This document shows positions 1 through 63,510 of a stretch of DNA of 63,510 nucleotides, in pieces. The notes under the pieces were generated by a model. It saw only the letters and a program-made list of their open reading frames with translations. It did not search any database and was not told where the DNA came from. Positions within the stretch are counted from its first letter, which is position 1; each line of letters starts with the position of its first letter. The position numbers were made by a program, and so were the translations under genes. The DNA is taken from contig JACQZV010000098.1 in the NCBI GenBank assembly GCA_016213695.1, positions 1 to 63,510 on the forward strand, written 5' to 3'. The stretch comes from Acidobacteriota bacterium. Lineage in GTDB: Bacteria; Acidobacteriota; Vicinamibacteria; Vicinamibacterales; UBA2999.

Positions 1-456
1 CGTCGTCGCCAGCTGCACGCCGATCAGCAGGTCGCGCGGCGTGCCGTAGCGGTTGCGAAGAGGCCCGCTGTCGATGGTCGCGATGACGCCGCCGCTCGTG
101 GCACCCTCGGGCGCGTCGAGGTGCAGCCACTGGCTGTGTCCAGCCAGCGCGGCGTTGACCTCGGCCACGGTGGCACCGGCCTCGACCGCAACGGTGAGGT
201 CCGCGTGCGCATGCGCGATCAGGCGGTTCAGGCGGCGCAGCCCGACGACGAGATCGAGAGCCGCCGGAGGGCGGCCCCAGCCGATCTTCGTCCCTCCTCC
301 GCGCAGGACGACCGTGAGGCGCTCGCGGGCCGCCTGTTCGAGCACCGCGGCGACCTCGCGTGCAGAGTCCGGCTCCACCACCTGGCGCGGCAGCACGCCG
401 TCGATGGCATCGGCGCCGGTTCCGGGACGAAACGTCGCGCCTGTCAGGGCTCCCAT
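1..456 (-). CDS. glcE: Glycolate oxidase FAD-binding subunit GlcE-like (5' part; runs off window)
   Basis: Manual translation from ATG at 456: MGALTGATFRPGTGADAIDGVLPRQVVEPDSAREVAAVL...VVLRGGGTKIGWG...DLTVAVEAG...GPLRNRYGTPRDLLIGV, a FAD_binding_4 pattern; its ATG overlaps the glcD stop (TGATG). Confidence 0.8.
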   Translation of the reverse strand, partial: MGALTGATFRPGTGADAIDGVLPRQVVEPDSAREVAAVLEQAARERLTVVLRGGGTKIGWGRPPAALDLVVGLRRLNRLIAHAHADLTVAVEAGATVAEVNAALAGHSQWLHLDAPEGATSGGVIATIDSGPLRNRYGTPRDLLIGVQLATT

Positions 457-1916
457 CAGAAACGTTCGCCCATGCCGGCCTTTTCGATCGGATGCTCCCG
501 GTAGGGTCCCGGCACTTCGCCGCAGAGCCGTGGCGTGGGAAACACCTTACCCGGATTGCACAGGCGCCGCGGATCGATGGCGTCGCGGACGCGCAGCATG
601 GCGTCGAGATCCTCGTCGGTGAACATCTTCGGCATGAACTCACGCTTGTCCATGCCGACGCCGTGCTCGCCGGTAATGGAGCCGCCGGCCTCGATGCAGT
701 AGGACAGAATTTCTCCGCCCGCCTCCGCCGCCTGGCGGGCCTGGCCGGGCACCCGTTCGTCGTAGCAGATGAGCGGATGCAGATTGCCGTCGCCGGCGTG
801 AAAGACGTTGGCGATTCGCAGCCCGCACCGCGCTTCGAGCTGGCGGATCCGGTTCAGGACTTCCGGCAGCTTCGTGCGCGGCACCACGCCGTCCTGCACG
901 TAGTAGTTCGGCGAGACGTGTCCCATCGCGGCAAAGGCCGCCTTGCGGCCCTTCCAGATCCGCGCGCGCTGCGCCTCGTCCCTGGCGATCTCGACGCTGA
1001 CGGCGCCGGTCCGCTGGCAGGTGCGCTCGATGAGCGGAAAGAGCTCCTCGAGCTCCGCAGACGGCCCGTCGAGCTCGACAATCAGCACGGCATCGGCGGC
1101 GGGGAAGCCGGGATGGACCGAGGCTTCGGCGGCCTGGATGGCGAGCGCGTCCATCATCTCCACCGCCGCCGGAATGATGCCGGCCGCGATGATCTCCGAC
1201 ACCGCCGTGCCCGCCGCACCGATGCTGTCGAACGCCGCGAGCAGCGTCCTGACGCTCTCGGGCTTCCTCAGGATGCGCACGACCGCGCGCGTGACGACGG
1301 CGAGCGTGCCTTCCGATCCGACGATGAGGCCGACCAGGTCGGGACCGACGGCATCGTCCACCGCGCTCTCCAGATGGACCATCTCGCCGTCGGGCAGCAC
1401 CGCATCGAGCGCGAGCACGTGGTGCACGGTGAAGCCGTACTTGAGGCAGTGCGCGCCGCCGGAATTCTCGGCGATGTTGCCGCCGATGGAACACACCTGC
1501 TGGCTCGATGGATCCGGCGCGTAGTAATAGCCGAACGGAGCCACCTGCCGCGTGATCTCGAGATTGGTCACGCCCGGCTCCACTGTCACGCGCCGGTTGG
1601 GAATGTCCACGTCGAGAACGCGGTTCAGCCGCGACAGCCCGATCACGACGCCCCCCGGTACGGGCACGGCGCCGCCGGAGAGCCCGGTGCCATGACCCCG
1701 CGCGACGAAGGGCACGCCGTGCCGGGCGCAGAGACGGACGACCGCCTGCACGTCCGCCGCCGATCCGGGCAGGACGACGACGGCCGGCTCCTCGCGCACG
1801 TAGGGGAGCGCGTCGCACTCGTACGTCATCAGTTCCATGCGATCGCGGACGACGCTGCCGCGGCCGCAGACGCGTTCGAGGTCGCGGACGAACCGCTCGT
1901 CAAGGGTTGCCGTCAC
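456..1916 (-). CDS. glcD: Glycolate oxidase subunit GlcD / FAD-linked oxidase
   Basis: ARGHGTGLSGG, YAPDPSS, GGNIAENSGGAHCLKYG, HAGDGNLHP and GSITGEHGVG motifs. Confidence 0.9.
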   Translation of the reverse strand: MTATLDERFVRDLERVCGRGSVVRDRMELMTYECDALPYVREEPAVVVLPGSAADVQAVVRLCARHGVPFVARGHGTGLSGGAVPVPGGVVIGLSRLNRVLDVDIPNRRVTVEPGVTNLEITRQVAPFGYYYAPDPSSQQVCSIGGNIAENSGGAHCLKYGFTVHHVLALDAVLPDGEMVHLESAVDDAVGPDLVGLIVGSEGTLAVVTRAVVRILRKPESVRTLLAAFDSIGAAGTAVSEIIAAGIIPAAVEMMDALAIQAAEASVHPGFPAADAVLIVELDGPSAELEELFPLIERTCQRTGAVSVEIARDEAQRARIWKGRKAAFAAMGHVSPNYYVQDGVVPRTKLPEVLNRIRQLEARCGLRIANVFHAGDGNLHPLICYDERVPGQARQAAEAGGEILSYCIEAGGSITGEHGVGMDKREFMPKMFTDEDLDAMLRVRDAIDPRRLCNPGKVFPTPRLCGEVPGPYREHPIEKAGMGERF

Positions 1917-2001
1917 TGCCGGAAGTCTACTATTATCCCTTTCCCTTCGCCGGTCCGCGCGTCAGTGGCGCGCGCCGGACAATCTCGGTAGGAGCGTGAC
2001 C

Positions 2002-3240
2002 ATGAATCGATGGCTGCCGGTCGTGGGCGGCGTGTGCATGAACCTCGCGCTCGGAACGCTGTATGCCTGGAGCGTGTTCGTGCTGCCGCTCGAGCAGGAG
2101 TTCGGGTGGACGCGGGCGCAGACGTCGTGGACGTTCACGATCGCCGTGGTCACGTTCGCCGCCTCGTTCATTCTCGGGGGGCGCATTCAGGACGAGCGCG
2201 GCCCGCGCGTCTGCGCGGCCATCGGCGGCACGCTCGTGGCCGCCGGGTTCGTGCTCTCGAGCTTCACGACGTCGCTCACGTATCTCTACGTGATGTTCGG
2301 CGTCGTGGTCGGGGTGGGCAACGGGTTCGGGTACGCGACGCCGATGCCGGTGGCCTCGAAATGGTTTCCGGACAAGCGCGGCCTGGTCGTCGGCCTGATG
2401 GTCGGAGGCTACGGCGCCGGCTCGGCGTTCTTCGGGCCGGTGGCGACCTCGCTCATCGGGAGCGTCGGCTGGCGCGCCACGTTCCAGATTCTCGGCGCGC
2501 TCTTCTTCGTGATGGGGATGGTGGGCGCCGCGCTGCTCCGGAACCCGCCGGCCGGGTACCAGCCGGCCGGATGGACGCCTGCGGTCGCGGGCGCCGCGGC
2601 GCAGCGGACGTCTCGCGACTACGCGGCGGGAGAGATGCTGCGCACGCCGACGTTCTATGCCTTGTGGGTGGCGTACTGCCTTGGCACGACCGCCGGCCTG
2701 ATGGTGATCAGCCAGCTCGTGCCGTTTGCCCGTGCGGCGGGCCTGAGCGCCGCGGCCGCGACGTTCGCCATCACGATCGGCGCGTTCGGCAACGCCGGCG
2801 GACGGATACTGTCGGGGTGGCTGTCGGACACGCTCGGCCGCCTCGCCACGCTCCGCGTCATGGTGTTCCTGTCGGCGGTGGCGATGCCGGTCTGGTTTGG
2901 CGTGCGGCAGGAGCTCGTGTTGTTCTACCTGCTGGCGGTCGTCGTCTACTGGTGTTACGGCACCCAGTTGTCGGTCTTTGCGTCCACGACCGCGGATTTC
3001 TACGGAACGCGGAACCTCGGAATGAACTACGGGCTGCTCTTCAGCGCGTGGGGTGTCGCGGGCATCATCGGTCCGATGATCGGCGCGCGCGTCTACGACC
3101 TGTTCGGAGACTACCGCTACGCGTTTTATGCGGCCGCGGCCTTGGCGCTCGTCTCGTTCGGAGCGCTGGCGATGGCCCGCCCGCCGCACCTGCTGACGCC
3201 CGCGGCCGTACGCGCGTCAGCCGCCCGCGCGACATCGTAA
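2002..3240 (+). CDS. OFA-family (oxalate/formate antiporter-like) MFS transporter
   Basis: NLALGTLYAWSVF, KWFPDKRGLVVG and FYGTRNLGMNYG motifs; ~12 hydrophobic segments; ATG 2002 preceded by GGAG. Confidence 0.85.
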   Translation: MNRWLPVVGGVCMNLALGTLYAWSVFVLPLEQEFGWTRAQTSWTFTIAVVTFAASFILGGRIQDERGPRVCAAIGGTLVAAGFVLSSFTTSLTYLYVMFGVVVGVGNGFGYATPMPVASKWFPDKRGLVVGLMVGGYGAGSAFFGPVATSLIGSVGWRATFQILGALFFVMGMVGAALLRNPPAGYQPAGWTPAVAGAAAQRTSRDYAAGEMLRTPTFYALWVAYCLGTTAGLMVISQLVPFARAAGLSAAAATFAITIGAFGNAGGRILSGWLSDTLGRLATLRVMVFLSAVAMPVWFGVRQELVLFYLLAVVVYWCYGTQLSVFASTTADFYGTRNLGMNYGLLFSAWGVAGIIGPMIGARVYDLFGDYRYAFYAAAALALVSFGALAMARPPHLLTPAAVRASAARATS

Positions 3241-3259
3241 TCGGAGGAGACCTGGAACC

Positions 3260-5347
3260 ATGTCCACTGTAGCGAGAACCGACGCCAGCGAGATTGCCGT
3301 TCACTGGAAGGAGGAGGAGTACATCCAGCCGTCCGCCAGGTTCATCGGGCAGGCGAACCTGACCGATCCGGGCGTGGTCGAGCGCTTCACGGAAGAGAAG
3401 TTTCCCGAGTGTTTCCGTGAGTACGCCGACCTGCTGACGTGGGACGAGTACTGGCACACGACGCTCGATACGAGCCGTCCGCCGTTCTGGAAGTGGTTCG
3501 TCGGGGGCAGGCTGAACGCCTCCTACAACTGTGTGGACCGGCACCTGGCGGCGCACAAGAACAAGGCCGCGCTCATCTTCGTCCCGGAAGCCGAGACCGA
3601 GCCCGCCCACGCCCTCACCTACCAGGAGCTCTACACGCGCGTGAACGAGGTGGCGGCGGTGCTGCGTGACTTCTGCGGGCTCACGGCCGGCGACCGCGTC
3701 ACCATTCACATGCCGATGATCCTCGAGCTGCCGATCACGATGCTCGCCTGCGCGCGGCTCGGCATCATCCACTCGGTGGTCTTCGGCGGGTTCAGCGGCG
3801 AAGCGGCCGGTCTGCGCGCGGCCGACTCGGACAGCCGCGTGATGATCTACGCGGACGCGTACTACCGCAACGGCAAGCTGATCGATCACAAGGCGAATGC
3901 CGACATCGCCGTGAGAACCGCTGAAGGCGAAGGCCAGCGGATCGAGAAGGTACTCGTGTGGCGGAGGCACCCGGGCCAGGACCTGACCAACGCCGCCATG
4001 GTGCCCGGCCGTGACTACTACATGGATGACCTCCTCAAGGGATACAGACGCGTGAAGGTCGCGCCCGTCTCCGTCGAGTCCGAGCACCCGCTGTTCCTGA
4101 TGTACACGAGCGGGTCGACCGGGAAGCCGAAGGGCTGCCAGCACCGGACGGGCGGCTACCTCGCCTACGTCACCGGTACGGCGAAGTACTACCAGGACCT
4201 TCATCCCGAGGACGTCTACTGGTGCATGGCCGACATCGGCTGGATCACCGGCCACTCCTACATCGTCTACGGTCCGCTCGCGCTGGGCGCGACGAGCGTG
4301 ATCTTCGAAGGCGTGCCGAATTATCCCGATGCCGGACGGCCGTGGCGCATCGCCGAGCAGCTCGACGTGAACATCTTCCACACGTCGCCGACCGCCATCC
4401 GCATGCTCCGCAAGGCCGGACCCGACGAGCCGGCCAAGTACGCCTACCGCTTCAAGCACATGACGACGGTTGGCGAACCGATCGAGCCGGAAGCCTGGCG
4501 GTGGTACCACGAAGTGGTCGGCAAGGGCGAGGCGGTCATCGTTGACACCTGGTGGCAGACGGAGACGGGCGGGTTCCTCATCACCACCAAGCCGGCGCTC
4601 GACCCGATGAAGGCGGGCAGCGCGGGCCCTCCCGCACTCGGCATTTTCCCGGTCATCTACGACGAGAACGGGAAGGAGATTCCAGGCGGATCGGGCAAGG
4701 CGGGGAACATCTGCATCCGGAACCCGTGGCCGAGCATCATGCAGACGATCTGGAAGGACGACGACCGGTTCGTGCGGCAGTACTACGCGAAGTACTGCAG
4801 GAACCCGAAGAGCACCGACTGGCGCGACTGGCCCTACTTCGCGGCCGACGGCGCCGTGCTCGCCCCCGACGGCTACTATCGCATCCTCGGCCGCGTCGAC
4901 GACGTGATCAACGTCGCGGGTCACCGAATCGGGACCAAGGAGGTCGAGTCGGCGTGCCTGACCGTGCCGCAGGTGGCGGAAGCGGCGGTGGTGCCGGTCG
5001 TGGACGAGATCCGCGGCCGCATGCCGACGATCTACGTGTCGCTCAAGCCGGGCGTCGCCGACCCCCAGAAGGTGTCGGAGCAGATCGTCGCGACCGTCGA
5101 GACGATTATCGGCAAGATCGCCCGGCCCAAGGGGGTCCATATCGTGCCCGACCTGCCGAAGACGCGGTCCGGCAAGATCATGCGGCGCATCCTCGCGGCC
5201 ATCTCGAACAGGATGGACACGGGCGACGTGACCACGCTGGCCAACCCCGAGATCGTCGAACAGATTCGCAAGCAGGTGCAGGGCGAGGGACCGGTGGAGA
5301 TGCAGGAAGGCCCCGAAGACGTGAAACACTTCGGCGAACAGGAGTAG
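3260..5347 (+). CDS. acs: Acetyl-CoA synthetase (acetate-CoA ligase)
   Basis: YTSGSTGKPKG, WCMADIGWITGHSYIVYGPL, DTWWQTETGG, LPKTRSGKIMRR; GGAGGA RBS. Confidence 0.93.
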   Translation: MSTVARTDASEIAVHWKEEEYIQPSARFIGQANLTDPGVVERFTEEKFPECFREYADLLTWDEYWHTTLDTSRPPFWKWFVGGRLNASYNCVDRHLAAHKNKAALIFVPEAETEPAHALTYQELYTRVNEVAAVLRDFCGLTAGDRVTIHMPMILELPITMLACARLGIIHSVVFGGFSGEAAGLRAADSDSRVMIYADAYYRNGKLIDHKANADIAVRTAEGEGQRIEKVLVWRRHPGQDLTNAAMVPGRDYYMDDLLKGYRRVKVAPVSVESEHPLFLMYTSGSTGKPKGCQHRTGGYLAYVTGTAKYYQDLHPEDVYWCMADIGWITGHSYIVYGPLALGATSVIFEGVPNYPDAGRPWRIAEQLDVNIFHTSPTAIRMLRKAGPDEPAKYAYRFKHMTTVGEPIEPEAWRWYHEVVGKGEAVIVDTWWQTETGGFLITTKPALDPMKAGSAGPPALGIFPVIYDENGKEIPGGSGKAGNICIRNPWPSIMQTIWKDDDRFVRQYYAKYCRNPKSTDWRDWPYFAADGAVLAPDGYYRILGRVDDVINVAGHRIGTKEVESACLTVPQVAEAAVVPVVDEIRGRMPTIYVSLKPGVADPQKVSEQIVATVETIIGKIARPKGVHIVPDLPKTRSGKIMRRILAAISNRMDTGDVTTLANPEIVEQIRKQVQGEGPVEMQEGPEDVKHFGEQE

Positions 5348-5358
5348 GATCTGAACCC

Positions 5359-8313
5359 ATGACACAGCGGATGATGCGAGTGGTGATGATGTGTGCAGTG
5401 ACGCTGGCGGCCCCGGTGGTGGGGTACGCACAGCAGGACGCCGTGCTGAGCGGCACCGTGAGCGACACAACCGGCGGCGTGCTGCCGGGTGTCGTGGTTC
5501 GCGCGGTGCACGAAGCGACGGGGAACAGTTTCGAGACGGTGACCGACGGGGCCGGGGGCTACAGTCTGCCCGTCCGCGTCGGCACGTACCGCGTCACCGC
5601 GGACCTTACCGGCTTCAACGCGGTCACCCAGACGGGTCTGGAAGTGCTCGTCGGGCAGCAGGTGACGGTTAACATCCAGATGCGGCCGGCGACGCTGCAG
5701 GAGACGGTGACGGTAACCGGCGAGGCGCCGCTCGTTGACGTCACGCGGTCTCGCGTGTCGGGCAACATCGACCCTCGCCAGATGCAGGAACTGCCCGTGC
5801 AGGGCCGCAACTGGATGAACCTGACGATGCTGGCGCCCGGCAGCCGCGTGAACGCGGTGCGCGAGGTGCCGATCACCTCTGAGGCGTCGAGCGTCGGCGT
5901 GCAGATGAACCTGGACGGCCAGCAGGTGACCAACATGGTAGCGCTTGGCTTCGGGCAGCCGCGCTACAGCCGCGATGCCATCGGTGAGTTCGAGTTCGTC
6001 TCGAACCGCTTCGATGCCAGCCAGGGCCGCTCGATGGGCGTGCAGGTGAACGCGGTGACCAAATCGGGCACGAACCAGTACGCCGGCACGTTCTCGGGCT
6101 ACTTCCGGAACGACCGCTTCAATGCGGCCGATCCAATCACCGACAAGGTACTGCCGTACTCGAACCAGCAGCTGAGCACGACCTTCGGCGGTCCGATTCA
6201 GAAGGATCGCTTTCATTTCTTCGCCAGCTACGAGTACGAGCGGGAACCGCAGACCTTCGTCTACAACACGCCGTACCCGAAGTTCAACGGCACGCTGACC
6301 GGCACCCGCAAGGAGTACAAGGAGCTCGGACGAGTCGATTATCAGTTCTCTCCACAGAACCGGCTGTCGGTGCGCCTGTCGCGCTACGACAACCGCATCC
6401 CGTACGACTCGCGCTACACCGGCGGATCCGACCGGACCATGGCGTCGGCCATCGGCACGAACCGGCGGAGCGAGCAGGGGCTCGCCACGTGGACGCAGGT
6501 GCTGGGGAGCCGCAGCGTCAACGAGGTCAAGGGCGGCCACAGCATGTTCCACTGGAACCAGTACGCCCACGTGAAGAACCCGAACACGCTGCCCGGCCAG
6601 ACCTCGGGAGTCGGCGCGCCGAACATCCTGATGAACGGCTTCACGCTGGGCCAGACGCACGCGATCACGCCGCAGGACATCGGCGAGGACTTCTACACGC
6701 TCCGCGACGACCTGAGCCTCTCCTTCAATCGCGGCGGCCGCCACGACCTGCGGATGGGCGGCGAGTACATGTACCACTTCACGTTCGAGACCGTCTGCAA
6801 CCAGTGCATGGGGCAGCTCGATCTGCGGGGCGGGCCGGTGCCTGCCAACATCCAGGACCTCATCGTCGACGTCAACGACGTGTCGACCTGGAACCTGGCG
6901 CCGCTGTCGCCGATCGCGCGGTTCTACCAGCGGGCGATCGGGATGGACAAGTCACCCTACTCGCGGCCGGCGGGGAGCTCCGGGTTCACCGAGTACGCCC
7001 CGCGGCACGTGTACGCGACGTGGCTTCAGGACAACTGGTCGGTATCCCCCAAGCTGACGGTAAATCTCGGTGTGCGCTACGACCTGTCGATCGGCGAGTT
7101 CGTCAACTGGGTGGGGTTCCCGCCGCTCATTGACGCCAACCGGCCGAACGACACGAACAACTTCGGCCCGCGCGTCGGCTTCGCGTACTCGCTGACGAAC
7201 AAGACCGTCGTGCGCGGCGGCTACGGCATCTACTATGCCGAGGTGACCGGCCAGCCGGCCGTCTTCACGCTGCGTAACGTGCAGCAGATCACGCCGCAGA
7301 TCCTGAACGACGGACGGCCTGATTTTGCGTCGAACCCGTTCAACGGGCCGGCACCGAATTACGACCAGGCGGCGCGCCTGTTGTGCACGGTGAACCGCTC
7401 GGCCACCTGCCTGCGCGCCAACGTCGGCAACTTTGTCGCGCCCGACCTGAAATCGCCGTTCAGCCACCAGGCGTCGCTCGGGTTTCAGCGGCAGCTCACG
7501 TCTGTGATGGCGGTCGAGGCCGACTGGGTGTTCACGGGAAATCGCGACATCCTCACCGCCCGGAACATCAACATCGCCTACAACCCGGCCACCGGCGCCA
7601 ACTATCCGTTCAACGACGTCACGCGGCGCCCGCTCGGCGACTGGGGTAACCTCAGCATCAACCGCCCCGACACCGACAACAGCTATCACGCACTGCAGGT
7701 AGGCTTGACCAAGCGCATGAGCAACCGCTGGCAGGCGTCGGCGAGCTATTCACTGGGCGCCCAGTGGAACTTCGACCAGTTGCCGCTGAATCCCGGGTGT
7801 AAGAACCCGATGACTTTCACGCCGGCCACCGGCTTCACGTGTGACGTGCCGATCACGCTCGCGCCCGATATCTCGGAGAACGACTGGTATCTGGCCGGCG
7901 ACCAGCGCCACCGCGTCACATTCAACGGCATCTGGGACGCGGGCTACGGGTTTCAGATGAGCGGCCTCTACATCTTCGGAGACGAGGGGTGGGAGACCCC
8001 CGTGGCTGGCGTGGACGTTCGTGCGACGGGAGGCGCGGGCACGCGGCTGCGCGCGAACGGGACCCTGATCGAGCGCAACAGCTTGGACCGCAAACCGATG
8101 CACCGCGTGGATGCGCGGGTGCAGCGGCGGTTCCGGCTCGGGGGCCGAGCGAACATCGACGGCATCTTCGAGGTGTTCAACCTGTTCAACCGCGCCAACT
8201 ACGAGTCGTACGAGCTGAACGAACGCAACGCGCGGTTCGGCAAACCCAACACCTTCGCGAACATCGCCTACGCGCCGCGGGTGCTGCAGCTCGGCTTCCG
8301 GGCGGCGTTCTAG
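5359..8313 (+). CDS. TonB-dependent receptor, Oar-like (carboxypeptidase-regulatory-like N-domain)
   Basis: Signal peptide, GTVSDTTGGVLPGVVV, LPVQGRNWMNLTMLAPG, NAVTKSGTN, NNFGPRVGFAY, C-terminal PRVLQLGFRAAF; real start MTQR at 5359, not the track's 4552. Confidence 0.88.
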   Translation: MTQRMMRVVMMCAVTLAAPVVGYAQQDAVLSGTVSDTTGGVLPGVVVRAVHEATGNSFETVTDGAGGYSLPVRVGTYRVTADLTGFNAVTQTGLEVLVGQQVTVNIQMRPATLQETVTVTGEAPLVDVTRSRVSGNIDPRQMQELPVQGRNWMNLTMLAPGSRVNAVREVPITSEASSVGVQMNLDGQQVTNMVALGFGQPRYSRDAIGEFEFVSNRFDASQGRSMGVQVNAVTKSGTNQYAGTFSGYFRNDRFNAADPITDKVLPYSNQQLSTTFGGPIQKDRFHFFASYEYEREPQTFVYNTPYPKFNGTLTGTRKEYKELGRVDYQFSPQNRLSVRLSRYDNRIPYDSRYTGGSDRTMASAIGTNRRSEQGLATWTQVLGSRSVNEVKGGHSMFHWNQYAHVKNPNTLPGQTSGVGAPNILMNGFTLGQTHAITPQDIGEDFYTLRDDLSLSFNRGGRHDLRMGGEYMYHFTFETVCNQCMGQLDLRGGPVPANIQDLIVDVNDVSTWNLAPLSPIARFYQRAIGMDKSPYSRPAGSSGFTEYAPRHVYATWLQDNWSVSPKLTVNLGVRYDLSIGEFVNWVGFPPLIDANRPNDTNNFGPRVGFAYSLTNKTVVRGGYGIYYAEVTGQPAVFTLRNVQQITPQILNDGRPDFASNPFNGPAPNYDQAARLLCTVNRSATCLRANVGNFVAPDLKSPFSHQASLGFQRQLTSVMAVEADWVFTGNRDILTARNINIAYNPATGANYPFNDVTRRPLGDWGNLSINRPDTDNSYHALQVGLTKRMSNRWQASASYSLGAQWNFDQLPLNPGCKNPMTFTPATGFTCDVPITLAPDISENDWYLAGDQRHRVTFNGIWDAGYGFQMSGLYIFGDEGWETPVAGVDVRATGGAGTRLRANGTLIERNSLDRKPMHRVDARVQRRFRLGGRANIDGIFEVFNLFNRANYESYELNERNARFGKPNTFANIAYAPRVLQLGFRAAF

Positions 8314-8330
8314 CGAGGCCCTTCACCCCG

Positions 8331-8401
8331 ACGGAACACCGAGGCACTGAGACACCGAGTGGAAATAGTTTTCTCGGTGTCTCGGTGTCTCGGTGTTCCG
8401 T
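8331..8401. repeat. REP-like inverted repeat / hairpin built from ACACCGAG units; probable bidirectional terminator
   Basis: 29-bp arms 8331-8359 and 8373-8401 (2 mismatches), 13-nt loop, between convergent genes. Confidence 0.75.
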
Positions 8402-8403
8402 GA

Positions 8404-9411
8404 TCAATCCCAGATCCTCAACACGATCTTCCCGAATTGCGCTCCCTCTTCCATGCGGCGGTGCGCTGCCGCCGCCTGGTCGAGCGGCAGGACCTGGTCC
8501 ACGATCGGGCGCAGGCCGCCGGCGTAGATCTCCAGCATGGCGGCGAAGTCGCGCGGGCTGCCCATCGTGCTCCCCAGCACGTTGAGCTGCTTCCAGAAAA
8601 TCCGCCGCGCTTCGAGATTCTTCGTCGGTCCCGTCGTCGCGCCATAGGACACCACGCGCCCGCCCGGCTTCACCAGGTCGAGCGCCCGGTTGAATGTCTC
8701 GCCGGCCGCGCCGTCGATGACCACGTCGGGGCGATCGCCGATGAGCGCGGCGATGGCTTTCGGCCACTCCGGATCGTGGTGATTGACGCCTCCGGCGGCG
8801 CCGTGCGACCGCGCGGCGTCGAGCTTCGCGTCGCTGCCGGACGTGACGTACACGCGGACGCCGAGATGCACGCCAAGGAGCAGGACGCAGGTCGCCACGC
8901 CCCCGCCGATCCCGGTGACGACCACCGTCTCGCCGGCTGTCGCCTGCGCGCGCGTGACGAGGGCCCGGTACGCCGTGACGGATGCGAGCGGCACGGCCGC
9001 GGCCTCTTCCCAGGAGAGATGGCGCGGCTTCTCGTACAGATGATCCGCCGCCACCTTCACCAGTTCCGCGTACGTGCCGTCGCGCGGCAGGCCCAGGATA
9101 TTGAAAGACGGCCCCTGCGCCCGCTCGTTGTCGCCCCAGTTGACCGACGGATCGATGACGACCGCGCGCCCGCGCCATGCCGGGTCGACACCAGGGCCCG
9201 TCTCGACGACCTCACCCGCCCCGTCCGAGCCCGGAATCACCGGCAGCGTGATGCCGGCGTATTGCCCCTTGCGAATCCAGACGTCGCGGTGATTGAGCGC
9301 GGCCGCATGGAGCCGCACGACGGCCTCGCCCGCCTCCGGGTGCGGGTCGGCCACGCGCTCGAGCGCGAGCACATCGGGCCCGCCGAGGCTTCGCAGGACG
9401 ATGGCGTTCAT
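8404..9411 (-). CDS. MDR-family NAD(P)H quinone oxidoreductase / zinc-binding dehydrogenase family
   Basis: MNAIVLRSLGGPDVL, AAALNHRD, PGSDGAGEV, GIGGGVA, GSTMGS. Confidence 0.88.
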   Translation of the reverse strand: MNAIVLRSLGGPDVLALERVADPHPEAGEAVVRLHAAALNHRDVWIRKGQYAGITLPVIPGSDGAGEVVETGPGVDPAWRGRAVVIDPSVNWGDNERAQGPSFNILGLPRDGTYAELVKVAADHLYEKPRHLSWEEAAAVPLASVTAYRALVTRAQATAGETVVVTGIGGGVATCVLLLGVHLGVRVYVTSGSDAKLDAARSHGAAGGVNHHDPEWPKAIAALIGDRPDVVIDGAAGETFNRALDLVKPGGRVVSYGATTGPTKNLEARRIFWKQLNVLGSTMGSPRDFAAMLEIYAGGLRPIVDQVLPLDQAAAAHRRMEEGAQFGKIVLRIWD

Positions 9412-9476
9412 CGGTGTGACAGTATCATCGGAGACATCGCCGCGCAGCGACTCCTTCTTGGTCCACGGCTGCCGCT

Positions 9477-10157
9477 CTACAGGAGCGCAGGCAGATCCGG
9501 GATCGCGTGGACGATGTGGGTGGCGGGGAAGCCGATTTCCTCGGGCGGCTCGGCGGCGCCGCGCTGAATCCAGAACGTCGTCAGCCCCGCCGATCCCGCG
9601 CCGGCGATGTCCCACGAGTTCGAAGAGACAAATCCGACGCGCGACGGATCGGTGGCCAGTTGCTTCGGCAGCAGCGCGTAGACGCGCGGGCTCGGCTTGA
9701 AGACGCCGACGTCTTCGACGCTGACGATCGCGTCGAAGAGCGGCGCCAGCCCGGCGCTGACGACGGCGGACTGCAGCATCGCCGGCTCGCCGTTCGAGAG
9801 GATGGCCAGGCGGACGCCCTGCGCCTTGAGCGCCTCCAGGCCGGGCCGGACGTCGGGAAAGGCCTCGAGCGTGCGGTACGCGTCCAGCAGCCGGCTGCGG
9901 CACCCCGGCGTGAGATCGAGGCCGAGACTGCGCGCGGCATAGACGAGCCCGTCCTCCGTGACGCGCCAGAAATCCCTGTGGCGCTCCATCAGCGACCGCA
10001 GCAGACTGTAGTGGAGCTGCTTGGCCCGCCACAGCTGCGCCAGCGCGGCGCCGCGCCCCGGGAAATATTCCTCGCACAGCGCCGCAATGGAGAAGACGTC
10101 GAACAGCGTTCCGTAGGCGTCGAAGCCGAGGGCGGTCAGTGGCGGCGATGTCTGCAT
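9477..10157 (-). CDS. 2-haloacid dehalogenase type II (HAD superfamily)
   Basis: FDAYGTLFDV, WRAKQL, ILSNG, FKPSPRVY, FVSSNSWD: the L-2-haloacid dehalogenase catalytic set. Confidence 0.9.
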   Translation of the reverse strand: MQTSPPLTALGFDAYGTLFDVFSIAALCEEYFPGRGAALAQLWRAKQLHYSLLRSLMERHRDFWRVTEDGLVYAARSLGLDLTPGCRSRLLDAYRTLEAFPDVRPGLEALKAQGVRLAILSNGEPAMLQSAVVSAGLAPLFDAIVSVEDVGVFKPSPRVYALLPKQLATDPSRVGFVSSNSWDIAGAGSAGLTTFWIQRGAAEPPEEIGFPATHIVHAIPDLPALL

Positions 10158-10232
10158 GCTAAGATCGTAGAACCAGCCCGGCACGACGTGCCCGGCCCGT
10201 GCGAGCACGTGATCCGGAGGATCCCCTAGAGT

Positions 10233-12425
10233 ATGTCGATTCGTCGTGTGCGGCGGCACGCGCTGGTTGTGTGTACGGCCGCCATCATGTGTGCCGCGAT
10301 CCACGCGCCGTCGGCCTGGGCCGGGCAGGCAGAGGCCGAGCGGTCGAGGCCCATTGCGACCGCCGCCCCGGCCGGCGAGGCGCCGACGATCGACGGGATG
10401 CTCAACGATCCGGCCTGGCAGCGCGCGGCGCCGCTGGCCCATTTCACGCAGGCGGAGCCGCTCGAAGGGCAGCCGGCGTCGGAAGATACCGAGGTCCGCA
10501 TCCTCTACGACGACGACGCGATCTACGTCGGCGTCGTCCTGCACGACGGCAACCCGTCGCAGATCGTCACCACGGACACGCGTCGCGACGCCGACCTTCG
10601 CGAGATGGACTCGATCCAGATCGTGTTCGACACGTACCGCGATCGCCAGAACGGCTTCGTGTTCGGCACCAATGCGTCGGGTGTGCAGTACGACGCGCAG
10701 GTGCGCAGCGAGGGAAACCCCGCGTCGAGCTGGGACGGCAGCTGGGAGGTCAAAACGAACGTCACCGACACGGGGTGGACGGCGGAGTTCCGCATTCCGC
10801 TGCGCACGCTGCGCTACGGGCCCGCGCCGCAGACGTGGGGCGTCAATGCGTTCCGGAACATCCAGCGGACGCGCGAGCGCACGTTCTGGGCGCCGCTCGA
10901 GCGTAACTACAACCTCTCACGCCTGTCGTCGGCGGGAGAGCTGCGCGGCCTGCAGCTCAAGACGCCGCGCAACTTCAAGATGCTGCCGTACGCGATCAGT
11001 TCGGCGAACCGCGACTACCGGCCCCGCGCGAGGACCGATCTGAACGGCGACGTCGGCTTCGACGCCAAGTTCGGCCTGACACCCAGCCTGAATCTCGACG
11101 CCACCTACAACACCGACTTCGCGCAGGTCGAGGTCGACACCCAGCAGATCAACCTGACGCGGTTCAACCTGCGCTTTCCGGAGAAGCGTCCGTTCTTCCA
11201 GGAGAACTCGGGCCTGTTCCAGGTGGGAAAGGGCAACGACCTGGACCTGTTCTTCAGCCGGAGCATCGGCCTGGACGAGCGCGGCGGTCTGGTGCCGATT
11301 CGGGCCGGCGGCCGCCTGAGCGGCAAGGCCAACGGGGTCAACGTCGGCGCCCTGAACATGCAGACCGACGCGGTTGGCTCGAGGCCCGCCAACAATTTCT
11401 CGGTCCTGCGCGCCAGCCGCGAGCTGCCGAACCGATCGAGCGTCGGCGCGATGTTCGTCAACCGGACGGCCACCGGCGGTCGTGCGCGGCCGAACGACTT
11501 CAACCGGACCTTCGGTACCGACGCGCGCCTCGGTCTCGGGGAGCATTTCACGATGGCCGGGTTCGCCGCCCGGACCGAGACACCGGGGCGCACCGGCCGC
11601 GACCATGCCTACAACGTCGACACCCGCTGGGACGACGGCCGGCACGAAGGGATGTTCGAGTGGGGGCTGACCGGAGAGGACTTCAATCCCGAGGTCGGCT
11701 TCCTCGAAACCCCCGGCGGGTACCGGCGGTTCCGCGTCGGCGCCGGCGAGACGATGCGGCAGGAGAAGATCAGGGACCTGGGCTTCCGCGAGCTGAATCC
11801 CCACATGAACTACACCCGCTACGATTACCTGGACGGCGGGTTGCTGAACGCCGAATTGCACGTCGACAACCACTGGGACTGGGAGAACGGCAATTTCGCC
11901 ACGGTCGGACTCAACGGGACGTGGGATGGGCTGCGCGCCCCGTTTGAAGTCTACCCGGGCATCATCGTGCCGGCCGGCGAGCACGGCGGCCTGCGCGTCA
12001 CCTACCGGGCGAACACCGACCGGCGCAAGTGGATCTACGCCCGCGGCCAGTGGGACGTCGGCAGCTTCCTCAACGGCACGCAGCACAGCCCCACGTTTCA
12101 GCTCGTGCTGCGTGAGGGCGGGCGGTTCACGGTCGATGCGACGTGGAACTACCGCGCCATCGACCTGCCGCAGGGCGCGTTCCACACGAATCTGGGAAAC
12201 ACGCGGGTCACGTACAACTTCACGCCGTCGCTGTTTGTCCAGAGCCTGCTGCAGTACAACGACCGGACGAGGCGCTGGTCGACGAACCTGCGCTTCCATT
12301 GGCTCCAGACGGCGGGCACGGGACTCTTCGTGGTCTACAACGACACCGAGGGGCTGAACGGAATCGGCCCTGTGAACCGCGCGTTCATCATCAAGTACGT
12401 GCGCCAGTTCGACATTCTGAACTGA
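10233..12425 (+). CDS. Outer-membrane protein with carbohydrate-binding family 9-like N-domain and DUF5916-like barrel
   Basis: PTIDGMLNDPAW, TEVRILYDDDAIY, GWTAEFRIP, NTDFAQVEVD, FPEKRPFFQE; signal peptide. Confidence 0.8.
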   Translation: MSIRRVRRHALVVCTAAIMCAAIHAPSAWAGQAEAERSRPIATAAPAGEAPTIDGMLNDPAWQRAAPLAHFTQAEPLEGQPASEDTEVRILYDDDAIYVGVVLHDGNPSQIVTTDTRRDADLREMDSIQIVFDTYRDRQNGFVFGTNASGVQYDAQVRSEGNPASSWDGSWEVKTNVTDTGWTAEFRIPLRTLRYGPAPQTWGVNAFRNIQRTRERTFWAPLERNYNLSRLSSAGELRGLQLKTPRNFKMLPYAISSANRDYRPRARTDLNGDVGFDAKFGLTPSLNLDATYNTDFAQVEVDTQQINLTRFNLRFPEKRPFFQENSGLFQVGKGNDLDLFFSRSIGLDERGGLVPIRAGGRLSGKANGVNVGALNMQTDAVGSRPANNFSVLRASRELPNRSSVGAMFVNRTATGGRARPNDFNRTFGTDARLGLGEHFTMAGFAARTETPGRTGRDHAYNVDTRWDDGRHEGMFEWGLTGEDFNPEVGFLETPGGYRRFRVGAGETMRQEKIRDLGFRELNPHMNYTRYDYLDGGLLNAELHVDNHWDWENGNFATVGLNGTWDGLRAPFEVYPGIIVPAGEHGGLRVTYRANTDRRKWIYARGQWDVGSFLNGTQHSPTFQLVLREGGRFTVDATWNYRAIDLPQGAFHTNLGNTRVTYNFTPSLFVQSLLQYNDRTRRWSTNLRFHWLQTAGTGLFVVYNDTEGLNGIGPVNRAFIIKYVRQFDILN

Positions 12426-12448
12426 CGCGAGCCGATATACTGGGCCGC

Positions 12449-14173
12449 ATGCGCACAGGCTTCTGGCTGGCCGTGGCCGGCGCGCTGGTCGTTGCCAGCG
12501 TGCTCGCCGCACGGGATCGTCCCGGATCGCCGAGACCCGACGTGCGGCGGTCGTCGTCGGGGCCCGCGCTCGACGAGATTCGCGCTGGCGACGTGGCCGC
12601 GCACCTGCGGTTTCTTGCCGACGATCTGCTGGAAGGACGCGCGCCGTCGACGCGGGGCGGCCAGCTGGCGGCGACCTATCTGGCCGCGCAGCTCGCCGTT
12701 CTCGGGTACGAGCCGGCCGGCGACGCCGGCACCTACTTTCAGGACGTGGCGATCGTCGAGTCGGTGGTGAACCCGTCGTTCACGCTCGCCGCGGGTCCGG
12801 GCGCCCCTTTCCCGTACCTGGAGGATGTGGTCGCTTTCAGTGACGTGCAGGAGCCCCGTGTCGCGGCCGCCGGAGAGGTCGTTTTTGTGGGTCACGGCAT
12901 CGTGGCGCCCGAGTACGCCTGGAACGACTACGCCGGCATCGACATGACGGGCAAGGTGGCGCTCGTGATGGTCAACGATCCGCCCGCGACCGCCGACGAG
13001 CCGCAGCTGTTCGGCGGCCGTGCGCTCACCTACTACGGCCGCTGGACCTACAAGTTCGAGGAGGCGGCGCGCCAGGGCGCGGGCGGCGCCATTCTGATTC
13101 ACACGGATGAGTCGGCGACGTATCCGTGGCAGGTCGTGCGGTCGTCGTGGAGCGGCACCCAGTACTCCATCCCCGCGGTCGCGGGCGTCCCGCAGCTGGC
13201 GCTGAAGGCCTGGGTGACCGACCGGGCGGCCCGGGAGATCGCCCGGCGCGCCGGCCGGGACCTCGACGCGCTGCGGAAGACGGCGGCGACACGGGGCGCC
13301 CGGCCGGTCCCGCTCGGTATCCGGGCGTCGGCGACGATTGCGCAGACCGTGCAGCGGAAGGCCTCGCCGAATGTCATCGGGGTGCTGCGCGGGACGAGCG
13401 GTGCCGAAGGCGTGGTGTACACCGCACATTACGATCACCTCGGCACGCGCGACCCGCAGCCCGCGGATCCCCAGGGCGCCGACCGCATCTACAACGGCGC
13501 GCTCGACAACGCGTCGGGCCTCGCCGGTACGCTCGAGGTCGCGCAGGCGCTGGCGCGCGGGCGGACACGTCCGGCGCGGTCCATCTACATCCTGTTCACG
13601 ACGGCCGAAGAGGCCGGCCTTCTCGGCGCGCAGTACTTCGCCGGCCATCCGGTACTGCCGGCTGCTGCATGGGCGGCCGACATCAACATCGACGAGCTCA
13701 ACATGGCGGGCCCGAGCCGCGACATCGTGCTGCTCGGCGCCGAGCGCTCGACCCTGGGCGCGCTGGCGTCGCAGCTGGCGGCCGAGCGGGGGAGAACCAT
13801 CGGTCCCGACCCCGATCCCGGCGCGGGCCACTTCTTCCGGTCGGATCACTTCCCGCTGGCCAAGGTCGGGATTCCGGCCGTGTCGCTGAGCCAGCCGGCC
13901 GACTTCAACGGGCGCGACCCCGAAGGACAGAAGAAAGTCCAGGACGAATACGAAGCGAACCGCTACCACCAGCCGTCCGACCAGATCCTGCCGGGCTGGG
14001 ATTACACGGGAGCCGTCAACGACCTCAGGTTCCTTGCCGAGCTGGGCTGGCGCATCGCGAACCTCACCCCGATGCCTGCCTACCATTCGAACGAGCAGTT
14101 CGCGCGCCCGCGCATCGGTGTGCCGCCCACGGGCGCCGCCCAGGGCGTCCAGGGCACGGCCGGGCGGCCGTGA
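12449..14173 (+). CDS. M28 family peptidase with PA domain
   Basis: LADDLLEGRAP, YYGRWTYKFEEA, TAHYDHLG, NGALDNASG, TAEEAGLLG, RSDHFP, YHQPSD. Confidence 0.9.
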   Translation: MRTGFWLAVAGALVVASVLAARDRPGSPRPDVRRSSSGPALDEIRAGDVAAHLRFLADDLLEGRAPSTRGGQLAATYLAAQLAVLGYEPAGDAGTYFQDVAIVESVVNPSFTLAAGPGAPFPYLEDVVAFSDVQEPRVAAAGEVVFVGHGIVAPEYAWNDYAGIDMTGKVALVMVNDPPATADEPQLFGGRALTYYGRWTYKFEEAARQGAGGAILIHTDESATYPWQVVRSSWSGTQYSIPAVAGVPQLALKAWVTDRAAREIARRAGRDLDALRKTAATRGARPVPLGIRASATIAQTVQRKASPNVIGVLRGTSGAEGVVYTAHYDHLGTRDPQPADPQGADRIYNGALDNASGLAGTLEVAQALARGRTRPARSIYILFTTAEEAGLLGAQYFAGHPVLPAAAWAADINIDELNMAGPSRDIVLLGAERSTLGALASQLAAERGRTIGPDPDPGAGHFFRSDHFPLAKVGIPAVSLSQPADFNGRDPEGQKKVQDEYEANRYHQPSDQILPGWDYTGAVNDLRFLAELGWRIANLTPMPAYHSNEQFARPRIGVPPTGAAQGVQGTAGRP

Positions 14174-15108
14174 CGACGACGCTGGTCGCGCTGGCGGACG
14201 TCGAGGCGGCCGCCGCCCGCATCCGGGGCGTCGCCGTGCGCACGCCGCTCATCGAAGCGCAGGGCCTGTGGCTCAAGTGCGAGAACCTCCAGCCGATGGG
14301 CGCGTTCAAGCTCCGGGGCGCCGTCAACTTTCTGGCGCAGCTCCCGGCCGACGCGCGCGCCGCCGGTGTCATCACGTACTCGTCGGGCAACCACGGGCAG
14401 GCGGTGGCGCTCGCCGCCGCGCGGCTCGGGGTGCCGGCGGTCGTGGTGATGCCGGAAACCGCACCGCGCGTGAAAGTCGAGGGGGTGCGCCGGTACGGCG
14501 GCGAGGTGATCGTCGCGGGGACGACATCGGTCGACCGCCGCCTGAGAGCCGAGCGTGAGGCGGCCGCCCGCGGCCTCACGATGGTGCCCCCCTTCGATCA
14601 CCCGTGGATCATCGCCGGCGCCGGCACGTGCGGCCTGGAGATTCTCGAGCAGCAGCCCGAGGTGTCGGTCGTCTACGTGCCGGTCGGTGGTGGCGGGCTG
14701 ATCGCGGGCATCGCGGCGGCCATCAAGGGACGCGGCCGGGGCGTGCGCGTGATCGGCGTCGAGCCTGCCGGCGCCGCCAAGATGTCGGCCTCCCACGCGG
14801 CGGGCCATCCCGTGACACTGGAGCGCACGTCGAGCATTGCCGACGGCCTGCTTCCCCTGCGTCCGGGCCACATCACGTTCGCGCACGTGCAGGCGCTCGT
14901 GGACGAGATCGTCACCGTCAGCGACGAGGCGATTGCCGCGGCTGTCCGGTGGGTGTTTCGCGAGGCGCGGCTGGTCGCCGAGCCGAGCGGTGCCGCGACG
15001 GTCGCAGCGGTGCTGCAGGCCGGCCCCTCTGCGGGTCCGGGCACGGTGGCGGTCGTGTCGGGCGGCAATGTCTCGGGGGACGATTTCGCCCGCTATATCG
15101 CCGGCTGA
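14170..15108 (+). CDS. Threonine/serine dehydratase (PLP-dependent)
   Basis: KCENLQPMGAFKLRGA, SSGNHGQA, PVGGGGLIAG, AEPSGAA, SGGN; GTGA overlap with the upstream gene. Confidence 0.9.
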   Translation: MTTTLVALADVEAAAARIRGVAVRTPLIEAQGLWLKCENLQPMGAFKLRGAVNFLAQLPADARAAGVITYSSGNHGQAVALAAARLGVPAVVVMPETAPRVKVEGVRRYGGEVIVAGTTSVDRRLRAEREAAARGLTMVPPFDHPWIIAGAGTCGLEILEQQPEVSVVYVPVGGGGLIAGIAAAIKGRGRGVRVIGVEPAGAAKMSASHAAGHPVTLERTSSIADGLLPLRPGHITFAHVQALVDEIVTVSDEAIAAAVRWVFREARLVAEPSGAATVAAVLQAGPSAGPGTVAVVSGGNVSGDDFARYIAG

Positions 15109-15140
15109 CGGGCGGCCGCTGCCGGAGGTCCTGTGTTAAG

Positions 15141-15164
15141 CCATATAAATGGTTTAGAATATGG
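15141..15164 (+). promoter_or_regulatory. vapBC promoter/operator: nested palindromes over a -10 TAGAAT
   Basis: CCAT-ATAA-ATGG (15141-15152); CCATAT...ATATGG (15141-15164); TAGAAT at 15155-15160. Confidence 0.6.
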
Positions 15165-15166
15165 TC

Positions 15167-15517
15167 ATGTCTACGGTTAACATTTTTGAGGTCAAGGCGA
15201 AGCTGTCCGAGTACATCGAGCGCGCCGCGCGGGGCGAACGGATCGTGATTTGCCGCCACAACAAGCCCGTGGCGGAGTTGCGCGCGGTCGAGCACGCCCG
15301 CACCGAGCCGCGTCCGATCGGGCCTCTGCCGGGCGAGCCGACCTTCGACGTGGCACCGTCCTTCTTCGAGCCGCTTTCCGACGAGGAGCTGGACCTGTGG
15401 GAACGTGGCACCGCGGGCGATCCGCTCTCGGCGCCTGCCGGGGCACAGCGGGCGCCGAGGGTGGCCGAGAAGAAGGCCCGCTACCGCACCGGCCGAACCG
15501 GCAGGCGGCGGTCGTGA
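15167..15517 (+). CDS. vapB: Phd/YefM-family antitoxin
   Basis: MSTVNIFEVKAKLSEYIERAARGERIVICRHNKPVAEL; alternative ATG at 15161. Confidence 0.88.
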   Translation: MSTVNIFEVKAKLSEYIERAARGERIVICRHNKPVAELRAVEHARTEPRPIGPLPGEPTFDVAPSFFEPLSDEELDLWERGTAGDPLSAPAGAQRAPRVAEKKARYRTGRTGRRRS

Positions 15518-15897
15518 GGCTGCTGCTCGACACGTGCACCTTCCTGTGGCTCGCCGGCGGCGGCCGCCTGTCGGCCGTGTCGGCGGCGGCGATTCGCGAC
15601 CCGTCGAACGAGATCCTGCTGAGCGCCGTGTCCGTGTGGGAAATCGCGTCCGAGCACCGAGCCGGGCGGCTGCCGCTGCCTGAACCGCCCGACCGCCTGA
15701 TTCCGGCCCGGTGCCGCACGCGCGGCATCGCCTCGCTCGACTTTGACGAGGACTCGGCGCTTCAGGTGCTGCGGTTGCCCGCCCTGCATCGCGATCCGTT
15801 CGACCGCATGCTCATCTCGCAGGCCATCGCGCACGGGCTGGCGATCGTGACACCCGATCCGCTCGTGACGCAGTACCCGGTTCGCGTGATCTGGTGA
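15514..15897 (+). CDS. vapC: PIN-domain toxin VapC
   Basis: VRLLLDTCTFLW, SAVSVWEI, HRDPFDRMLISQA; GTGA overlap with the antitoxin. Confidence 0.88.
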   Translation: MRLLLDTCTFLWLAGGGRLSAVSAAAIRDPSNEILLSAVSVWEIASEHRAGRLPLPEPPDRLIPARCRTRGIASLDFDEDSALQVLRLPALHRDPFDRMLISQAIAHGLAIVTPDPLVTQYPVRVIW

Positions 15898-17310
15898 CTA
15901 GAGATCTCCCCGTGTCTCCGTGTCTCCGTGGCCCGTTGAGGCGAGAATTCGCTGCGCCTCGCCGACCGCGTCCTCGACGGTCGTAATCTTCCCGTCGAGC
16001 TGCTTCTCGTACACCTGCTTCAGAATCTCGCCCACCCGAGGCCCCGGCGACAGGCCGAGCCCCAGCAGGTGCCGGCCGAGGAGGAGCGGGGCCGGCGGCC
16101 GATGTTCGACGCCGAGGGTCCGCGCGCGCTCGATGAACCAGTCCATCGCCGAGCAGTCGAACGTGCCGGTGCGTCCGAGGCAATCGGCGCGGGCGATGCG
16201 GGCCAGCAGCTCGAGGTCGACTTTCTGCGCCAGCCGACGGAAGGCGCCGTCGCCGACCTGGGCCGCCTTGTGGAGCATCCCGGGCTTCAGGTGGTGGGCC
16301 ACGAGCCCGACGACCTGGCCGCGCACGTCGAAGCCGTCGATCGTGTGCACGTGCAGGCGGTCCAGCAGGCTGAGCGTCGGCGCGACGCCCGCCTGCTCGT
16401 GGTCCAGGGATCGGATCCGGCCATCGATGACCGCCGTGGTCGACGGCTTGCCCAGATCGTGGCAGACGGCGCCGAGCATGAGGGTGGTGAGGCGCGGGCG
16501 ATCGAGGTCCGCGTTCAGCGCCCGCGCCTTATCGACGACCATCAGCGTGTGCGTCCAGACGTCGCCTTCGGGGTGCCAGTCGGGCTCCTGCTCGCACCCG
16601 ACCAGCGGCCGGAGTTCGGGCAGCAGGGCATCGACGACGCCGAGGTCGAGCGCAAGGGAGAGGCCGAGCGACGGTCGCGCGGCCATGAGCAGCAGCTTGT
16701 CCAGCTCGCCCCACACCCGTTCGGCCGGCAGGTCGTCGAGCGGAATGCGGCGGCAGAGCGCGGCCGTGTCGTCGTCGAGCGTGAACTCGAGGCGCGCCGC
16801 GAACTGGACGGCGCGGAGCACGCGCAGGCTGTCGTCGCCGAAGGTCTGCGGATCGACGACGCGGAGCACCCGGCGGGCGAGGTCGGCGCGTCCGCCGTGG
16901 GGGTCTTCATAGACGTCGGTCAGCGGGTCCCACGAGATCGCATTCACGGTGAAGTCGCGCCGCCGCGCGGCCTCGGCACTCGACATGGACGGATCGCCGA
17001 CGACCTGGAAGCCCTTGTGTCCGCGCCCGGCCTTCGACTCGCGGCGGGGGAGCGCGACGTCGATCGTGCCGGCCTCCGGCCCCTGCAGCGCCACTTTGTA
17101 GACGGGAAAGCTCTGACCGACCGCCTCCACCCGCCCGAACGGCCGCAGGAGCTCCGCGAGGCGGTCCTCCGGCACGCCGAACACCTCCAGGTCGATGTCG
17201 CCGGAGGGATGGCCGCGCAGCCTGTCGCGCACCCAGCCACCGACGATGAGGGCGCGTCCGCCGGCCCCGCGCACGGCCGTCGCGATGGCACGGGCCAGGT
17301 CGAGTGACAT
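15898..17310 (-). CDS. cca: CCA tRNA nucleotidyltransferase / poly(A) polymerase family with HD domain
   Basis: VGGWVRD, DIDLEV, RRRDFTVNA, DDSLRVLRAVQFAAR, HPEGDVWTH, CHDLGKP. Confidence 0.88.
   Translation of the reverse strand: MSLDLARAIATAVRGAGGRALIVGGWVRDRLRGHPSGDIDLEVFGVPEDRLAELLRPFGRVEAVGQSFPVYKVALQGPEAGTIDVALPRRESKAGRGHKGFQVVGDPSMSSAEAARRRDFTVNAISWDPLTDVYEDPHGGRADLARRVLRVVDPQTFGDDSLRVLRAVQFAARLEFTLDDDTAALCRRIPLDDLPAERVWGELDKLLLMAARPSLGLSLALDLGVVDALLPELRPLVGCEQEPDWHPEGDVWTHTLMVVDKARALNADLDRPRLTTLMLGAVCHDLGKPSTTAVIDGRIRSLDHEQAGVAPTLSLLDRLHVHTIDGFDVRGQVVGLVAHHLKPGMLHKAAQVGDGAFRRLAQKVDLELLARIARADCLGRTGTFDCSAMDWFIERARTLGVEHRPPAPLLLGRHLLGLGLSPGPRVGEILKQVYEKQLDGKITTVEDAVGEAQRILASTGHGDTETRGDL
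15906..15930. repeat. Octamer tandem repeat (CTCCGTGT x~3) at the cca 3' end
   Basis: ctccccgtgtctccgtgtctccgtg; the unit differs by one base from the 8331-8401 unit. Confidence 0.55.
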
Positions 17311-17348
17311 TCCGCCTGTGATTGTGCTTCGATTTGGGGGACACGCGC

Positions 17349-18494
17349 ATGCCGCCCCACGACCGGACCATGGCTTTGCTCGAGGACCTGATCGCGATCG
17401 ACTCGGTCAACCCATCGCTCGTACCGGGGGCGCGCGGCGAGGCGGAGATCTCGCGGCGCGTGGCCGCCGAATGTACGGCCGCCGGCCTCTCCGTGGAGGT
17501 CCATGAGGTCGCGCCAGGCCGTCCCAACGTGGTGGCCGTGCTCGAGGGGCCCCGCCCGGGACCGACGCTGATGTTCTGCGGGCACGTCGATACGGTGGGC
17601 GTGGCCGGCATGGATCAGCCGTTTCGACCGGTGTATCGCGACGGGCGGCTGTACGGGCGCGGCGCGCAGGACATGAAGGCAGGCCTGGCGGCCATGCTCG
17701 GTGCGGCACGGCAGATCGCCGAGCAGGGGGGATGCGGCCGCGGCCGTCTGGTGGTGGCCGCGGTTGTCGACGAGGAGCATGCGAGCATCGGCGCCGAGGC
17801 GCTGGCGGCGACCTGGCGGGCCGACGCTGCCGTCGTGACCGAGCCGACCGATCTCGATATTGCCGTGGCGCACAAAGGATTCGAATGGATCGACATCGTC
17901 ACGCACGGCCGCGCCGCGCACGGCAGCCGCCCCCGGGACGGCCGCGACGCCATCCTGCGCATGGGCCGCGTGCTCGGCCGGCTCGAGGGGCTCGACCGGC
18001 AGCTGCAGGCCGGGCGCGCGCACGCGCTGCTGGGCACGGCGTCGCTGCACGCGTCGCTCATCGGCGGGGGACGCGAGCTGAGCAGCTATCCGGAGCGATG
18101 CTCCGTGCAGATCGAGCGGCGGACGCTGCCGGGCGAGCCGGTCGGCGCCGGGCTCGAGGAGGTCCGCGGCATTCTGGAGGCCCTGCGTCGTGACGATGCG
18201 GAATTTGGCGGCGAGGCGCGGCTCGTGTTCGGCCGCGCCGCGTTCGAGCTGGCCCCGGCCCATCGGCTGCCGGAACGCCTCGCGCGGGCGATCGAGTCCG
18301 CCGGCCATCAACCGCGCCTGGTCGGCATGAGCTTCTGGAGCGATGCGTCCATCCTGAGCGCGGCGGGCACGCCGACCGTGCTGTTCGGACCGGGAGGCGC
18401 GGGCCTGCACAGCCCGGACGAGTACGTGCGCGTCGATGATGTCCGGGTGTGCCGCGAGGCGCTCGTGGCGCTCGCGGGCGATGTGTTGGGGTAG
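17349..18494 (+). CDS. M20 family peptidase (ArgE/DapE-like deacylase)
   Basis: IDSVNP, FCGHVDTV, GRGAQDMKAG, VVDEEH, VTEPT, HSPDE. Confidence 0.9.
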   Translation: MPPHDRTMALLEDLIAIDSVNPSLVPGARGEAEISRRVAAECTAAGLSVEVHEVAPGRPNVVAVLEGPRPGPTLMFCGHVDTVGVAGMDQPFRPVYRDGRLYGRGAQDMKAGLAAMLGAARQIAEQGGCGRGRLVVAAVVDEEHASIGAEALAATWRADAAVVTEPTDLDIAVAHKGFEWIDIVTHGRAAHGSRPRDGRDAILRMGRVLGRLEGLDRQLQAGRAHALLGTASLHASLIGGGRELSSYPERCSVQIERRTLPGEPVGAGLEEVRGILEALRRDDAEFGGEARLVFGRAAFELAPAHRLPERLARAIESAGHQPRLVGMSFWSDASILSAAGTPTVLFGPGGAGLHSPDEYVRVDDVRVCREALVALAGDVLG

Positions 18495-18504
18495 CGCTCG
18501 AGTC

Positions 18505-19437
18505 TCAGCGTTCGCGGAGGAGGGCGCGCACGACAAAGCCGAGGTTGGCGGGCCGCTCGCCGAGCCGGCGCATGAAATACGGAAACCATTCACGCCCGAA
18601 CGGCACGTACACGCGCAGGCGGTAGCCGCGCTCGACGAGCGACGCCTGAAGGTCGCGCCGGATGCCGTAGAGCATCTGGAACTCGAAGCGATCGCGTGCC
18701 ACGCCGCGCGCATCGGCGTACGCGCACACCTGTGCGAGGGTGGCCTCATCGTGCGTGGCGATGGCCGGGTACGTGCCGGCGTCCAGCAGCTCGCGCGCCA
18801 GCCGCACGAACGCCGCATCGACGTCCTCGCGGCGCTGGTACGCGATCGACGCGGGCTCCTTGTACGCCCCCTTGACGAGGCGCACCCGCGCGCCGAGCTC
18901 GTTCATGCGCCGGAGGTCGCCATCGGTGCGCCGGAGGGCCGCCTGGAGCGCCACGCCGAGGTGGCGGTCGCCCTGCGCCCAGAGCGTTTCGAAGACGTCG
19001 AGCGTCCGCTCCGTGTACGGCGAATTCTCCATGTCGATGCGGACGAAGAAGGCGTGCCGCCCCGCCGGCTGGAGAATGCGCCGCAGGTTGTCGATGCAGG
19101 TGGCGCGGTCGACGTCGATGCCGAGCTGGGTCAGCTTGAGCGAGATGTTGCGCTCGATGCCCGACGCCTCGATGACGTGCATGAGGCTCACGTATTCCCG
19201 TGTGGCCGCCGCGGCACCCTCGTACGTCCTGACGCCTTCGCCCAGGTGGTCGAGGGTGATCAGGCGCCCCTGCGCCTGCAGCCGCCGCGACGCCTCGATG
19301 GCGGACTCGATGGTCTCACCGGCAATGAACCGGCTCGCGAAACTCTCCGGCGTGGCCAGGCCGTGGCGCGACGCGAGGCGCTTCAGGCGCGCACTGCGGG
19401 AGAGGGCATGGAAGAACGCCTTCGCCCCGCCGTACAT
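18505..19437 (-). CDS. Monofunctional proline dehydrogenase
   Basis: RFIAGE, TLDHLGE, SLKLTQLG, RIDME, RLVKGAYKE, ATHD, FQMLYGIR, YFMRRLGERPAN. Confidence 0.93.
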   Translation of the reverse strand: MYGGAKAFFHALSRSARLKRLASRHGLATPESFASRFIAGETIESAIEASRRLQAQGRLITLDHLGEGVRTYEGAAAATREYVSLMHVIEASGIERNISLKLTQLGIDVDRATCIDNLRRILQPAGRHAFFVRIDMENSPYTERTLDVFETLWAQGDRHLGVALQAALRRTDGDLRRMNELGARVRLVKGAYKEPASIAYQRREDVDAAFVRLARELLDAGTYPAIATHDEATLAQVCAYADARGVARDRFEFQMLYGIRRDLQASLVERGYRLRVYVPFGREWFPYFMRRLGERPANLGFVVRALLRER

Positions 19438-20558
19438 CAGTGCGTACGGCGTGACGGCGAGGCGAGGAGGTGGTCCAGGGTGTGGGCGTAGTAGCGCAGC
19501 ACGTTGCGTTCGCGGACGCGCACTCGGCTCTGCTCCACGACGACAATCCCTCGCGCTTCGAGCGGCTCGAGCCCGGCCTCGATCGCCTCCTCGCCGCTCG
19601 TAACGCCCAGGTTGGCGCCTTTCGACCGCAGCGTGTCGATCACCGCATCGGCGCGCGCCTGCAGGTCGCGGCGGGAAATCGACGGCCGCATCGCATTGGC
19701 CACGACCGCCGTCGGCAGCACCTTGTAGAGCCGCCCGATCGCGTCCATCACCGTGTGCGCGAACTCGAGCACGTCGCGGCGGGAGGACGGGTCGATGTCG
19801 ACCGCGATCGGCTTGCCGAAGGTGACAAAGGCCCGCGAGCGATAGCCGACCGCGTGCCGCACCATTTCGGCGAGCTCGCGGCTGAACGGGCGCTGCGTGC
19901 GCTTGACGCGCTGGCGCGCCAGCACGTGGTCCTCGAGCACCAGGTCGTAGGCGACCGCCGTCGGCAGCACCACCAGGTGCGGCGTATCGGCCTGCAGCGC
20001 CGCGTGCATGAGTCCCGTCTTCGGGCTCTTGATGTCGCCGCTGTAGCTGCGGCCGCCTTCCGGGTAGAAAAACAGGTCGTGCGTCCGCAGCAGTTCCGCG
20101 ACGTACGCCTTCAGCGTGATCAGGTACGCCGGATCCCTGGTGTTGCGGCGGATCGGAATCGCGCCGGTCACGTGGCGGTGCAGCAGGCCGAGCGGGCCGC
20201 CGAAGAGGTTGATGCCCGCGGCGATGATGGGCGGCCGCACGCCGTTCTCATCGAGCACGAGCAGCTCCACGAGATAGTCGGTGTGGCTCTTGTGATTGGA
20301 CGCGTACACGACCCGGCCGGCGCGTGTCGCCGCCCGGGCGCGATCGATGTGCTCCGGCACGCGCTCGATCTTGCGGAGGATGGGGTACAGCGGATGCCTG
20401 AGCGCCCGGTAAATCGGGTAGCGCTGCGTGGTGCACAGCTCTTCCAGGTAGGCTTCGATACGCTCGCGCGGCGCGCGCCCGCTCCGGCCCTGGCTGCCCT
20501 CGATGTAGCGCGCGACCTCTGCCCGCGCCAACACCGCGTCGGTGATCTCGTCGATCAT
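19437..20558 (-). CDS. Glycerolipid acyltransferase (PlsB/PlsC-like)
   Basis: NHKSHTDY (HX4D), AAGINL, FYPEGGRSYSG. Confidence 0.82.
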   Translation of the reverse strand: MIDEITDAVLARAEVARYIEGSQGRSGRAPRERIEAYLEELCTTQRYPIYRALRHPLYPILRKIERVPEHIDRARAATRAGRVVYASNHKSHTDYLVELLVLDENGVRPPIIAAGINLFGGPLGLLHRHVTGAIPIRRNTRDPAYLITLKAYVAELLRTHDLFFYPEGGRSYSGDIKSPKTGLMHAALQADTPHLVVLPTAVAYDLVLEDHVLARQRVKRTQRPFSRELAEMVRHAVGYRSRAFVTFGKPIAVDIDPSSRRDVLEFAHTVMDAIGRLYKVLPTAVVANAMRPSISRRDLQARADAVIDTLRSKGANLGVTSGEEAIEAGLEPLEARGIVVVEQSRVRVRERNVLRYYAHTLDHLLASPSRRTH

Positions 20559-20576
20559 GGGCAGAAGGGACTATAT

Positions 20577-20625
20577 CAGGAGACAGGAGTCAGGCGACAG
20601 GAGTCAGGAGATAGGCGTCAGGAGG
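20577..20625. repeat. Heptamer tandem repeat (CAGGAGT/A x7)
   Basis: caggaga caggagt caggcga caggagt caggaga taggcgt caggagg. Confidence 0.8.
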
Positions 20626-21617
20626 TGCTCTGAGATCGCGTCGGCGAACTCGGTGGTCGTCGCGGCGCCGCCGAGGTCGCGCGTCCGGACGCGCCCCTCC
20701 GCGAGCACCTGCCGCAGCGCCAGCATGATCCGATCGGCCGCCTCCTCTTCCCCCAGGTGCCGTAACATCAGGAGCGCCGAGAGCAGCAGCGCCATCGGAT
20801 TCGCGATGTTCCGACCCGCGATGTCGGGCGCGCTGCCGTGCACCGCCTCGAACACCGCGATGTCGTCGCCGAGATTCGCGCCTGGCACCACGCCGAGGCC
20901 GCCCACCAGTCCCGCGCACAGGTCGGACACGATATCGCCGTACAGGTTCGGGAGCAGCAGCATATCGAACGCCGACGGGTCGAGCACCAGCTGCATGCAC
21001 ATCGCGTCCACGATCCGGTCGTCGAACGTGATGTCGGGGTACTCGGCCGCCACCTGGCGGGCGCTGTCGAGAAAGAGGCCGTCGCCGAGCTTCATGATGT
21101 TGGCCTTGTGCACCGCTGTGACACGCGCGCGTCCGTTCGCGCGCGCGTACTCGAACGCAAAGCGCGCGATGCGCGTCGACGCCGACTGCGTGATGATCTT
21201 CAGGCTCTCGATCACGCCGGGCACGATTTCGTGCTCGAGGCCGGCGTACAGGTCCTCGGTGTTTTCGCGGACGATCACGAGATCGACCTGCTCGTAGCGC
21301 GATCGGACCGACGGCAGCTTCCAGACGGGCCGCAGGTTCGCAAACAGATCGAGCGCCTTGCGGAGGCCCACGTTGACGCTGGTGAACCCGCCGCCGACCG
21401 GCGTCGTCAGCGGTCCCTTGAGCGCCACTTTGTTCCGGCGGATCGAGGCGAGCACCTCGGCCGGCAGCGTCGTGCCGTGCCGTTCGAGCGCGGCCGCGCC
21501 GGCCAGACACGACTCCCATTCGATGTCCACGCCCGCCCGATCGAGGATGCCGACAACGGCAGCCGCGACCTCCGGCCCGATGCCGTCGCCAGGCAGAAGG
21601 GTAATCGTGTGCGTCAT
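20604..21617 (-). CDS. NAD-dependent isocitrate/isopropylmalate dehydrogenase family
   Basis: ITLLPGDGIGPEV, SVNVGLRK, RENTEDLYAG, VHKANIMK, PNLYGDIVSD, FEAVHGSAPDIAG. Confidence 0.92.
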   Translation of the reverse strand: MTHTITLLPGDGIGPEVAAAVVGILDRAGVDIEWESCLAGAAALERHGTTLPAEVLASIRRNKVALKGPLTTPVGGGFTSVNVGLRKALDLFANLRPVWKLPSVRSRYEQVDLVIVRENTEDLYAGLEHEIVPGVIESLKIITQSASTRIARFAFEYARANGRARVTAVHKANIMKLGDGLFLDSARQVAAEYPDITFDDRIVDAMCMQLVLDPSAFDMLLLPNLYGDIVSDLCAGLVGGLGVVPGANLGDDIAVFEAVHGSAPDIAGRNIANPMALLLSALLMLRHLGEEEAADRIMLALRQVLAEGRVRTRDLGGAATTTEFADAISEHLLTPIS

Positions 21618-22108
21618 GATTGTTCTCTGGCTTCCCAATAGAGCAAGATCAGTGCCGCTCCCATCGCGCACAGCATCAGCCGCGTCGACAGCTGGTGCAG
21701 TTCTTCGAAACGGACCCGGCGGGCGTCGGCCGCGGCGAGCCGCGAGGGGAGACCGCCTGCCTCCTGCTGCACGGCATCGATGCGCGGCAGCACCACGAGG
21801 CCGGAATAGAGCGTCGTCGCGAGCATCGCGGCGATGATCACGGCGCGCACGCCGAAGGCGGTCGGCCGCGGCCCGAGCAGGCGCATGGCCGAGAGCGTCA
21901 CGAGCAGCAGCAGGCCTGCCGCGTAGGCGACATAGTGGAAGCGCGCGAGCGTCGCGCCAAACAGCTCGCCGGCGAGCGCGCGACCCGTGACCGGCTCGGT
22001 CGCCTGGAGCACCTGGAACGTCGTCGGCGCGACGAGCGCGCCGAGCGTGAGCATGCCGCCGAGCCAGACGACGAGCGCCAGGACGTACACGTACCGCAGC
22101 GCGAGCAT
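21614..22108 (-). CDS. DUF4149-like membrane protein
   Basis: MLALRYVYVLALVVWLGGM, 4 hydrophobic helices, RFEELHQLS; ATGA overlap with the dehydrogenase. Confidence 0.75.
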   Translation of the reverse strand: MLALRYVYVLALVVWLGGMLTLGALVAPTTFQVLQATEPVTGRALAGELFGATLARFHYVAYAAGLLLLVTLSAMRLLGPRPTAFGVRAVIIAAMLATTLYSGLVVLPRIDAVQQEAGGLPSRLAAADARRVRFEELHQLSTRLMLCAMGAALILLYWEAREQS

Positions 22109-22114
22109 CAGCAG

Positions 22115-22122
22115 ATTATAAT
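22115..22122. promoter_or_regulatory. Palindromic ATTATAAT giving a perfect -10 (TATAAT) on both strands
   Basis: + TATAAT 22117-22122; - TATAAT 22120-22115; lies in a 33-bp divergent intergenic gap. Confidence 0.65.
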
Positions 22123-22141
22123 TCTCGGACCCGGAGGAAAT

Positions 22142-24001
22142 TTGCCCGTCCAGACATCGGTACGCGTCCCAGCGCTCATGAACATCGCCACGCGGTTGCG
22201 CATCGATTCGGTGCGCGCGACGTCGGAAGCCGGCAGCGGCCATCCAAGTACCTGCTGCTCGGCGGCCGAGATCGTCGCCGCGCTGTTTTTCGCCGAGATG
22301 CAGTACGACCCGCGCGATCCCAGGAATCCCGACAGCGATCGCTTCGTGCTGTCGAAGGGGCACGCCGCACCGCTTCTCTACGCCGCGTGGGCCGAGGCCG
22401 GGTTCCTCAAGCGCGACGACCTGGTGTCGCTGCGGCGGCTTGAGTCCGACCTCGAAGGCCACCCGACGCCGCGGCTGCCGTTCGTGGACGTGGCGACCGG
22501 CTCGCTCGGCCAGGGACTGAGCGCCGGCGTCGGCATTGCCCTGAACGCGAGGCGGATCGAGTCGGACTATCGCACCTACGTCCTGATGGGCGACGGGGAG
22601 ACGGCGGAGGGCGCCGTCTGGGAGGCCGCCGGCGTCGCGGCAGCGGAGAAGCTGGACTCGCTCTGCGGCATCACCGACGTGAACGCGCTCGGCCAGAGCG
22701 GCCCGACGCAGTGGCAGCACGACCTCGACACGCTGGCGGCGCGCTGGCGCGCGTTCGGCTGGCACACGCTGACCGTCAACGGCCACGATTTCGCCAAGAT
22801 TCTCGATGCCCTGGCGGAGGCGCGAGCGACGCGCGGCCGCCCGACCATGATTCTGGCGCGGACGCTCAAGGGGAAGGGCATCTCGTTTGTCGAAGGGAAG
22901 GGGGGCTGGCACGGCCGGCCGCTCAAGAAGGGCGAGGAGCTCGACAAAGCGCTGTCCGAGCTGCAATCGCAGTTGGTCCCGGAGGAAGGCCCCGTTCCGC
23001 CGCCGGCAGCGCCGCGCACGGTACGTGGGGCGGGTCCCGCGGAGCGGACCCGGCGACCCCTTGGCGCGCCCCCCTACACGCTTGGCGACAGCGTGGCGAC
23101 GCGCGAAGCGTACGGCGCGGCCATCGCCCGCCTGGCCGCCGGCGACGACCGCATCGTGGCGCTCGATGCCGACGTGAAGAACTCGACCTACAGCGAGAAG
23201 TTCGAGGCGGCCTGCCCGCAGCGCTTCTACCAGACCGTCTTCGCCGAGCTGGCGAGGCTCGGCGGCGCGATGGGGCTGGCCAGCCGCGGCGCGATCCCGT
23301 TTCCGTCCACCTTCGCGGCGTTCCTCACCCGCGCGTACGACTTCGTGCGCATGGCGGCCATCAGCCGGCTGAACGTCAAGATCGCCGGCTCGCACGCCGG
23401 CGTCTCGATTGGCGAGGACGGGCCGTCGCAGATGGCGCTCGAGGATCTCGCCATGATGCGCGCGCAGCCGAACGTCGCCGTGCTCTATCCCTCCGACGGC
23501 GTGAGTACCGAGCGCCTGGTGGAGCGCATGGCGTACTGCCAGGGCCCCGTGTACATGCGGACCACGCGCCCCAAGACGCCGGTGATCTACGGGCCCGACG
23601 AGACGTTCGAGATCGGCGGCCTGAAGGTGGTCCGGGAGAGCGGCAGTGACGTCGCCACTGTCATCGGCGCCGGCGTGACGCTGTTCGAGGCGCTGAAGGC
23701 GTACGACGAGCTGCAGGCGCAGGGCCTCACGATCCGCGTCGTCGATCTGTACTCGGTGCAGCCGGTCGATGCCGACGCGCTGCTCCGGTGCGCGCGCGAG
23801 ACGAAGGGACGGCTGATCACGGTCGAGGACCATTACGCCGGCGGCGGCATCGGCGACGCCGTGGCGGCAGCCGTCGCCCCGGGCGGCTTCACCGTGCAGC
23901 GACTGGCCGTGAGAGAGATTCCACGCAGCGGCACCCCGGCGCAACTCCTCGATCAGTACGGCATCTCCGCGCGTCACATCGTCGCGGCCGTGCGCGGGTA
24001 G
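22142..24001 (+). CDS. tkt: Transketolase (short, eukaryote-like type)
   Basis: SGHPSTCCS, LSKGHAAP, ATGSLGQG, LMGDGETAEG, SHAGVSIGEDGPSQM, TVEDHY; TTG start after GGAGG. Confidence 0.9.
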   Translation: MPVQTSVRVPALMNIATRLRIDSVRATSEAGSGHPSTCCSAAEIVAALFFAEMQYDPRDPRNPDSDRFVLSKGHAAPLLYAAWAEAGFLKRDDLVSLRRLESDLEGHPTPRLPFVDVATGSLGQGLSAGVGIALNARRIESDYRTYVLMGDGETAEGAVWEAAGVAAAEKLDSLCGITDVNALGQSGPTQWQHDLDTLAARWRAFGWHTLTVNGHDFAKILDALAEARATRGRPTMILARTLKGKGISFVEGKGGWHGRPLKKGEELDKALSELQSQLVPEEGPVPPPAAPRTVRGAGPAERTRRPLGAPPYTLGDSVATREAYGAAIARLAAGDDRIVALDADVKNSTYSEKFEAACPQRFYQTVFAELARLGGAMGLASRGAIPFPSTFAAFLTRAYDFVRMAAISRLNVKIAGSHAGVSIGEDGPSQMALEDLAMMRAQPNVAVLYPSDGVSTERLVERMAYCQGPVYMRTTRPKTPVIYGPDETFEIGGLKVVRESGSDVATVIGAGVTLFEALKAYDELQAQGLTIRVVDLYSVQPVDADALLRCARETKGRLITVEDHYAGGGIGDAVAAAVAPGGFTVQRLAVREIPRSGTPAQLLDQYGISARHIVAAVRG

Positions 24002-24061
24002 CTCCGGCGGGTCCGCCGTCTTCGCTGTACGTAGGCCGGGTCTCGCGCTCTTCGGCTGTGC

Positions 24062-25408
24062 TCAGGGCGCAGCCCCGGCAGCCCCGGCATGAACGGCGAC
24101 GAGCGCGTCGACCGTTACCGGGCAGAGCTGGGTCCCCCGACCTTCCCTGATAATCGCCAGCACCTTATCGAGCGGCATCGCGCCGCGGTAGGGCCGTTCG
24201 GCCGACAGCGCGTCGAAGATGTCGGCCGCGGCCAGAATCCGCGCCGTCTGCGACAGCGCCTCCCCGGGCACGCCGCGATGATAGCCGCGGCCGTCGATGC
24301 GCTCGTGATGGCAGCTCGCGTCGTAGGCAAACTCCGAAAACACCGGCACGCGCGCCAGGATTTCGTACGTGAAGTACGGATGCCGCTTCACGACGCCCCA
24401 TTCGGCGGGGTCGAGCTTCCCCGGCTTGTCCAGGATGCGGTTCGGCACCGACAGCTTGCCGATGTCGTGCAGCAGGGCGGCGCGGCGGAGGCGGACCCGC
24501 TGCACCTCGGACAGCCCCATGTGCGCGGCCACCTGGCCGGAAATGGCAGCCACGCGGTCGGAGTGCTGATAGGTGAACGTCGACTTGGCGTCGACGACGA
24601 GCGCGAACGCGTGGGCGATGCGGTCGAGGCGCGGCTCGTCTGCCGGAATCACCCGCTCGACCGGCTCGGCGGCGGCAATCGCCTGCGCCAGCGGCTCCGC
24701 GCGCAGGTCCGACCAGATCCGGTCGCTGCTCCCGAGCGCGCAGAAGGCCCTGGCGAGTTCGGGATCGAACCAGCGCCCGCGGCGCTCGTTCACCACCCGG
24801 AGCGCCCCCTCGGGGCCCTCGAGCCCGCAGAAGATTTCGGCGACCTGCGCGAGGCCGATGACGCGCGAATACAGCGGAATCTCGTGGCGGCGCAGCCCTT
24901 CCGGGTACCCGCCGCCGTCCCAGTGCTCGTCCATGGAGCGGATGGCCACCGCCGTCGGTTCGGAGACGCCGAGCGCCCGCGCGATATTGGCGCCGCGGTC
25001 GCAGCGGATCTCGAACAGCTCGCGCTGGCTCGACGGCCCGGCGAGCGCGAGCGTCGTGAAGCGGCGCAGCCGCTCGACCACCGATCCGCCGGGCTCGGTG
25101 TACTCGAACGCGTAGGCGATCTTCTCCCGCCAGTTCCGCCAGTCGCGCTCCCACAGCCCGCGCTTGGCGCGCTGGTCGCTCCCGCCGAAGAGCTGGCTGA
25201 CGCGGGCGGCGTTGCTCGAGCAGCCGGCGTCTTTCATGAGCAGGGCGTAGAACAGATCGGAGCGCTGGTCGGGCCGGAGCTCCAGCTGGTCGGCGACGCG
25301 CATGCCGAGGAGGCAGCTGCGGGCGGCGTGTCCGAGCGGCTGGCCTTCGGTCAGATCGAGGGCGTAGGAGAGCGCCGACAGGACGGTCGACAGTTTGACC
25401 GTGCTCAA
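24062..25408 (-). CDS. HD-GYP domain protein with tandem HD domains
   Basis: N-terminal LLMKDAG...DEHWDGGGYPEG; C-terminal LLHDIGK...HHERIDGRGYHRG...ADIFDAL. Confidence 0.88.
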   Translation of the reverse strand: MSTVKLSTVLSALSYALDLTEGQPLGHAARSCLLGMRVADQLELRPDQRSDLFYALLMKDAGCSSNAARVSQLFGGSDQRAKRGLWERDWRNWREKIAYAFEYTEPGGSVVERLRRFTTLALAGPSSQRELFEIRCDRGANIARALGVSEPTAVAIRSMDEHWDGGGYPEGLRRHEIPLYSRVIGLAQVAEIFCGLEGPEGALRVVNERRGRWFDPELARAFCALGSSDRIWSDLRAEPLAQAIAAAEPVERVIPADEPRLDRIAHAFALVVDAKSTFTYQHSDRVAAISGQVAAHMGLSEVQRVRLRRAALLHDIGKLSVPNRILDKPGKLDPAEWGVVKRHPYFTYEILARVPVFSEFAYDASCHHERIDGRGYHRGVPGEALSQTARILAAADIFDALSAERPYRGAMPLDKVLAIIREGRGTQLCPVTVDALVAVHAGAAGAAP

Positions 25409-25986
25409 CGCGGGAATCCTGCCGCGTCGAGGACGCGCCGGGCCTGCGCGAGATGCCGGCGCTCGTGCGCGACCATCGTGGCGAACGCCGACCCGAGCGG
25501 CAGCCGCAGCCAGCGCGCCGCGGGCGAGGCGACGCGCGCGCGGGCGAGGTCCAGGCCGTTGGCCTGCCGCAGCCGGTCGATGTACTGCACCTGGTAGGCG
25601 CGGAATGCCGCCATGACGTCGTGTCGGGAGCGCCCGGGTACCGGATGGAAGGCGCGCGGCGCCCTGACGCGGAGCCAGGGCTCCGGTCCGCTCAGCGACA
25701 CGAAGAGCCGTCCGACCCAGTTGTACGCGTGCGGACCTGGCGCGTAGAGGCCGCGCCGTATGGCGTCGGCGATGCCTTCATCCAGCACCGGCAGGTAGCC
25801 GCGCGCCGTGGCGTTCAGGTGATCGAGGCACTCGGCCACCGACCAGCGGCCGGGCGCCGGCTGCCACGCGAACTGCGCGTCGCCGAGCGCCGCCGCGAGC
25901 CGATCCGCTTCCGCGGCGAGCTGCTCGAACTGTCTGCGGAATTCGTCAATCTCCGGCGCGAGTGCCAGCGGACTGCGGGTGGACAC
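25405..25986 (-). CDS. DinB-family protein
   Basis: WSVAECLDHL...HERRHLAQ. Confidence 0.85.
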   Translation of the reverse strand: MSTRSPLALAPEIDEFRRQFEQLAAEADRLAAALGDAQFAWQPAPGRWSVAECLDHLNATARGYLPVLDEGIADAIRRGLYAPGPHAYNWVGRLFVSLSGPEPWLRVRAPRAFHPVPGRSRHDVMAAFRAYQVQYIDRLRQANGLDLARARVASPAARWLRLPLGSAFATMVAHERRHLAQARRVLDAAGFPR

Positions 25987-26044
25987 GTCCGCTTATGTTA
26001 TCGGCTCATTCCGCTGAATGGGAGAACTGCAGCATACTGAACGA

Positions 26045-27457
26045 ATGTGTCCGTCTACTCATGCACGACTGCTGGCACCGCTCGTGGCGCTGGTGCTGGC
26101 GGCGACCGTGGCAGCCCAGGATCGGGCCGGCGTGCAGCTGGCCGCCGGCAGCCCGTTCAGAGGTGGCGTTCCCACCGGCGCCGTGTCGCCCCAGCCGATC
26201 CCGCTCTCGATTGGCGACGCGATCCGGCAGGCGCTCGACCGTAACCTCGGCGTGCTGCAGGCCGACGAGCGCGTCGATCGGGCGCGCGGCGCGCGATGGG
26301 ATGCGCTCAGCCGGCTGCTGCCGCACCTCAGCGCCGGCGTGACCGAGACCCGCCGCAAGACCAGCCTGGAGGTCTTCGGCTTTCCCCTGCGCGGCGAGTT
26401 TCCCCGCATCGTGGGCCCCTTCAACGTGTTCGACGCGCGCCTGTTCGCGTCGCAGGCGCTCGTCGACCGTCCGGCCGCGCTCGACAGCCGCGCCGAGGCC
26501 CACAACCTCGAGGCGGCGCGCCAGGACTACCGCAGCGCACGCGACCTCGTCGTACTGGTGTCCGCGAACCTCTATCTGGAGGCGCTGGCGGCGTCGGCAC
26601 GGGTCGAGACCGCCCGCGCGCAGCGCGACACCGCGGAGGCGCTGTACCGCCAGGCGCAGGATCTGCGGCAGAGCGGCATCATTGCCGGCCTCGATGTCGT
26701 TCGCGCCGAAGTCCGGTTGAGCGCCGATCGGCAGCGCGCGACGGCGGCGATGAACGAATTCCAGAAAGCCAAGCTGCAGCTGGCGCGCGTCATCGGCCTG
26801 CCGATTGGCCAGGAGTTCACGTTGAGCAGCGTGCTGCCCACCGTACCGGTGCCCGACATGAGGCTGGACGAGGCGCTCGAGCGCGCGTACCGGGAGCGCC
26901 CCGACGTCCGCGCCGCCGCCGAGCGGGTGTCGGCGGCCGAGACGGCCCGGCGGGCGGTGAGCGCCGAGCGGCTGCCGTCGGTGAACGTCAACGCCGACTA
27001 CGGCGCCATCGGCCTGACCGCGGCGTCGACGCTCTCGACCTTCGCGGTGACGGGCACGGTGAACGTGCCGATTTTCGAGGGCGGCCGGATCCGCGCCAGA
27101 CTGGTGGAGGCCGATGCCGACCTGCGCCACCGGCGCATGGAGCTCGAGGATCTGCGCGCGGAAATCTATTACGAGGTTCGCAGCGCCTTCCTCGACCTGC
27201 AGGCCACCGGCGAAGAGCTCGAAACGGCCACGCGGGCGCGCGAGCTGGCCGGCCAGCAGCTCGCGCAGTCGCGCGACCGGTTCGCCGCGGGCGTCGCCAG
27301 CAACATCGAGGTCGTCCAGGCGCAGGAAGCGGTGACGCTGGCCAGCGAGCAGTACATCGGCGCGCTCTACGGCTTTAACGTCTCGAAGGCGCTGCTCGCG
27401 CGGTCGCTCGGCGCCGCCGAAACCACGGTGGGAAGCTATCTCGGAGGGGCGAACTGA
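26045..27457 (+). CDS. TolC-family outer membrane efflux protein
   Basis: Signal peptide; AIRQALDRNL, RFAAGVASNIEVVQAQ; heads an efflux operon; alternative ATG at 26018. Confidence 0.88.
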   Translation: MCPSTHARLLAPLVALVLAATVAAQDRAGVQLAAGSPFRGGVPTGAVSPQPIPLSIGDAIRQALDRNLGVLQADERVDRARGARWDALSRLLPHLSAGVTETRRKTSLEVFGFPLRGEFPRIVGPFNVFDARLFASQALVDRPAALDSRAEAHNLEAARQDYRSARDLVVLVSANLYLEALAASARVETARAQRDTAEALYRQAQDLRQSGIIAGLDVVRAEVRLSADRQRATAAMNEFQKAKLQLARVIGLPIGQEFTLSSVLPTVPVPDMRLDEALERAYRERPDVRAAAERVSAAETARRAVSAERLPSVNVNADYGAIGLTAASTLSTFAVTGTVNVPIFEGGRIRARLVEADADLRHRRMELEDLRAEIYYEVRSAFLDLQATGEELETATRARELAGQQLAQSRDRFAAGVASNIEVVQAQEAVTLASEQYIGALYGFNVSKALLARSLGAAETTVGSYLGGAN

Positions 27458-28659
27458 TGAACAGGGGGCTCCGGGTTCTGATTGCCGGCATCTGTCTTGC
27501 GCTCATCGGCGCCGGGGCCTGGCTCTGGGCGACAAGGGGACGCGAGTCCACCGACGATGCGCAGGTTGAGGCGCACGTGACACCGATTGCGCCGCGTGTC
27601 GGCGGCCTGGTGATGGCCGTGCCGGTGAGCGACAACCAGCAGGTCGAGGCGGGTACCGTGCTCGTACAGATCGACCAGCGCGACTACCAGCTCGCGCTCG
27701 ACCGCGCGCGCGCCGAGCTGGCCGACGCGCAGGCAGCCGCGGTGGCGGCGCGGGCCGACGTGCCGATCACGGCAACGACCGCCACCGGCAACATTTCGAC
27801 CGCCACGGGCCGTCTTGCGGCCTCGCGGGCCGCCGTGGCGGAGGCGGAGCAGTCGATCGAGGCGGCGCGCGCCCGGCTGGCTTCGGCGCAGGCCCGGGTC
27901 AGGGAAACCGAGGCGAACGCCACGAAAGCCGCCAGGGATGTCGAGCGGCTGAAGACGCTGCTGGCCAAAGACGAGATCCCGCAGCAGCAGTTCGATGCCG
28001 TCGTGGGAGACGCGGACGCGCGGGCGGCCGCCGTCGAATCGGCCCGGTCGCAGGTGCGTGAGGCCGACGCGGGCATCCGCGTCGCCGAGAGCCACGCGCA
28101 GCAGGCGCAGGCGGGCGAGCAGGAGGCGACCGCGGAGCTGCAGCGCGCCCAGACGGCGCCGGAGCAGGTGGCCGCCATGCGCGCCCGCGCGCAGGCGGCC
28201 GGAGCCCGTATTCAGCAGCTCGAGGTGGCGGTGAAGCAGGCGGAGCTCAATCTGGAGCACGCCACCGTCAGGACGTTGGTCGCCGGCATCGTCAGCCGCC
28301 GGAGCGTCGAGCCCGGACAGGTGATTCAGCCCGGCCAGCCGCTGATGACCGTCATTCCGCTCGACCGCGTCTGGATTACGGCGAACTTCAAGGAAACGCA
28401 GCTCGAGCGCATGCGTCCGGGGCAGCGCGTGGAGGTGGACGTTGACGCGTACGGCGGGCGGATGTTCAACGGCAAGATTGACAGCATTGCCGCGGCCACC
28501 GGCGCCCGCTTCAGCCTGCTGCCGCCGGAGAACGCCACCGGCAACTTCGTGAAAGTCGTGCAGCGCGTACCGGTGAAGATCGTGCTCGACGACGGGCAGG
28601 ACCCCGAGCGCCTGCTGCGGCCGGGCATGTCGGTGACGCCGACCGTCTACACGCGCTAG
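27457..28659 (+). CDS. emrA: HlyD/EmrA-family membrane fusion protein
   Basis: STDDAQV, IAPRVGG, WITANFKETQL, FSLLPPENATGNFVKVVQRVPVKI. Confidence 0.92.
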   Translation: MNRGLRVLIAGICLALIGAGAWLWATRGRESTDDAQVEAHVTPIAPRVGGLVMAVPVSDNQQVEAGTVLVQIDQRDYQLALDRARAELADAQAAAVAARADVPITATTATGNISTATGRLAASRAAVAEAEQSIEAARARLASAQARVRETEANATKAARDVERLKTLLAKDEIPQQQFDAVVGDADARAAAVESARSQVREADAGIRVAESHAQQAQAGEQEATAELQRAQTAPEQVAAMRARAQAAGARIQQLEVAVKQAELNLEHATVRTLVAGIVSRRSVEPGQVIQPGQPLMTVIPLDRVWITANFKETQLERMRPGQRVEVDVDAYGGRMFNGKIDSIAAATGARFSLLPPENATGNFVKVVQRVPVKIVLDDGQDPERLLRPGMSVTPTVYTR

Positions 28660-28665
28660 CGCCGG

Positions 28666-30210
28666 ATGCCGGAATCCCACCGTCACGTCAACCCGTGGAT
28701 CGTCGCGGTCGCGGTGATGTTCGCGACGTTCATGGAGGTGCTCGACACCACCGTCGTCAACGTGTCGTTGCCGCACATCGCGAGCAGCATGGCGGCGACG
28801 ACGGAGGAGGCGACGTGGGCGCTGACGTCGTACCTCGTGGCCAACGCCATCATCCTGCCGATGACCGGCTGGCTGGCGTCAACCTTCGGGCGCAAGCGCC
28901 TGCTGATGCTGTCGACGGCCGGCTTCACGCTGGCGTCGTTCCTCTGCGGCGCCGCGCCGAACCTGGCGTCGCTCGTGATCTTCCGGATCGTGCAGGGGAT
29001 GACCGGCGGCGCGCTCCAGCCGCTGTCGCAGGCGGTGCTCCTCGAGTCGTTCAAGCCCGAGGAGCGCGGGCGCGCCATGGGCTTCTGGGGCCTCGGCATC
29101 GTCGTCGCGCCGATTCTCGGGCCCGTCCTTGGCGGCTGGCTGACCGAGAACTACAGCTGGCGCTGGGTGTTCTACATCAACCTGCCGGTGGGCATCGCCT
29201 CGCTCGTGATGACGAAGCTGTTTGTCTTCGATCCGCCGTACCTGCGCCGGCAGTCGCAGGGGATCGACTACTGGGGCATGGGCATGCTGGCGCTCGGCAT
29301 CGGCTCGCTCCAGTACGTGCTCGATACGGGACAGCGCGACGACTGGTTCGAATCGTCCGTGATCACGGTCCTGTCCGTCATCGCGGCTGTCACGCTGGTC
29401 GTCCTGATCGTGCACCAGCTCCGCGCAGCGCATCCGATTGTGGACCTGCGTGTGTTCAAGAACCGGAGCTACGCGGTGGGCGTGTTCCTGATGACCGTGC
29501 TCGGCTTCGTGCTGTACGGCAGCATCGTGCTCCTGCCGATCATGCTGCAGGTGCTCTTCCGCTACACCTCGTTCCAGGCGGGCGAGGCGATGGCGCCGCG
29601 CGGGGTCGGGTCGCTGCTGATGATGCCGCTCGTGGGGTACCTGACCAGCCACGTCGATCCGCGCAAGCTCGTGGCGACCGGGCTCCTGCTCGGCGGCGGC
29701 ACGCTGATCTGGCTCGGGCAGCTCAACCTGAACGCGGGCTACTGGGACTTCTTCTGGGCGCAGGTCTTCCAGGGCGCCGGTCTGGCGCTGCTGTTCGTGC
29801 CGCTGACGACGATTGCGATGTCGACGATTGCGCGGGAGCGGATGGGGTATGCGACGAGCCTGTTCAACCTGATGCGGAATCTTGGCGGCAGCATCGGGAT
29901 TGCGATCACGGGCACGCTGCTGACGCGCCAGCGGCAGGCGGTGGGCGCGCGGCTGGGCGAGCAGGTCAGCGCCTACGATCCGACGACGCAGGCGCTGTTC
30001 GCGCAGATTCGGCGGGGCCTGATGGCGGCCGGCGTGGACGCGGCGACGGCGACCGAACGGGCGTATGCCGCGCTGCACGGCCTGCTGCTGCAGCAGGCGT
30101 CGATGGTCTCGTTCGTGATGCTGTTCCGCATGCTCGGCGGCCTGTTTCTGCTGATGCTGCCGATGGTCCTGCTGATGCGGCGGCCGGTGCGGAGCGCCGG
30201 GCCCCACTGA
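28666..30210 (+). CDS. emrB: DHA2-family MFS efflux permease
   Basis: FMEVLDTTVVNVSLPHIA, WALTSYLVANAI, WRWVFYINLPVG, LFNLMRNLGGSIG. Confidence 0.92.
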   Translation: MPESHRHVNPWIVAVAVMFATFMEVLDTTVVNVSLPHIASSMAATTEEATWALTSYLVANAIILPMTGWLASTFGRKRLLMLSTAGFTLASFLCGAAPNLASLVIFRIVQGMTGGALQPLSQAVLLESFKPEERGRAMGFWGLGIVVAPILGPVLGGWLTENYSWRWVFYINLPVGIASLVMTKLFVFDPPYLRRQSQGIDYWGMGMLALGIGSLQYVLDTGQRDDWFESSVITVLSVIAAVTLVVLIVHQLRAAHPIVDLRVFKNRSYAVGVFLMTVLGFVLYGSIVLLPIMLQVLFRYTSFQAGEAMAPRGVGSLLMMPLVGYLTSHVDPRKLVATGLLLGGGTLIWLGQLNLNAGYWDFFWAQVFQGAGLALLFVPLTTIAMSTIARERMGYATSLFNLMRNLGGSIGIAITGTLLTRQRQAVGARLGEQVSAYDPTTQALFAQIRRGLMAAGVDAATATERAYAALHGLLLQQASMVSFVMLFRMLGGLFLLMLPMVLLMRRPVRSAGPH

Positions 30211-30304
30211 TCGCAACTCCGCGCCGCTGACCCGATCCGGGCTGACGCGCTGCACAGCAACCCAGAATCCCACCTCCCGGCCCCCGGACTCCCATCGCCG
30301 CGTG

Positions 30305-31147
30305 TCAATGTGACGCGCCGGCCAGCGCCACGAATTCAGATTCAAGGCGCCGGGGCACGAGAAAAAGCATTTTCGTCAGATCGGCATTGGCCAGGCCGAT
30401 GCGTGCAAACGTCAATCGCCGCGTACGTCGTTGTCGCGTGAACGCGTACGTCGTGTACCCCAGCGTCGACAGCCAGGCGCCCAGTTCGCTCGTATATGTG
30501 AGCTCGGCCAGCAGGAGCGGCGCGTCTCGCCGCATCAGCTTCTCGGCGCCCGCCAGCACGTCGCGATCGCCGCCTTCGACATCCGTCTTGATTCCCGTGA
30601 CCCTCCAGGGTGCGTGCTCGACGAAATCATCGAGCGTCGTCGTCTCCACTTCCAGCGAATCACAGTCACCTGAGTCGGAGGAATCAGGGCGTCGTACGTG
30701 ACCCAATGAACTGTCTCGCATCCGCACGAATGTGGATGTGCCAGACACGCTCGACACGGCCTTCCGGATGATTGTCGCATTCGGAAACCGGTTCAGATTC
30801 CATTCGAGTGCGGGCAGGTTTCGAGGGTCCGGCTCAAAGGCAAACACATGGGCGACGCGCGGGAGCACGTACAGGGAGTAGTATCCGACATGGGCTCCCA
30901 CATCCAGAAACACGCCGTCTCGATCGAGGAAGCGCGTGAAGAGCGCCTCGGCTCCCCAGTCGATGTCCGCGTTCGTGACAAGAATCTCGGACACGCTGAG
31001 ATTTCGCGGCAGGCGAATGTCGAGTCCCGTAGGGAGCCTCAGGACATTGTCCCGGCGCAGGATCCTTTCGGAGATCTGCTGCAGGTACGTCCGCAACGCC
31101 CACTTGACGATCCCGACCTCACGGATATACCCGAGATTAAGCGACAT
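30305..31147 (-). CDS. FkbM-family SAM-dependent methyltransferase
   Basis: FLDVGAHVGYYS, AFEPDPRN, IKTDVEGGD; lower GC than flanks. Confidence 0.85.
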   Translation of the reverse strand: MSLNLGYIREVGIVKWALRTYLQQISERILRRDNVLRLPTGLDIRLPRNLSVSEILVTNADIDWGAEALFTRFLDRDGVFLDVGAHVGYYSLYVLPRVAHVFAFEPDPRNLPALEWNLNRFPNATIIRKAVSSVSGTSTFVRMRDSSLGHVRRPDSSDSGDCDSLEVETTTLDDFVEHAPWRVTGIKTDVEGGDRDVLAGAEKLMRRDAPLLLAELTYTSELGAWLSTLGYTTYAFTRQRRTRRLTFARIGLANADLTKMLFLVPRRLESEFVALAGASH

Positions 31148-31206
31148 CGCGGACCCGCACTGCGAACGGCACGATATCCCATCGTATCCCGAGAGCGACG
31201 CCGCCC

Positions 31207-32208
31207 CTACGAGGTCAGTGCCTCGGCGGCCGGCGAGTCGGGCCACGCGCGCTCCGGGAGCGCCGTGTAGCGCGCGTGCGCGAGGCTGGCCTGGAAGAGC
31301 GCGGTCTGTGAGGCCATGAACTGGAGCTTCAGCGCCAGCCGGACGAGCAGATAGATCTGGGCCAGCGCGACGCCCGCCCACATCGCGGCGCCCGGACGTG
31401 TCACCCCGGGCGCAACGAGCGCCCAGACCGCCATCAACACGAGAAAGGCGAGCGCGTTGACCGCGTAGAGGCCGAGTACGCGGCGCGGATGCCGTCCGAT
31501 GAAGGCGAGCGCCGCACGAAGCGCGCCGAGCACGCTCCGCCGATCCTCGACCACCAGCCGGATCCGCGCGTAGTCGAACACGATATTGGCGGCGACGAGC
31601 GACGCCCCGAACACGCCGTAGAGGATGAGGCGCCAGGCAAACGCCTGCCGCTCCACCGACAGGTCGCGCGTCAATCGCGTGTAGGCATCATCCAGAAGCC
31701 AGCCGTGGAGAGAGGTGAACAGGAACCAGTACACCGCGCCCGCAACGGCCGCCAGCCGGAGGAAACGCCAGAAGAAGACGCCGGCCGCGCCGAAGAAGCC
31801 GTACGCGCGCGTGGGACGCTGGCGCGCGTAGCGGTCGAGCACGCCGCCAGACAGGAAGGTCCACGCCAGCAGGTAGGCGGCGAGCGCGGCGGCAATCGGC
31901 GCCGTCTGTCCCTCCGCATCGAGGAGGCCGCTCAGGTTGTCGAGCGTCGCCGCGAATCCGACAATCGCGGGCGAGAAGGTGGCACCGACTCCGGAGGCCT
32001 GCGACGCGAACTCCTGCCACCAGTCGTAGTTCACCCCGTCGGCGGCGGCGTCGGCTGCCAGGCTGCGGCCGAGATGCGCCACGATCGATCCGCGCAGCAC
32101 CATCGCCAGCGGCAGCGCCGCGGTCGTCGTGAGCACGAAGACGCCGGCGAGCACCGCGGGCGCACGCAGGACGCGCCGAAGCCCGTCGAGCCAGACGGCG
32201 AGGATCAT
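31207..32208 (-). CDS. Multi-pass membrane protein of unknown function, coupled to the M1 peptidase
   Basis: Several hydrophobic helices, FDYARIRLVVEDRRS; ATGA overlap with the M1 gene. Confidence 0.7.
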   Translation of the reverse strand: MILAVWLDGLRRVLRAPAVLAGVFVLTTTAALPLAMVLRGSIVAHLGRSLAADAAADGVNYDWWQEFASQASGVGATFSPAIVGFAATLDNLSGLLDAEGQTAPIAAALAAYLLAWTFLSGGVLDRYARQRPTRAYGFFGAAGVFFWRFLRLAAVAGAVYWFLFTSLHGWLLDDAYTRLTRDLSVERQAFAWRLILYGVFGASLVAANIVFDYARIRLVVEDRRSVLGALRAALAFIGRHPRRVLGLYAVNALAFLVLMAVWALVAPGVTRPGAAMWAGVALAQIYLLVRLALKLQFMASQTALFQASLAHARYTALPERAWPDSPAAEALTS

Positions 32209-34244
32209 ACGAAGAACGCGTAGGTGACCATCAGGTCCTGCAGCCAGGCGAGCCACGCAAGGCTCCACTTCAGGCTGGCTTCGGCGGCGCGCGGCTCGAG
32301 CGTGGCGCTGTTGTTCGTAGAGTTGACGTCGAGCAGCAGGACCCGCTCGGGATCCACCTGCACCGAGAGGCCTTCTTCAGGCCGCTCGTAGGTGAAGATG
32401 GCCCGGCGCTCCCGGCCGTCCCAGTGCTCGGTGGCCCGCTGCCCGCCGCGGAACGTCGTGACGACGTCGACGGGGAAGATCGCCTCGCCGAACCTCCGCG
32501 CGACCACGGTCGTGCGATATCCGTCGGATGCGGACGTCGCGTCCGGCTTCAGCCGGACCTTCGTACTCGTGAAGCTCTGCACGCCGTAGTCGAACACGTT
32601 CGAGCTGCGGTACACCTGGTCGAAAAACCAGGTCATGTCGCGTCCCGCGACTTCGTTGACCACCGCAAAGAAGTCTTCCGGCTGCGGATGGCGGAACTTC
32701 CAGCGCTCGAAGTAGGTGGACAGGCTGCGCTGCAGCACCGGCCATCCGAGCAGCCGCTCGAGCGTGTGCAGCCAGAGCGCCGTCTTGTTGTAGGTGATGA
32801 AGGTCGCCGTGCCCGGCCAGTACCGGAACGTCGGGGTCGATGGCGCGTCGGCTTCGGCGTTGTCGCGATAGCCGGGCAGCCGGTTGCCGTCGGTGGCGCG
32901 CGCGAGCGGGATGCCGTCGATCGCCCAGGGGATGAACCCGCCGAAAAACCTGAGGCCGAGGCGATTGGCCAATCCCGCCGCCTCCAGCGTCCGCGCCTCG
33001 CTGAACGTGTTGACGCCCTCGTCCATCCACGCGCGCTCGAACTCGTTGCTGCCGACGATGGCGTACCAGAACTGGTGGCCGGCTTCATGGATCGCCACGC
33101 GCTCGGGCTGCGGCACCGACGAAGGTGCGAGCCACCGCGAGCCGGCGGTGAAGAGCGTCGGATACTCCATGCCGCCGCTGCCGCTCTGAAACGCGGGGTC
33201 GACAATCGTGATGTGGTTGTACGGATACGGTCCGAACCATTGTCCGTAATAGCGCAGCGCGGCCGCCGTGCCGTCGAAGTGGCGCTGTTGCTGGCCTGCG
33301 TGCTCCCGCTGGAGCAGCAGCCGCATCTCCACCGGCGGCAGCGTCGGGTCATAGAACGTCTGCCTCTCGTCTGTAAAGTCGGGGCTGGCCGCCCACGCGA
33401 AATCGTGCACGTCGGCGGCTGAGTAGGCGTGCGTCCGCGTGGGCGCAGTGGCGGCGCCCGCGACGACGGCGTCGCTGCACAGCCGCGGCGGCTCCGGCGT
33501 CGCCGAGGGCCGGCAACCGGTCGCGCCGACGACAAAGTCGCGGGGCACCGTGATCCGCACGTTGTAGACGCCGTAATCGGCGTAGAACTCGGTGGCCGCG
33601 TGGAACTGGTGGGTATTCCAGCCGCGATCCTCGAGCACGCCAAGCTTCGGGAACCACTGCGCGATGAAGTAGTAGTCGCCGATGTAGCCGGTGCGCGCGA
33701 AGGGGCGCGGCACCCGGGCCGTCCACTCGACCTCGATGTCGAGGGCGTCGTTCGGCTGCACGGGAACCGGCAGCGCCACTGCCATCACCGTCCGATCCGC
33801 CTTGTTTCCATCGTCGGGGGCGATGAAGCGCTGTTGGGCGGTCACGTCGACGCCCCGCGCGCGGAGACGAATCACATCGACCGACCCCCACGCGTCGGTG
33901 CGCGGGGTCCTGGACGTTCCGGCCAGGCGCCGCTCGCGCAGCCAGGTGGACTCGGGGTTGCGCCAGGCATTCCAGTAGAGGTGAAACTGCAGCTCGGACG
34001 CGGGGTTGGCGCTGATGTTGCGCCACCGGATCGTCTCCCGCCCCTTGAGCGTGCGGGCGGCGTGATCCAGCGCGACGTCGATGTCGTAGCTGGCGTTGCG
34101 CGGAGAACGCGCGCCCGGCTGCGGCTGATCGAAGCGCTGGGTGCCCGCCTGCCGGGCGCTGAGGCCCATCGGACAGGCCAGCACCAGGAGCCAGACCGCC
34201 ACAGTCCGCCCGAGGGCCGACGCTCCCATGGGATGCCAGCGCAT
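32205..34244 (-). CDS. M1 family metallopeptidase, secreted
   Basis: IAQWFPK, DVHDFAW, GGMEYP, HEAGHQFW...WMDEG, YNKTA; alternative ATG at 34229. Confidence 0.9.
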   Translation of the reverse strand: MRWHPMGASALGRTVAVWLLVLACPMGLSARQAGTQRFDQPQPGARSPRNASYDIDVALDHAARTLKGRETIRWRNISANPASELQFHLYWNAWRNPESTWLRERRLAGTSRTPRTDAWGSVDVIRLRARGVDVTAQQRFIAPDDGNKADRTVMAVALPVPVQPNDALDIEVEWTARVPRPFARTGYIGDYYFIAQWFPKLGVLEDRGWNTHQFHAATEFYADYGVYNVRITVPRDFVVGATGCRPSATPEPPRLCSDAVVAGAATAPTRTHAYSAADVHDFAWAASPDFTDERQTFYDPTLPPVEMRLLLQREHAGQQQRHFDGTAAALRYYGQWFGPYPYNHITIVDPAFQSGSGGMEYPTLFTAGSRWLAPSSVPQPERVAIHEAGHQFWYAIVGSNEFERAWMDEGVNTFSEARTLEAAGLANRLGLRFFGGFIPWAIDGIPLARATDGNRLPGYRDNAEADAPSTPTFRYWPGTATFITYNKTALWLHTLERLLGWPVLQRSLSTYFERWKFRHPQPEDFFAVVNEVAGRDMTWFFDQVYRSSNVFDYGVQSFTSTKVRLKPDATSASDGYRTTVVARRFGEAIFPVDVVTTFRGGQRATEHWDGRERRAIFTYERPEEGLSVQVDPERVLLLDVNSTNNSATLEPRAAEASLKWSLAWLAWLQDLMVTYAFFV

Positions 34245-34253
34245 GGTGCGTGC

Positions 34254-34263
34254 ATTCTATAAT
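34254..34263. promoter_or_regulatory. Overlapping divergent -10 boxes (ATTCTATAAT)
   Basis: + TATAAT 34258-34263; - TAGAAT 34259-34254. Confidence 0.55.
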
Positions 34264-34286
34264 CGGTTCTCTCGACTGGAGACGAC

Positions 34287-35291
34287 ATGGCAATTCGTGT
34301 GGCGCTCATCGGGCTCGGACCCATCGGCGCCGCGGTGGCGCGTCAGCTCGACGGCCGCAGCGGCTTCCGGATCGTGGGGGCCGTGGACATCGATCCGCTC
34401 AAGGCGGGCAAGGATGCCGGTGATGTACTCCAGGTCGGAAGGCGGCTGCGCGTGCGCGTCACCGAGCACATCGGAGGGACGCTGAAGGCCGCCAGGGCAG
34501 ACGTGGCGGTGCTGTGCACCAGCTCGGCGCTCAAGACCGCGCTGCCGCAGTTCGAAGAGGTGCTGAAGCAGCGCGTGCCGATTGTGACCACGACGGAGCA
34601 GGCGGCGTACCCGACGCCGCGGACCCGCCGTTTCGCGAAGCGGCTGGACGAGGCGGCGCGCCGGGCGAAGGTGGCCGTGCTGGGCACCGGTGTCAATCCC
34701 GGGTTCGTGATGGACACGCTCCCGATTGCGCTGACCGCGGCCTGCGAGCGCGTCGACCGCATCGAAGTGCACCGCGTGCAGGACGCGCGCCTGCGCCGGC
34801 TGCCGTTTCAACAGAAGATCGGCGCCGGCCTCACGCGGGACCAGTTCGAGCACGGCCTCGAGCGGGGCTCGCTGCGGCACGTCGGCTTCACCGAATCGAT
34901 CCGGATGATTGCCGACGCGGTGGGCTGGACGCTCGAGCGGGTGACCGACGAGGTCATACCGAAGATCGCCACGCAGCCCGTCGAGAGCGAGCTGCTGGCC
35001 GTCGATCCGGGGTACGTGTGCGGGCTGATTCAGGACGGCACCGGCTACGTCGCCGGGGTGCCGCGCATCAGGCTCCACCTCGAAGCCTACCTCGGCGCGC
35101 CCGAGTCGTACGACTCGGTGCTCATCGAAGGGTCGCCGCAGATCCACTCGATGATCGCCGGCGGCGTGCACGGCGACATCGCGACCGCTGCCATGGTGGT
35201 GAACTCGATTCCCGTCGTGCTCGCCGCGCCGCCCGGCTTGCGCACGATGCGCGACCTGCGGCTGCCCTCGTTCTATTCGGGGCGACGATAA
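34287..35291 (+). CDS. DapB-like NAD(P)-dependent oxidoreductase (2,4-diaminopentanoate dehydrogenase-like)
   Basis: GLGPIG Rossmann motif, LGTGVNPGFVMD, QQKIGAGL, GGVHGDIATAA. Confidence 0.8.
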   Translation: MAIRVALIGLGPIGAAVARQLDGRSGFRIVGAVDIDPLKAGKDAGDVLQVGRRLRVRVTEHIGGTLKAARADVAVLCTSSALKTALPQFEEVLKQRVPIVTTTEQAAYPTPRTRRFAKRLDEAARRAKVAVLGTGVNPGFVMDTLPIALTAACERVDRIEVHRVQDARLRRLPFQQKIGAGLTRDQFEHGLERGSLRHVGFTESIRMIADAVGWTLERVTDEVIPKIATQPVESELLAVDPGYVCGLIQDGTGYVAGVPRIRLHLEAYLGAPESYDSVLIEGSPQIHSMIAGGVHGDIATAAMVVNSIPVVLAAPPGLRTMRDLRLPSFYSGRR

Positions 35292-36355
35292 GCCGGCTGC
35301 CTCGCGGCCGTGTCAGCCCGTTGCTGTTCCAGCCTGAGCTGTGCCGCTCGCGCGCAATCCTGCATGACCCTGAAATACCGCTGCACCCAGTCGGCCCCGA
35401 TGTCGTACGGGTGCGGACCGTTGCCGCGCCCGGCGATCATGCGGTTCTTGCTGACCGCATTGTCGAACTCCGAATGGTTCGAGAGGATGACGGTGGCACC
35501 GGTGGCAGCGGCCTGCGCGGCCATGTGCCGCTGCGAGTCGATATAGGTCTGAAAGTTCCGGATGCCCGGGTCTGGTGTGTTGTTCGTGAAGTTGAATGCC
35601 GTGCCGCCCGAATAGGCCACATTGACCCGGCGGCCCCTGTCCCGCACGGCAAACGTCAGCGACAGCGTGCCCGGCGTGTGGCCCGGGGTTTCCCAGAGGG
35701 TCACCGTCGTGTCGCCGAGCGTGACGTTCATCCCGTCGGTCCCGACGATGTCGCGCTTTGGCGCCATGGTCTTGTACCGGTTCGGGTACGTTTCGACCAG
35801 CCGCCAGTCGGGCGCGCCCATGACGATGCGGGCGCCGAAGCGGGCCTGCAGCATCTCAGCGCCGCCGATATGGTCGGCGTGGGCGTGGGAGATGACGACG
35901 TACTTGATGTCCCGCGGATTGAGGCCCAGCCGCTTCATCCCGCCGAGGATCAACTCCTCTGAATTGTAGGGATAGATCGTATCGAGCAGGATGATGCCGG
36001 CGCTCGTCGTCAGCGCCCAGGACGAGTGCACCTTGCCGCCGACGAAGTAGAGGTTGTCGAAGACCTTCGCCGGATCCGCGTACCAGGTGTCGCGCGCCGG
36101 CGCGCTGGCCGGGTTGGTGACGTATGCCGGCACGGCGTCGGTGGTATTGTCGCCACCGCTCTGCGGCAGCAGGCAGATGCGGGCCAGGGTGCCGAGGAAC
36201 TCGAATCCCGCCGCATCCTTGGCCGACTGGAGCGAGGCCAGGATTTCCGCGTCGAAGTGTCTCGCGGCCGGCCGCTCTTGCGCGGCCGCGCTGATGCCGG
36301 CGAGTCCGGCAACCATGGACACCGCCGCCCCGATTCCGAGCAGCCGCGATTTCAT
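35273..36355 (-). CDS. Secreted metallo-beta-lactamase-fold hydrolase, subclass B3-like
   Basis: Signal peptide; FDNLYFVG, SHAHADHIGG, TPGHTPG, LSNH. Confidence 0.85.
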   Translation of the reverse strand: MKSRLLGIGAAVSMVAGLAGISAAAQERPAARHFDAEILASLQSAKDAAGFEFLGTLARICLLPQSGGDNTTDAVPAYVTNPASAPARDTWYADPAKVFDNLYFVGGKVHSSWALTTSAGIILLDTIYPYNSEELILGGMKRLGLNPRDIKYVVISHAHADHIGGAEMLQARFGARIVMGAPDWRLVETYPNRYKTMAPKRDIVGTDGMNVTLGDTTVTLWETPGHTPGTLSLTFAVRDRGRRVNVAYSGGTAFNFTNNTPDPGIRNFQTYIDSQRHMAAQAAATGATVILSNHSEFDNAVSKNRMIAGRGNGPHPYDIGADWVQRYFRVMQDCARAAQLRLEQQRADTAARQPAYRRPE

Positions 36356-36426
36356 CGGGTGAGTGTACCCGCCAGGCCTGAGACTGTCACTCCGGGCGAT
36401 CGCCGTCCTCCGGCCAGGGAGCGGCT

Positions 36427-39159
36427 TCAGGCGGCGCCGATCGCCTGGGCGCCTTCGGGCGGTTCGAGTCCGTAGCGCACGCGCTTCAGATAGAGGCCTT
36501 TGCGCGACACGCCGAGCAGGGCGGCCGTCTCCTCCATGCGTCCGCCGGTCGTGCGGATCGCATGCTGGATCATCGCGCGCTCGAGGTGCTGGACGGCTGC
36601 GGGCAGCGGCTGATCGATGCGGACGACCAGCTCGGTCGGGTCGAGCACGCGCTCGGACGCGGGGACGGTTCGGCGCGACGCGGCGATGTCGGCTGACAGA
36701 TGTTCGGGCATCAGGACGGCGTTGGTTTCGGCCAGCGCCGCCATGCGCCGCATTTCGTTGGCGAGCTGCCGCACGTTGCCCGGCCACCGGTAGAGCACCA
36801 GATATTCCATCGTCTCTTCGGCGAGGCGGAGCTGTCCCTTGGCGTATTCGTGCGCGTGTTTCTGCAGGTAGTGGTGGGCGAGCGGCGGGATTTCGACGCG
36901 GCGCTCGCGGAGCGGCGGCACGTGCAGGTGGACGATGTTGAGGCGGTAGAAGAGGTCCTCGCGGAGCCGTCCCTGCGCGACGAGGGCGTCGAGGTCGGCG
37001 TTGGTGGCGACGATGACGCGGACGTCGGCGCGCACCGGCTGCACGTCGCCGATTGGATGGACCTCGTTGGATTCGAGGAAGCGCAGCAGCTTCGGCTGCA
37101 CCTCGAGCGTGGTTTCGCCGATCTCGTCGAGGAAGAGCGTGCCGCCGGTGGCGGCGCGAATGACGCCGGGGAAGTGCTCGGTGGCGCCGGTGAACGACCC
37201 TTTGCGGTGGCCGAAGAGCTGCGAATCGAGCATGTCCTTCGGCACGCTGCTGCAGTTGAACGGCAAAAACGTGGCGGCCGCGCGGTTCGAATAGCCGTGG
37301 ATGGTGCGCGCCAGCACTTCCTTGCCGGTGCCGGTTTCGCCGGTGATGAGGACCGGGACCGTGGTGGGCGCGATGCGGCGCGCGGTGGCGAGGAGCGCCT
37401 GCATCTCCTCGGCGAGGAAAAGGGCGCCGGCCTGTTCTTCGATGGGCGGGGCGGGCCAGAGGGCGGCGCGGTTGCGTTCCTCCTCGCGGGCCTGCTCGAG
37501 CGCGAGGGCGTGGCGGCCCATGCGCAGCACGTCGGCCAGGAGGATGGCCTTGGCGGGATCGCCGGGGATCGTGCAGACGAGCGTGAGGTGCTTCTTGCGA
37601 TCGACGCCGAGCGGCAGGACGACGGTCGTGTCGGAGGCGTTGGGCGCGGCGGCGTTCTCACGTGTTTCGACAAGCTTCGCGTCGGGCGAGCAGGCGAGGG
37701 CGTCGATGGCGAACTGCATTTCTTCGCCGAGCAGGCGCGGGCGATGGGCGAGGTCGGTGAAGGCGGCGAGCGAATCGGCGACGCATTCGGCGGTGCCGGC
37801 GCCGTGCGGCGTCGGCGGGGGCGTCGTGTCGGGCTGGGAGTCTGATGGGTTGTCGTCCATTTCCAGGCGAACGGACACGATGCCCTGACCGGCCCATAGT
37901 CGAAGTGCCCGATCCCGAAGCTGCTGCTCCAACGGCGTTGCAAGGCCATGCAGTACAAGCGCCGATGCGTAGTAGTACTGTGCCTGAAGTTCCCTGATGC
38001 TTGTGACATGGAGTTCGTCGGCGCGGACGAGACACAGCGACGCATTATTGAACTCTTGGGATCGTGCCCCTGCGTGGGCAGCAGTCAAGTAAATGGATCC
38101 CTTGAGCGGCACGTCGCTCCCTTGCAAGTAACTTGCGGCTGCTGCATCCAGTGATCGGACGGCTTCGGCAAACTGTCCCTGTCTTATCAAGAGTTGTGCC
38201 GTTGTTATTGCTGCCCATCGCACCTGGTAAAACGAAGCAACCCGGTCGGTCTGCCCAATACCCTGTGAAACAAACCGAAGCGTGTTCTCACAATCCTCGA
38301 GTTCACCGAGAGCTAAGTGCACCCTTGCGAGACCGACAGCTACGCCCACCCTAGTGAACAGGGATGTCTTCTTGTCATTCAGCAGCAGGGAGAACGTTCT
38401 CTTTGCCCTATCGAATTCACCCGCTAGTAGTTGTATGTGGCCAATATTGCTGTCGGCGTTCACTTCGGTTTGGACGTATCCGATCCGGCCTGCGACGAGT
38501 TTCGCCGATCGAAGAAGTTGGGCTGCGTTGCTGAACTCGCAGCGCAATATCGATATACATCCACGATTCAGAAGCAGCAAAGACGCCAACCAGGCATTTG
38601 ACGAAGCCTGCAGCAACGATTCGGCGATACTGCAGTGCCGCTGTGCCTCATCCAAGCGTCCTGTCTGGCCTTCCAGTACGGATACACATATGTGGAGGTA
38701 AGCGGTGGCGGCAGGAACACCTGCTCGATTCACGGTTCGCCTCGCGTCGTTCAGGGCCGTCAGGACGTTACTGATAGGGCCGCTTTCAATTAGGAGTCTC
38801 AGCAGATGCAGGTATGCCCAGGCAGTCAGTTCTACTTCCCTCGACTCCTGTGCAAGGTAGACCGCAGACTGGGCGTGGCGGATCGCGGAAGCCAAATCTC
38901 CACGGCGCCAGTTAACAGTTGCGATTGCTGACTCAGCTTGAGATCTTACAGAAGGCGCTGATGGTGGATGGCAGTCTAGCTCCGCCAAGCGCGCCGCCTC
39001 TTCGAGCTCACTCGTTAGCGTTAAGGCAGTCGCCACAATCACACGATGTCGCGGCTCGAGGCCTCTCCGCTCCTCTTCTGTGCAGGCCGAAACGTGAAGT
39101 AGCTGCCGAAAGTCACCCTGTCTGAATAGTCTCGCTGCTGCTTCGTAACTGGCGCCCAT
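36427..39159 (-). CDS. Sigma54-dependent enhancer-binding protein with long N-terminal TPR-like sensor
   Basis: GETGTGKE, SQLFGHRKGSFTGA, LFLDEIGE, REDLFYRLN, WPGNVRQL, Fis-type HTH; ~430-aa helical N-terminus with no receiver domain; GGAGAGG RBS. Confidence 0.9.
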   Translation of the reverse strand: MGASYEAAARLFRQGDFRQLLHVSACTEEERRGLEPRHRVIVATALTLTSELEEAARLAELDCHPPSAPSVRSQAESAIATVNWRRGDLASAIRHAQSAVYLAQESREVELTAWAYLHLLRLLIESGPISNVLTALNDARRTVNRAGVPAATAYLHICVSVLEGQTGRLDEAQRHCSIAESLLQASSNAWLASLLLLNRGCISILRCEFSNAAQLLRSAKLVAGRIGYVQTEVNADSNIGHIQLLAGEFDRAKRTFSLLLNDKKTSLFTRVGVAVGLARVHLALGELEDCENTLRFVSQGIGQTDRVASFYQVRWAAITTAQLLIRQGQFAEAVRSLDAAAASYLQGSDVPLKGSIYLTAAHAGARSQEFNNASLCLVRADELHVTSIRELQAQYYYASALVLHGLATPLEQQLRDRALRLWAGQGIVSVRLEMDDNPSDSQPDTTPPPTPHGAGTAECVADSLAAFTDLAHRPRLLGEEMQFAIDALACSPDAKLVETRENAAAPNASDTTVVLPLGVDRKKHLTLVCTIPGDPAKAILLADVLRMGRHALALEQAREEERNRAALWPAPPIEEQAGALFLAEEMQALLATARRIAPTTVPVLITGETGTGKEVLARTIHGYSNRAAATFLPFNCSSVPKDMLDSQLFGHRKGSFTGATEHFPGVIRAATGGTLFLDEIGETTLEVQPKLLRFLESNEVHPIGDVQPVRADVRVIVATNADLDALVAQGRLREDLFYRLNIVHLHVPPLRERRVEIPPLAHHYLQKHAHEYAKGQLRLAEETMEYLVLYRWPGNVRQLANEMRRMAALAETNAVLMPEHLSADIAASRRTVPASERVLDPTELVVRIDQPLPAAVQHLERAMIQHAIRTTGGRMEETAALLGVSRKGLYLKRVRYGLEPPEGAQAIGAA

Positions 39160-39192
39160 CGCACCTCTCCGAGAACGTTACGAGATGGCCCG

Positions 39193-41127
39193 TCAGGCCT
39201 TCTGGTTTGGGAATGACACCACGTTTGAGGAAGTGTTTGCGACGAGGGATGAGATCCGACTGGCGAGGGCAGAGCCAACGTGCTCGAACGTGTAGCGATG
39301 GCCTTCGTTAAAGGCATCCTTCTTGGCGGAGTATGCCGTTAGCACTCCCATCAAGCTGTCGCCTTGGACGAGCGGCGTGCTGAGGGTACTGCGCAATGGA
39401 GGTGCAAAGAACCCGGCAATTTGTGCTAAGTCCAGTGATGCATCTGAGTTAACTGACGCGCGACGATTCGCCGCGGTCCAGCCAGTGATTCTCTCGCCCA
39501 GCTTAATGGATAGGTTGTCCAAGAGGTGCTGGTTGTCTCCGTAAGCACTCACGCAGGTCAATATGTCTGCCGTGCTGTTATAAACAAATACCGCATAAAT
39601 GGTCGCCGGAGTGAGTTGTCGCAGGTAATGACCGGCACTCTGCAGTGCCGTCGCGGTCGAAGTCGCTCTCGCGATGTCCCTTGAACAGGTGTCCAGGAGC
39701 GTAGTTTCGGATGCATTCGCACGAATGTGCCGCAACGGTGCGGCCGTGTCGTCAATGGACGTTGTGAGTCCAGCCGCATCGATGATGCTGCGAGCGTCCT
39801 GGCCAGCCTGAATGGCGACGGGCGCGATCTCTTCGTACGCGTTGATGAACGTATCAACCACGAAGGGGTCGTACATCGTACCTCGGCTCTGACGAATTAT
39901 CGCGAACGCCTCATCGGTGCCCAGACGTGGACGATACGGTCGGTCGGATGTGAGGGCGTCAAAACAATCGACCACCGAGAGAATCCGTGCGCCTAGCGGA
40001 ATATCGGTTCCGGATATTCCTGTGGGATACCCCGTCCCGTCCCAGCATTCGTGATGGTGACGAACGATCGGGACGACGGGGTAGGGAAATCTGACAGAGG
40101 AGAGGAGATCGGCGCCAATGTCGGCATGGCGCTTCATCTTCTCGAACTCGGCAGCGCTAAGCTTCCCTGGTTTGTTCAGGATGTGTTCAGGGATGGCGAG
40201 TTTGCCCATGTCGTGGAGTAAAGCGGCGGTCGTAATGGCCTGCAGTTGCCGTTCCTCCGTAACACCGAGACGTTTCGCGAGTTCGACTGCAAACACCTGA
40301 ACCCGTCGGATGTGGCCGTGAGTGATCTGGTCTTTGGCATCTACAGCCATAGCCAGGGCCTCGATTGTGGACATGTAGAGGTCATTGAGCTGGACCACGT
40401 GCCGGTTAGCATCCTCGACCCGACCCAATGTCGACCGAAAGGTGTAGTACGAAATCAGGAGCAGCGGGATGATGATACTTAGGACCGTAACGTCTATCTG
40501 ATCCGTGTAAGCAACAATCAGCATTGCGAGCGAGCCGCCGACAAAATAATTGATGCTCGTACCGGGGAAATTGTTCGCCCAGAGTCGCACAACGCGTTCT
40601 CGGCGTTCGACCGCTAATGCACCTGCAACGAGACCGGTGTTGATGATGAAATACAAGAAAATGAACGCGAATACCGGAGTGATTAGTTGAGAAATGTCGT
40701 GACGGCCGATCTGTCCCGGGTGGGCGCCCGACAAATAGAAGAACGCCTCGCTTGCTAACCGAATTGCAATAGCGGGTGCGGTTCCGTTGAAGAGCACCTT
40801 CAGGGGCGATCTTCTCATTCGGTCTAGCCAGAAGGAGATGACTAGGGCGTCTAGAACGACGATGATGGTCCCAGCTGCGGGACCAAAGAGTAATACCGCG
40901 GTGAAGATGAAAGTTTCCGATACGGAAAGCCGGGCCTGTAGCCCAGGGACTCTTACCGTGAACGAACCGGTGAACAGAGTCAGGGCCGCCAAGACAAGCC
41001 ACTCAAGTCCCGGCGGGTCTAGTGACACTTGCCACAGGGATTGCGCGACTACGAAGAGGCCGGTCGCAATTACGACCGTTAGATATTGATGTCGGCGGCG
41101 TTCACTCGCCTTGGGTGTAACAGACAC
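39193..41127 (-). CDS. Membrane-anchored HD-GYP phosphodiesterase with C-terminal GAF domain
   Basis: ~6 N-terminal TM segments; DAKDQITHGHIRRV, LLHDMGK, HHHECWDGTGYPTG, VDCFDALTSDRPYR; GAF-like tail. Confidence 0.9.
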   Translation of the reverse strand: MSVTPKASERRRHQYLTVVIATGLFVVAQSLWQVSLDPPGLEWLVLAALTLFTGSFTVRVPGLQARLSVSETFIFTAVLLFGPAAGTIIVVLDALVISFWLDRMRRSPLKVLFNGTAPAIAIRLASEAFFYLSGAHPGQIGRHDISQLITPVFAFIFLYFIINTGLVAGALAVERRERVVRLWANNFPGTSINYFVGGSLAMLIVAYTDQIDVTVLSIIIPLLLISYYTFRSTLGRVEDANRHVVQLNDLYMSTIEALAMAVDAKDQITHGHIRRVQVFAVELAKRLGVTEERQLQAITTAALLHDMGKLAIPEHILNKPGKLSAAEFEKMKRHADIGADLLSSVRFPYPVVPIVRHHHECWDGTGYPTGISGTDIPLGARILSVVDCFDALTSDRPYRPRLGTDEAFAIIRQSRGTMYDPFVVDTFINAYEEIAPVAIQAGQDARSIIDAAGLTTSIDDTAAPLRHIRANASETTLLDTCSRDIARATSTATALQSAGHYLRQLTPATIYAVFVYNSTADILTCVSAYGDNQHLLDNLSIKLGERITGWTAANRRASVNSDASLDLAQIAGFFAPPLRSTLSTPLVQGDSLMGVLTAYSAKKDAFNEGHRYTFEHVGSALASRISSLVANTSSNVVSFPNQKA

Positions 41128-41153
41128 ACTCGTTTGTACCGCACCTTATCGGC

Positions 41154-41183
41154 TTAGTCGCCCCAAACAATTATTCTTCGCAC
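41154..41183 (-). other. Isolated IIVWGD-stop unit: relic S8 tail or 9-aa micro-ORF (MRRIIVWGD)
   Basis: Minus strand reads GGGGG-AAATA-GTG CGA AGA ATA ATT GTT TGG GGC GAC TAA; out of frame with S8 (stops 49 nt apart). Confidence 0.4.
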
Positions 41184-41202
41184 TATTTCCCCCGAATCTG
41201 CG

Positions 41203-42873
41203 TTAGTCGCCCCAGACGGTGGTGTCGCCCCAGACGGTGGTGTCGCCCCAGACGGTGGTGTCGCCCCAGACGGCGGTGTCGCCCCAGACGGCGGTGTCGC
41301 CCCAGACGGTGGTGTCGCCCCAGACGGTGGTGTCGCCCCAGACGGCGGTGTCGCCCCAGACGGCGGTGTCGCCCCAGACGGTGGTGTCGCCCCAGAGTGT
41401 TATTGCGCCAAAGACAACTCCACCGCTCGAAACCGTCTCCCCCGCAATAACCGTCACCGGCGGCCCTTCGGAGTCAGCCGCACTCAGCGCCGCCACGACG
41501 TTCAAGCTGCCGGCCCCCGCACGCAGCAACCCAATCGGCATCGCCTCCGCGCTCGCCTGCAGAGTCGCCCGCACCTGGAGCGGATTGAGCGCGCGCGCGT
41601 CGAGCAGCAGCGCCGTCGCCCCCGAGACCACCGCGGCCGACATGCTCGTCCCCGACAACTGCAGCCGCTTGCCCTCGGCTGTATCGATGACGAGCTCCGG
41701 GTGCTCCCGCGCAAGCGTCGACCCCGGCGCCAGCAGCCCCACAACCTTGTTCCCCGGCGCCACCAGATCCGGCTTGATGAGGCCGTCAAACAGCGTCAGG
41801 CCACGCGAGCTGTACGTCGTGATCACGTCGTCAGACCGCTGCGCCGTCCCCTTCGTGTTGAGCGCGCCCACCGTGATCGCATAGGGCGAATTGCCCGGCA
41901 CCGTGATCCCGCCGAATACCTCGGTGCCGGCCGCATCCTTACCGTGGTTGCCGGCCGACGCCACCACGACGAGGCCCGCGCGATACGCGCGCTCCACCGC
42001 CTGGCACAACGGATCGTCGGCGCACCGCTGCAGCACCGGCCCGCCGAGCGACAGGTTGATCACCTTGATGCCGTAGCGATCGCGGTTCGCAATCGCCCAG
42101 TCGATCGCGTCAATCACGTCGGCCGCATAGCCGGCGCCGTTCGCGTCGAGCACCTTCAGGTTGATGAGACGCGCGCCCGGCGCGACACCGCGCGTCGGGT
42201 CCTTCGAGTTCGCCCCGGACGCCGCGATGATCCCTGCCACGTGCGTGCCGTGTCCGTTGTCGTCGCCGGCGTTCCCGCGCACCCCGGCGCCGGCGTCCGC
42301 GCAGTCGGTCTTCCCGACCTTCTGGCCCGATCGTTTGGACGCCGCCGTGAAGTCAACGCTCACGACAATGCGGCCGCGGAGCTGCGGCAGATCCGCAATG
42401 CCCGTGTCGACGACTGCCACGCCGATGCCGTCGCCGGTCACCCCGTCCGCGCCCGGCGCCCACCCGTCGGTCCACACCTGGTCGGCGCCAATCGCCACGG
42501 TGGTCACCGCCATCTGCGGCTGCACCCGGTAGTTGCTCGACAAGGCGCCGAGCCGGCCGTCGGCCGCCAGCGCGCTCAGCGCGCCGGCCGGCACCGCAAC
42601 CACCGCGCCGGTCTTCAGCCGCTTGCCGACGCGCAGGCCGTGCCGCGCCGCCAGCGTGTCGATCTGCGCCTGTGTCCCGGGGACGATGACGCAGGTCTCT
42701 TCAGTGGTGCCAGCTTGGAGCCGCTCGGTCAGGTCCTCGGAAAGGCGCGCACGCCGGCCCTGCGCCAACGCGTCGGTCCCGGAAAGCAGGAGTACCGCAC
42801 ACAGCAGGGCATGGAGTGTCCGGCTGCTGCCAGACACGACGAGTGACCAACGATTTCCGGGGCACGGGACCAA
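41203..42873 (-). CDS. Secreted S8 subtilase (AprX-like) with C-terminal (xxxWGD)11 repeat tail
   Basis: VAVVDTG, HGTHVAG, SAGN, SGTSMSAAVVSG; signal-peptide-like LLCAVLLLSGTDALAQ; start uncertain (42873 or GTG 42837). Confidence 0.92.
   Translation of the reverse strand: MVPCPGNRWSLVVSGSSRTLHALLCAVLLLSGTDALAQGRRARLSEDLTERLQAGTTEETCVIVPGTQAQIDTLAARHGLRVGKRLKTGAVVAVPAGALSALAADGRLGALSSNYRVQPQMAVTTVAIGADQVWTDGWAPGADGVTGDGIGVAVVDTGIADLPQLRGRIVVSVDFTAASKRSGQKVGKTDCADAGAGVRGNAGDDNGHGTHVAGIIAASGANSKDPTRGVAPGARLINLKVLDANGAGYAADVIDAIDWAIANRDRYGIKVINLSLGGPVLQRCADDPLCQAVERAYRAGLVVVASAGNHGKDAAGTEVFGGITVPGNSPYAITVGALNTKGTAQRSDDVITTYSSRGLTLFDGLIKPDLVAPGNKVVGLLAPGSTLAREHPELVIDTAEGKRLQLSGTSMSAAVVSGATALLLDARALNPLQVRATLQASAEAMPIGLLRAGAGSLNVVAALSAADSEGPPVTVIAGETVSSGGVVFGAITLWGDTTVWGDTAVWGDTAVWGDTTVWGDTTVWGDTAVWGDTAVWGDTTVWGDTTVWGDTTVWGD
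41206..41403. repeat. In-frame 18-bp tandem repeat x11 encoding T(T/A)VWGD
   Basis: gtcgccccagacgg(t/c)ggt x10 plus one divergent ITLWGD unit. Confidence 0.97.
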
Positions 42874-42891
42874 GCGGGACCTCCAGGGGAC

Positions 42892-43152
42892 TCAGGTTCG
42901 GGCGGGTCTCAGGACAAAGGTGGCCGCCGACGCCGACGTTGAAAAGGGCTGGGGCTGGAACCCCAGGCCGTAGAGCGATTCGACGAGCACGCGCTGCGAC
43001 CCGCCCATCGTGCGGATCGTCAGCAGACGCCCGTCGCGTATCCGGTAGTAGACCGTGCGGCGTGAGACCTTCAGGAGCTGCGCGGCCTGATCGATCGACA
43101 CGCTTCGTCCGAGACGCAGTTCAGAAGCGGACGCTGATAATTCGGTATGCAC
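42892..43152 (-). CDS. Small excisionase-like (HTH_17/MerR-type) DNA-binding protein
   Basis: VSIDQAAQLLKVSRRTVYYRIRDGRLLTIR. Confidence 0.8.
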   Translation of the reverse strand: MHTELSASASELRLGRSVSIDQAAQLLKVSRRTVYYRIRDGRLLTIRTMGGSQRVLVESLYGLGFQPQPFSTSASAATFVLRPART

Positions 43153-43175
43153 TCAACTTTCCGCTTTGCACACTG

Positions 43176-43190
43176 GCAGGGTTGGTGCCA
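43176..43190 (-). promoter_or_regulatory. Sigma54 -24/-12 promoter for the HTH-S8-HD-GYP-EBP operon
   Basis: Minus strand TGGCAC-CAACC-CTGC (GG-N10-GC), ~24 nt before the HTH start. Confidence 0.65.
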
Positions 43191-43368
43191 CATCCGGGCG
43201 CGAAGGGGCGCAGCGGGGTAAGCGACCGACACTCAGTGGGTTACAGCAGGCGGATACCTGCGGCCGGCAGCGAGGGGGTGGCGCCAGTGGTCAGGGGCTT
43301 GGCCGCCCGGGCCGCCGGCTGCCCGTTGCAGCAGTGGGCAATCTGCACAGCGATGTGTTGAAATCTGC

Positions 43369-45144
43369 ATGGATTCACCGAGCGGCCAAGAAATTGACCA
43401 GGGTGGCAGAAACCTGCGCGTAAAACGCTCCGTCATCGCGGCTGTCGCCGGCGCCGCGCTCCTGCTCGCTTTGGCGCTGCTGTTCCTGCGGCGTCCCGGT
43501 GGTCCAGCGCCACCAGTGAGTCCGGCGCGCGGCGGCCAGATTGTTGCGTCGATCCGCGCCGAGCCGCGGTCGTTCAACCGCCTCGTCGCCCGCGACCAGT
43601 CCACCGACCTCCTGACGTTCCTGACCCAGGGCCGGCTCGTACGGATCAACCGCGCCTCCTTCGATCTGGAGCCCTGGCTGGCCGAGCGGTGGGAGTCGAG
43701 CGCCGACGGACGCGTGCACACGCTGCACCTGCGGCCCGGCGTGACCTGGTCCGACGGGATGCCGTTCACCTCAGCCGACGTGCTGTTCTCGGTGCAGGCG
43801 GTCTTCGACCGGCGCGCCCAGAGCGTGCTGGCCAGCAGCCTCGCCGCCGGCGGGCAGCCGATTCGCGCCGCGGCGCCCGACGCGCAGACGGTCGTCATCA
43901 CCTTTCCTGTGCCGTCCGGCCCCGGGCTGCGCCTGCTCGACCAGTTGCCAATCCTGCCGAAGCACAAGCTGCAGGGAGCGCTCGCGGCCGGGACGTTTGC
44001 CTCCGCGTGGAATGCCGCGACGCCACCGGCCGAGATCGTCGGCACGGGCCCCTTCGTCGTGCGCGAGTACCAGCCGGGACAGCGCGTCGTGCTCGACAGG
44101 AACCCGCGCTACTGGCGGCGCGCCCCCGACGGCGCCGCGCTCCCGTACCTCGATCGCATCGTCCTCGAGATCGTGCCCGAGCAGAACGCGGAGCTGCTGC
44201 GGCTGCAGTCGGGGGGCACCGACCTCTCGTCGAGCGAGCTGCGTCCGGAGGATTACGCTCCGGTCAAACAGGCGGAGGAGCAGGGACGGCTGCGGCTCGT
44301 CGAGCTCGGCGTCGGTCCGGATGCCGACGCGTTCTGGTTCTGCCTCAAGCCCGAGGTCAAGGGCAAAGACCCCCGTTTCGTGTTCGTGCAGCGGCCGGAG
44401 TTTCGGGCGGCCATCTCGCATGCGGTCGACCGCGAGGCATTCGCCCACACCGTGTTCCTGGGCGCCGCGGTGCCCGTGTGGGGTCCCGTCACGCCCGGCA
44501 ACACGCAGTGGTTCTGGCCCGACGTGCCCCGTTATGCGTACGACGAGGCGCGCGCGCGCGATCTGCTCGCGGGCCTTGGCCTCGAGGATCGCGATCACAA
44601 CGGGGTGGTTGAGGACGCGCGCGGTACCGAAGCACGCTTCACCGTCATCACGCAGCGGGGCATCGGCTGGTACGAGCGGGGCACCGCCGTGCTCCGCGAG
44701 AGCCTGGCGCGCGTCGGCATCGCGATCGATGTCGCGCCGCTCGAATTCGGCGCGATGATCCAGCGGATGCTCGCGTGCGACTACGACGCCATGTACTACC
44801 GGCCGGTCTTCACGGATCTCGACCCGGCCGGCAACCTCGACTTCTGGCTCACCTCCGGCTCCGCGCATGTGTGGAACCTGGAGCAGCGCGTGCCCGCCAC
44901 CGAGTGGGAGCGGCGGATCGACACGCTGATGCTCGAGCAGGCGGCGACAATCGATCCCGAGCGGCGGCACGAGCAGTTCAACCTCGTGCAGCGCATCGCC
45001 GGCGAGAACCTGCCGGTGCTCTACTTCGCGGCGCCGCGGCTCTACTACGGGCACAGCGTCCGCCTGCGCGGCGTCGTCCCGTCCGTCCTGCGGCCGCCGG
45101 TGTTGTGGAACGCCGACAGTCTCAGCGTGGCGCCCGGTGAGTAG
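43369..45144 (+). CDS. ABC transporter substrate-binding protein, family 5 (peptide/nickel)
   Basis: LEPWLAERW, LRPGVTWSDGMPFTSADVLFS, GTGPF, RAAISHAVDR; N-terminal membrane anchor; start uncertain. Confidence 0.88.
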   Translation: MDSPSGQEIDQGGRNLRVKRSVIAAVAGAALLLALALLFLRRPGGPAPPVSPARGGQIVASIRAEPRSFNRLVARDQSTDLLTFLTQGRLVRINRASFDLEPWLAERWESSADGRVHTLHLRPGVTWSDGMPFTSADVLFSVQAVFDRRAQSVLASSLAAGGQPIRAAAPDAQTVVITFPVPSGPGLRLLDQLPILPKHKLQGALAAGTFASAWNAATPPAEIVGTGPFVVREYQPGQRVVLDRNPRYWRRAPDGAALPYLDRIVLEIVPEQNAELLRLQSGGTDLSSSELRPEDYAPVKQAEEQGRLRLVELGVGPDADAFWFCLKPEVKGKDPRFVFVQRPEFRAAISHAVDREAFAHTVFLGAAVPVWGPVTPGNTQWFWPDVPRYAYDEARARDLLAGLGLEDRDHNGVVEDARGTEARFTVITQRGIGWYERGTAVLRESLARVGIAIDVAPLEFGAMIQRMLACDYDAMYYRPVFTDLDPAGNLDFWLTSGSAHVWNLEQRVPATEWERRIDTLMLEQAATIDPERRHEQFNLVQRIAGENLPVLYFAAPRLYYGHSVRLRGVVPSVLRPPVLWNADSLSVAPGE

Positions 45145-46126
45145 CTTCCTGGCCCGGCGCCTGTTGTTTGCGCTCGCGCTCGTGGTCGTCGTGTCGTCGT
45201 CGGCGCTGCTGCTGGCGCGGCTGGCGCCCGGAGACGTCACCGCCGAGCTCGGCCCGTTTGCCGGCGCCGCCGAGATTGCCGGCACGCGCGCGCGGTTCGA
45301 TCTTGACCGCAACCCCGCGTCGCAATGGGTCGTCTGGATGGCGCGGGCCGCGCGCTTCGAGTTCGGCGACTCGTTTCTCTACAACCGGCCCGTGCGCGGG
45401 CTCGTGCTGCGCGCCGCCGCCAATACGGCGGTGCTGGCGCTCGCCGCGCTGGCGCTGGCGACGCTTGTCGGGATACCGCTCGGCATCGTGGCGGGCAGCC
45501 GGCAGGGAACGGGCGCCGCCGTGATCCGCGCGGCGTCGCTCGTCTGCCTCTCGGTGCCGCCGCTCCTCACCTCGCTCCTGCTCGTGTTCGTCGCCGCCAC
45601 CACTCGCTGGTTTCCTCTCGGCGGGATGACGTCGGTGGCCGCCGTCGGCCCGAGCGGGCCGGCCTGGCTGGCCGACGTCGCCGTCCACCTGCCGCTGCCG
45701 GTGCTCGCGCTCGCGCTGCCGATTGCCGCCACGTTCGAGCGGCTGCAGGCACAGGCGATCACCGACGCGCTGCGCCAGCCGTTTGCGCTCGCCGCGGTGG
45801 CGCGGGGCCTGTCGGCCCGCGACGTCGTGCTCCGCCACGCGTGGCGCGTGTCTCTCCGTCCTCTCTGCGGCGTGTACGGGCTGGCGGTCGGCGCGCTGCT
45901 GTCGGGGTCGTTCGTCGTGGAGTTCGTGACCGCGTGGCCGGGCCTCGGGCGCCTCACCTACGAGGCGCTGCGCGCGCGCGATATCTATCTGGTGGCCGGG
46001 TGCGCGGCGATGGGCGGCGTGTTTCTCGCGCTCGGCAGCCTCGTCGGCGACCTGTTGCTCCTCGCGGCCGATCCCCGCCTGCGTGAGGCGGCCCGGGCCC
46101 GTTCCGGCGAAAGGCAGACCGCATGA
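45137..46126 (+). CDS. Peptide ABC permease (OppB/DppB-like)
   Basis: LARLAPGD, FEFGDSF, AVARGLS...HAWR (EAA-like loop), TAWPGLGRL. Confidence 0.9.
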   Translation: MSSFLARRLLFALALVVVVSSSALLLARLAPGDVTAELGPFAGAAEIAGTRARFDLDRNPASQWVVWMARAARFEFGDSFLYNRPVRGLVLRAAANTAVLALAALALATLVGIPLGIVAGSRQGTGAAVIRAASLVCLSVPPLLTSLLLVFVAATTRWFPLGGMTSVAAVGPSGPAWLADVAVHLPLPVLALALPIAATFERLQAQAITDALRQPFALAAVARGLSARDVVLRHAWRVSLRPLCGVYGLAVGALLSGSFVVEFVTAWPGLGRLTYEALRARDIYLVAGCAAMGGVFLALGSLVGDLLLLAADPRLREAARARSGERQTA

Positions 46127-47097
46127 GGCGCGCCGGGCAGGGGCTGCTCGCGCTCGTCGTGCTCGGCGCGGCCGCCGCGCCCTGGCTCGCGCCCAATCCG
46201 CCCGATCGGACCTTCCCGGCCGCACTCTATGCGCCGCCCACGCCTGTCAGGCTGCGGCACGCCGGCCTGCGGGCGCCGTTCATCTATCCGCAGCGCGTCG
46301 TCAGCGCGCTTGAGCGGCGATTCGAAGAGGACGCGACGCGTCCCGTGCCGCTGCAGTGGTTCCGCGACGGCCGGCTGGTCACCGTGCCCGACGCCGGCGG
46401 CGGTCCGCTGCTGCTGCTCGGCGCCGACAGCCTCGGCCGCGACACGTTCTCGCGCCTGCTGTACGGCGCGCGCACCTCGCTCGTGCTCGCCGCCGCGTCC
46501 ACGCTGCTCGCGCTGCTTGTCGGAGCCCTCATCGGCGGCATCGCCGGGTATGCCGGCGGCGTCGCCGACGAAACGCTGTCGCGGCTGACGGACTTCGTGC
46601 TCGTGCTGCCGGCCATGTACGTAGCGCTCGCGCTGCGCGCCGTCATGCCGCTCGTGCTGCCGCCGGCCACCGTGTTCGCGCTGCTGACGGCCATTTTTGC
46701 GCTACTGGGGTGGCCGGTCGTCGCCCGCGGCGTGCGCGCCATCGTCGCCTCCGAGCGCGAGCGCGAATACGTCGTCGCCGGCCGGGCGCTCGGCGCCACG
46801 CCGTCGCGCCTGCTCGCGCGGTACCTCCTGCCCGCGGCCGGCGGGTACCTGGCGGTGCAGGCCACGCTGCTCCTGCCCGCATTCATCCTGGCCGAGGCCA
46901 CGCTCTCGTACGTCGGCCTCGGCTTTCCGGCGACGGTGCCCACCTGGGGCACGATGCTGCAGGAGGCGGCCAACGTGTCCCTGCTCGGCGGGGCGCCGTG
47001 GGTGCTCGCTCCGGCCGCAGCGATCTTCGTCGTCGTGCTTGCGGTGAACCTGGTGGTGCAGGGAACCGGCCGGGCGCCTGTACAATTGGAGCCATGA
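46123..47097 (+). CDS. Peptide ABC permease (OppC/DppC-like)
   Basis: LLGADSLGRDTFSRLLYGARTSL, EYVVAGRALGA, EATLSYVGLG, WGTML. Confidence 0.9.
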   Translation: MRRAGQGLLALVVLGAAAAPWLAPNPPDRTFPAALYAPPTPVRLRHAGLRAPFIYPQRVVSALERRFEEDATRPVPLQWFRDGRLVTVPDAGGGPLLLLGADSLGRDTFSRLLYGARTSLVLAAASTLLALLVGALIGGIAGYAGGVADETLSRLTDFVLVLPAMYVALALRAVMPLVLPPATVFALLTAIFALLGWPVVARGVRAIVASEREREYVVAGRALGATPSRLLARYLLPAAGGYLAVQATLLLPAFILAEATLSYVGLGFPATVPTWGTMLQEAANVSLLGGAPWVLAPAAAIFVVVLAVNLVVQGTGRAPVQLEP

Positions 47098-48005
47098 AGC
47101 GGTTCGCCGGCATCTTCACGCCGATCGCGACGCCGTTTGCTGCCGACGACAGCCTCGACGAGGCAGGGCTGCGATCGAATGTGGCGCGGTGGATGGCGAC
47201 GCCGCTCACCGGCCTCGTCGTCCTCGGCTCAAACGGCGAGGCGCCGCAGCTCGATGACGAGGAAGCCGACCGCGTCATCGCCATCGCGCGCGCCGAAATG
47301 CCTCGGAACCGTCCCATGATCGTGGGCACCGGGCGCGAGGCCACCAGAGCCACGATCGCGGCCACCCGACGCGCGGCCGCCCTTGGCGCGGACGCGGCGC
47401 TCGTCCGGACGCCGTCGTTCTTCAAGGCGCAGATGACGACCGACGTCTTCGTACGGCATTACCTCGAGGTGGCCGAGGCGTCGCCAATCCCGGTCCTGCT
47501 CTACAACGTGACGATGTACACCGGTGTCAACCTGCCGCCCGACGCGGTGGCGACGCTGGCGACTCATCCCAACATCGTCGGCATGAAGGAGTCGGGAGGC
47601 GACCTCGCGCAGATCGCGGAATACATCGCGCGGACGCCGGACGACTGGACGGTGCTGGCAGGGTCGGCCGCCACCTTCTTTCCGGCGCTCTGCGCCGGGT
47701 GCGACGGCGCCGTCCTTGCGCTCGCGCAACTGGCGCCCGAGGCGTGCGTGAAGATGCGCGCGCTCGTGCAGGCGGGCCGTGTCGACGAGGCGCGGGCGCT
47801 GCAGCGCCGGCTCGCACCGCTGGCGCGATCGATCGGCGGCCAGCACGGCGTGCCCGCGCTGAAGGCCGCGCTCACCCTGATGGGCTACGCCGGCGGTGCT
47901 CCACGCCCGCCGCTGCGGGCCGTCGGGCCGCAGGTCGTTGACATCCTCAAATCGCAGCTCGATGCGTTGGGGCTGGTCGAGCAGGTACCACAGTTGCAGC
48001 AGTGA
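47094..48005 (+). CDS. DHDPS/DapA-family aldolase (HOGA-like GSNGE motif)
   Basis: TPIATPF, LGSNGE, LLYNV, VGMKESGG. Confidence 0.88.
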   Translation: MKRFAGIFTPIATPFAADDSLDEAGLRSNVARWMATPLTGLVVLGSNGEAPQLDDEEADRVIAIARAEMPRNRPMIVGTGREATRATIAATRRAAALGADAALVRTPSFFKAQMTTDVFVRHYLEVAEASPIPVLLYNVTMYTGVNLPPDAVATLATHPNIVGMKESGGDLAQIAEYIARTPDDWTVLAGSAATFFPALCAGCDGAVLALAQLAPEACVKMRALVQAGRVDEARALQRRLAPLARSIGGQHGVPALKAALTLMGYAGGAPRPPLRAVGPQVVDILKSQLDALGLVEQVPQLQQ

Positions 48006-49444
48006 CCGCCATGCGCGTCTGGCTTGCGATTGCCGTCGTTCTCGCCGCCTCCTGCGCCACCAATCCCGTCACCGGCCGGCGCGAATTGAACTTCATGAGC
48101 GAGGCGCAGGAAATCGCCATCGCCAACGAGTCCGAGCCGCAGATCAAGGAAGAGATGGGGGTCTACAACGACCCCGAGCTGCAGCGCTACGTCAGCGAGA
48201 TCGGCTGGCGGATGGCGAAGATGTCGGAGCGCCCGCAGCTGCCGTGGCGGTTCACGGTGGTCGACGTGCCGGCCGTGAACGCATTTGCGGTACCGGGAGG
48301 TGCCGTCTACGTGACGCGCGGCATCCTGCCGTTTCTCGACACCGAGGCGGAGCTGGCGGGCGTTATCGGCCACGAAATCGGCCACGTCACGGCCCGTCAC
48401 TCCGCGCAGCAGTACACGCGGCAGGTGTCCGGACAGGTCGGGCTCGTCGCGCTCGGCATCTTCGTCCCTGCCGCCCGTCCGTTCGGGGATCTGTCGGGTC
48501 AGGCGCTCGGCGTGCTCTTCCTCAAATACGGGCGCGATGACGAGCTGCAGGCCGACCAGCTGGGGGCGCGCTACGAATCACGGCACGGATGGGATCCGGC
48601 GGCCATCCCTGCGTTTCTGTCGACGCTCGGACGTCTGGACGAAGCGGCGGGCGACCGCCGCGGCGTGCCGAACTGGCTGTCCACGCATCCCGAGCCGCTC
48701 GCGCGCGTGAAGGACATTCAGCCGACCGTGCAGGAGCTGAAAGCGGCCGGCGGGTCGTTTGCGACCAACCGCGAGGCGTTCCAGCAGCGCATCGACGGCA
48801 TCGTCTACGGCGACAATCCGGAGCAGGGGATCGCGCGCGGCAGCACCTTTCTGCACCCGGGCCTGCGGTTCCGGATCGACTTCCCGGCCAGGTGGGAGAT
48901 CGCCAACAGCCCGCAGCAGGTGGTGGCGAAAGCGCCGGGCGCCGACATCTTCATGATCCTGCAGCTCGTGGAGCAGCCACGCGGCCGGAACATCCAGGAG
49001 ATCGCGCTGAACAGCATGAACCGCGCCGGGTTCCGCTCGGTCAGCGGCGAACGGACGACCATCAGCGGGCTGGATGCGTTTGTCGGCGTCTACGAGGGGC
49101 AGATCGCGGATCTCGGGGCCGGAACGGCACGCGCCGCGCACATTGCGTACGACAGCAAGGTGTTTGTCGTGGCGGGTCTGGCTCAGAACAGCGCGTTCCA
49201 GCAGGCCGACGGCGCCTTTCTCGGGAGCCTCCGCTCGTTCCGTTCGCTGTCGGCCGCCGAAGCGGAGAACATCCGGCCGAACCGCGTCGATTTCTACGTC
49301 GTGCGCGCGGGGGACACGTGGGCGTCGATTGCCGAGCGCTCCGGCGGCGTGATCACCCCTGCCACGCTGGCGGTCATGAACAACGCCCAGGCCGGCTCCA
49401 CGCCCCAGGTCGGGAGCCGCATCAAGATCGTGGTGGGTGGTTAG
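48002..49444 (+). CDS. M48 family metalloprotease lipoprotein with C-terminal LysM-like domain
   Basis: Lipobox LAASC, NAFAVPGG, HEIGH, YGRDDELQAD, STHP, YVVRAGDTWASIA; alternative ATG at 48011. Confidence 0.88.
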   Translation: MTAMRVWLAIAVVLAASCATNPVTGRRELNFMSEAQEIAIANESEPQIKEEMGVYNDPELQRYVSEIGWRMAKMSERPQLPWRFTVVDVPAVNAFAVPGGAVYVTRGILPFLDTEAELAGVIGHEIGHVTARHSAQQYTRQVSGQVGLVALGIFVPAARPFGDLSGQALGVLFLKYGRDDELQADQLGARYESRHGWDPAAIPAFLSTLGRLDEAAGDRRGVPNWLSTHPEPLARVKDIQPTVQELKAAGGSFATNREAFQQRIDGIVYGDNPEQGIARGSTFLHPGLRFRIDFPARWEIANSPQQVVAKAPGADIFMILQLVEQPRGRNIQEIALNSMNRAGFRSVSGERTTISGLDAFVGVYEGQIADLGAGTARAAHIAYDSKVFVVAGLAQNSAFQQADGAFLGSLRSFRSLSAAEAENIRPNRVDFYVVRAGDTWASIAERSGGVITPATLAVMNNAQAGSTPQVGSRIKIVVGG

Positions 49445-50321
49445 CGGCATCGTGAAGCGTTTTCTCCCACGTGTATTCGTCATCGCCGCCGCGGCCGGGT
49501 TCGCGGTGCTGGCCTACACCTACCTCACGCTGCCGGACGTGCGCGTGCTGGCGACGACGAACCCGGCCACGACGGCCTTCATGGAGCTGCGCGCGGCCGA
49601 AGCGGCTCGCGACGGGCAGACGGTGCGCCACGTGCAGCGGTGGGTGCCGTACGCCCGGATCTCGCAACCGCTCAAGCGCGCGGTGCTCGTCGCCGAAGAC
49701 GCTGCCTTCTGGGACCACGAAGGCGTCGACTACGACGAGTTGCGCAAGTCGATCCAGGTCAACTGGGAGCAGGGGAGAGCCGTCCGCGGCGCGAGCACCA
49801 TCACCCAGCAGCTCGCCAAGAATCTGTACCTGTCGCCCTCGCGCAACCCGCTGCGCAAGCTGCGCGAGCTGATCATCGCGCGGCGGCTGGAGGCGGCGCT
49901 GCCGAAGGCGCGCATTTTCGAGATCTATCTGAACGTGATCGAGTGGGGCGACGGCATCTGGGGGGTCGAGGCGGCCGCCCGCACCTACTTCGGCGTGCCC
50001 GCCGCGTCGCTCAACGCCGAGCAGGCGGCGAGGCTGGCCGGCGCGATCATCAACCCGCGCCTGCTGAACCCGGCGCGTCCGACAGCCCGGCTGGCTCGGC
50101 GCGAGCGTCTCATTCTGAGCCGCATGGGCGACGTGACGCCGCCGCCGGTCGTGGTGGCCTCGGCTCCGGCGACGCCTGCAGCCGACGACGTGCTCGCGCT
50201 GCCGCCCCTCGAGGCGGCGCCGATTCCCGGCGAGGTCGCTGTGGACGGCCCTCCCTCCGAGCCGCCGCCTCCGCCGGCCGAAGTGCCGTCCGCACCGGCG
50301 CCCGATCCCGGCGCCCGATGA
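49437..50321 (+). CDS. mtgA: Monofunctional peptidoglycan transglycosylase
   Basis: AEDAAF, RGASTITQQLAKN, EIYLNVIEWG; Pro-rich tail; alternative GTG at 49452. Confidence 0.9.
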   Translation: MVSGIVKRFLPRVFVIAAAAGFAVLAYTYLTLPDVRVLATTNPATTAFMELRAAEAARDGQTVRHVQRWVPYARISQPLKRAVLVAEDAAFWDHEGVDYDELRKSIQVNWEQGRAVRGASTITQQLAKNLYLSPSRNPLRKLRELIIARRLEAALPKARIFEIYLNVIEWGDGIWGVEAAARTYFGVPAASLNAEQAARLAGAIINPRLLNPARPTARLARRERLILSRMGDVTPPPVVVASAPATPAADDVLALPPLEAAPIPGEVAVDGPPSEPPPPPAEVPSAPAPDPGAR

Positions 50322-50324
50322 TCC

Positions 50325-50951
50325 TTACTTCGTATTTCGCACGGACCCCGGAAAGACCGAAGGCACCGGCGACGCATTGACCGCCTCGGTCAGGCGCCGC
50401 GCGCCGACGAACCGCCGGATCCAGTAGTTGGCCGTATACGGTTCCACCCGCACCACGCCTTTCGAACTGGGCGCGTGCACGAAGCGGCCGTCGCCAATCA
50501 CCATCCCCACGTGCGAGGCCCCGCGGCTGACCGTCTCGAAGAAGATCAGATCGCCCGGCTGCACGTCCTTGAGATCGATGCGGCTGCCCGCGTGGAACTG
50601 GTCGTGCACTTCGCGTGGCAGCGCCGTCCCGTGGCGTGAGAACACCCACTGCATGAAGCCGCTGCAGTCGAATCCCGACGACGGGTCGCTGCCGCCATTC
50701 CGGTAGGGGGCGCCGAGAAACCCGAGCGCCGTCTGAATCACGTCGGCCAGCGCGCCCGGCGCCTCCGGGGCCGCTGCTGGCGCCTCGATCGGCTGGTTGT
50801 CGGGCCTGCCTGCGCGTTCGGCGGGCGTTCCGCCCGCTCCGGGCGGGAGCGCCGCGCCTGGAAATGGACGCGGCACGCCGCTCCGGCTGGCGCAGGCGCC
50901 GGCGGCCAGGGCCAGCAGCACGAGGAGGATGCCCGTCCGCACGCTTCTCAT
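50325..50951 (-). CDS. NlpC/P60 (C40) peptidoglycan hydrolase lipoprotein
   Basis: Lipobox AGAC; GAPYRNGG, FDCSGF, PGDLIFF, SHVGMVIG; real start MRSV at 50951. Confidence 0.9.
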   Translation of the reverse strand: MRSVRTGILLVLLALAAGACASRSGVPRPFPGAALPPGAGGTPAERAGRPDNQPIEAPAAAPEAPGALADVIQTALGFLGAPYRNGGSDPSSGFDCSGFMQWVFSRHGTALPREVHDQFHAGSRIDLKDVQPGDLIFFETVSRGASHVGMVIGDGRFVHAPSSKGVVRVEPYTANYWIRRFVGARRLTEAVNASPVPSVFPGSVRNTK

Positions 50952-51005
50952 ATCGGCGTAACTCGCTGAGGAGACTAGTGTTGGGTTATCATAAACGCTG
51001 ATTCG

Positions 51006-51539
51006 ATGGAGCAGGCCCTTCTTCTGAACGCGTCCTACGAGCCGCTGAAGGTCGTTCACTGGCAGAAGGCAGTGACGCTCTGGTGCCAGGGGAAGGTGGA
51101 AGTGATCGCGGTCCACGACCGCGAAGTGCGAGCCGTCTCGTTCAGCTTCAAGCTGCCGTCGGTCATCCGCCTCCTGCGCTTTGTCAGGATCAAACGCCGC
51201 TTCGATTACGTCCCGTTTTCGCGCGCGAACATCTACGCCCGCGACAACTACACCTGCCAGTACTGCGACCAGGCGATGGGGACCGGGGAGTTGACGTTCG
51301 ACCACGTGCTGCCGGTCGCCCAGGGCGGCCGCAAGGACTGGGAGAACATCGTCACCTGCTGCATCTCGTGCAATCGGAAGAAGGGCGGGCGGACACCGGG
51401 CGAGGCGGACATGAAGCTGCTCCGTACGCCGCGGCGGCCCGATTCGGCGCCAGCCGTCCGGATCACGATCGGTCTGCGCAACGCGCCCGAGACGTGGCGC
51501 GACTACCTCTACTGGAACGTCGAGCTGGACGAAACCTAG
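51006..51539 (+). CDS. HNH endonuclease (McrA-like)
   Basis: LLNASYEPL, PSVIRL, RDNYTCQYC, TFDHVLP, WENIVTCCISCNRKKG. Confidence 0.92.
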   Translation: MEQALLLNASYEPLKVVHWQKAVTLWCQGKVEVIAVHDREVRAVSFSFKLPSVIRLLRFVRIKRRFDYVPFSRANIYARDNYTCQYCDQAMGTGELTFDHVLPVAQGGRKDWENIVTCCISCNRKKGGRTPGEADMKLLRTPRRPDSAPAVRITIGLRNAPETWRDYLYWNVELDET

Positions 51540-51557
51540 CGGCTTCCCGATCCGCGC

Positions 51558-52532
51558 GTGCCCACTATTACGTCCGTCCAGCCGCTCCGGGCAGTGGAGG
51601 GGGGACGCATCACGATTCTCGGATCCGGTCTTCCCATCGACAATATCTCGACGGTCCTGATAGGCGACACGGCCGCGCGCGTGGCGTTCGCCTCGGCGCA
51701 GCGGCTGGTGGTGGCGGTGCCGGACGATCTCGAAGGCGGCCGGCTGCCGATGAAGATTCCCGGCGCGCCGCTCGAGACGATGTACGTCTCGGTGGGGGCG
51801 CGCTGGGCCACGGGCCTGCATCAGGTGGACAACCCGGTATTTGATGACGAGGGCAACCTGTTTGTCACCTACAGCGGGTCGCGCGGCCAGGAGGCGCCGG
51901 TCTCGGTGTTTCGGGTCACGCGCGCCGGCGCGCGCGAACCGTTTGCCTCAGGTATCGTCAACGCCACGTCGCTGGCCTTCGGCCCCGATCGGCGCCTCTA
52001 CGTGTCGAGCCGATTCGAGGGCGCCGTGTATCGCGTGAACGCGGACGGCTCGCACGCTCAGGTCGCGAGCGACCTGGGTGTGGCGTGCGGCATTGCGTTC
52101 GACGCCGAAGGGTCGATGTACGTCGGCGACCGGTCGGGCACGGTGTTTCGCATCCGCGACGGGCGGGCGGCCCCGTTTGCCACCATTCCGGCCAGCGTCG
52201 CCGCCTTCCATCTGGCGATGAGCCGGACGCAGGAACTGTTCGTCACGGGGCCCACGCTCAACGCGTACGACTATGTCTACCGCATCGATCGGCAGGGCGA
52301 GGTGCACCAGCTGCCGTCGCCGCTCGGCCGGCCGCAGGGACTCGCCTTCGATCCTGACGGCACGCTGCACGTAGTCGACGCGCTCGCGGGTGGAAGCGGC
52401 GTCTACCGGTTTGCCTCGCTCGACGGCAAGCCCGAGCTGGCGGTGTCGGGCGCCGGCCTGGTCGGGATTGCCTTCGGTCCGCGCGGCGAGATGGTCGTCA
52501 CGTCGAACGAGACCGCCTATCGATTTGACTGA
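51558..52532 (+). CDS. IPT/TIG domain plus SMP-30/NHL beta-propeller protein
   Basis: PTITSVQP...GGRITILGSG; repeated xAFD/GPDG propeller motifs. Confidence 0.72.
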   Translation: MPTITSVQPLRAVEGGRITILGSGLPIDNISTVLIGDTAARVAFASAQRLVVAVPDDLEGGRLPMKIPGAPLETMYVSVGARWATGLHQVDNPVFDDEGNLFVTYSGSRGQEAPVSVFRVTRAGAREPFASGIVNATSLAFGPDRRLYVSSRFEGAVYRVNADGSHAQVASDLGVACGIAFDAEGSMYVGDRSGTVFRIRDGRAAPFATIPASVAAFHLAMSRTQELFVTGPTLNAYDYVYRIDRQGEVHQLPSPLGRPQGLAFDPDGTLHVVDALAGGSGVYRFASLDGKPELAVSGAGLVGIAFGPRGEMVVTSNETAYRFD

Positions 52533-54016
52533 TGCCGCTGTTTGCCAGAAAACCCATCGACGAGCTGCAGCCGCCCGGTGACGAGGCGCGCTCGCTGAAG
52601 CGGGTGCTGGGTGCTGGCGATCTCGTCATGCTGGCGATCGGCGCGGTTATCGGCGCCGGCATCTTCGGCGCCATCGGCACCGCGGCGGCCGGCCAGATCG
52701 GTCCCGGGGGCGAGGTGATTCGTTACGGCGCGGGCCCGGCGCTCGTCTTTTCGTTTCTTCTCCTGGGCGGCGCGTGCGCGCTGGCGGCGCTCTGCTACGC
52801 CGAGCTGGCCGCGATGATCCCGCAGGCGGGCAGCGCCTACGCCTACGCGTATGCCACGCTTGGCGAACTGGTCGCCTGGGTCATCGGGTGGGACCTCATC
52901 CTCGAGTACGCCGTCGGCAACGTGGCGGTGGCGATCTCGTGGGGGGACTACTTCACGACGCTGCTGCGCGGGGTCGGCGTGCATCTGCCGGCCTGGCTGA
53001 CCACCGGCTATCGCACAGCGGTGCTGAGCTCCAGCGCGGACGTCCGCGCGCTGGTGGACACGGCGCCGCACGTGGCCGGCCTGCCGCTGCTCGTCAACCT
53101 GCCGGCGTTCGCCATCGTGATGCTGATCACCTGGCTGCTGCTGCGGGGGGCACGCGCGAGCGCCACCGCCAACAACGCCATGGTGGTGATCAAGCTGCTG
53201 GTGCTGGGGCTGTTCATGGCCGTCGGCGTGCTGAACATCCACCCGGCCAACTACACGCCGTTTGCGCCGAATGGATTCACCGGCATCCATCAGGGCGCGG
53301 CGATTGTCTTTTTCGCGTACATCGGGTTCGACGCCGTGTCCACGGCGGCCGAGGAGACGCGCGACCCGCAGCGCAACCTGCCGATCGGCATTCTCGGCGG
53401 CCTCGGCATCTGCACGGTCATCTACGTGATCGTCGGCGCGGTGCTCACGGGCATGGTGCCGTACGGACAGCTGGGGGTGGCCGATCCGCTCGCGCGCGCC
53501 CTCGAGCTGGCCGGCTACTCGGGCGTCGGCTGGATCGTGGCGCTCGGCGCCGTCGTGTCGATGTCGGCCGTGCTGCTCGTCTTCCAGTACGGGCAGCCGC
53601 GCATCTTCTTCGCCATGGCGCGCGACGGGCTGCTGCCCGCGTGGGCCGCCCGGGTGGATCGGCGCACGCGCGTTCCCTCCACGACGACGCTCCTGACCGG
53701 CGTGGTTGTGGCGATTGCGTCGCTCGTCGGCGACGCGGCCGAAACGTACGACCTGACCAACATCGGCACGCTGTTCGCCTTTGCGCTCGTGTGCGTCGGG
53801 GTGCTCGCCCTGCGCGTGACCGAGCCCGATCGGCCCCGGCCGTTCCGCGTGCCTGGTGTCTGGATCGTGGCGCCGCTCGGCGCCGCCGCGTGCCTGTTCG
53901 TCATGGCCGGCCTGCCGCGTCAGGCATGGGACCGGTTCGCCATCTGGCTCGTCATCGGTGCCGTCATCTACGTCTTTTACGGCTATCGCCACAGTCGATT
54001 GCGCCCCCGCCCGTAG
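52532..54016 (+). CDS. APC-family amino acid permease
   Basis: [57 protein letters not shown]. Confidence 0.92.
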
Positions 54017-54093
54017 CGCACACGCTTCGGCGTGCGCGCCGGCATCGGGTAGAATGGGGGTTTCAGACACCCACGGAATTCCTGGCAGTACGT

Positions 54094-57015
<2,922 letters not shown>

Positions 57016-57035
57016 ACCTTGAGGTCCGGCCTCTA

Positions 57036-57053
57036 TGTGGTAAATTTGCCACA
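57036..57053. promoter_or_regulatory. 18-bp palindrome, candidate activator site upstream of lpxC
   Basis: TGTGG-T-AAATTT-G-CCACA, ~130 bp upstream of the -24 box. Confidence 0.45.
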
Positions 57054-57180
57054 ACATTCGACGAAAGTGCTGTAGCGCGGATGCAACAGACGAGATGGCG
57101 GATCTGATGGCTCGGCCTCGTACACGCTGCAACAGTTTCACTGGAAAGCAGTTACATGGTTCGACGGCGATTGCACAGCT

Positions 57181-57196
57181 CGGCACTATGCTTGCT
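57181..57196 (+). promoter_or_regulatory. Sigma54 -24/-12 promoter upstream of lpxC
   Basis: CGGCAC-TATGC-TTGCT (GG-N10-GC with TTGC). Confidence 0.65.
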
Positions 57197-57233
57197 TCAT
57201 ACTGACGGACCAGACTAACCACCAGGGAGCCTG

Positions 57234-58145
57234 ATGCACGCACAACGGACGCTTCGCCGATCGATCACGTGTGCAGGGATCGGCCTTCATTCAGGCAACA
57301 AAGTCACCCTTTCTCTCAAGCCGGCTGCCGCTGATGCGGGCATTCGATTCCGCCGCTCCGATCTCGGCGACGTGGAGGTGCCCGCCGCGGTCAGCCACGT
57401 CGGCGGCATCAATCACGCCACCGGCCTGACTCGCGACACGGTCCGCGTCGACACGGTCGAGCACCTGCTGGCCGCGTTTGTCAGCCTCGGCGTCGACAAC
57501 GCGATTGTCGAATTGAACTCGCCGGAAGTGCCGATCATGGACGGGAGCGCGGCGCCGTTCGTCTATCTGATCCAGGAGGCGGGGCTGAAGACGCTGTCGG
57601 CGGCGCGCCGCTATCTGAAGGTGCTCCGGCCGATCTCGCTCGCGCGCGGCGACAAGCGCATCGCGCTCTACCCGTCGGATCACTTCAAGATTACCTACAG
57701 CATCGCGTTCGATCATCCGCTGCTGCGGCACCAGTCACGGACGATCCGCCTGACGTCGGAATCCTTCATCGAGGAGATCGCGCCGGCGCGCACGTTCGGC
57801 TTCCTCGAGGAGGTCGAGATGATGCGGCAGCAGGGGCTGGCGCTCGGCGGCTCGCTCGAGAACGCGGTGGTCATCGGCGATACCGGCGTGCTCAACAACG
57901 CGCTGCGGTTCGATGACGAGTTCGTGCGGCACAAGATTCTCGACGTGATTGGCGACATGGCGCTCGTCGGCCATCCGATCATCGGCCATCTCGTCGCGCA
58001 CCGCGGCGGCCACGCGCTCCACACCGACTTCGCGGCGCGCGTGCTGGAGGATACCGACGCCTGGACGCTGGTCGAGGCGCCGGTACAGCCCGCCGACGCG
58101 GCCCCGGCGCTGCCGGCCAGGCGCGTCGCGCGGACCGCGAATTAG
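57234..58145 (+). CDS. lpxC: UDP-3-O-acyl-N-acetylglucosamine deacetylase
   Basis: GIGLHSG, TVEHLLAA, PIMDGSA, IAPARTFGF, RHKILDVIGD. Confidence 0.96.
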   Translation: MHAQRTLRRSITCAGIGLHSGNKVTLSLKPAAADAGIRFRRSDLGDVEVPAAVSHVGGINHATGLTRDTVRVDTVEHLLAAFVSLGVDNAIVELNSPEVPIMDGSAAPFVYLIQEAGLKTLSAARRYLKVLRPISLARGDKRIALYPSDHFKITYSIAFDHPLLRHQSRTIRLTSESFIEEIAPARTFGFLEEVEMMRQQGLALGGSLENAVVIGDTGVLNNALRFDDEFVRHKILDVIGDMALVGHPIIGHLVAHRGGHALHTDFAARVLEDTDAWTLVEAPVQPADAAPALPARRVARTAN

Positions 58146-58148
58146 CGG

Positions 58149-58493
58149 CTATTTCTCGTCAAAGCTCCGGATCGCCGACGGTTCGTCGGCGTGCACGTCG
58201 AGCACCTCCTCCGCTCCCGTCATCGTCAGCATCGACTCGACCCGCTTCTGCACGCCCGCGAGCTTGAGCACGCCGCCCGCGGCGGCGGCCTGCCTGGAGA
58301 GATCCATGAGGCAGCCGATCGTGGCGCTGTCGACGTAGGTCACGCTGGAGAGGTCGAGCAGCACGCGCCGCTCGCCGGCGCCGATCAGCGTCGAGACGGT
58401 GCCGGCGAATTCCTGGAGCAGGGGGTAGAGGAGCCGCGTCTCGTTGACGCGAATGATGGAGACGCCCTGGGAGTGATCGGTCGTCAGATTCAT
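58149..58493 (-). CDS. STAS-domain anti-sigma factor antagonist
   Basis: LLDLSSVTYVDSATIGCL; start MNLTT at 58493. Confidence 0.85.
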   Translation of the reverse strand: MNLTTDHSQGVSIIRVNETRLLYPLLQEFAGTVSTLIGAGERRVLLDLSSVTYVDSATIGCLMDLSRQAAAAGGVLKLAGVQKRVESMLTMTGAEEVLDVHADEPSAIRSFDEK

Positions 58494-58564
58494 GCCCGCA
58501 TGATCGGCATCGCGGGCGTGACGCGCGCGCATGCGCGACGAGCCATCGATGCGCGCATGATAAC

Positions 58565-59821
58565 ATGCGGACGCTCGTGAACCAATCGTTTACGCACACC
58601 GACAGCGGGCTCGTGTGCGACGGCGTGAGTATCGAATCGATCGTCGGTCGCGTCGATACGCCCGTGTACATCTACAGCGCGCGCGCGATCCGCGACGCGT
58701 ACCGCGCCATCGACGCGGCGTTTGTCTCCCATCCCCACGCGATCCATTACGCGCTGAAGGCGAATTCGACGCTCGCGATCGTGCGGCTGCTGCGGTCGCT
58801 CGGCAGCAGGGTGGATGCCAATTCGGGCGGGGAGATCGACGTGGCGCTGCGCGCCGGGCACGCGCCCGCCGAGATCGTCTTCACCGGCGTCGGCAAGACG
58901 CGCGCCGAGCTCGAGCGCGCCATCGCGCTGGGCGTCGGGGCCATCAACGCGGAGTCGGCCGGCGAGCTCGACCGCATTGCGGCGCTGGCGTCGGCGCAGG
59001 GGCGCGAGGCACGCGTCGCGCTGCGGGTCAACCCGGACATCGACGCGGGCAGCCATCCCAACATCTCGACCGGGCTCCGGATCAACAAGTTCGGCGTGCC
59101 GCTCCAGGACGCGCGCGCCATCTACCGCGCGCGGCGCGGCCGGCCGGGCCTGCGCGCGGTCGGCGTCCACGTGCACATCGGATCGCAGATCACGACTGTC
59201 GATCCGCTGCGCCGGGCGGCGCGCATCGTCGCCACCCTCGCGCTGGAGCTGCGCGACGACGGCATCGCGCTGGAGCATGTGGACGTCGGTGGCGGTCTCG
59301 GCATCGCCTATGACGGACAGCCGATCATCGGTCCCGCGGAGTATGCCGGCGCCGTCATTCCCGAAATTCAGCGGGCCGGCGTGCCGCTGCTGCTCGAGCC
59401 GGGCCGGGCGGTGGTCGGTCGCGCCGGGGCGCTGGTGGCGCGCGTGGTGGATACCAAGCAGTATCCCGACGGCCGGCGGTTCGCGGTGCTTGACGCGGGC
59501 ATGGGGGAGCTGCTCCGGCCCGCGCTCTACGGCTCGTATCACGAGATTGTCCCCATCCGGCCCCGCTTGCTGCCGGCCTCCGCGTGGGACGTCGTCGGTC
59601 CCATCTGCGAGAGCAGCGACGTATTCGCGCGGGAGCGTCTGCTGCCGCCGCTCGAGGTCGACGATCTCGTGGCCATTCTGGACGCCGGGGCCTACGGCGC
59701 GGTGATGGCGTCCAACTACAACCGGCACCTCCTGCCGCCCGAGGTCCTCGTCGAGGACGGGCGGTTTACGGTCATCCGCCGCCGCCAGACGATGGACGAC
59801 GTGCTCGCGCTCGAGTCGTGA
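58565..59821 (+). CDS. lysA: Diaminopimelate decarboxylase
   Basis: YALKAN, DANSGGE, RVNPD, KFG, HIGSQ, DVGGG, EPGR, VGPICESSD, GAYGAVMASNYN. Confidence 0.95.
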   Translation: MRTLVNQSFTHTDSGLVCDGVSIESIVGRVDTPVYIYSARAIRDAYRAIDAAFVSHPHAIHYALKANSTLAIVRLLRSLGSRVDANSGGEIDVALRAGHAPAEIVFTGVGKTRAELERAIALGVGAINAESAGELDRIAALASAQGREARVALRVNPDIDAGSHPNISTGLRINKFGVPLQDARAIYRARRGRPGLRAVGVHVHIGSQITTVDPLRRAARIVATLALELRDDGIALEHVDVGGGLGIAYDGQPIIGPAEYAGAVIPEIQRAGVPLLLEPGRAVVGRAGALVARVVDTKQYPDGRRFAVLDAGMGELLRPALYGSYHEIVPIRPRLLPASAWDVVGPICESSDVFARERLLPPLEVDDLVAILDAGAYGAVMASNYNRHLLPPEVLVEDGRFTVIRRRQTMDDVLALES

Positions 59822-60402
59822 AGGGCCTGCTCATCGCCTTCGAGGGGCTCGACCAGAGCGGCAAGCAGACGCAGGCCGAGCTGCTGCGCGACCGGCTCGC
59901 CGGCGCCGGCCGGGCGGTGCGGCTGCTGTCGTTTCCCGACTACGACACGGCCATTGGCGCTGAGATCCGGCGCGCGCTGGCCGGCGAGCGGCACTACGGC
60001 GCCGACGTGATGCAGCTTCTCTATATCGCCAACCGGTACGAGTGGAAGCCGCAGATGCTCCAGGCGCGCGACGCCGGCACGATTCTCGTCTGCGATCGGT
60101 ATCTGGCGTCGAGCGTCGCCTACGGCGAGGCGCAGGGCCTCGACGCTGCGTGGCTGTTGCGCGTGCAGCAACATCTCCCACAGCCGGACCTCACCATCCT
60201 GCTCGACATCCCGCCCGACGCCTCGGCGCGCCGCAAGCAGAGCGGCCGCGACAAGTACGAGCGGGACCTGGAACTCCTCGCGCGCGTCCGCGACAGCTAC
60301 CTGCGTCAGGCCGCAGGCGGGTGGGTGCGGATCGACGCGGACCGGGACCGCGACCTCGTGGCCGCCGACGTCTATGCGGCGGTTGCCGCGATCTGGCTAT
60401 AG
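59818..60402 (+). CDS. tmk: Thymidylate kinase
   Basis: AFEGLDQSGKQTQ, DRYLASSVAYG, PQPDLTILLD; GTGA overlap with lysA. Confidence 0.92.
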   Translation: MKGLLIAFEGLDQSGKQTQAELLRDRLAGAGRAVRLLSFPDYDTAIGAEIRRALAGERHYGADVMQLLYIANRYEWKPQMLQARDAGTILVCDRYLASSVAYGEAQGLDAAWLLRVQQHLPQPDLTILLDIPPDASARRKQSGRDKYERDLELLARVRDSYLRQAAGGWVRIDADRDRDLVAADVYAAVAAIWL

Positions 60403-61152
60403 CGTCTTCGTGCGTCTCGTAGCCGGCGGGGCCGCGCGTGCCACGGTCAGCGCCCTGACTTCCCGCGCGCCGGCGCCGATGAGCGTCGAGGCGCACGCGT
60501 CGAGCGTCGCACCGGTCGTCCGCACGTCATCCACCAGCACGACGACTGCGTCCACGAGGCGGCGGTCGCGTTGTCCCCAGCGGAGCAGTGGCGAGATCCG
60601 GAACGCGCCGGTGACGTTCCGCCGCCGGGCCGCGGCGTGCAGGCCGGCCTGCGGCGCCGTGGCGCGGACGCGCCACAGCGCATGCGCGACCGGCAGTCCC
60701 AGGTGACGGGCCAGCTCGCCGGCCTGGTTGAACCCACGGTGCATCCGCCGCCACGCATGGAGCGGTACGGGCACGACGCAGTCGGCGTCCCGCAGCAGGT
60801 CGGCGCCGGCCTCCCGCAGCATCGCGCCCAGCGGATCGGCGAGGCCGCGCCGGCCGGCGTACTTGAACGCGTGCAGAATGTCGCGCAGGCTGCCGTCATA
60901 TTCGCCGGCGGCCCGCGCGGCGCTCACCGCGGCAAACGGCGGATGACGCCGGCAGCGCGGGCACCGCGCGAGCGCCACGCTCGCCACCCGCCACGAGGGC
61001 AGCGGGTCGCCGCAAGTCCGGCAGAAGGGCGCCGCGACGCGCTGCACCCGCTCCCAGCACAGGGGGCAGACGGGGCCGTCGAGCGGGGTGTCCAGTGTGG
61101 CGTCGCACGCCGCGCAGCTCGGCGCGAGCGTGACGGCCAGCAGCGCGTTCAG
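60397..61152 (-). CDS. comF: ComF-family protein (double zinc ribbon + phosphoribosyltransferase)
   Basis: CAAC..CPLC..CRTC..CPRC, FKYAG, VPVPLH, RGFNQA, VLVDDVRTTGAT; start probably CTG overlapping the rsfS stop. Confidence 0.85.
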   Translation of the reverse strand: MNALLAVTLAPSCAACDATLDTPLDGPVCPLCWERVQRVAAPFCRTCGDPLPSWRVASVALARCPRCRRHPPFAAVSAARAAGEYDGSLRDILHAFKYAGRRGLADPLGAMLREAGADLLRDADCVVPVPLHAWRRMHRGFNQAGELARHLGLPVAHALWRVRATAPQAGLHAAARRRNVTGAFRISPLLRWGQRDRRLVDAVVVLVDDVRTTGATLDACASTLIGAGAREVRALTVARAAPPATRRTKTL

Positions 61153-61571
61153 GCTGGTTCGGTAAGTTCGCGCCGCTCGGCGTTGCCCCAGAGCCGCTCC
61201 AGGCCGTAGAACGCCCGGCACTCGCGGCTGAAGACGTGCACCACGAAGTCGAAGTAGTCGAGCAGGATCCATTCCGACTTCTCGATTCCCTCCGCCAGCG
61301 CCGGACGCTCGCCGAACTCCTTCTTGAGCGCCTCCCGCACCGCGTCGGCGATCGCCTGAATCTGCCGCGCGTTCGCGCCGGTGCAGATGAGGAAGTAGTC
61401 GGTGAAGCCGCTGGCCTTGCGCAAGTCGAGCACGACGACCTCGACCGCCTTCTTGTCCTGCGCCGCGCTGATGGCCGCAGCCACCCGCGCGGGCAGCCGG
61501 GCTCCCCTGGTCCCGACGCGTTTGCTCGCGCCGGCAGTCTTACGCGCCGGAGTTGTCCTGGATGCTGGCAT
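61149..61571 (-). CDS. rsfS: Ribosome silencing factor
   Basis: AAQDKKA, TDYFLICTG, WILLDYFDFVVHVF, FYGLERLW. Confidence 0.93.
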   Translation of the reverse strand: MPASRTTPARKTAGASKRVGTRGARLPARVAAAISAAQDKKAVEVVVLDLRKASGFTDYFLICTGANARQIQAIADAVREALKKEFGERPALAEGIEKSEWILLDYFDFVVHVFSRECRAFYGLERLWGNAERRELTEPA

Positions 61572-62271
61572 GCAAGTCGGTGTCCACGTGATACAGGCGG
61601 TGAACGGCGATGTGGTCGGCAACCGCGGGAGGGACGAGGCCGGCAATCGCCTGCCCTGCCGCAAGCCGCTCCCGGACCGCGGTCGATGAGACGTCGCGAG
61701 TGTGGGCTTCCACGAGAAAAATGCCCGTCGGACCGCCTTCGTCGAGGGGACCGCCGGTCGCGCGCGTGCGGCCGCCAAGCGCCGGCGTCCGCGCGAGCGC
61801 CCGTTCGATCGACGCGCCCGGACGGGCGACCACGACGAAGTGGGCGAGGTCGAGCACGGCCGGAAACGCGTGCCAGGTGGCAATTTCTGCAAACGCGTCG
61901 GTGCCCAGGATGAAGAACATCTGCCACGGGCGCCATCCCTCGCCGTGCAGCGTCCGCAGGGTGTCCGCGGTGTAGGAGTTCCCGGTGCGCCGCAACTCGA
62001 GGTCCGACGCCCGGTAGCCCTGCCAGCCGGTGAGGGCCAGCGCCACCATCGCGAAGCGGTGAAACGCGCTGGCGCGAGGCTCGATGGGACGATGCGGCGG
62101 ATCGTGCGCGGGGATGAAGAGCACGTCGGTCAACCCCAGCGCGGCGCGCGCGGCGCCGGCCGCATCGAGGTGGCCGACGTGAATGGGGTCGAACGTTCCG
62201 CCGAGCACGCCGAGACGCCGCGCCCCTCGACTATCGCTCGGGGCGCCCTGAGCCGCGTCGAAGGGCGTCAT
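61540..62271 (-). CDS. nadD: Nicotinate-nucleotide adenylyltransferase
   Basis: GGTFDPIHVGH, PPHR, SYTADTL, FILGTDAF, VSSTAVR. Confidence 0.94.
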   Translation of the reverse strand: MTPFDAAQGAPSDSRGARRLGVLGGTFDPIHVGHLDAAGAARAALGLTDVLFIPAHDPPHRPIEPRASAFHRFAMVALALTGWQGYRASDLELRRTGNSYTADTLRTLHGEGWRPWQMFFILGTDAFAEIATWHAFPAVLDLAHFVVVARPGASIERALARTPALGGRTRATGGPLDEGGPTGIFLVEAHTRDVSSTAVRERLAAGQAIAGLVPPAVADHIAVHRLYHVDTDLHASIQDNSGA

Positions 62272-63326
62272 GCGTGGTGCGGTGCCAGCGCCTCAGGGCT
62301 CTCCGGCGCCGGGGGCGCCGCGTCACGGGCGGCCACGATCCGGCGCCACACCGCCTCGAGCAGTTCGTCAACGCCGTCGCCGGTCACGCCGGACATGTGC
62401 ACGATCGGCAGGCCGCGCCGGCGCACGTGCGCGTCGAGTCGCTCGAGCGCCGACGGGTCGTCGAGCGCGTCGATCTTGTTAGCCGCGACGATCTGCGGCT
62501 TGGCCGCCACCTGCGGATCGAACAGCCGCAGCTCCTCGACAATCACGTCGAAATCGTTCACCGGATCGCGTCCGGACGCGCCCGAGACGTCCACCAGGTG
62601 GACGAGCACCTTGGTGCGTTCGATGTGACGGAGGAACCGGTCGCCGAGCCCCTGGCCGGCGTGCGCACCGGCGATCAGCCCGGGCACGTCGGCCACGACG
62701 AAGCTGCGGTCGCCGCTCATCGTGACGACCCCCAGGTTCGGCGTGAGCGTCGTGAAGGGATAGTCGGCAATCTTGGGACGCGCGGCGGAAATGCGCGCGA
62801 TGAGCGTCGACTTGCCGGCGTTCGGGAAGCCGACCAGTCCCACGTCGGCGAGCAGTTTCAGCTGCAGGCGGAGGAACCGCTCCTCGCCGGCTTCGCCGGG
62901 CTCGCTGCGCCGGGGCGCGCGGTTGGTGGACGAGACGAACCGGGCGTTGCCGCGCCCGCCGTGGCCGCCCTTCGCGATGCGCACGCGCTGTCCTTCGACG
63001 GCGAGGTCCGCGACGAGCTGCAGCCCCTCGCTCTTTTCGTACACGAGCGTCCCGACCGGCACCTCGATGTCGATATCGGCCGAGGTCTGGCCGGTCCGGT
63101 TGGAGCCTTGCCCGTGGTCACCGTGACGCGCCTTGAATATGGGGTGGTACCGGAAATCGACGAGGGTGTTCTTGCTCGATGACGCGACGATGAAGATGGA
63201 ACCGCCGCCGCCGCCGTCGCCGCCGTCGGGCCCGCCGCGCGGCACGAATTTCTCGCGGCGGAAGCTGACGCATCCACGACCGCCGTCGCCGGCCGTCACA
63301 TGGATGTCCACCTCATCGACGAACAT
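62268..63326 (-). CDS. obgE: GTPase ObgE/CgtA
   Basis: MFVDEV, RREKFVPRGGPDGGDGG, VGFPNAGKST, YPFTTL, DVPG, NKID. Confidence 0.97.
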   Translation of the reverse strand: MFVDEVDIHVTAGDGGRGCVSFRREKFVPRGGPDGGDGGGGGSIFIVASSSKNTLVDFRYHPIFKARHGDHGQGSNRTGQTSADIDIEVPVGTLVYEKSEGLQLVADLAVEGQRVRIAKGGHGGRGNARFVSSTNRAPRRSEPGEAGEERFLRLQLKLLADVGLVGFPNAGKSTLIARISAARPKIADYPFTTLTPNLGVVTMSGDRSFVVADVPGLIAGAHAGQGLGDRFLRHIERTKVLVHLVDVSGASGRDPVNDFDVIVEELRLFDPQVAAKPQIVAANKIDALDDPSALERLDAHVRRRGLPIVHMSGVTGDGVDELLEAVWRRIVAARDAAPPAPESPEALAPHHA

Positions 63327-63381
63327 CGAAATCAGTATACGGGGAAGACGAGAAAGTCTTTAGTCTTTCCAAACGGTCTAC

Positions 63382-63410
63382 TTGACGCACGGTAGCTATT
63401 TCGATATAGT
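63382..63410 (+). promoter_or_regulatory. Near-consensus sigma70 promoter, divergent from obg
   Basis: TTGACG (63382-63387), 17-nt spacer, TATAGT (63405-63410). Confidence 0.7.
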
Positions 63411-63510
63411 TGCCTGGTGGTCATCGTTTCTCGCTCTTTGTGGCCTGTTTCCGAGCTTTTTGCCCTTTCGCGTTCAATTCCGCTAACACCCGTTTCAGTT
63501 CCTTTCGGAC

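What the first reader, a model, noticed from the sequence alone, without database searches (positions are those of the whole stretch)
36427..47097. Candidate undescribed peptide-signalling circuit: sigma54 promoter > HTH > S8-(WGD)11 > membrane HD-GYP > TPR-sigma54 activator, facing a peptide ABC importer
Seen: four co-oriented minus-strand genes with 18-75 bp gaps under a -24/-12 promoter. The last gene encodes a sigma54 activator with a TPR-like sensor, and an Opp/Dpp-type importer is transcribed divergently. Established: sigma54 promoters need an enhancer-binding protein; TPR domains bind short peptides in RRNPP quorum sensors; Opp re-imports secreted signal peptides; HD-GYP proteins degrade cyclic dinucleotides. 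Inference: the secreted subtilase releases its own repeated hexapeptides. These are sensed outside by the membrane HD-GYP and/or imported and bound by the TPR domain, which activates the operon's own promoter (positive feedback). This would be a protease-embedded, multi-copy autoinducer system in a diderm.
Basis: partly seen in the sequence, partly recalled or inferred. Interest (0 to 1): 0.92.

Follow-up and report, generated by a model that had tools for sequence, protein, structure and literature searches.

The report
Trp-tailed protease, micro-peptide, c-di-GMP cassette
A soil/groundwater acidobacterium carries a conserved, undescribed gene cassette in which a secreted protease with a tryptophan-repeat tail, a 9-codon mini-gene ending in the same motif, a membrane c-di-GMP enzyme, a sigma-54 activator and a peptide importer travel together, which looks like a peptide-based signalling circuit but has never been tested.

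Summary
The promoter recurs in 12/12 related loci, with two GGCCAA-N4-TTGGCC palindromes about 115 and 210 bp upstream.

First, the gene after a Trp-repeat S8 is a MASE9 protein in 34/64 loci, including Chloroflexota and Actinomycetota. Second, a 9-codon micro-ORF with its own Shine-Dalgarno (window 41154-41183, MRRIIVWGD; elsewhere M[KR]xLIIWGE) lies between S8 and MASE9. Searching metagenomes with that micro-ORF alone recovered the whole cassette 21 times.

Nothing shows that the tail is cleaved. AlphaFold2 gives the tail no confident fold.

Best reading (about 0.4): a sigma-54-driven, autoregulated cassette in which the xΦΦW[GST][DE] motif couples the protease to the sensors. No paper found describes it.

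The parts
36427..39159 (-). Sigma-54 enhancer-binding protein, 910 aa: a ~560-aa TPR-like N-terminal region, an AAA+ domain with a GSFTGA loop, and HTH_8
   Evidence: Pfam PF00158 206.9 bits, PF17874 45.8 bits (cut-off 45), PF02954 36 bits. Orthologues of 866-935 aa are present in all micro-ORF-type loci.
39193..41127 (-). Membrane c-di-GMP phosphodiesterase: MASE9 (about 6 TM), HD-GYP, GAF
   Evidence: Pfam HD_5 138.8 bits, GAF_2 41.8 bits, MASE9 25.0 bits (cut-off 24.3). HD and HHExWDGxGYP motifs were read. It is the gene right after the S8 in 34/64 loci.
41154..41183 (-). Conserved micro-ORF: GTG CGA AGA ATA ATT GTT TGG GGC GAC TAA = (M)RRIIVWGD. GGGGG lies 5 nt before the start.
   Evidence: Homologous micro-ORFs with a Shine-Dalgarno and synonymous variation occur in 11 further loci and in 21 metagenome contigs. 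It is the only ΦΦW[GSTE][DE]-stop in six frames of the 3.75-Mb genome.
41203..41403 (-). C-terminal tail of the S8: ITLWGD plus 10 x T[TA]VWGD, then the stop
   Evidence: AlphaFold2 pLDDT is about 33 for residues 497-556.
41203..42873 (-). Secreted S8 subtilase with a signal-peptide-like N-terminus, a propeptide-like region, the catalytic domain and the Trp-repeat tail
   Evidence: Pfam PF00082 169 bits. More than 5000 homologues were found, and nearly all full-length ones have Trp repeats. AlphaFold2 pLDDT exceeds 90 over the catalytic domain.
42892..43152 (-). Small HTH_17 (excisionase/MerR-like) DNA-binding protein, first gene of the operon
   Evidence: Pfam 30 bits and TIGR01764 31 bits. 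Present in Vicinamibacteria-type loci only.
43176..43190 (-). Sigma-54 -24/-12 promoter element, TGGCAC-N5-CTGC
   Evidence: TGG[CT]AC-N5-xxGC is found at the same place in 12/12 related loci.
43289..43304 (.). Proximal palindrome GGCCAA-N4-TTGGCC (2 mismatches), about 114 bp upstream of the -24 element. Candidate enhancer (UAS).
   Evidence: The same spacing (114-117 bp) occurs in L004, L005, L006 and L020.
43384..43399 (.). Distal palindrome (1 mismatch), about 209 bp upstream of the -24 element. It overlaps the first codons of the SBP ORF.
   Evidence: Spacing is 206-214 bp in seven loci.
43369..47097 (+). Divergent ABC importer genes: an SBP_bac_5 substrate-binding protein and two permeases. 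No ATPase gene is present.
   Evidence: Pfam 242.7, 90.2 and 70.7 bits. The SBP is co-located in 10/15 HD-GYP-linked S8 loci and in 0/15 unlinked ones.

Best explanation
SHOWN
This is one copy of a conserved acidobacterial cassette. Its order is peptide ABC importer <> sigma-54 promoter with two upstream palindromes > HTH_17 > secreted S8 protease with a Trp-repeat tail > 9-codon micro-ORF ending in the same motif > MASE9-HD-GYP-GAF > TPR-like sigma-54 activator. The core pair, a Trp-tailed S8 followed directly by a MASE9 c-di-GMP enzyme, recurs in at least three phyla.

INFERRED
- The activator binds the palindromes and fires the sigma-54 promoter, and so drives its own gene (positive feedback).
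- The protease is exported by Sec.
- The shared motif xΦΦW[G/S/T][D/E] is the recognition element that couples the protease to the sensors. This motif is present as the free C-terminus of the micro-peptide and as the repeated and terminal units of the S8 tail.
- The candidate sensors are the MASE9 domain in the membrane and/or the TPR-like domain in the cytoplasm after uptake by the ABC importer.
- The HD-GYP lowers c-di-GMP as the output. In Terriglobales relatives the activator carries a PilZ domain, which would close the loop between c-di-GMP and sigma-54 transcription.

NOT DECIDED BY THE EVIDENCE
Which molecule is the ligand: the micro-peptide, released tail fragments, or the intact tail.
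For: Conserved linkage
- In S8-seeded loci with at least 8 kb on both sides, loci with an HD-GYP neighbour have an EBP in 10/15 and an SBP in 10/15. Loci without one have 1/15 and 0/15.
- Gene order differs between Vicinamibacteria, Solibacter-type and Terriglobales loci.

S8 to MASE9 adjacency
- 34/64 Trp-tailed S8 genes are followed by a MASE9 gene, against 0/9 S8 genes that lack any Trp repeats (3 of 12 low-count S8s did have one, but these look frameshifted or truncated Trp-tailed genes).
- This includes Chloroflexota (MASE9-GGDEF-MASE9-HD-GYP) and Actinomycetota (MASE9-GAF-GGDEF-EAL). Profile-profile comparison (hhalign) of the actinobacterial domain gives probability 98%, E 2.9e-13.
- Reciprocally, 6 of the 8 closest MASE9-HD-GYP homologues in 150 Acidobacteriota genomes have the S8 just upstream.

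Micro-ORF
- It has a Shine-Dalgarno, a start codon and 8-9 codons, with synonymous variation. It is the only conserved island in the intergenic region.
- The motif plus stop occurs 18 times in 2.0 Mb x 6 frames, 14 of them right after an S8. It occurs once in the whole 3.75-Mb genome.
- A 21-nt micro-ORF pattern recovered 21 metagenome contigs, all with the same cassette order.
- Further copies lie after nrdJ and are followed by a hairpin, which argues for a trans-acting product.
- The residues after Trp partly co-vary between micro-ORF and tail: WGD/WGD in the window and L124, and WTD/WT[DN] in L008, L047, L125 and L128.

Cis-regulatory elements and components
- The promoter is conserved and the palindromes sit at fixed distances from it.
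- rpoN is present.
- A PilZ domain sits on the EBP in Terriglobales.
- The tail has no confident fold, which fits a ligand or substrate.
Against: - No experiment or transcript data exist. The only run holding this sequence is the source DNA metagenome.
- The micro-peptide has no export signal and is shorter than any established pheromone precursor.
- Tail units vary widely while the micro-ORF is constant, so they are not simple copies of one signal.
- About half of the Trp-tailed S8 genes have no MASE9 neighbour.
- Only 11/31 MASE9-HD-GYP homologues have an S8 nearby.
- For 8-residue repeats AlphaFold2 draws one strand per repeat (pLDDT 47-65), and some relatives just pass the Pfam grass-antifreeze beta-roll model. 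A structural tail is therefore not excluded.
- A sigma-54 promoter is not evident in most Terriglobales-type loci.
- The loci are not phylogenetically independent, so the Fisher tests are indicative only.
Confidence: 0.4

Rival explanations
1. Nutritional regulon. The cassette is a sigma-54/c-di-GMP-controlled protein-scavenging unit. The S8 digests external protein and the ABC system imports the peptides. The Trp-repeat tail is a structural beta-roll that anchors the enzyme or binds a polymer. The micro-ORF is a leader or coupling ORF with no signalling role.
For: - S8 plus peptide ABC importer is a classic feeding pair.
- In Vicinamibacteria the importer operon continues with DHDPS-family, aminotransferase and M48 genes, and an M1 peptidase lies nearby.
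- Relatives' tails pass Pfam LbR_Ice_bind (34.6 and 31.1 bits, cut-off 30).
- AlphaFold2 draws regular strands for 8-mer repeats.
- Trp tails occur widely without EBP or Opp genes.
Against: - It does not explain why a MASE9 protein follows the S8 in three phyla, whatever its output domain.
- It does not explain why a micro-ORF carries the tail motif and is under peptide-level selection.
- It does not explain why micro-ORF copies sit after nrdJ with nothing downstream to regulate.
- The window's tail has pLDDT of about 33 and no Pfam hit.
Confidence: 0.3
2. The S8 cuts its own tail into many identical hexapeptides. These act as a multi-copy autoinducer, sensed outside by the MASE9-HD-GYP and/or imported and bound by the TPR domain.
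For: - The neighbourhood is conserved.
- The tail has no confident fold.
- The 18-bp units are near-identical.
- ΦΦW followed by a small residue resembles a subtilisin-type P3-P1/P1' site (my own knowledge, not tested).
- Subtilisin-family proteases mature Phr peptides in Bacillus (recalled, not checked here).
Against: - Tail units differ greatly between loci that share the same micro-ORF, and between close relatives: TTVWGD here and GIGWSD in the same family.
- MASE9 has almost no external surface.
- The TPR sensor is replaced by PAS/PilZ or GAF elsewhere.
- Trp tails exist without Opp or EBP genes.
- There is no evidence of cleavage.
Confidence: 0.12
3. Inside-out control, like LapD/LapG. 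The MASE9 protein holds or releases the exported protease through its Trp tail, according to the c-di-GMP/GAF state. The cell thereby regulates protease activity at the membrane and does not sense a signal.
For: - The S8-MASE9 pair is tight and cross-phylum whatever the output domain.
- Topology fits both monoderms and diderms, because the tail and the outer face of the membrane share a compartment (inference).
Against: - MASE9 lacks a periplasmic domain to hold a protein.
- It does not explain the micro-ORF, the importer or the sigma-54 activator.
Confidence: 0.1

Closest known systems
RRNPP peptide quorum sensing of Bacillota (Rap/Phr, NprR, PlcR/PapR, Rgg/SHP, ComR/XIP), as defined in PMC10075063
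   Same: A small peptide gene lies near a cytoplasmic regulator with TPR-like repeats. An Opp-type importer gene and a subtilisin-family protease are at hand. The peptide is short, hydrophobic and Trp-containing; ComS/XIP also has a C-terminal Trp motif (recalled).
   Different: The host is a diderm acidobacterium. The peptide gene has 8-9 codons and no export signal. The receptor is 910 aa with a sigma-54 AAA+ output. Peptide and receptor genes are not adjacent. A MASE9 c-di-GMP enzyme is the most constant partner. The motif is also repeated on the protease itself.
c-di-GMP-responsive sigma-54 activators (FleQ of Pseudomonas, FlrA of Vibrio, Nla24 of Myxococcus; reviewed in papers listed)
   Same: A sigma-54 enhancer-binding protein is genetically tied to c-di-GMP turnover. 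Terriglobales versions of this cassette carry a PilZ domain on the activator.
   Different: The window's activator has no PilZ and has a long TPR-like N-terminus. The targets are a protease operon, not flagella or exopolysaccharide. c-di-GMP binding was not tested.
MASE9-HD-GYP proteins (Galperin & Chou, bioRxiv 10.1101/2021.11.05.467447; HdgA of Streptomyces venezuelae, PMC6205966)
   Same: Same architecture: MASE9-HD-GYP(-GAF-GGDEF). The sensor is membrane-embedded with short loops.
   Different: Those papers name no ligand and no protease neighbour. Here the sensor is paired with a Trp-tailed S8 and a micro-ORF.
LapD/LapG c-di-GMP-controlled periplasmic protease system
   Same: A membrane c-di-GMP protein is genetically coupled to an exported protease.
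   Different: LapG is a cysteine protease. LapD has a periplasmic binding domain and degenerate GGDEF-EAL domains. No repeat tail, micro-ORF or sigma-54 component is involved.
Subtilases with C-terminal extensions (for example the aqualysin-type C-terminal pro-sequence; recalled from memory)
   Same: S8 catalytic domain with an N-terminal propeptide and a C-terminal appendage that may be removed after export.
   Different: The appendage here is a low-complexity Trp repeat of period 5-10 that evolves by unit turnover. It is linked to signalling genes.

Membership tests
Sigma-54 enhancer-binding proteins (bEBP) | AAA+ sigma-54 interaction domain with a GAFTGA-type loop | tested here: met
   PF00158 206.9 bits. 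GSFTGA, Walker A (GETGTGKE) and Walker B (LFLDEIG) were read.
Sigma-54 enhancer-binding proteins (bEBP) | C-terminal DNA-binding HTH, a sigma-54 gene in the genome, and a -24/-12 target promoter | tested here: met
   HTH_8 36 bits. rpoN 220 bits on C33. The promoter is conserved in 12/12 loci.
Sigma-54 enhancer-binding proteins (bEBP) | Activates this promoter from the upstream palindromes | not testable with these tools
   Only positional conservation of the palindromes is available.
HD-GYP c-di-GMP phosphodiesterases | HD_5 domain with HD and HHExxDGxGYP motifs | tested here: met
   PF13487 138.8 bits. LLHDMGK and HHHECWDGTGYP are present.
MASE9 membrane sensor domain | Match to PF20972 at the N-terminus of a c-di-GMP enzyme | tested here: met
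   25.0 bits against a cut-off of 24.3, which is marginal. It is supported by a family profile built here and by hhalign probability 98% to actinobacterial members.
Peptidase S8 (subtilases) | S8 domain with an Asp-His-Ser triad | tested here: met
   PF00082 169 bits. D156, H208 and S410 are invariant.
RRNPP quorum sensing (criteria of PMC10075063) | Propeptide of 10-100 aa exported by Sec or PptAB | tested here: not met
   The micro-ORF product has 8-9 residues and no room for a signal peptide.
RRNPP quorum sensing (criteria of PMC10075063) | Receptor of 250-500 aa with peptide-binding TPRs, directly adjacent to the propeptide gene | tested here: not met
   The receptor candidate has 910 aa with an AAA+ output. 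The TPR_MalT match is at threshold. The HD-GYP gene lies between micro-ORF and EBP.
RRNPP quorum sensing (criteria of PMC10075063) | Peptide binds the TPR domain and changes regulator activity | not testable with these tools
   No co-folding or binding assay was available. The N-terminus has no PDB sequence relative.
Opp/Dpp-type ABC importer | SBP_bac_5, two permeases and ATPase(s) | tested here: inconclusive
   The SBP and two permeases are present. No ATPase gene lies in the cluster. Terriglobales versions carry one.
Beta-roll of the grass antifreeze type (PF21300 LbR_Ice_bind) | Tail matches the model or folds as a roll | tested here: not met
   The window's protein has no Pfam hit for the tail and pLDDT is about 33. 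Relatives with 8-mers give 31-35 bits and weak strands.
PilZ-type c-di-GMP-binding activator | PilZ domain on the EBP | tested here: not met
   Absent from the window's EBP. Present in L037 and L136.

The most novel reading that the evidence does not exclude
The cassette is a genetically encoded peptide-signalling system of diderm soil bacteria. A leaderless 8-9-residue peptide (M[KR]xLIIWGE; here MRRIIVWGD), and possibly fragments or the free C-terminus of the protease's Trp-repeat tail, would be the cognate ligand. The receptors would be the MASE9 membrane sensor and/or the TPR-like sigma-54 activator. This would give MASE9 its first ligand. It would also give Acidobacteriota (and, through the S8-MASE9 pair, Chloroflexota and Actinomycetota) a peptide-to-c-di-GMP pathway with no described counterpart.
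Probability: 0.25. Interest if true: 0.9.

Novelty: new variant of a known kind. Interest (0 to 1): 0.8.

Why it matters
- MASE9 is a widespread sensor domain with no known signal. A fixed partnership with one kind of secreted protease, in three phyla, is the first concrete lead to what it detects.
- Peptide signalling through ribosomally made peptides is regarded as a Bacillota trait. A conserved micro-gene next to a TPR-like activator, a subtilase and an Opp-type importer in Acidobacteriota would extend it to an abundant, poorly understood soil phylum. It would also tie it to c-di-GMP and sigma-54.
- The micro-ORF is missed by gene callers and is a clean, testable object.
- If the tail is only a structural anchor and the micro-ORF a leader, the cassette is still a well-defined sigma-54 regulon with a conserved promoter and enhancer sites. 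That would be of moderate interest.

Tried and rejected
- AlphaFold2 on the whole S8 with 72 homologues. The tail was unstructured (pLDDT about 33). A second run on an 8-mer relative gave only weak strands. The fold question stays open.
- Rfam scan of 36000-47500. It gave only a sub-threshold ZMP/ZTP hit antisense to the EBP 3' end, and nothing at the micro-ORF.
- PDB sequence search with the EBP N-terminus found no relative.
- Search for RNA runs found only the source DNA metagenome.
- Sigma-54 promoter search in Terriglobales-type loci. Convincing sites appeared only in L035, L033 and L018. The others have a conserved TTGACAC and GTTACTTCAGTAAGC instead.
- 'Relic of a twelfth repeat' for the micro-ORF was rejected. 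The micro-ORF has its own Shine-Dalgarno and start, shows synonymous variation, occurs in dozens of loci, and has copies after nrdJ.
- 'Leader peptide controlling the HD-GYP gene' is disfavoured for the same nrdJ reason, but is not excluded.
- 'Low-GC stretch means recent transfer' was rejected. The same dip occurs in a same-family genome.
- Simple scan for micro-ORFs in Actinomycetota and Chloroflexota loci gave nothing convincing, apart from one 45-aa ORF ending SVSWNG in L066.
- A formal co-variation test between tail unit and MASE9 sequence was considered and dropped as too confounded by phylogeny.
- The paralogue on contig C169 is cut by the contig end.

Full report
**What is there**

The window is about 69% G+C, comes from a groundwater metagenome and belongs to the Acidobacteriota, close to Vicinamibacterales. 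On the minus strand it carries four co-oriented ORFs separated by 18, 75 and 33 bp:

- **HTH_17 protein**, 86 aa (42892-43152).
- **S8 subtilase**, 556 aa (41203-42873).
- **MASE9-HD-GYP-GAF protein**, 644 aa (39193-41127).
- **Sigma-54 activator**, 910 aa (36427-39159). It has an N-terminal region of about 560 aa that just passes Pfam TPR_MalT.

Further checks on these parts:

- The S8 catalytic triad is invariant among 72 homologues.
- The HD-GYP has both signature motifs.
- The activator has a GSFTGA loop and HTH_8.
- The S8 ends in ITLWGD plus ten T[TA]VWGD units, encoded by 10.6 copies of an 18-bp unit at 97% identity.
- TGGCAC-N5-CTGC lies at 43190-43176, 24 nt before the first gene.
- rpoN is present elsewhere in the genome.
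- Divergently lie an SBP_bac_5 protein and two permeases, but no ABC ATPase.

**Is the neighbourhood conserved?**

I collected 80 genome loci encoding S8 relatives and searched their flanks with the window's proteins.

- **Co-location across orders.** The S8, a MASE9-HD-GYP-GAF protein, a sigma-54 activator and an SBP_bac_5 protein co-locate in Vicinamibacterales, Solibacteraceae/Bryobacterales and Terriglobales. Gene order differs between them.
- **Vicinamibacteria relatives** repeat the window's order exactly.
- **Terriglobales** have a divergent activator (PAS-AAA-HTH_8-PilZ). It is followed on the other strand by MASE9-HD-GYP-GAF-GGDEF, two permeases, the SBP, an ABC ATPase, the S8 and a stand-alone MASE9 protein.
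- **Counts.** I took Trp-tailed S8 loci with at least 8 kb on each side. Those with an HD-GYP neighbour also have an activator in 10/15 and the SBP in 10/15. Those without have 1/15 and 0/15 (loci are not independent, so the p-values of 0.002 and 0.0002 are indicative only).

The linkage is real.

**Cis elements**

- **Promoter.** TGG[CT]AC-N5-xxGC lies just upstream of HTH_17 or the S8 in all 12 Vicinamibacteria and Solibacter-type loci examined.
- **Palindromes.** In the window and in L004, L005, L006 and L020, two copies of GGCCAA-N4-TTGGCC lie 114-117 and 206-214 bp upstream of the -24 element. L008 and L047 have them at about 158 and 246 bp.
- **Chance.** In the window, 7 matches at up to 2 mismatches are found against 2.0 expected. 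The two intergenic ones are at 43289-43304 and 43384-43399.
- **What the palindromes track.** They occur in loci without HTH_17 (L008, L047). They are replaced by other repeats where the activator is more distant (L007, L010, L012). They therefore track the activator.

This is the classical layout of a sigma-54 promoter with two enhancer sites. Because the activator gene is the last gene of the unit, with no convincing internal promoter or terminator, positive autoregulation is plausible. It is not shown.

**The tail**

- **Prevalence.** Nearly every full-length homologue among more than 5000 hits has a C-terminal tandem repeat built on ΦΦW followed by G/S/A/T and an acidic or polar residue. 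The period is 5 to 10 and the units differ strongly between proteins.
- **Other phyla.** Such tails also occur in Actinomycetota (STWSG), Chloroflexota (VNWGS, TVGWN), Gammaproteobacteria (GYLWSD) and Armatimonadota. Most of these loci have none of the other cassette genes.
- **Close relative.** A same-family genome has GIGWSD units where the window has TTVWGD.
- **Fold.** Some relatives with 8-residue units just pass the Pfam grass-antifreeze beta-roll model. AlphaFold2 gives the window's tail pLDDT of about 33. For an 8-mer relative it draws one short strand per repeat at pLDDT 47-65.

The fold is undecided. The tail is a general appendage of this protease clade, not something special to this circuit.

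**The constant partner is MASE9**

I took the ORF that starts within 800 nt after each S8 and searched it with a profile of the window's membrane domain.

- **Forward test.** 34 of 64 Trp-tailed S8 genes with enough downstream sequence are followed by a MASE9 protein. Among S8 genes with few Trp, 3 of 12 are, and all three look like frameshifted or truncated Trp-tailed genes. That leaves 0 of 9.
- **Output domain varies.** It is HD-GYP-GAF(-GGDEF) or none in Acidobacteriota, GGDEF-MASE9-HD-GYP in Chloroflexota, and GAF-GGDEF-EAL in Actinomycetota.
- **Homology check.** Pfam's own MASE9 model misses the last two. However, the Chloroflexota domains were found by phmmer and tblastn. The actinobacterial domains align to the acidobacterial profile with hhalign probability 98%, E 2.9e-13, over 207 columns.
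- **Reciprocal test.** I examined 31 full-length homologues of the window's HD-GYP protein from 150 Acidobacteriota genomes. Eleven have an S8 within 9 kb, including 6 of the 8 most similar.
- **Literature.** The survey that defined MASE9 describes short outer loops, charged residues in the membrane core and probable ligand binding within the membrane. It mentions no protease. The Streptomyces work on HdgA mentions none either.

**A micro-ORF**

Another first-stage note flagged an out-of-frame 'twelfth unit' after the S8 stop. Earlier agents' notes on other genomes mention tiny ORFs with the tail motif. I tested this here.

- **In the window.** 41183-41154 (minus strand) reads GTG CGA AGA ATA ATT GTT TGG GGC GAC TAA, that is (M)RRIIVWGD, with GGGGG 5 nt before the start.
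- **In other genome loci.** Eleven other loci have an ORF of 8-9 codons at the same place. Each has a GGAG-type Shine-Dalgarno 5-10 nt upstream. The products are M[KR]xLIIWGE, MR[IV]IVWTD or MKFVVYWGD, and differences are mostly synonymous.
- **Conservation.** It is the only conserved island in the S8-to-MASE9 spacer.
- **Rarity.** The motif ΦΦW[GSTE][DE]-stop occurs 18 times in 2.0 Mb read in six frames. Fourteen are these micro-ORFs, three are S8 ends and one is unexplained. In the window's whole 3.75-Mb genome it occurs once, here.
- **Independent test.** A metagenome scan with the 21-nt pattern CTNATCATCTGGGGNGARTAG returned 80 contigs. About 45 are the C-terminus of one unrelated, heavily sampled protein. 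Twenty-one are micro-ORFs. Wherever the contig is long enough they are flanked by SBP(-), HTH_17, a Trp-tailed S8, then MASE9-HD-GYP-GAF and the TPR-like activator.
- **A second context.** About twelve more micro-ORFs (M[KT]LIIWGE, with a Shine-Dalgarno) lie just after a class II ribonucleotide reductase gene. They are followed by a hairpin and no downstream gene.

The second context argues against both a decaying repeat relic and a purely cis-acting leader. It favours a peptide product that acts in trans.

All loci with the micro-ORF have the long (866-935 aa) TPR-like activator. PilZ-type loci have a stand-alone MASE9 gene instead.

In several lineages the residues after Trp agree between micro-ORF and tail:

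- WGD in the window and L124.
- WT[DN] in L008, L047, L125 and L128.

However, loci that share LIIWGE carry very different tails: SVIWGE, TVVWSN, GIHWSE, GLGWSD and TLVWAD. Often the last unit switches to ...W[GS]E.

**How it most likely works**

Shown:
- The cassette, its cis elements, the S8-MASE9 pair and the micro-ORF.

Inferred:
- The activator binds the palindromes and drives the sigma-54 operon, including itself.
- The S8 is exported. Its N-terminus looks like a signal peptide, and a propeptide-like region follows (read by eye).
- The shared motif xΦΦW[G/S/T][D/E] is the element recognised by MASE9 in the membrane and/or by the TPR-like domain after import.
- The HD-GYP sets c-di-GMP. 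In Terriglobales, c-di-GMP feeds back on the activator through PilZ.

I cannot tell whether the ligand is the micro-peptide, released tail fragments or the intact tail. I put this general reading at 0.4. The rivals are:
- A feeding regulon with a structural tail: 0.3.
- A LapD/LapG-like inside-out control of the protease: 0.1.

**Comparison with known systems**

The cassette resembles RRNPP systems in its parts list: a small peptide gene, a TPR-like regulator, an Opp-type importer and a subtilisin-type protease. It fails their published criteria on peptide length and export, receptor size, adjacency and phylum (PMC10075063).

It resembles FleQ-type c-di-GMP-responsive sigma-54 activators only through the PilZ-bearing relatives.

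Six literature searches found no description of the S8-MASE9 pairing, the micro-ORF or the cassette. Earlier AI notes of this scan report the same pairing in other genomes. They served as leads, and I re-derived the points I use.

**Verdict**

- The thing is real, conserved and apparently undescribed.
- The mechanism is inferred, not shown.

Noticed in passing
L157, L166, L172, L173, L182, L185, L198, L202, L206, L227 (metagenome contigs); e.g. L198:9364-9393: Copies of the micro-ORF (M[KT]LIIWGE, with a Shine-Dalgarno) sit directly after a class II B12-dependent ribonucleotide reductase gene. A hairpin follows and there is no downstream gene. L171 and L228 carry similar MKLIIWGE copies whose upstream gene is not evident. 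This is a second, unexplained genomic home for the same mini-gene.
   Followed up: partly
window 37800-41200: A G+C dip to 53-61% (surroundings about 70%) covers the HD-GYP gene and the TPR-like half of the activator gene. The same dip occurs in a same-family genome (L117), so it is an old, maintained feature and not a recent transfer. The micro-ORF also uses codons that are rare for this genome (CGA, AGA, ATA, ATT, GTT).
   Followed up: partly
L123:1543-6621 and L128:1666-6636: Near the S8-MASE9 pair of two other Acidobacteriota lies a ~1650-1690-aa activator ORF. In L123 it fuses a protein kinase domain, a STAND NTPase, TPRs and a sigma-54 AAA+ domain. The L128 ORF was not domain-scanned.
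   Followed up: no
window 36376-36457 (+): Sub-threshold ZMP/ZTP riboswitch match (33.8 bits, gathering score 39), antisense to the 3' end of the activator gene. Probably chance.
   Followed up: no
window 58820 (-): A second -24/-12-like site, TGGCATCCACCCTGCT. It is the only other match in the window to the relaxed sigma-54 pattern.
   Followed up: no
window 47094-49444 (+) and 32205-35291: Flanking genes are syntenic in Vicinamibacteria relatives (L085, L086) but not in other orders. They are a DHDPS-family enzyme and M48-LysM peptidase after the permeases, and a DAP-dehydrogenase-like gene and M1 peptidase beyond the activator. They may belong to a wider peptide and amino-acid utilisation neighbourhood.
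   Followed up: partly
L117:8800-8900 (same-family genome): The S8 tail repeat (GIGWSD units) is interrupted by a run of N. Such repeat arrays break assemblies, so copy numbers in MAGs are unreliable.
   Followed up: no
L023, L029, L037, L049 (Terriglobales-type loci), EBP/HD-GYP intergenic region: Conserved TTGACAC near the activator start, and a conserved GTTACTTCAGTAAGC-like element with AAGTAAC half-sites. This suggests a different operator and promoter logic from the Vicinamibacteria type.
   Followed up: no
L006:11770-11885: Two tandem micro-ORF copies (both MKLIIWGE) lie between the S8 and the MASE9 gene.
   Followed up: no

What the first reader, a model, noticed from the sequence alone, without database searches (positions are those of the whole stretch)
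36427..39159. Chimeric 910-aa sigma54 activator with a TPR-like input domain and GSFTGA loop
Seen: no receiver domain; about 430 aa of helical repeats (e.g. AWAYLHLLRLL, NIGHIQLLAGEFDRAKRTF), then a degenerate GAF-like stretch, an intact AAA+ core with GSFTGA in place of GAFTGA, and a Fis HTH. A one-component EBP with a TPR-like sensor is uncommon; its ligand is unknown and could be a peptide or protein.
Basis: partly seen in the sequence, partly recalled or inferred. Interest (0 to 1): 0.65.

Follow-up and report, generated by a model that had tools for sequence, protein, structure and literature searches.

The report
TPR-sensor sigma-54 activator with swappable input
This is a real, intact sigma-54 transcription activator with a Rap/MalT-like helical-repeat sensor in place of the usual receiver domain. 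In soil Acidobacteria that sensor half, with the neighbouring HD-GYP gene, is a conserved low-GC, hypervariable block that appears to be swapped between strains, as in the specificity cassettes of peptide quorum-sensing loci.

Summary
ORF 39159..36427 encodes a 910-aa protein with no receiver domain. It has 24 helices of TPR-like repeats (aa 5-434), a disordered Pro-rich linker, a small unassigned alpha/beta domain with a long helix (aa 457-567), an intact sigma-54 AAA+ core and a Fis-type HTH.

GSFTGA is a known working variant of GAFTGA, so it is not notable. The "GAF-like" label has no sequence support.

The N-terminal model (pLDDT 89.6) best overlays RapJ bound to its peptide and MalT domain III.

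The protein is not a one-off. At least 31 full-length orthologues and over 300 sequence clusters exist, mainly in Vicinamibacterales. The gene ends a conserved operon: sigma-54 promoter, small HTH, secreted S8 protease with a hexapeptide-repeat tail, 9-codon ORF, membrane HD-GYP, then this gene. The operon faces a peptide ABC importer.

The unexpected result is compositional. GC3 jumps from 0.57 to 0.90 at aa ~439, and the same step occurs in 30 of 31 orthologues. Three contig pairs share 98-99.9% identical downstream DNA but have sensor halves only 30-50% identical. The sensor therefore looks like an exchangeable, long-lived allelic cassette.

The ligand is unknown. A peptide is plausible but unproven.

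The parts
36427..39159 (-). TPR-EBP gene, 910 aa (P0001)
   Evidence: ORF and translation. Domains. Shine-Dalgarno GGAGAGG before the ATG at 39159. 31 full-length orthologues.
37852..39159 (-). TPR-like sensor superhelix, aa 1-436. This is the low-GC3 half of the gene (GC3 about 0.57).
   Evidence: Pfam TPR_MalT at aa 44-340. AF2 model with 24 helices and pLDDT 89.6. Foldseek matches to RapJ-PhrC and MalT domain III. GC3 profile. dN/dS 0.06-0.18.
37798..37851 (-). Disordered Pro-rich linker, aa 437-454. The GC3 change-point (aa ~439) falls here.
   Evidence: pLDDT <50 over aa 437-454. Change-point at aa 439, GC3 0.57 to 0.90. Sequence.
37450..37797 (-). Small unassigned alpha/beta domain (2 helices, 3 strands) plus a long helix (aa 535-567) leading into the AAA+ core
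   Evidence: AF2 model, pLDDT about 90. No Pfam family. The long helix aligns with the linker regions of the NorR, PrpR and PEP-CTERM regulator profiles.
36664..37410 (-). Sigma-54 interaction AAA+ core and lid (aa 584-832). Walker A aa 607-613, GSFTGA aa 654-659 (nt 37183-37200), Walker B aa 678-679.
   Evidence: PF00158 E 2e-61 and PF25601. NtrC1, ZraR and PspF structures at E 1e-50 to 1e-63. 83-92% identical among orthologues.
36472..36585 (-). Fis-type HTH (HTH_8), aa 859-896
   Evidence: PF02954, E 5.7e-9.
37845..41200 (.). Low-GC trough (55-58% GC against 69% for the genome). It covers the micro-ORF, the HD-GYP gene and the TPR half of the EBP gene.
   Evidence: Composition. One of only 14 runs below 60% GC in 3.75 Mb. 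Conserved in orthologous loci.
39193..41127 (-). MASE9 - HD-GYP - GAF membrane protein, 644 aa, 33 nt upstream of the EBP gene
   Evidence: Pfam HD_5 at 1.9e-40, GAF_2 and MASE9. HD and HHExxDGxGYP motifs present. Syntenic in most orthologous loci.
41154..41183 (-). 9-codon ORF (GTG start) encoding M-RRIIVWGD, followed by a stop
   Evidence: Sequence. The pattern M-x-x-L-I-I-W-[GS]-[DE] with a GGAG-type Shine-Dalgarno sequence is conserved in 24 loci. It is absent where HD-GYP is absent.
41203..42873 (-). Secreted S8 subtilase ending in 11 WGDT[TA]V hexapeptide units (repeat array 41206-41396)
   Evidence: Pfam Peptidase_S8. Signal-peptide-like N-terminus and tail. TRF period 18, 10.6 copies. 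The tail unit differs between lineages.
42892..43152 (-). Small HTH_17-type protein, first gene after the promoter
   Evidence: ORF. Pfam HTH_17. Strongly conserved in the alignment of five loci.
43176..43190 (-). Sigma-54 promoter-like element TGGCAC-N5-CTGC(CA)
   Evidence: It is invariant in five orthologous intergenic regions that are otherwise unconserved. Also present in L118. rpoN is in the genome.
43288..43400 (.). Candidate enhancer. Inverted repeat arms at 43288-43310 and 43378-43400 contain the conserved TTGGCC / GGCCAA.
   Evidence: This is an inference only.
43369..47097 (+). Divergent Opp/Dpp-type peptide ABC importer: SBP_bac_5 plus two permeases
   Evidence: Pfam. Synteny with the operon in most loci.

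Best explanation
SHOWN. The gene encodes a complete bacterial enhancer-binding protein, with an AAA+ sigma-54 interaction core and a Fis HTH. Its input module is a roughly 435-aa TPR superhelix of the Rap/MalT-domain-III fold type. A disordered linker, a small alpha/beta domain and a long helix connect that module to the ATPase.

It is the last gene of a conserved same-strand cluster behind a conserved -24/-12 sigma-54 promoter. The order is: small HTH, secreted S8 protease with a hexapeptide-repeat tail, 9-codon ORF, membrane MASE9-HD-GYP-GAF protein, then the TPR-EBP.

The TPR half and the HD-GYP gene form a low-GC, fast-diverging block. That block is conserved as a block across an order of Acidobacteria. 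In metagenomes it occurs as deeply different alleles on near-identical downstream DNA.

INFERRED.
1. The EBP activates its own operon promoter, giving positive feedback.
2. The unliganded TPR, acting through the long helix, holds the AAA+ domains in a non-hexameric state. This is negative control as in NtrC1, DctD or DmpR. Ligand binding to the TPR releases it.
3. The ligand is lineage-specific and most likely made by the operon itself. My odds are about 35% for a peptide (an S8-tail hexapeptide re-imported by the adjacent Opp-type transporter, or less likely the 9-aa product), about 25% for the HD-GYP protein as a binding partner, about 15% for a small molecule as in MalT, and the remainder unknown.
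4. The sensor block is replaced as a unit by homologous recombination, with crossovers in the conserved 3' half of the gene. It stays AT-shifted because such divergent alleles rarely recombine internally and so escape GC-biased repair, or because selection favours AT-richness.
For: Identity as an EBP:
- Pfam, NCBIfam and PDB matches.
- Invariant Walker A and B motifs, G[SA]FTGA loop and arginine-rich region in 31 sequences.
- rpoN is present in the genome.

TPR sensor:
- Model at pLDDT 89.6 and pTM 0.86.
- Foldseek matches to 4gyo RapJ-PhrC (TMt 0.70-0.71) and 1hz4 MalT domain III (TMt 0.67).
- It is under purifying selection, with dN/dS 0.06-0.18.

Operon:
- The TGGCA[CT]-N5-CTGCCA element is invariant in five otherwise unconserved intergenic regions.
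- Synteny holds across loci.
- A minimal version, promoter-HTH-EBP, occurs in L118.

Cassette:
- GC3 changes from 0.57 to 0.90 at aa 439.
- The same step is present in 30 of 31 orthologues, at aa 267-608.
- The trough is more than 5 SD below the genome mean, and is one of 14 such runs.
- The TPR part is 28-57% identical among orthologues, against 71-92% for the AAA+ core.

Mosaic pairs:
- L123 and L136 share 6135 nt at 99.9%, but their sensor halves are 30% identical at the amino-acid level.
- L129 and L126 share 6121 nt at 99.4%, with sensors 31% identical.
- L029 and L030 share 1753 nt at 98.4%, with sensors 50% identical.
- The same junction was recovered in separate assemblies: L122 equals L123, L129 is close to L131 and L132, and L014 equals L116 and L117.
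- The two alleles of one pair also differ in protease tail unit (WSDGLV versus WGDGII) and in the micro-ORF.

Diversity: over 300 clusters at 50% identity for the N-terminal module.
Against: - No experiment exists. ATPase activity, promoter activation, ligand and direction of control are all inferred.
- The AAA+ part of the full-length model has low confidence.
- Covariation between the protease tail unit and the TPR sequence is weak (partial Spearman 0.20, permutation p 0.05). There is also a counterexample: L013 and L018 share the WSDGIA tail but their TPRs are 30% identical.
- The 9-codon ORF has a conserved core while the TPR is hypervariable. It also disappears together with HD-GYP, not with the EBP.
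- L118 has neither the protease nor HD-GYP next to the EBP gene.
- The mosaic pairs come from short-read metagenome contigs, and their junctions lie at the first conserved stretch. Assembler path-switching cannot be fully excluded for L136 and L126, each seen in one assembly only.
- No pair was found with the same sensor allele on a divergent backbone, so recent transfer between lineages is not shown.
- Lower dS in the GC3-constrained 3' half could inflate the apparent age difference.
Confidence: 0.65

Rival explanations
1. The TPR domain is a docking module for the co-encoded MASE9-HD-GYP-GAF protein, not a peptide receptor. On this view the membrane enzyme senses the outside cue, and the EBP is switched by sequestration or release, or by local c-di-GMP or pGpG. 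The two co-evolve as a pair, which would explain why they share one variable block.
For: The two genes are 33 nt apart, lie in the same low-GC block and are syntenic in most loci. Both differ between the alleles of a mosaic pair: HD-GYP is about 70% identical at the nucleotide level and the TPR about 43%. The HD-GYP catalytic motifs are intact. The EBPs FleQ and VpsR are known to be regulated by c-di-GMP; structures of both appear, and the regulation itself is from my own knowledge.
Against: Orthologues in G034, G014 and L118 keep the TPR-EBP without any adjacent HD-GYP gene. The TPR diverges far more than HD-GYP does. No FleQ-type c-di-GMP motif was identified, and this was only inspected, not formally tested.
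Confidence: 0.2
2. The protein is an ordinary metabolite-sensing one-component EBP with a MalT-like inducer pocket. The low GC3 would reflect weak codon selection in a fast-evolving, weakly expressed sensor domain. The 'allele swaps' would be metagenome assembly artefacts between related species.
For: Pfam TPR_MalT scores at its threshold. MalT domain III is the second-best Foldseek hit. Junctions of the mosaic pairs sit where conservation begins. dN/dS shows plain purifying selection.
Against: The neighbouring S8 gene diverges about as much (45-72% identity) yet keeps native GC. Only 14 low-GC runs exist genome-wide, so fast evolution alone does not lower GC here. Identical junctions recur in separate assemblies. 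The shared DNA runs 6 kb at 99.4-99.9%. Many contigs end exactly at this boundary, as expected when alleles coexist. Sensor alleles only 30% identical within one backbone are hard to square with a fixed metabolite.
Confidence: 0.12
3. The low-GC half is a recent horizontal insertion, or a mis-join, specific to this MAG. The 910-aa ORF would then be an accidental fusion.
For: There is a sharp compositional step inside the gene. The genome is a 203-contig MAG with 4% contamination.
Against: The same architecture, reading frame and compositional step occur in 30 other full-length orthologues. These include contigs of 0.3-5 Mb and five or more genera with conserved flanking genes. No integrase, transposase or tRNA lies at the edges.
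Confidence: 0.03

Closest known systems
Bacterial enhancer-binding proteins with non-receiver sensor domains (NorR, NifA and FhlA with GAF; DmpR and XylR with V4R; PspF without a sensor)
   Same: AAA+ sigma-54 interaction core with a G[AS]FTGA loop and a C-terminal Fis HTH. One-component logic, with a sensor N-terminal to the ATPase and a linker helix in between.
   Different: The sensor is a 24-helix TPR superhelix, which none of the solved EBPs has. The sensor half is a hypervariable low-GC cassette. Full-text searches found no characterised TPR-EBP.
RRNPP peptide receptors of Bacillota (Rap, NprR, PlcR, PrgX)
   Same: A cytoplasmic TPR superhelix. The best global overlay is RapJ bound to the PhrC peptide (TMt 0.70-0.71, rmsd 5.7 A). 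An Opp-type peptide importer lies next door. The operon carries candidate peptide sources.
   Different: There is no sequence homology: NprR and RapJ score only E 0.6-0.8 in a profile search. The output is an AAA+ sigma-54 activator rather than an XRE HTH or a phosphatase. The phylum is Acidobacteriota. There is no Phr- or PapR-type exported pro-peptide gene. Peptide binding is untested.
MalT sensor domain (domain III, SUPR/TPR-like) of STAND regulators
   Same: Pfam TPR_MalT hit at threshold. Structural match to 1hz4 at E 4.8e-7 and TMt 0.67. In both, the sensor gates an oligomerising ATPase transcription activator.
   Different: There is no STAND NOD (AAA_16 or NB-ARC) and no LuxR HTH. The ATPase belongs to the sigma-54 EBP clade.
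Pherotype (specificity-group) loci: agrBDCA of Staphylococcus and comQXPA of Bacillus (from my own knowledge)
   Same: A hypervariable block whose edge falls inside the receptor gene at the sensor/output junction. Deeply divergent alleles sit on near-identical flanks within a species. The circuit is autoinduced.
   Different: The receptor is a cytoplasmic TPR-EBP, not a membrane histidine kinase. The signal is unidentified. Signal-receptor covariation is weak. The cassette is also strongly AT-shifted in a 69% GC genome.
Low-GC replacement loci exchanged through conserved flanks, such as O-antigen, capsule and pilin loci and the pyoverdine region of Pseudomonas (from my own knowledge)
   Same: Persistently atypical composition, extreme allelic divergence, and replacement by recombination in conserved flanks.
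   Different: Here the block encodes cytoplasmic and membrane signalling domains and ends in mid-gene. It is not a surface-structure biosynthesis cluster.

Membership tests
Bacterial enhancer-binding protein (sigma-54 activator, NtrC-type AAA+) | Sigma-54 interaction AAA+ domain with Walker A and Walker B | tested here: met
   PF00158 at E 2e-61. GETGTGK at aa 607-613 and DE at aa 678-679 are invariant in 31 sequences. NtrC1 structure at E 1.8e-63.
Bacterial enhancer-binding protein (sigma-54 activator, NtrC-type AAA+) | GAFTGA-type L1 loop that contacts sigma-54 | tested here: met
   GSFTGA at aa 654-659. The family mixes GSFTGA and GAFTGA. GSFTGA EBPs with mapped regulons are listed in PMC4641369.
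Bacterial enhancer-binding protein (sigma-54 activator, NtrC-type AAA+) | DNA-binding HTH, plus sigma-54 and a -24/-12 promoter in the genome | tested here: met
   HTH_8 at aa 859-896. rpoN at G000:C33. Conserved TGGCAC-N5-CTGCCA upstream of the operon.
Bacterial enhancer-binding protein (sigma-54 activator, NtrC-type AAA+) | ATP-dependent activation of sigma-54 holoenzyme | not testable with these tools
   Needs an ATPase assay and a transcription or reporter assay.
RRNPP peptide-sensing regulators | TPR superhelix of the Rap/NprR/PlcR type | tested here: met
   Foldseek of the pLDDT 89.6 model gives RapJ-PhrC 4gyo at TMt 0.70-0.71 and rmsd 5.7 A. This is fold-level similarity only.
RRNPP peptide-sensing regulators | Detectable sequence homology to RRNPP members | tested here: not met
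   A profile search against PDB gives NprR at E 0.62 and RapJ at E 0.8, which is not significant.
RRNPP peptide-sensing regulators | Adjacent gene for an exported pro-peptide whose mature form is re-imported by Opp and binds the TPR | tested here: inconclusive
   Candidate sources exist: the S8 tail hexapeptides and a 9-codon ORF. An Opp-type importer is adjacent. However, the 9-aa product has no export signal, it travels with HD-GYP rather than the EBP, and tail-TPR covariation is weak.
MalT / STAND transcription activators | MalT-like TPR (SUPR) sensor domain | tested here: met
   PF17874 at 45.8 bits against a cutoff of 45. 1hz4 at TMt 0.67 and E 4.8e-7.
MalT / STAND transcription activators | STAND NOD ATPase and LuxR-type HTH | tested here: not met
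   AAA_16 appears only as a weak sub-threshold echo of the EBP P-loop (21.1 bits against 32.6). There is no LuxR/GerE HTH.
Pherotype-type polymorphic signalling cassette (agr / comQXPA-like) | Hypervariable block ending inside the receptor gene at the sensor/output junction, with divergent alleles on near-identical flanks | tested here: met
   There are three pairs with 98.4-99.9% identical 3' DNA and sensors 30-50% identical. The breaks at aa ~397 and ~530-545 lie near the GC3 change-points. Caveat: these are metagenome contigs.
Pherotype-type polymorphic signalling cassette (agr / comQXPA-like) | Signal and receptor co-vary and give group-specific activation | tested here: inconclusive
   The alleles L123 and L136 differ in tail unit and micro-ORF. 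Overall covariation is weak, with p about 0.05 and a counterexample. Specificity needs experiments.
GAF-domain EBPs (NifA/NorR/FhlA type) | GAF domain between the N-terminus and the AAA+ core | tested here: not met
   No GAF hit for aa 450-575 in six orthologues at E<=10. The model has only three strands. An unrelated TPR-GAF-EBP, P0057, has a true GAF at the equivalent position.

The most novel reading that the evidence does not exclude
Vicinamibacterales (Acidobacteriota) run a self-inducing, strain-specific peptide signalling circuit that has not been described before. In this reading the secreted S8 protease releases its own identical C-terminal hexapeptides. The adjacent Opp-type importer brings them back in. 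The cytoplasmic TPR domain of this sigma-54 activator reads them, as an RRNPP receptor would. The low-GC block (HD-GYP plus TPR sensor, with the tail units) is the specificity cassette that defines many long-lived 'pherotypes' exchanged by recombination. The same cassette would also be a natural test of why bacterial GC content is high, because a non-recombining block decays toward AT.
Probability: 0.25. Interest if true: 0.88.

Novelty: new variant of a known kind. Interest (0 to 1): 0.66.

Why it matters
**An unstudied input type.** Sigma-54 activators are textbook signal integrators, but no activator with a TPR sensor has been studied. Here the fold, the operon context and the population data all point to a ligand made by the bacteria themselves. 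That makes peptide or protein sensing by an EBP directly testable, using a defined promoter, a defined sensor domain and a short list of candidate ligands.

**An unusual evolutionary pattern.** The sensor half is kept as a hypervariable, AT-shifted block across an entire order of abundant soil bacteria, and it appears to be swapped between strains. This is the pattern of specificity cassettes in Gram-positive quorum sensing, now seen in Acidobacteria.

**A link to GC-content evolution.** A block that stays at GC3 of about 0.57 inside genomes at GC3 of about 0.9, despite saturated divergence, bears on the open question of what maintains high GC in bacteria: biased gene conversion or selection.

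Tried and rejected
1. Assembly chimera or recent island in this MAG: rejected. Orthologues in many genomes and contigs show the same ORF, synteny and GC step.
2. GSFTGA as a meaningful defect: rejected.
3. GAF-like domain at aa 455-566: no sequence support. A BLASTP comparison with the TPR-GAF-EBP P0057 aligns only the AAA+ and HTH parts.
4. Foldseek of the full-length model returned only AAA+ hits at poor TM-scores, because the AAA+ part was modelled badly. I re-modelled aa 1-570 alone.
5. The related-loci scan of genome contigs with the full-length alignment picked generic AAA+ peptides and returned unrelated EBPs, so that scan was wasted.
6. Anti-phage defence reading: PADLOC gave only generic matches for RtcR-type AAA+, subtilase and HD domains.
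7. The other large low-GC run in the genome (C167:29501-34000) looks like an ordinary foreign or IS-like island, not a second cassette of this kind.
8. Sigma-70 promoter and terminator scans were at chance level.
9. The test for tail-unit versus TPR covariation was borderline.
11. Literature searches for TPR-containing EBPs found nothing relevant.


Full report
**1. The observation**

The ORF at 36427..39159 is on the minus strand and encodes 910 aa.

Pfam finds no receiver domain. It reports:
- a MalT-like TPR region at aa 44-340, scoring 45.8 bits against a cutoff of 45;
- the sigma-54 interaction domain at aa 584-745, E 2e-61;
- the AAA lid at aa 751-832;
- a Fis-type HTH at aa 859-896.

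NCBIfam matches many EBP families over aa ~540-900 only, all below their equivalog cutoffs, so the protein is an EBP of no named subfamily. Solved EBP cores (NtrC1, ZraR, NifA, FleQ, PspF) match at E 1e-50 to 1e-63.

The ATG at 39159 has a GGAGAGG Shine-Dalgarno sequence 5 nt upstream and aligns with the orthologues' starts. The 910-aa reading is therefore preferred over the 853-aa database call.

**2. Anatomy**

An AlphaFold model of aa 1-570, built on ten orthologues, has pLDDT 89.6 and pTM 0.86. It shows:
- 24 helices from aa 5 to 434;
- a disordered Pro-rich linker at aa 437-454;
- a small domain of two helices and three strands at aa 457-530;
- a long helix at aa 535-567 that runs into the AAA+ core.

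Foldseek against the PDB gives only TPR proteins. The best by target-normalised TM-score are RapJ bound to its PhrC peptide (4gyo, TMt 0.70-0.71, rmsd 5.7 A) and MalT domain III (1hz4, TMt 0.67, E 4.8e-7). By sequence profile the N-terminus is generic TPR, with NprR and RapJ at only E 0.6-0.8.

Segment aa 450-575 has no GAF or PAS match in six orthologues, even at E<=10. "Degenerate GAF" is therefore at most a positional analogy. An unrelated EBP, P0057, does have TPR-GAF-AAA+-HTH in that order.

GSFTGA is the majority form in the family, with GAFTGA in some members. It is listed among functional variants in Desulfovibrio EBPs with mapped regulons (PMC4641369).

**3. The family**

A word-indexed search found about 35 full-length homologues of 902-914 aa at 53-72% identity. 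Source annotations where given read "NtrC family response regulator / TPR repeat protein", and one fragment comes from a Vicinamibacterales MAG.

Whole-genome searches found full-length orthologues in several genera of the same family and in other families of the same order.

A profile of the N-terminal 570 aa finds over 300 representatives at 50% identity with E<=1e-30. The complete ones are all about 890-960 aa with the module at the N-terminus, so this sensor belongs to this EBP family.

The AAA+ core is 71-92% identical among orthologues, whereas the TPR part is only 28-57% identical.

**4. Context**

The same-strand order in the window is:
- a -24/-12 element TGGCAC-N5-CTGC at 43190..43176;
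- an 86-aa HTH_17 protein;
- an S8 subtilase with a signal-peptide-like N-terminus and 11 C-terminal WGDT[TA]V units;
- a 9-codon ORF encoding M-RRIIVWGD;
- a MASE9-HD-GYP-GAF membrane protein with intact HD and HHExxDGxGYP motifs;
- the EBP gene, 33 nt downstream of HD-GYP.

These are documented. An SBP_bac_5 protein plus two permeases (an Opp/Dpp-type importer) is transcribed divergently.

The promoter element is invariant in five orthologous intergenic regions that are otherwise unconserved. rpoN is present in the genome.

Synteny of the importer, S8, HD-GYP and EBP genes holds across the family and into other families of the order. There are three informative variants:
- G034 and G014 lack both HD-GYP and the 9-codon ORF.
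- L118 has only promoter, HTH and EBP.
- The 9-codon ORF (M-x-x-L-I-I-W-[GS]-[DE], with a GGAG Shine-Dalgarno sequence) is present in 24 loci and travels with HD-GYP.

The protease tail unit differs by lineage: WGDTTV, WSDGIG, WSDQII, YGDTLV, WGNTLV, WSEGIH and others.

**5. The compositional step**

GC falls from about 69% to 55-58% between roughly 37850 and 41200. Within the EBP gene, GC3 is 0.57 for aa 1-439 and 0.90 after that, and the change-point falls in the disordered linker.

In the 3.75-Mb genome only 14 runs fall below 60% GC, against a mean of 0.686 and an SD of 0.026. This one is the second longest. The longest looks like an ordinary foreign island.

The step is not peculiar to this MAG. 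It occurs in 30 of 31 full-length orthologues, with change-points between aa 267 and 608 and mostly between aa 420 and 560. In G014 the whole gene is low-GC.

The proteins have diverged to 30-60% identity in this part, so synonymous sites are saturated. The AT shift must therefore be actively maintained rather than being un-ameliorated foreign DNA.

**6. Mosaic alleles**

Three independent contig pairs share near-identical 3' DNA but have very different sensor halves.

| Pair | Shared 3' DNA | Sensor identity | Break |
|---|---|---|---|
| L123 vs L136 | 6135 nt at 99.9% | 30% aa | aa ~530 |
| L129 vs L126 | 6121 nt at 99.4% | 31% aa | aa ~545 |
| L029 vs L030 | 1753 nt at 98.4% | 50% aa | aa ~397 |

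In the L123/L136 pair the shared DNA runs from EBP aa ~530 through 5 kb of downstream genes, and the HD-GYP genes are about 70% identical at the nucleotide level.

The breaks lie at or near the GC3 steps. Individual alleles recur with identical junctions in separate assemblies: L122 equals L123, L131 equals L132 and is close to L129, and L014 equals L116 and L117. Several contigs in MAGs and metagenomes end exactly at this boundary.

The L123 and L136 alleles also differ in protease tail unit (WSDGLV versus WGDGII/V) and in the micro-ORF (MCRLIIWSE versus MRTLIIWSE).

Among related alleles the TPR part has dN/dS of 0.06-0.18, which is purifying selection. Its dS is 3-6 times that of the 3' half in three of the four related pairs, and about equal in L113/L114. 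This fits older allele lineages, although codon constraint in the GC-rich half contributes to the difference.

No pair had a more similar sensor than backbone.

Assembler path-switching is therefore not strictly excluded for the two alleles seen once.

**7. Mechanism**

Shown: a complete EBP with a Rap/MalT-type TPR input, in an operon behind a conserved sigma-54 promoter, with the input half in a conserved, hypervariable, AT-shifted block.

Inferred from established EBP biology (NtrC1 and DctD receiver-linker control; DmpR and XylR sensor repression; my own knowledge):
- The TPR, acting through the long helix, keeps the AAA+ domains from forming the active ring until a ligand binds.
- The EBP then activates its own operon.

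On ligand identity, a self-made peptide is the leading idea at about 35%. It is only weakly supported: tail-TPR covariation gives partial Spearman 0.20 and p about 0.05, with a counterexample.

The HD-GYP protein as a partner is next, at about 25%. It is weakened by orthologues that lack HD-GYP.

A MalT-like small-molecule ligand, at about 15%, fits poorly with sensor alleles that are only 30% identical.

**8. Comparison and novelty**

The protein passes the sequence-level tests for EBP membership. It is not a member of RRNPP, because there is no sequence homology and the output differs. It is not a member of the MalT/STAND family, because it has no NOD and no LuxR HTH. It does share their sensor fold.

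The population pattern matches pherotype loci such as agr and comQXPA, and also low-GC replacement loci. Both comparisons rest on my own knowledge.

Full-text searches found no characterised TPR-EBP.

Earlier notes from this scan report similar low-GC sensor cassettes in sigma-54 activators of other genomes. They also describe the micro-ORF, the protease tail and the cassette at this locus. I reached the composition and synteny results before reading those notes. I re-derived the micro-ORF conservation myself afterwards.

**Verdict.** The protein is a new variant of a known kind. Its main interest is the swappable sensor half rather than the GSFTGA loop.

Noticed in passing
window 41206-41396 (-): The S8 protease ends in 10.6 near-perfect 18-nt repeats that encode WGDT[TA]V units. 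Orthologues carry different hexapeptide units. Copy number differs between two samples of the same allele: 15 units in L122 and 16 in L123.
   Followed up: partly
window 41154-41183 (-): A 9-codon ORF (GTG start, M-RRIIVWGD) with a Shine-Dalgarno-like sequence lies between the S8 stop and the HD-GYP start. The core LIIW[GS][DE] is conserved in 24 loci. The ORF is absent where HD-GYP is absent.
   Followed up: partly
L013 (G001), L016 (G002), L020 (G010): In these orthologous loci the S8, HD-GYP or EBP genes match in two or three reading frames. For example, the G002 EBP switches frame near aa 99 and the G010 EBP near aa 355-390. These are either frameshift pseudogenes or long-read assembly errors.
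   Followed up: no
L134, L135, L137; G011:C93, G027:C83, G023:C65: Contigs begin or end within a few dozen codons of the sensor/output boundary of this gene. This is expected if several sensor alleles coexist in the sampled populations and break the assembly graph.
   Followed up: partly
window 57181-57195 (+): CGGCACTATGCTTGC is a one-mismatch match to the sigma-54 -24/-12 consensus, in a 62.6% GC stretch. It could be a second target of one of the genome's roughly 20 EBPs.
   Followed up: no
G000:C167:29501-34000 (outside the window): The longest low-GC run of the genome (4.5 kb, 54-61% GC) contains short ORFs, including one with an HTH-like N-terminus. It looks like an ordinary foreign or IS-type island.
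   Followed up: partly
window 35273-36787 (-): The long 'MBL-fold' ORF overlaps the 3' end of the EBP gene only as an out-of-frame extension. The real metallo-beta-lactamase-fold gene probably starts after 36400. The gene downstream of the EBP differs between relatives (DUF4097 in L030), so the operon ends with the EBP.
   Followed up: partly
L014 about 6300-6450: A stretch of N, masked by the operators, lies inside the S8 tail repeat array of the G018 orthologue.
   Followed up: no
window 43288-43400: An inverted repeat (23-nt arms, 78% complementary, 67 nt apart) carries the conserved TTGGCC / GGCCAA motif about 100-200 bp upstream of the sigma-54 promoter. It is a candidate enhancer.
   Followed up: partly

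What the first reader, a model, noticed from the sequence alone, without database searches (positions are those of the whole stretch)
41154..41202. A twelfth, out-of-frame IIVWGD-stop unit just after the S8 stop: relic tail or 9-aa micropeptide
Seen: downstream of the S8 TAA the minus strand reads ...GAT TCG GGG GAA ATA GTG CGA AGA ATA ATT GTT TGG GGC GAC TAA (DSGEIVRRIIVWGD*). It uses AT-rich codons, unlike the GC-rich array, and sits 49 nt (one frame shift) from the S8 stop. A GGGGG element 5 nt before GTG could initiate MRRIIVWGD. The ORF track misses it. Inference: either the remnant 3' end of a donor strain's S8 gene left by recombination in the WGD array, or a stand-alone gene for a second peptide variant (IIVWGD) cognate to the adjacent low-GC receptor genes.
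Basis: partly seen in the sequence, partly recalled or inferred. Interest (0 to 1): 0.82.

Follow-up and report, generated by a model that had tools for sequence, protein, structure and literature searches.

The report
Conserved nine-codon gene after protease
The "twelfth unit" is not a leftover but a real nine-codon gene (Met-RRIIVWGD), conserved in dozens of soil and groundwater Acidobacteria between a repeat-tailed protease gene and a membrane signalling enzyme gene; it encodes a free copy of the protease's tail motif, and no paper in the library searched describes it.

Summary
On the minus strand, 49 nt after the S8 stop, a second GTYTGGGGCGACTAA closes a GTG-started 9-codon ORF (41183-41154, M/V-RRIIVWGD*) with GGGGG 5 nt upstream. 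The "relic" reading fails. The same SD + start + 7-10 codon ORF (consensus M-x-x-[LIV]-I-[IV]-W-G-[DE]) lies at the same junction in 62 of 80 related HD-GYP loci and in further S8-anchored loci, all in Vicinamibacterales. Across 74 non-identical copies: ATG/GTG/TTG starts, all three stops, period-3 conservation, core pN/pS 0.22, SD in 53/54. The full signature occurs once in this 3.75-Mb genome. It belongs to a conserved sigma-54 module: HTH, S8 with xxxW[GSAT][DEN] tail, micro-ORF, MASE9-HD-GYP-GAF, TPR-sigma54 activator, facing a peptide ABC importer. It marks the 5' edge of a low-GC, hypervariable block present in every locus that has it. Peptide type follows the HD-GYP block rather than the flanks, and its rare variants (WAD, WTD) match the tail unit through different codons. 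Function is inferred: most likely a trans-acting micropeptide partner of the module's sensors that also loads ribosomes onto the SD-poor HD-GYP gene. A purely cis-acting leader peptide is the main rival. No expression data exist.

The parts
41154..41183 (-). Micro-ORF: GTG CGA AGA ATA ATT GTT TGG GGC GAC TAA = (f)Met-RRIIVWGD, 9 codons plus stop
   Evidence: Family conservation.
41189..41193 (-). Shine-Dalgarno-like GGGGG, 5 nt upstream of the GTG
   Evidence: An SD-like tetramer precedes 53/54 family members, and there is a G-rich peak 6-11 nt before the start.
41147..41152 (-). CCGATA motif 1 nt after the stop; function unexplained
   Evidence: Within 14 nt of the stop in 24/62 instances against about 0.1 expected. 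Offset +12 to +14 from TGG in both 9- and 8-codon types.
41128..41153 (-). 26-nt spacer between the micro-ORF stop and the HD-GYP GTG start, with a predicted small hairpin
   Evidence: Family spacers are more structured than controls (mean z -1.07 vs 0.00).
41203..42873 (-). S8 peptidase (556 aa): signal-like N-terminus, propeptide-like domain, catalytic domain, tail of 11 xxxWGD units (array 41206-41403)
   Evidence: AF2: the tail (residues 486-556) is disordered, pLDDT about 30.
39193..41127 (-). Membrane MASE9 + HD-GYP (HD_5) + GAF protein, 644 aa; its start lacks a good SD
36427..39159 (-). Sigma-54 activator (910 aa): TPR solenoid + small alpha/beta domain + AAA+ + HTH_8
37900..41200 (.). 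Low-GC (about 0.55 vs 0.70), hypervariable block running from the micro-ORF to the sensor/AAA+ junction of the activator
42892..43152 (-). Small HTH_17 protein, first gene of the operon
   Evidence: Conserved in 36 loci.
43176..43190 (-). Sigma-54 promoter TGGCAC-N5-CTGC upstream of the HTH/S8 operon
   Evidence: TGG[CT]A[CT]-N5-NTGC is present at the same place in 43/73 loci.
43369..47097 (+). Divergent peptide-type ABC importer: SBP_bac_5 protein and two permeases
   Evidence: The SBP is conserved in 49 loci.

Best explanation
The unit is a genuine, independently translated nine-codon gene, (f)Met-RRIIVWGD. It belongs to a micro-ORF family (M-x-x-[LIV]-I-[IV]-W-G-[DE], with WD, WED, WTD, WAD, WGS and 15-aa variants) that is a fixed part of a sigma-54-dependent module in Vicinamibacterales: HTH, S8 peptidase with an xxxW[GSAT][DEN] repeat tail, micro-ORF, MASE9-HD-GYP-GAF, TPR-sigma54 activator, opposite a peptide ABC importer. 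SHOWN: conserved position, SD, start, length and stop; purifying selection at the amino-acid level; location at the 5' edge of a low-GC hypervariable block; co-inheritance with the HD-GYP block; co-variation with the S8 tail unit. INFERRED: the product is a free, cytoplasmically made analogue of the tail unit that acts in trans on the module's own sensors. My first candidate target is the comparatively conserved MASE9 membrane domain of the HD-GYP protein encoded about 26 nt downstream, since MASE9 is proposed to bind ligands within the membrane. The variable tail-derived peptides would then address the hypervariable TPR and GAF sensors. Translation of the micro-ORF also delivers ribosomes through a structured spacer to the SD-poor HD-GYP start. 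My odds: real conserved coding ORF about 0.9; trans-acting peptide function about 0.45.
For: Conservation: S8-anchored loci, pattern scan 18/401 vs 0 for the reversed control, and 62/80 HD-GYP-anchored loci. Coding signature in 74 copies: ATG 66/GTG 7/TTG 1; TAG 46/TAA 18/TGA 10; 8-9 aa in 72; period-3 information; pN/pS 0.22 for codons 4-9 with pS 0.59; six synonymous versions of MKPLIIWGE; SD 53/54; unique in the genome. Module. Peptide-level link to the tail: WAD micropeptides occur only with TIVWAD tails and WTD only with xVWT[DN] tails, through different codons. Peptide type follows the HD-GYP block, not the flanks. Tandem double copies in L109, L111, L118 and a conserved 15-aa variant in L054/L084 fit a product better than a stop-dependent leader. 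MASE9 and HD-GYP are dense in invariant columns, whereas the GAF and TPR parts are not. MASE9 ligand binding within the membrane is proposed in bioRxiv 10.1101/2021.11.05.467447. The S8 tail is predicted disordered, so accessible to proteolysis. The activator sensor is a TPR solenoid whose best target-normalised match is Rap bound to its pentapeptide.
Against: There is no expression, ribosome-profiling or peptide evidence: only DNA runs exist for this organism. A 9-mer has no export signal and cannot span a membrane, and no exporter is evident. The peptide is nearly invariant while the supposed receptors (TPR, GAF) are hypervariable, the opposite of classical pherotype systems. Its placement 10-60 nt before an SD-poor gene, the structured spacer, the conservation of only the last six residues and the preferred rare NTA codon also fit a cis-acting leader. 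The ORF has decayed in a few lineages (L049, L052/L019). Detection required hydrophobic codons and TGG, which deflates pN for codons 5-7.
Confidence: 0.5

Rival explanations
1. A purely cis-acting regulatory leader peptide. The ribosome translating or terminating on ..IIWG(D/E)-stop pauses and remodels the spacer hairpin. This sets translation, or transcript continuation, of the SD-poor HD-GYP and activator genes. The peptide has no role once released.
For: A strong SD on the micro-ORF (53/54) against 9/54 on HD-GYP; a spacer of about 35 nt that is more structured than controls. Only the C-terminal six residues are constrained; codons 2-3 are near neutral. An excess of rare NTA codons at position 4. 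Extreme conservation inside a hypervariable block, as expected if the partner is the ribosome. Nine-codon leaders are a known size class (CmlA and Cat leaders; my own knowledge).
Against: This does not explain the resemblance to, and co-variation with, the S8 tail unit through different codons. It also does not explain the tandem double copies or the 15-aa variants in which WGE is internal. No conserved alternative pairing was found, and hairpin sequences are not conserved. All three stop codons are used. SD usage is low genome-wide (about 29% vs 13% random), so an SD-less HD-GYP start is not unusual.
Confidence: 0.27
2. A secreted quorum-sensing-type pheromone. The 9-mer, or its C-terminal hexapeptide, is exported together with tail-derived hexapeptides, re-imported by the adjacent SBP_5 ABC system and sensed by the TPR domain of the sigma-54 activator. 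The activator then switches on the operon's own sigma-54 promoter, by the same logic as RRNPP systems.
For: Conserved neighbours: peptide-type SBP (49 loci), a sigma-54 promoter ahead of the operon that encodes its own activator (43/73), and a TPR sensor with a Rap-like fold match. Tandemly repeated pheromone units cut by extracellular proteases are known in Rap-Phr systems (PMC11343458).
Against: No signal peptide and no exporter gene in the module. The organism has a diderm-type envelope (my own knowledge of Acidobacteriota). The peptide is conserved while the TPR sensor is only 15-32% identical between loci. Some loci keep the micro-ORF and HD-GYP without an adjacent activator (L051, L053, L090, L042).
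Confidence: 0.15
3. A conserved nucleotide element (a protein-binding DNA site or an RNA motif spanning CTAATCATCTGGGGCGA..CCGATA) that merely looks like an ORF.
For: CCGATA is kept at a fixed distance from TGG in both 8- and 9-codon types, and it survives where the ORF has decayed. A is preferred at the third position of codon 4.
Against: Period-3 variation; conserved SD, start and length; free choice among three stops; synonymous saturation with amino-acid conservation. No Rfam match. CCGATA is absent from 60% of instances.
Confidence: 0.05
4. A relic: the 3' end of another strain's S8 gene, left behind by recombination in the WGD array, with no function.
For: An exact 12-nt identity, TGGGGCGACTAA, with the true S8 end. 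Block exchange bounded near the tail does occur in this family. In one relative (L025) an out-of-frame IWG-like copy lies between the S8 stop and the micro-ORF.
Against: Own SD and start; the same ORF in more than 60 genomes with divergent nucleotides; purifying selection. Position -3 from Trp is always hydrophobic in the micro-ORF but polar (T/S/D/A) in tail units, a systematic difference.
Confidence: 0.03

Closest known systems
Rgg/SHP and ComR/ComS (XIP) short-hydrophobic-peptide systems and other RRNPP(A) quorum sensors of Bacillota
   Same: A very small ORF encoding a hydrophobic, often Trp-containing peptide whose active part is the C-terminus. It lies next to a TPR-type cytoplasmic sensor and is linked to an oligopeptide ABC importer, with autoregulatory logic. 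The activator's sensor half has a Rap-like TPR fold (TMt 0.72).
   Different: Those precursors are 17-60 aa, and they are exported and processed. Their receptors are HTH-TPR or phosphatase-TPR proteins, not sigma-54 AAA+ activators. No sequence homology was found. Here there are only 9 codons and no leader, the phylum is different, and the peptide is conserved while the sensor is hypervariable.
Tandemly duplicated Phr pheromone propeptides matured by extracellular subtilisin-type proteases (PMC11343458)
   Same: Several near-identical short peptide units in tandem, and a subtilase as the maturation enzyme.
   Different: Here the units form the C-terminal tail of the protease itself, and a separate one-unit gene follows it. 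Processing has not been shown.
Short regulatory leader peptides of translation attenuation (ErmCL, CatA86L/CmlAL, MsrDL, TnaC)
   Same: A 6-24 codon ORF with a strong SD just upstream of a gene whose start is SD-poor and preceded by a hairpin, with constraint on the last residues.
   Different: No conserved alternative structures. The peptide resembles and co-varies with a neighbouring protein's repeat unit. Tandem copies and internal-motif variants exist.
Pherotype cassettes of agr (agrB-D-C) and comQXP
   Same: A hypervariable block with sharp boundaries inside genes: the end of the processing enzyme, the peptide gene and the sensor half of the receptor. It is exchanged between otherwise similar backgrounds.
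   Different: In agr and com the peptide is the most variable element. Here it is the most conserved island of the block. The block is also persistently low in GC in all lineages.
Small proteins that bind and tune membrane sensors or transporters (MgrB-PhoQ, AcrZ-AcrB, KdpF)
   Same: A tiny hydrophobic product encoded beside, and co-expressed with, a membrane signalling protein.
   Different: Those are single-pass membrane proteins of 26 aa or more. A 9-mer cannot span the bilayer.

Membership tests
RRNPP(A) peptide quorum-sensing systems | Receptor is a homologue of Rap/Rgg/NprR/PlcR/PrgX/AimR (TPR-type peptide-binding domain of that superfamily) | tested here: not met
   Pfam gives only TPR_MalT/TPR_19 plus the sigma-54 AAA+ and HTH_8 domains. 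No PDB sequence match. The fold match to Rap (4gyo, TMt 0.72) is generic TPR similarity, alongside MalT, LGN, OGT and APC.
RRNPP(A) peptide quorum-sensing systems | Propeptide carries an export signal and is processed to a mature 5-10 aa pheromone | tested here: not met
   The ORF is 9 codons (7-10 in the family, rarely 15) with no room for a leader.
RRNPP(A) peptide quorum-sensing systems | Re-import by an oligopeptide permease | tested here: inconclusive
   An SBP_bac_5 ABC importer is a conserved divergent neighbour. Its substrate is unknown.
Translation-attenuation leader peptides | Short ORF with its own RBS immediately upstream of the regulated gene | tested here: met
   SD 53/54; median gap to the HD-GYP start about 35 nt.
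Translation-attenuation leader peptides | Mutually exclusive RNA structures that mask or unmask the downstream start | tested here: inconclusive
   The spacer is more structured than controls (z -1.07 vs 0.00), but hairpins are not conserved in sequence and no alternative pairing was found.
Translation-attenuation leader peptides | Ligand-dependent ribosome stalling on the leader | not testable with these tools
   Needs toeprinting or ribosome profiling.
Gene relic / pseudogene fragment | No independent translation signals and no conservation as an ORF | tested here: not met
   Own SD and start, conserved length, pN/pS 0.22.
Known RNA families (Rfam 15) | Match to a curated covariance model | tested here: not met
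   Only chance-level hits (E > 4), none at the site.
Pherotype-type specificity cassette (agr/comQXP-like) | Hypervariable block with intragenic boundaries, exchanged among related backgrounds | tested here: met
   Mosaic identity profiles in five pairs. L093 groups with other WTD loci by HD-GYP but with L075 (WAD) by flanks.
Pherotype-type specificity cassette (agr/comQXP-like) | The peptide itself diversifies with its receptor | tested here: inconclusive
   Peptide subtypes (WGD/E, WD, WED, WTD, WAD) follow HD-GYP clades. Yet identical peptides span highly diverged sensor domains (L104/L105/L110/L119).

The most novel reading that the evidence does not exclude
Vicinamibacterales carry a peptide-signalling system of a kind not yet described. 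A secreted subtilase bears its own array of signal hexapeptides as a disordered tail. A directly translated 9-residue peptide, among the shortest functional bacterial gene products proposed so far, acts as the intracellular or intramembrane counterpart of those units on a MASE9-HD-GYP c-di-GMP phosphodiesterase. Alternatively, as a nascent chain, it makes the ribosome sense imported tail peptides. The whole specificity block (tail, micropeptide, HD-GYP, TPR sensor of a sigma-54 activator) is kept low in GC and exchanged like a pherotype cassette.
Probability: 0.2. Interest if true: 0.92.

Novelty: new variant of a known kind. Interest (0 to 1): 0.78.

Why it matters
Genes of nine codons are invisible to annotation pipelines, and very few are known to be functional. 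This one shows clear purifying selection across an order of abundant but poorly studied soil and groundwater Acidobacteria. It sits at the centre of a conserved module linking a secreted protease, a peptide importer, c-di-GMP turnover and sigma-54 transcription. If the peptide is a ligand, it would reveal peptide-based signalling in a phylum where none is known, with an unusual design in which the signal units are carried by the protease itself. If it is a leader, it would be a new arrest or coupling peptide. Either way it gives a sharply defined, cheap experimental handle: one start codon and one Trp. The persistent low-GC hypervariable block is also an unexplained evolutionary phenomenon.

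Tried and rejected
1. Chance match: rejected. The 15-mer occurs only twice and the full signature once in the genome.

2. Assembly artefact: rejected for the micro-ORF. The array copy number remains uncertain.

3. Relic of a donor S8 end: rejected (see rivals).

4. C-terminal extension of S8 by frameshift: the micro-ORF frame is open for 72 codons through the array in this window, but most relatives have an in-frame stop just upstream, so this is not conserved.

5. N-terminal extension of HD-GYP by readthrough: the gaps of 10-62 nt have no consistent phase.

6. CCGATA as the 5' arm of a conserved hairpin: it pairs downstream in a few loci only, and is usually unpaired in MFE folds.

7. CCGATA as a conserved stop for another frame: followed by A/G in most instances but by C/T in about nine.

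8. CCGATA as an operator shared with the promoter: TATCGG occurs in 10/35 promoter regions vs about 1.8 expected, but six of those are one clade's 5' UTR, so this is not independent.

9. Sigma-70 or sigma-54 promoter embedded in the ORF: compared with the consensus by eye only; no convincing match.

10. Recent horizontal import as the cause of low GC: rejected. The dip is family-wide.

11. Known RNA family: none.

12. Expression evidence: only DNA runs of a groundwater metagenome are available.

13. Literature on IIWGD/VWGD, on Vicinamibacter peptide signalling, or on TPR-sigma54 peptide sensors: nothing relevant.

14. Presence outside the order: two pattern hits in other Acidobacteriota were chance, with no start, SD or module.

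15. Earlier scan notes on look-alike loci: none.

Full report
**Observation**

The sequence is exactly as described. On the minus strand the S8 peptidase ORF (41203-42873, 556 aa; Peptidase_S8) ends in ITLWGD followed by ten T[TA]VWGD units and TAA (41205-41203). An 18-nt tandem array spans 41206-41396. Downstream comes cgcagattcGGGGGaaata, then GTG CGA AGA ATA ATT GTT TGG GGC GAC TAA (41183-41154).

The two stops are 49 nt apart, so the second unit is in another frame. GTNTGGGGNGAYTAA occurs only at these two places in the 3.75-Mb genome. A full signature search (SD, start, 1-3 codons, three hydrophobic codons, TGG, 1-2 codons, stop) finds this site and nothing else on either strand.

An independent assembly (Logan contigs) of the same sequencing run reproduces 41000-41235 without a difference. 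The contigs break inside the array, so the number of units (11) is not secure. The micro-ORF, the offset and the S8 stop are secure.

**It is conserved, so it is not a relic**

Three independent routes lead to the same small ORF.

- From the S8 side. Relatives in the same family and order have S8 genes with tails of xxxWGD/WSD/WGN units. Just after the stop they have an SD and a short ORF: MRTLIIWGE, MNRLIIWGD (twice), MQYVIIWGD, MRQLIIWGE, MTPIIVWS.
- From a DNA pattern. TGGGGNGANTRR-N0-4-CCGATA hits 18 of 401 genomes of the order and 0 for the reversed control. Eleven hits are this ORF after an S8 tail. The other seven are an unrelated coding KWGEWY motif or chance matches.
- From the downstream gene. 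Of 80 loci encoding relatives of the HD-GYP protein (almost all Vicinamibacterales/Acidobacteriota MAGs), 62 carry the ORF directly upstream. That is 59 found by script plus L071, L054 and L084 found by eye. Two have decayed copies (L049, L052). Sixteen have none. Nine of those sixteen lack an upstream S8 gene. Seven belong to a distant subfamily whose S8 has irregular NH[LV]VWG[DS] repeats.

A scan of the phylum for IIWG[DE]-stop found true cases only within the order.

**It carries the signature of translation**

Across 74 non-identical copies:

| Feature | Result |
|---|---|
| Start codon | ATG 66, GTG 7, TTG 1 |
| Stop codon | TAG 46, TAA 18, TGA 10 |
| Length | 9 aa in 52, 8 aa in 20 |
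| SD | G-rich peak 6-11 nt before the start |
| Information per position | Period 3: about 2 bits at codon positions 1-2 of the core, 0.1-0.99 at position 3 |

- The residue three positions before Trp was not constrained by my search, yet its codon has T at the second position in 74/74.
- Pairwise pN/pS is 0.22 for codons 4-9, with synonymous sites near saturation (pS 0.59). It is 0.8 for codons 2-3.
- Six different nucleotide versions all encode MKPLIIWGE.
- An SD-like tetramer precedes 53 of 54 micro-ORFs, against a crude genome baseline of 29% (13% in random windows).
- Caveat: the search demanded hydrophobic codons at two positions and TGG, which deflates pN there.

Variants are M-x-x-L-I-[LI]-W-E-D, M-x-x-I-I-[VL]-W-D, M-R-[IV]-I-[IV]-W-T-D, V-R-R-L-I-V-W-A-D, M-S-K-V-I-V-W-G-S and a 15-aa form MxxRRLI[IV]WGEGP[AS]L shared by L054 and L084. 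Three loci (L109, L111, L118) have two tandem copies, each with its own SD.

**The module**

The order is:

- a small HTH_17 protein;
- the S8 peptidase;
- the micro-ORF;
- a 644-aa MASE9 + HD-GYP + GAF membrane protein;
- a 910-aa activator with a MalT-like TPR region, a sigma-54 AAA+ domain and HTH_8.

The same architecture was confirmed by Pfam in four relatives. The divergent SBP_bac_5 ABC importer is conserved in 49 loci and the HTH in 36. A sigma-54 promoter (TGGCAC-N5-[CG]TGC; 43190-43176 in the window) precedes the operon in 43 of 73 loci. So the operon is sigma-54-dependent and encodes its own activator.

Structure predictions:

- S8 has a confident catalytic domain and a propeptide-like domain. 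The whole tail (residues 486-556) is disordered, with pLDDT about 30.
- The activator's first 560 residues form a confident (pLDDT 91.5) TPR solenoid plus a small alpha/beta domain.
- By target-normalised TM-score the best fold matches are Rap bound to its pentapeptide (4gyo, 0.72) and MalT domain III (1hz4, 0.67), among many generic TPR hits.
- There is no sequence relative in the PDB.

**The low-GC block is family-wide and hypervariable**

In the window, GC falls from about 0.70 to about 0.55 between roughly 41,200 and 37,900. That stretch runs from the micro-ORF through HD-GYP and the sensor half of the activator.

The same dip occurs in essentially every locus that has the micro-ORF (median S8-minus-HD-GYP difference 0.126; GC3 about 0.6 vs 0.88). 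It is absent from HD-GYP homologues without it (GC 0.65-0.70). This refutes a recent import into this genome.

Between close relatives the same block is hypervariable with sharp edges:

| Segment (L075 vs L093) | nt identity |
|---|---|
| SBP, HTH and S8 core | 80-87% |
| S8 tail to the sensor/AAA+ junction | 40-55% |
| HD-GYP catalytic core within that block | about 75% |
| AAA+ domain onward | 80-91% |

Four more pairs show the same pattern. Sensor halves are only 15-32% identical to ours, with L050 (50%) the one exception, against 50-60% for the AAA+ halves.

Peptide type follows the block, not the flanks. The WTD loci L093, L076, L079 and L066 are each other's nearest by HD-GYP, but L093's nearest by flanks is L075, which has WAD. 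Yet identical peptides (MKPLIIWGE) span strongly diverged sensor domains. The micro-ORF is therefore a conserved island at the edge of a variable block.

**Link to the tail unit**

Tail units are [TSDA]-Φ-Φ-W-[GSAT]-[DENS]. The micropeptide core is Φ-I-Φ-W-x-[DE], and it is always hydrophobic where the tail unit is polar.

Rare states co-occur. WAD micropeptides (L075, L114) are found only with TIVWAD tails. WTD micropeptides (L076, L079, L091) are found only with xVWT[DN] tails. Codons differ at synonymous sites between the two (for example L114: micro TTA ATT GTT TGG GCT GAC, tail ACC ATC GTC TGG GCC GAC). Recent gene conversion therefore does not explain the match. The WTD and WAD loci may each be one clade, so this amounts to about two co-transitions, not five.

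**Downstream features**

- The gap to the HD-GYP start is 10-62 nt in most loci (26 nt here).
- HD-GYP starts have an SD-like tetramer in only 9 of 54.
- The spacer is more structured than length-matched controls (mean z -1.07 vs 0.00; 19 vs 4 with z below -1.5).
- Hairpin sequences are not conserved.
- CCGATA lies within 14 nt of the stop in 24 of 62 instances (about 0.1 expected). It sits at +12 to +14 from TGG in both 9- and 8-codon types, and it survives in the decayed copies. I could not explain it.

**Mechanism**

Shown: a conserved, selected, SD-driven 9-codon ORF that is integral to the module and co-inherited with the HD-GYP block.

Inferred:

- The product is a free analogue of the tail unit acting in trans on the module's sensors. 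I favour the MASE9 domain of the adjacent HD-GYP protein as the target, for three reasons. It is the conserved part of the block (dense invariant columns). It is encoded immediately downstream. It is proposed to bind ligands within the membrane (bioRxiv 10.1101/2021.11.05.467447).
- The variable tail peptides may address the hypervariable TPR and GAF sensors after import.
- Translation of the micro-ORF probably also feeds ribosomes to HD-GYP.

The main rival is a purely cis-acting leader peptide. That fits the position, the SD asymmetry, the hairpin, the C-terminal-only constraint and the extreme conservation. It does not fit the tail co-variation, the tandem copies or the 15-aa variants. A secreted pheromone is less likely, because there is no export signal or exporter and the peptide is conserved while the TPR is hypervariable.

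**Comparison with the known, and novelty**

By logic the locus resembles Rgg/SHP-ComRS and other RRNPP systems, tandem Phr propeptides (PMC11343458), short attenuation leaders, and agr/comQXP pherotype cassettes. By homology it belongs to none of them.

No paper in the searched library mentions the motif or the module. There is no Rfam family at the site. I class it as a new variant of a known kind (small peptide genes within signalling modules), with a real chance of being something new in kind.

**Limits**

- All relatives are MAGs, and arrays are assembly-fragile: several relatives show frameshifted or masked tails.
- No transcript, ribosome or peptide data exist for any carrier.
- Function is entirely inferred.

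Noticed in passing
window 41147-41152 (minus strand) and the equivalent site in L048, L050, L051, L053, L055-L058, L067-L069, L074, L086, L088, L090, L106, L121: CCGATA lies 0-5 nt after the micro-ORF stop, always 12-14 nt after the TGG codon. It occurs in 24/62 instances against about 0.1 expected, and it is kept even where the ORF has decayed (L049, L052). It is mostly unpaired in predicted folds. Function unknown.
   Followed up: partly
window ~37900-41200; L048-L127: A persistent low-GC (GC3 about 0.6 vs 0.88), hypervariable block runs from the micro-ORF to the sensor/AAA+ junction of the sigma-54 activator in every locus with the micro-ORF. It is absent from HD-GYP homologues without it. 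Mosaic pairs (L075/L093 and others) show sharp intragenic boundaries. The cause of the stable low GC is unexplained.
   Followed up: partly
window 43384-43399 (minus strand GGTCAA-TTTC-TTGGCC); same place in L050, L052, L053, L078, L086, L111: A conserved inverted repeat GGCCAA-N4-6-TTGGCC lies about 200 nt upstream of the sigma-54 promoter, near the start of the divergent SBP gene. It is a candidate binding site for the activator.
   Followed up: no
L109 3704-3819; L111 3831-3953; L118 3838-3953: Two tandem micro-ORFs (MKLIIWGE/MKLIIWGE, MKLIIWGE/MRLIIWGE), each with its own SD, 60-70 nt apart.
   Followed up: partly
L054 and L084, just upstream of HD-GYP: A 15-codon variant, MKLRRLIIWGEGPAL / MTIRRLIVWGEGPSL, in which the WGE motif is internal. 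It is conserved between two loci.
   Followed up: no
L100, L103, L112, L115, L117, L123, L125: A distant S8/HD-GYP subfamily. The S8 tail has irregularly spaced NH[LV]VWG[DS] repeats (15-20 aa apart) and ends without the motif. There is no micro-ORF, and HD-GYP has normal GC in five of the seven (0.61 in L100 and L112). This may be the ancestral state of the tail.
   Followed up: no
window 41206-41403; L005, L008, L051, L093, L111, L118: The repeat arrays are assembly-fragile. Logan contigs break inside the window's array, and several relatives show frameshifted or N-masked tails, so unit counts and tail frames in MAGs should not be trusted.
   Followed up: partly
window 41184-41400 (minus strand, micro-ORF frame): In this genome the micro-ORF's reading frame stays open for 72 codons upstream through the array (..PSGATPPSGAT..NADSGEIVRRIIVWGD). 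A +1 shift in the array would therefore yield an S8 ending in IIVWGD. Most relatives have a stop just upstream, so this is not conserved.
   Followed up: yes
L121 ~3650-3890; L072 ~3650-3900: Transposase-like sequence (YNxxRPHxxL; HFEGR..WHHH) lies directly upstream of HD-GYP in place of S8. L121 still keeps the micro-ORF (MKALIIWSN) and CCGATA.
   Followed up: no
L082, L104, L105, L110, L119 (and similarly L111), just downstream of the sigma-54 promoter: TATCGG, the reverse complement of CCGATA, sits in the 5' UTR directly before the SD of the first operon gene (TATCGGCGGAGTTCGCTATGG in the first five). These six of the ten promoter-region hits are one clade.
   Followed up: partly
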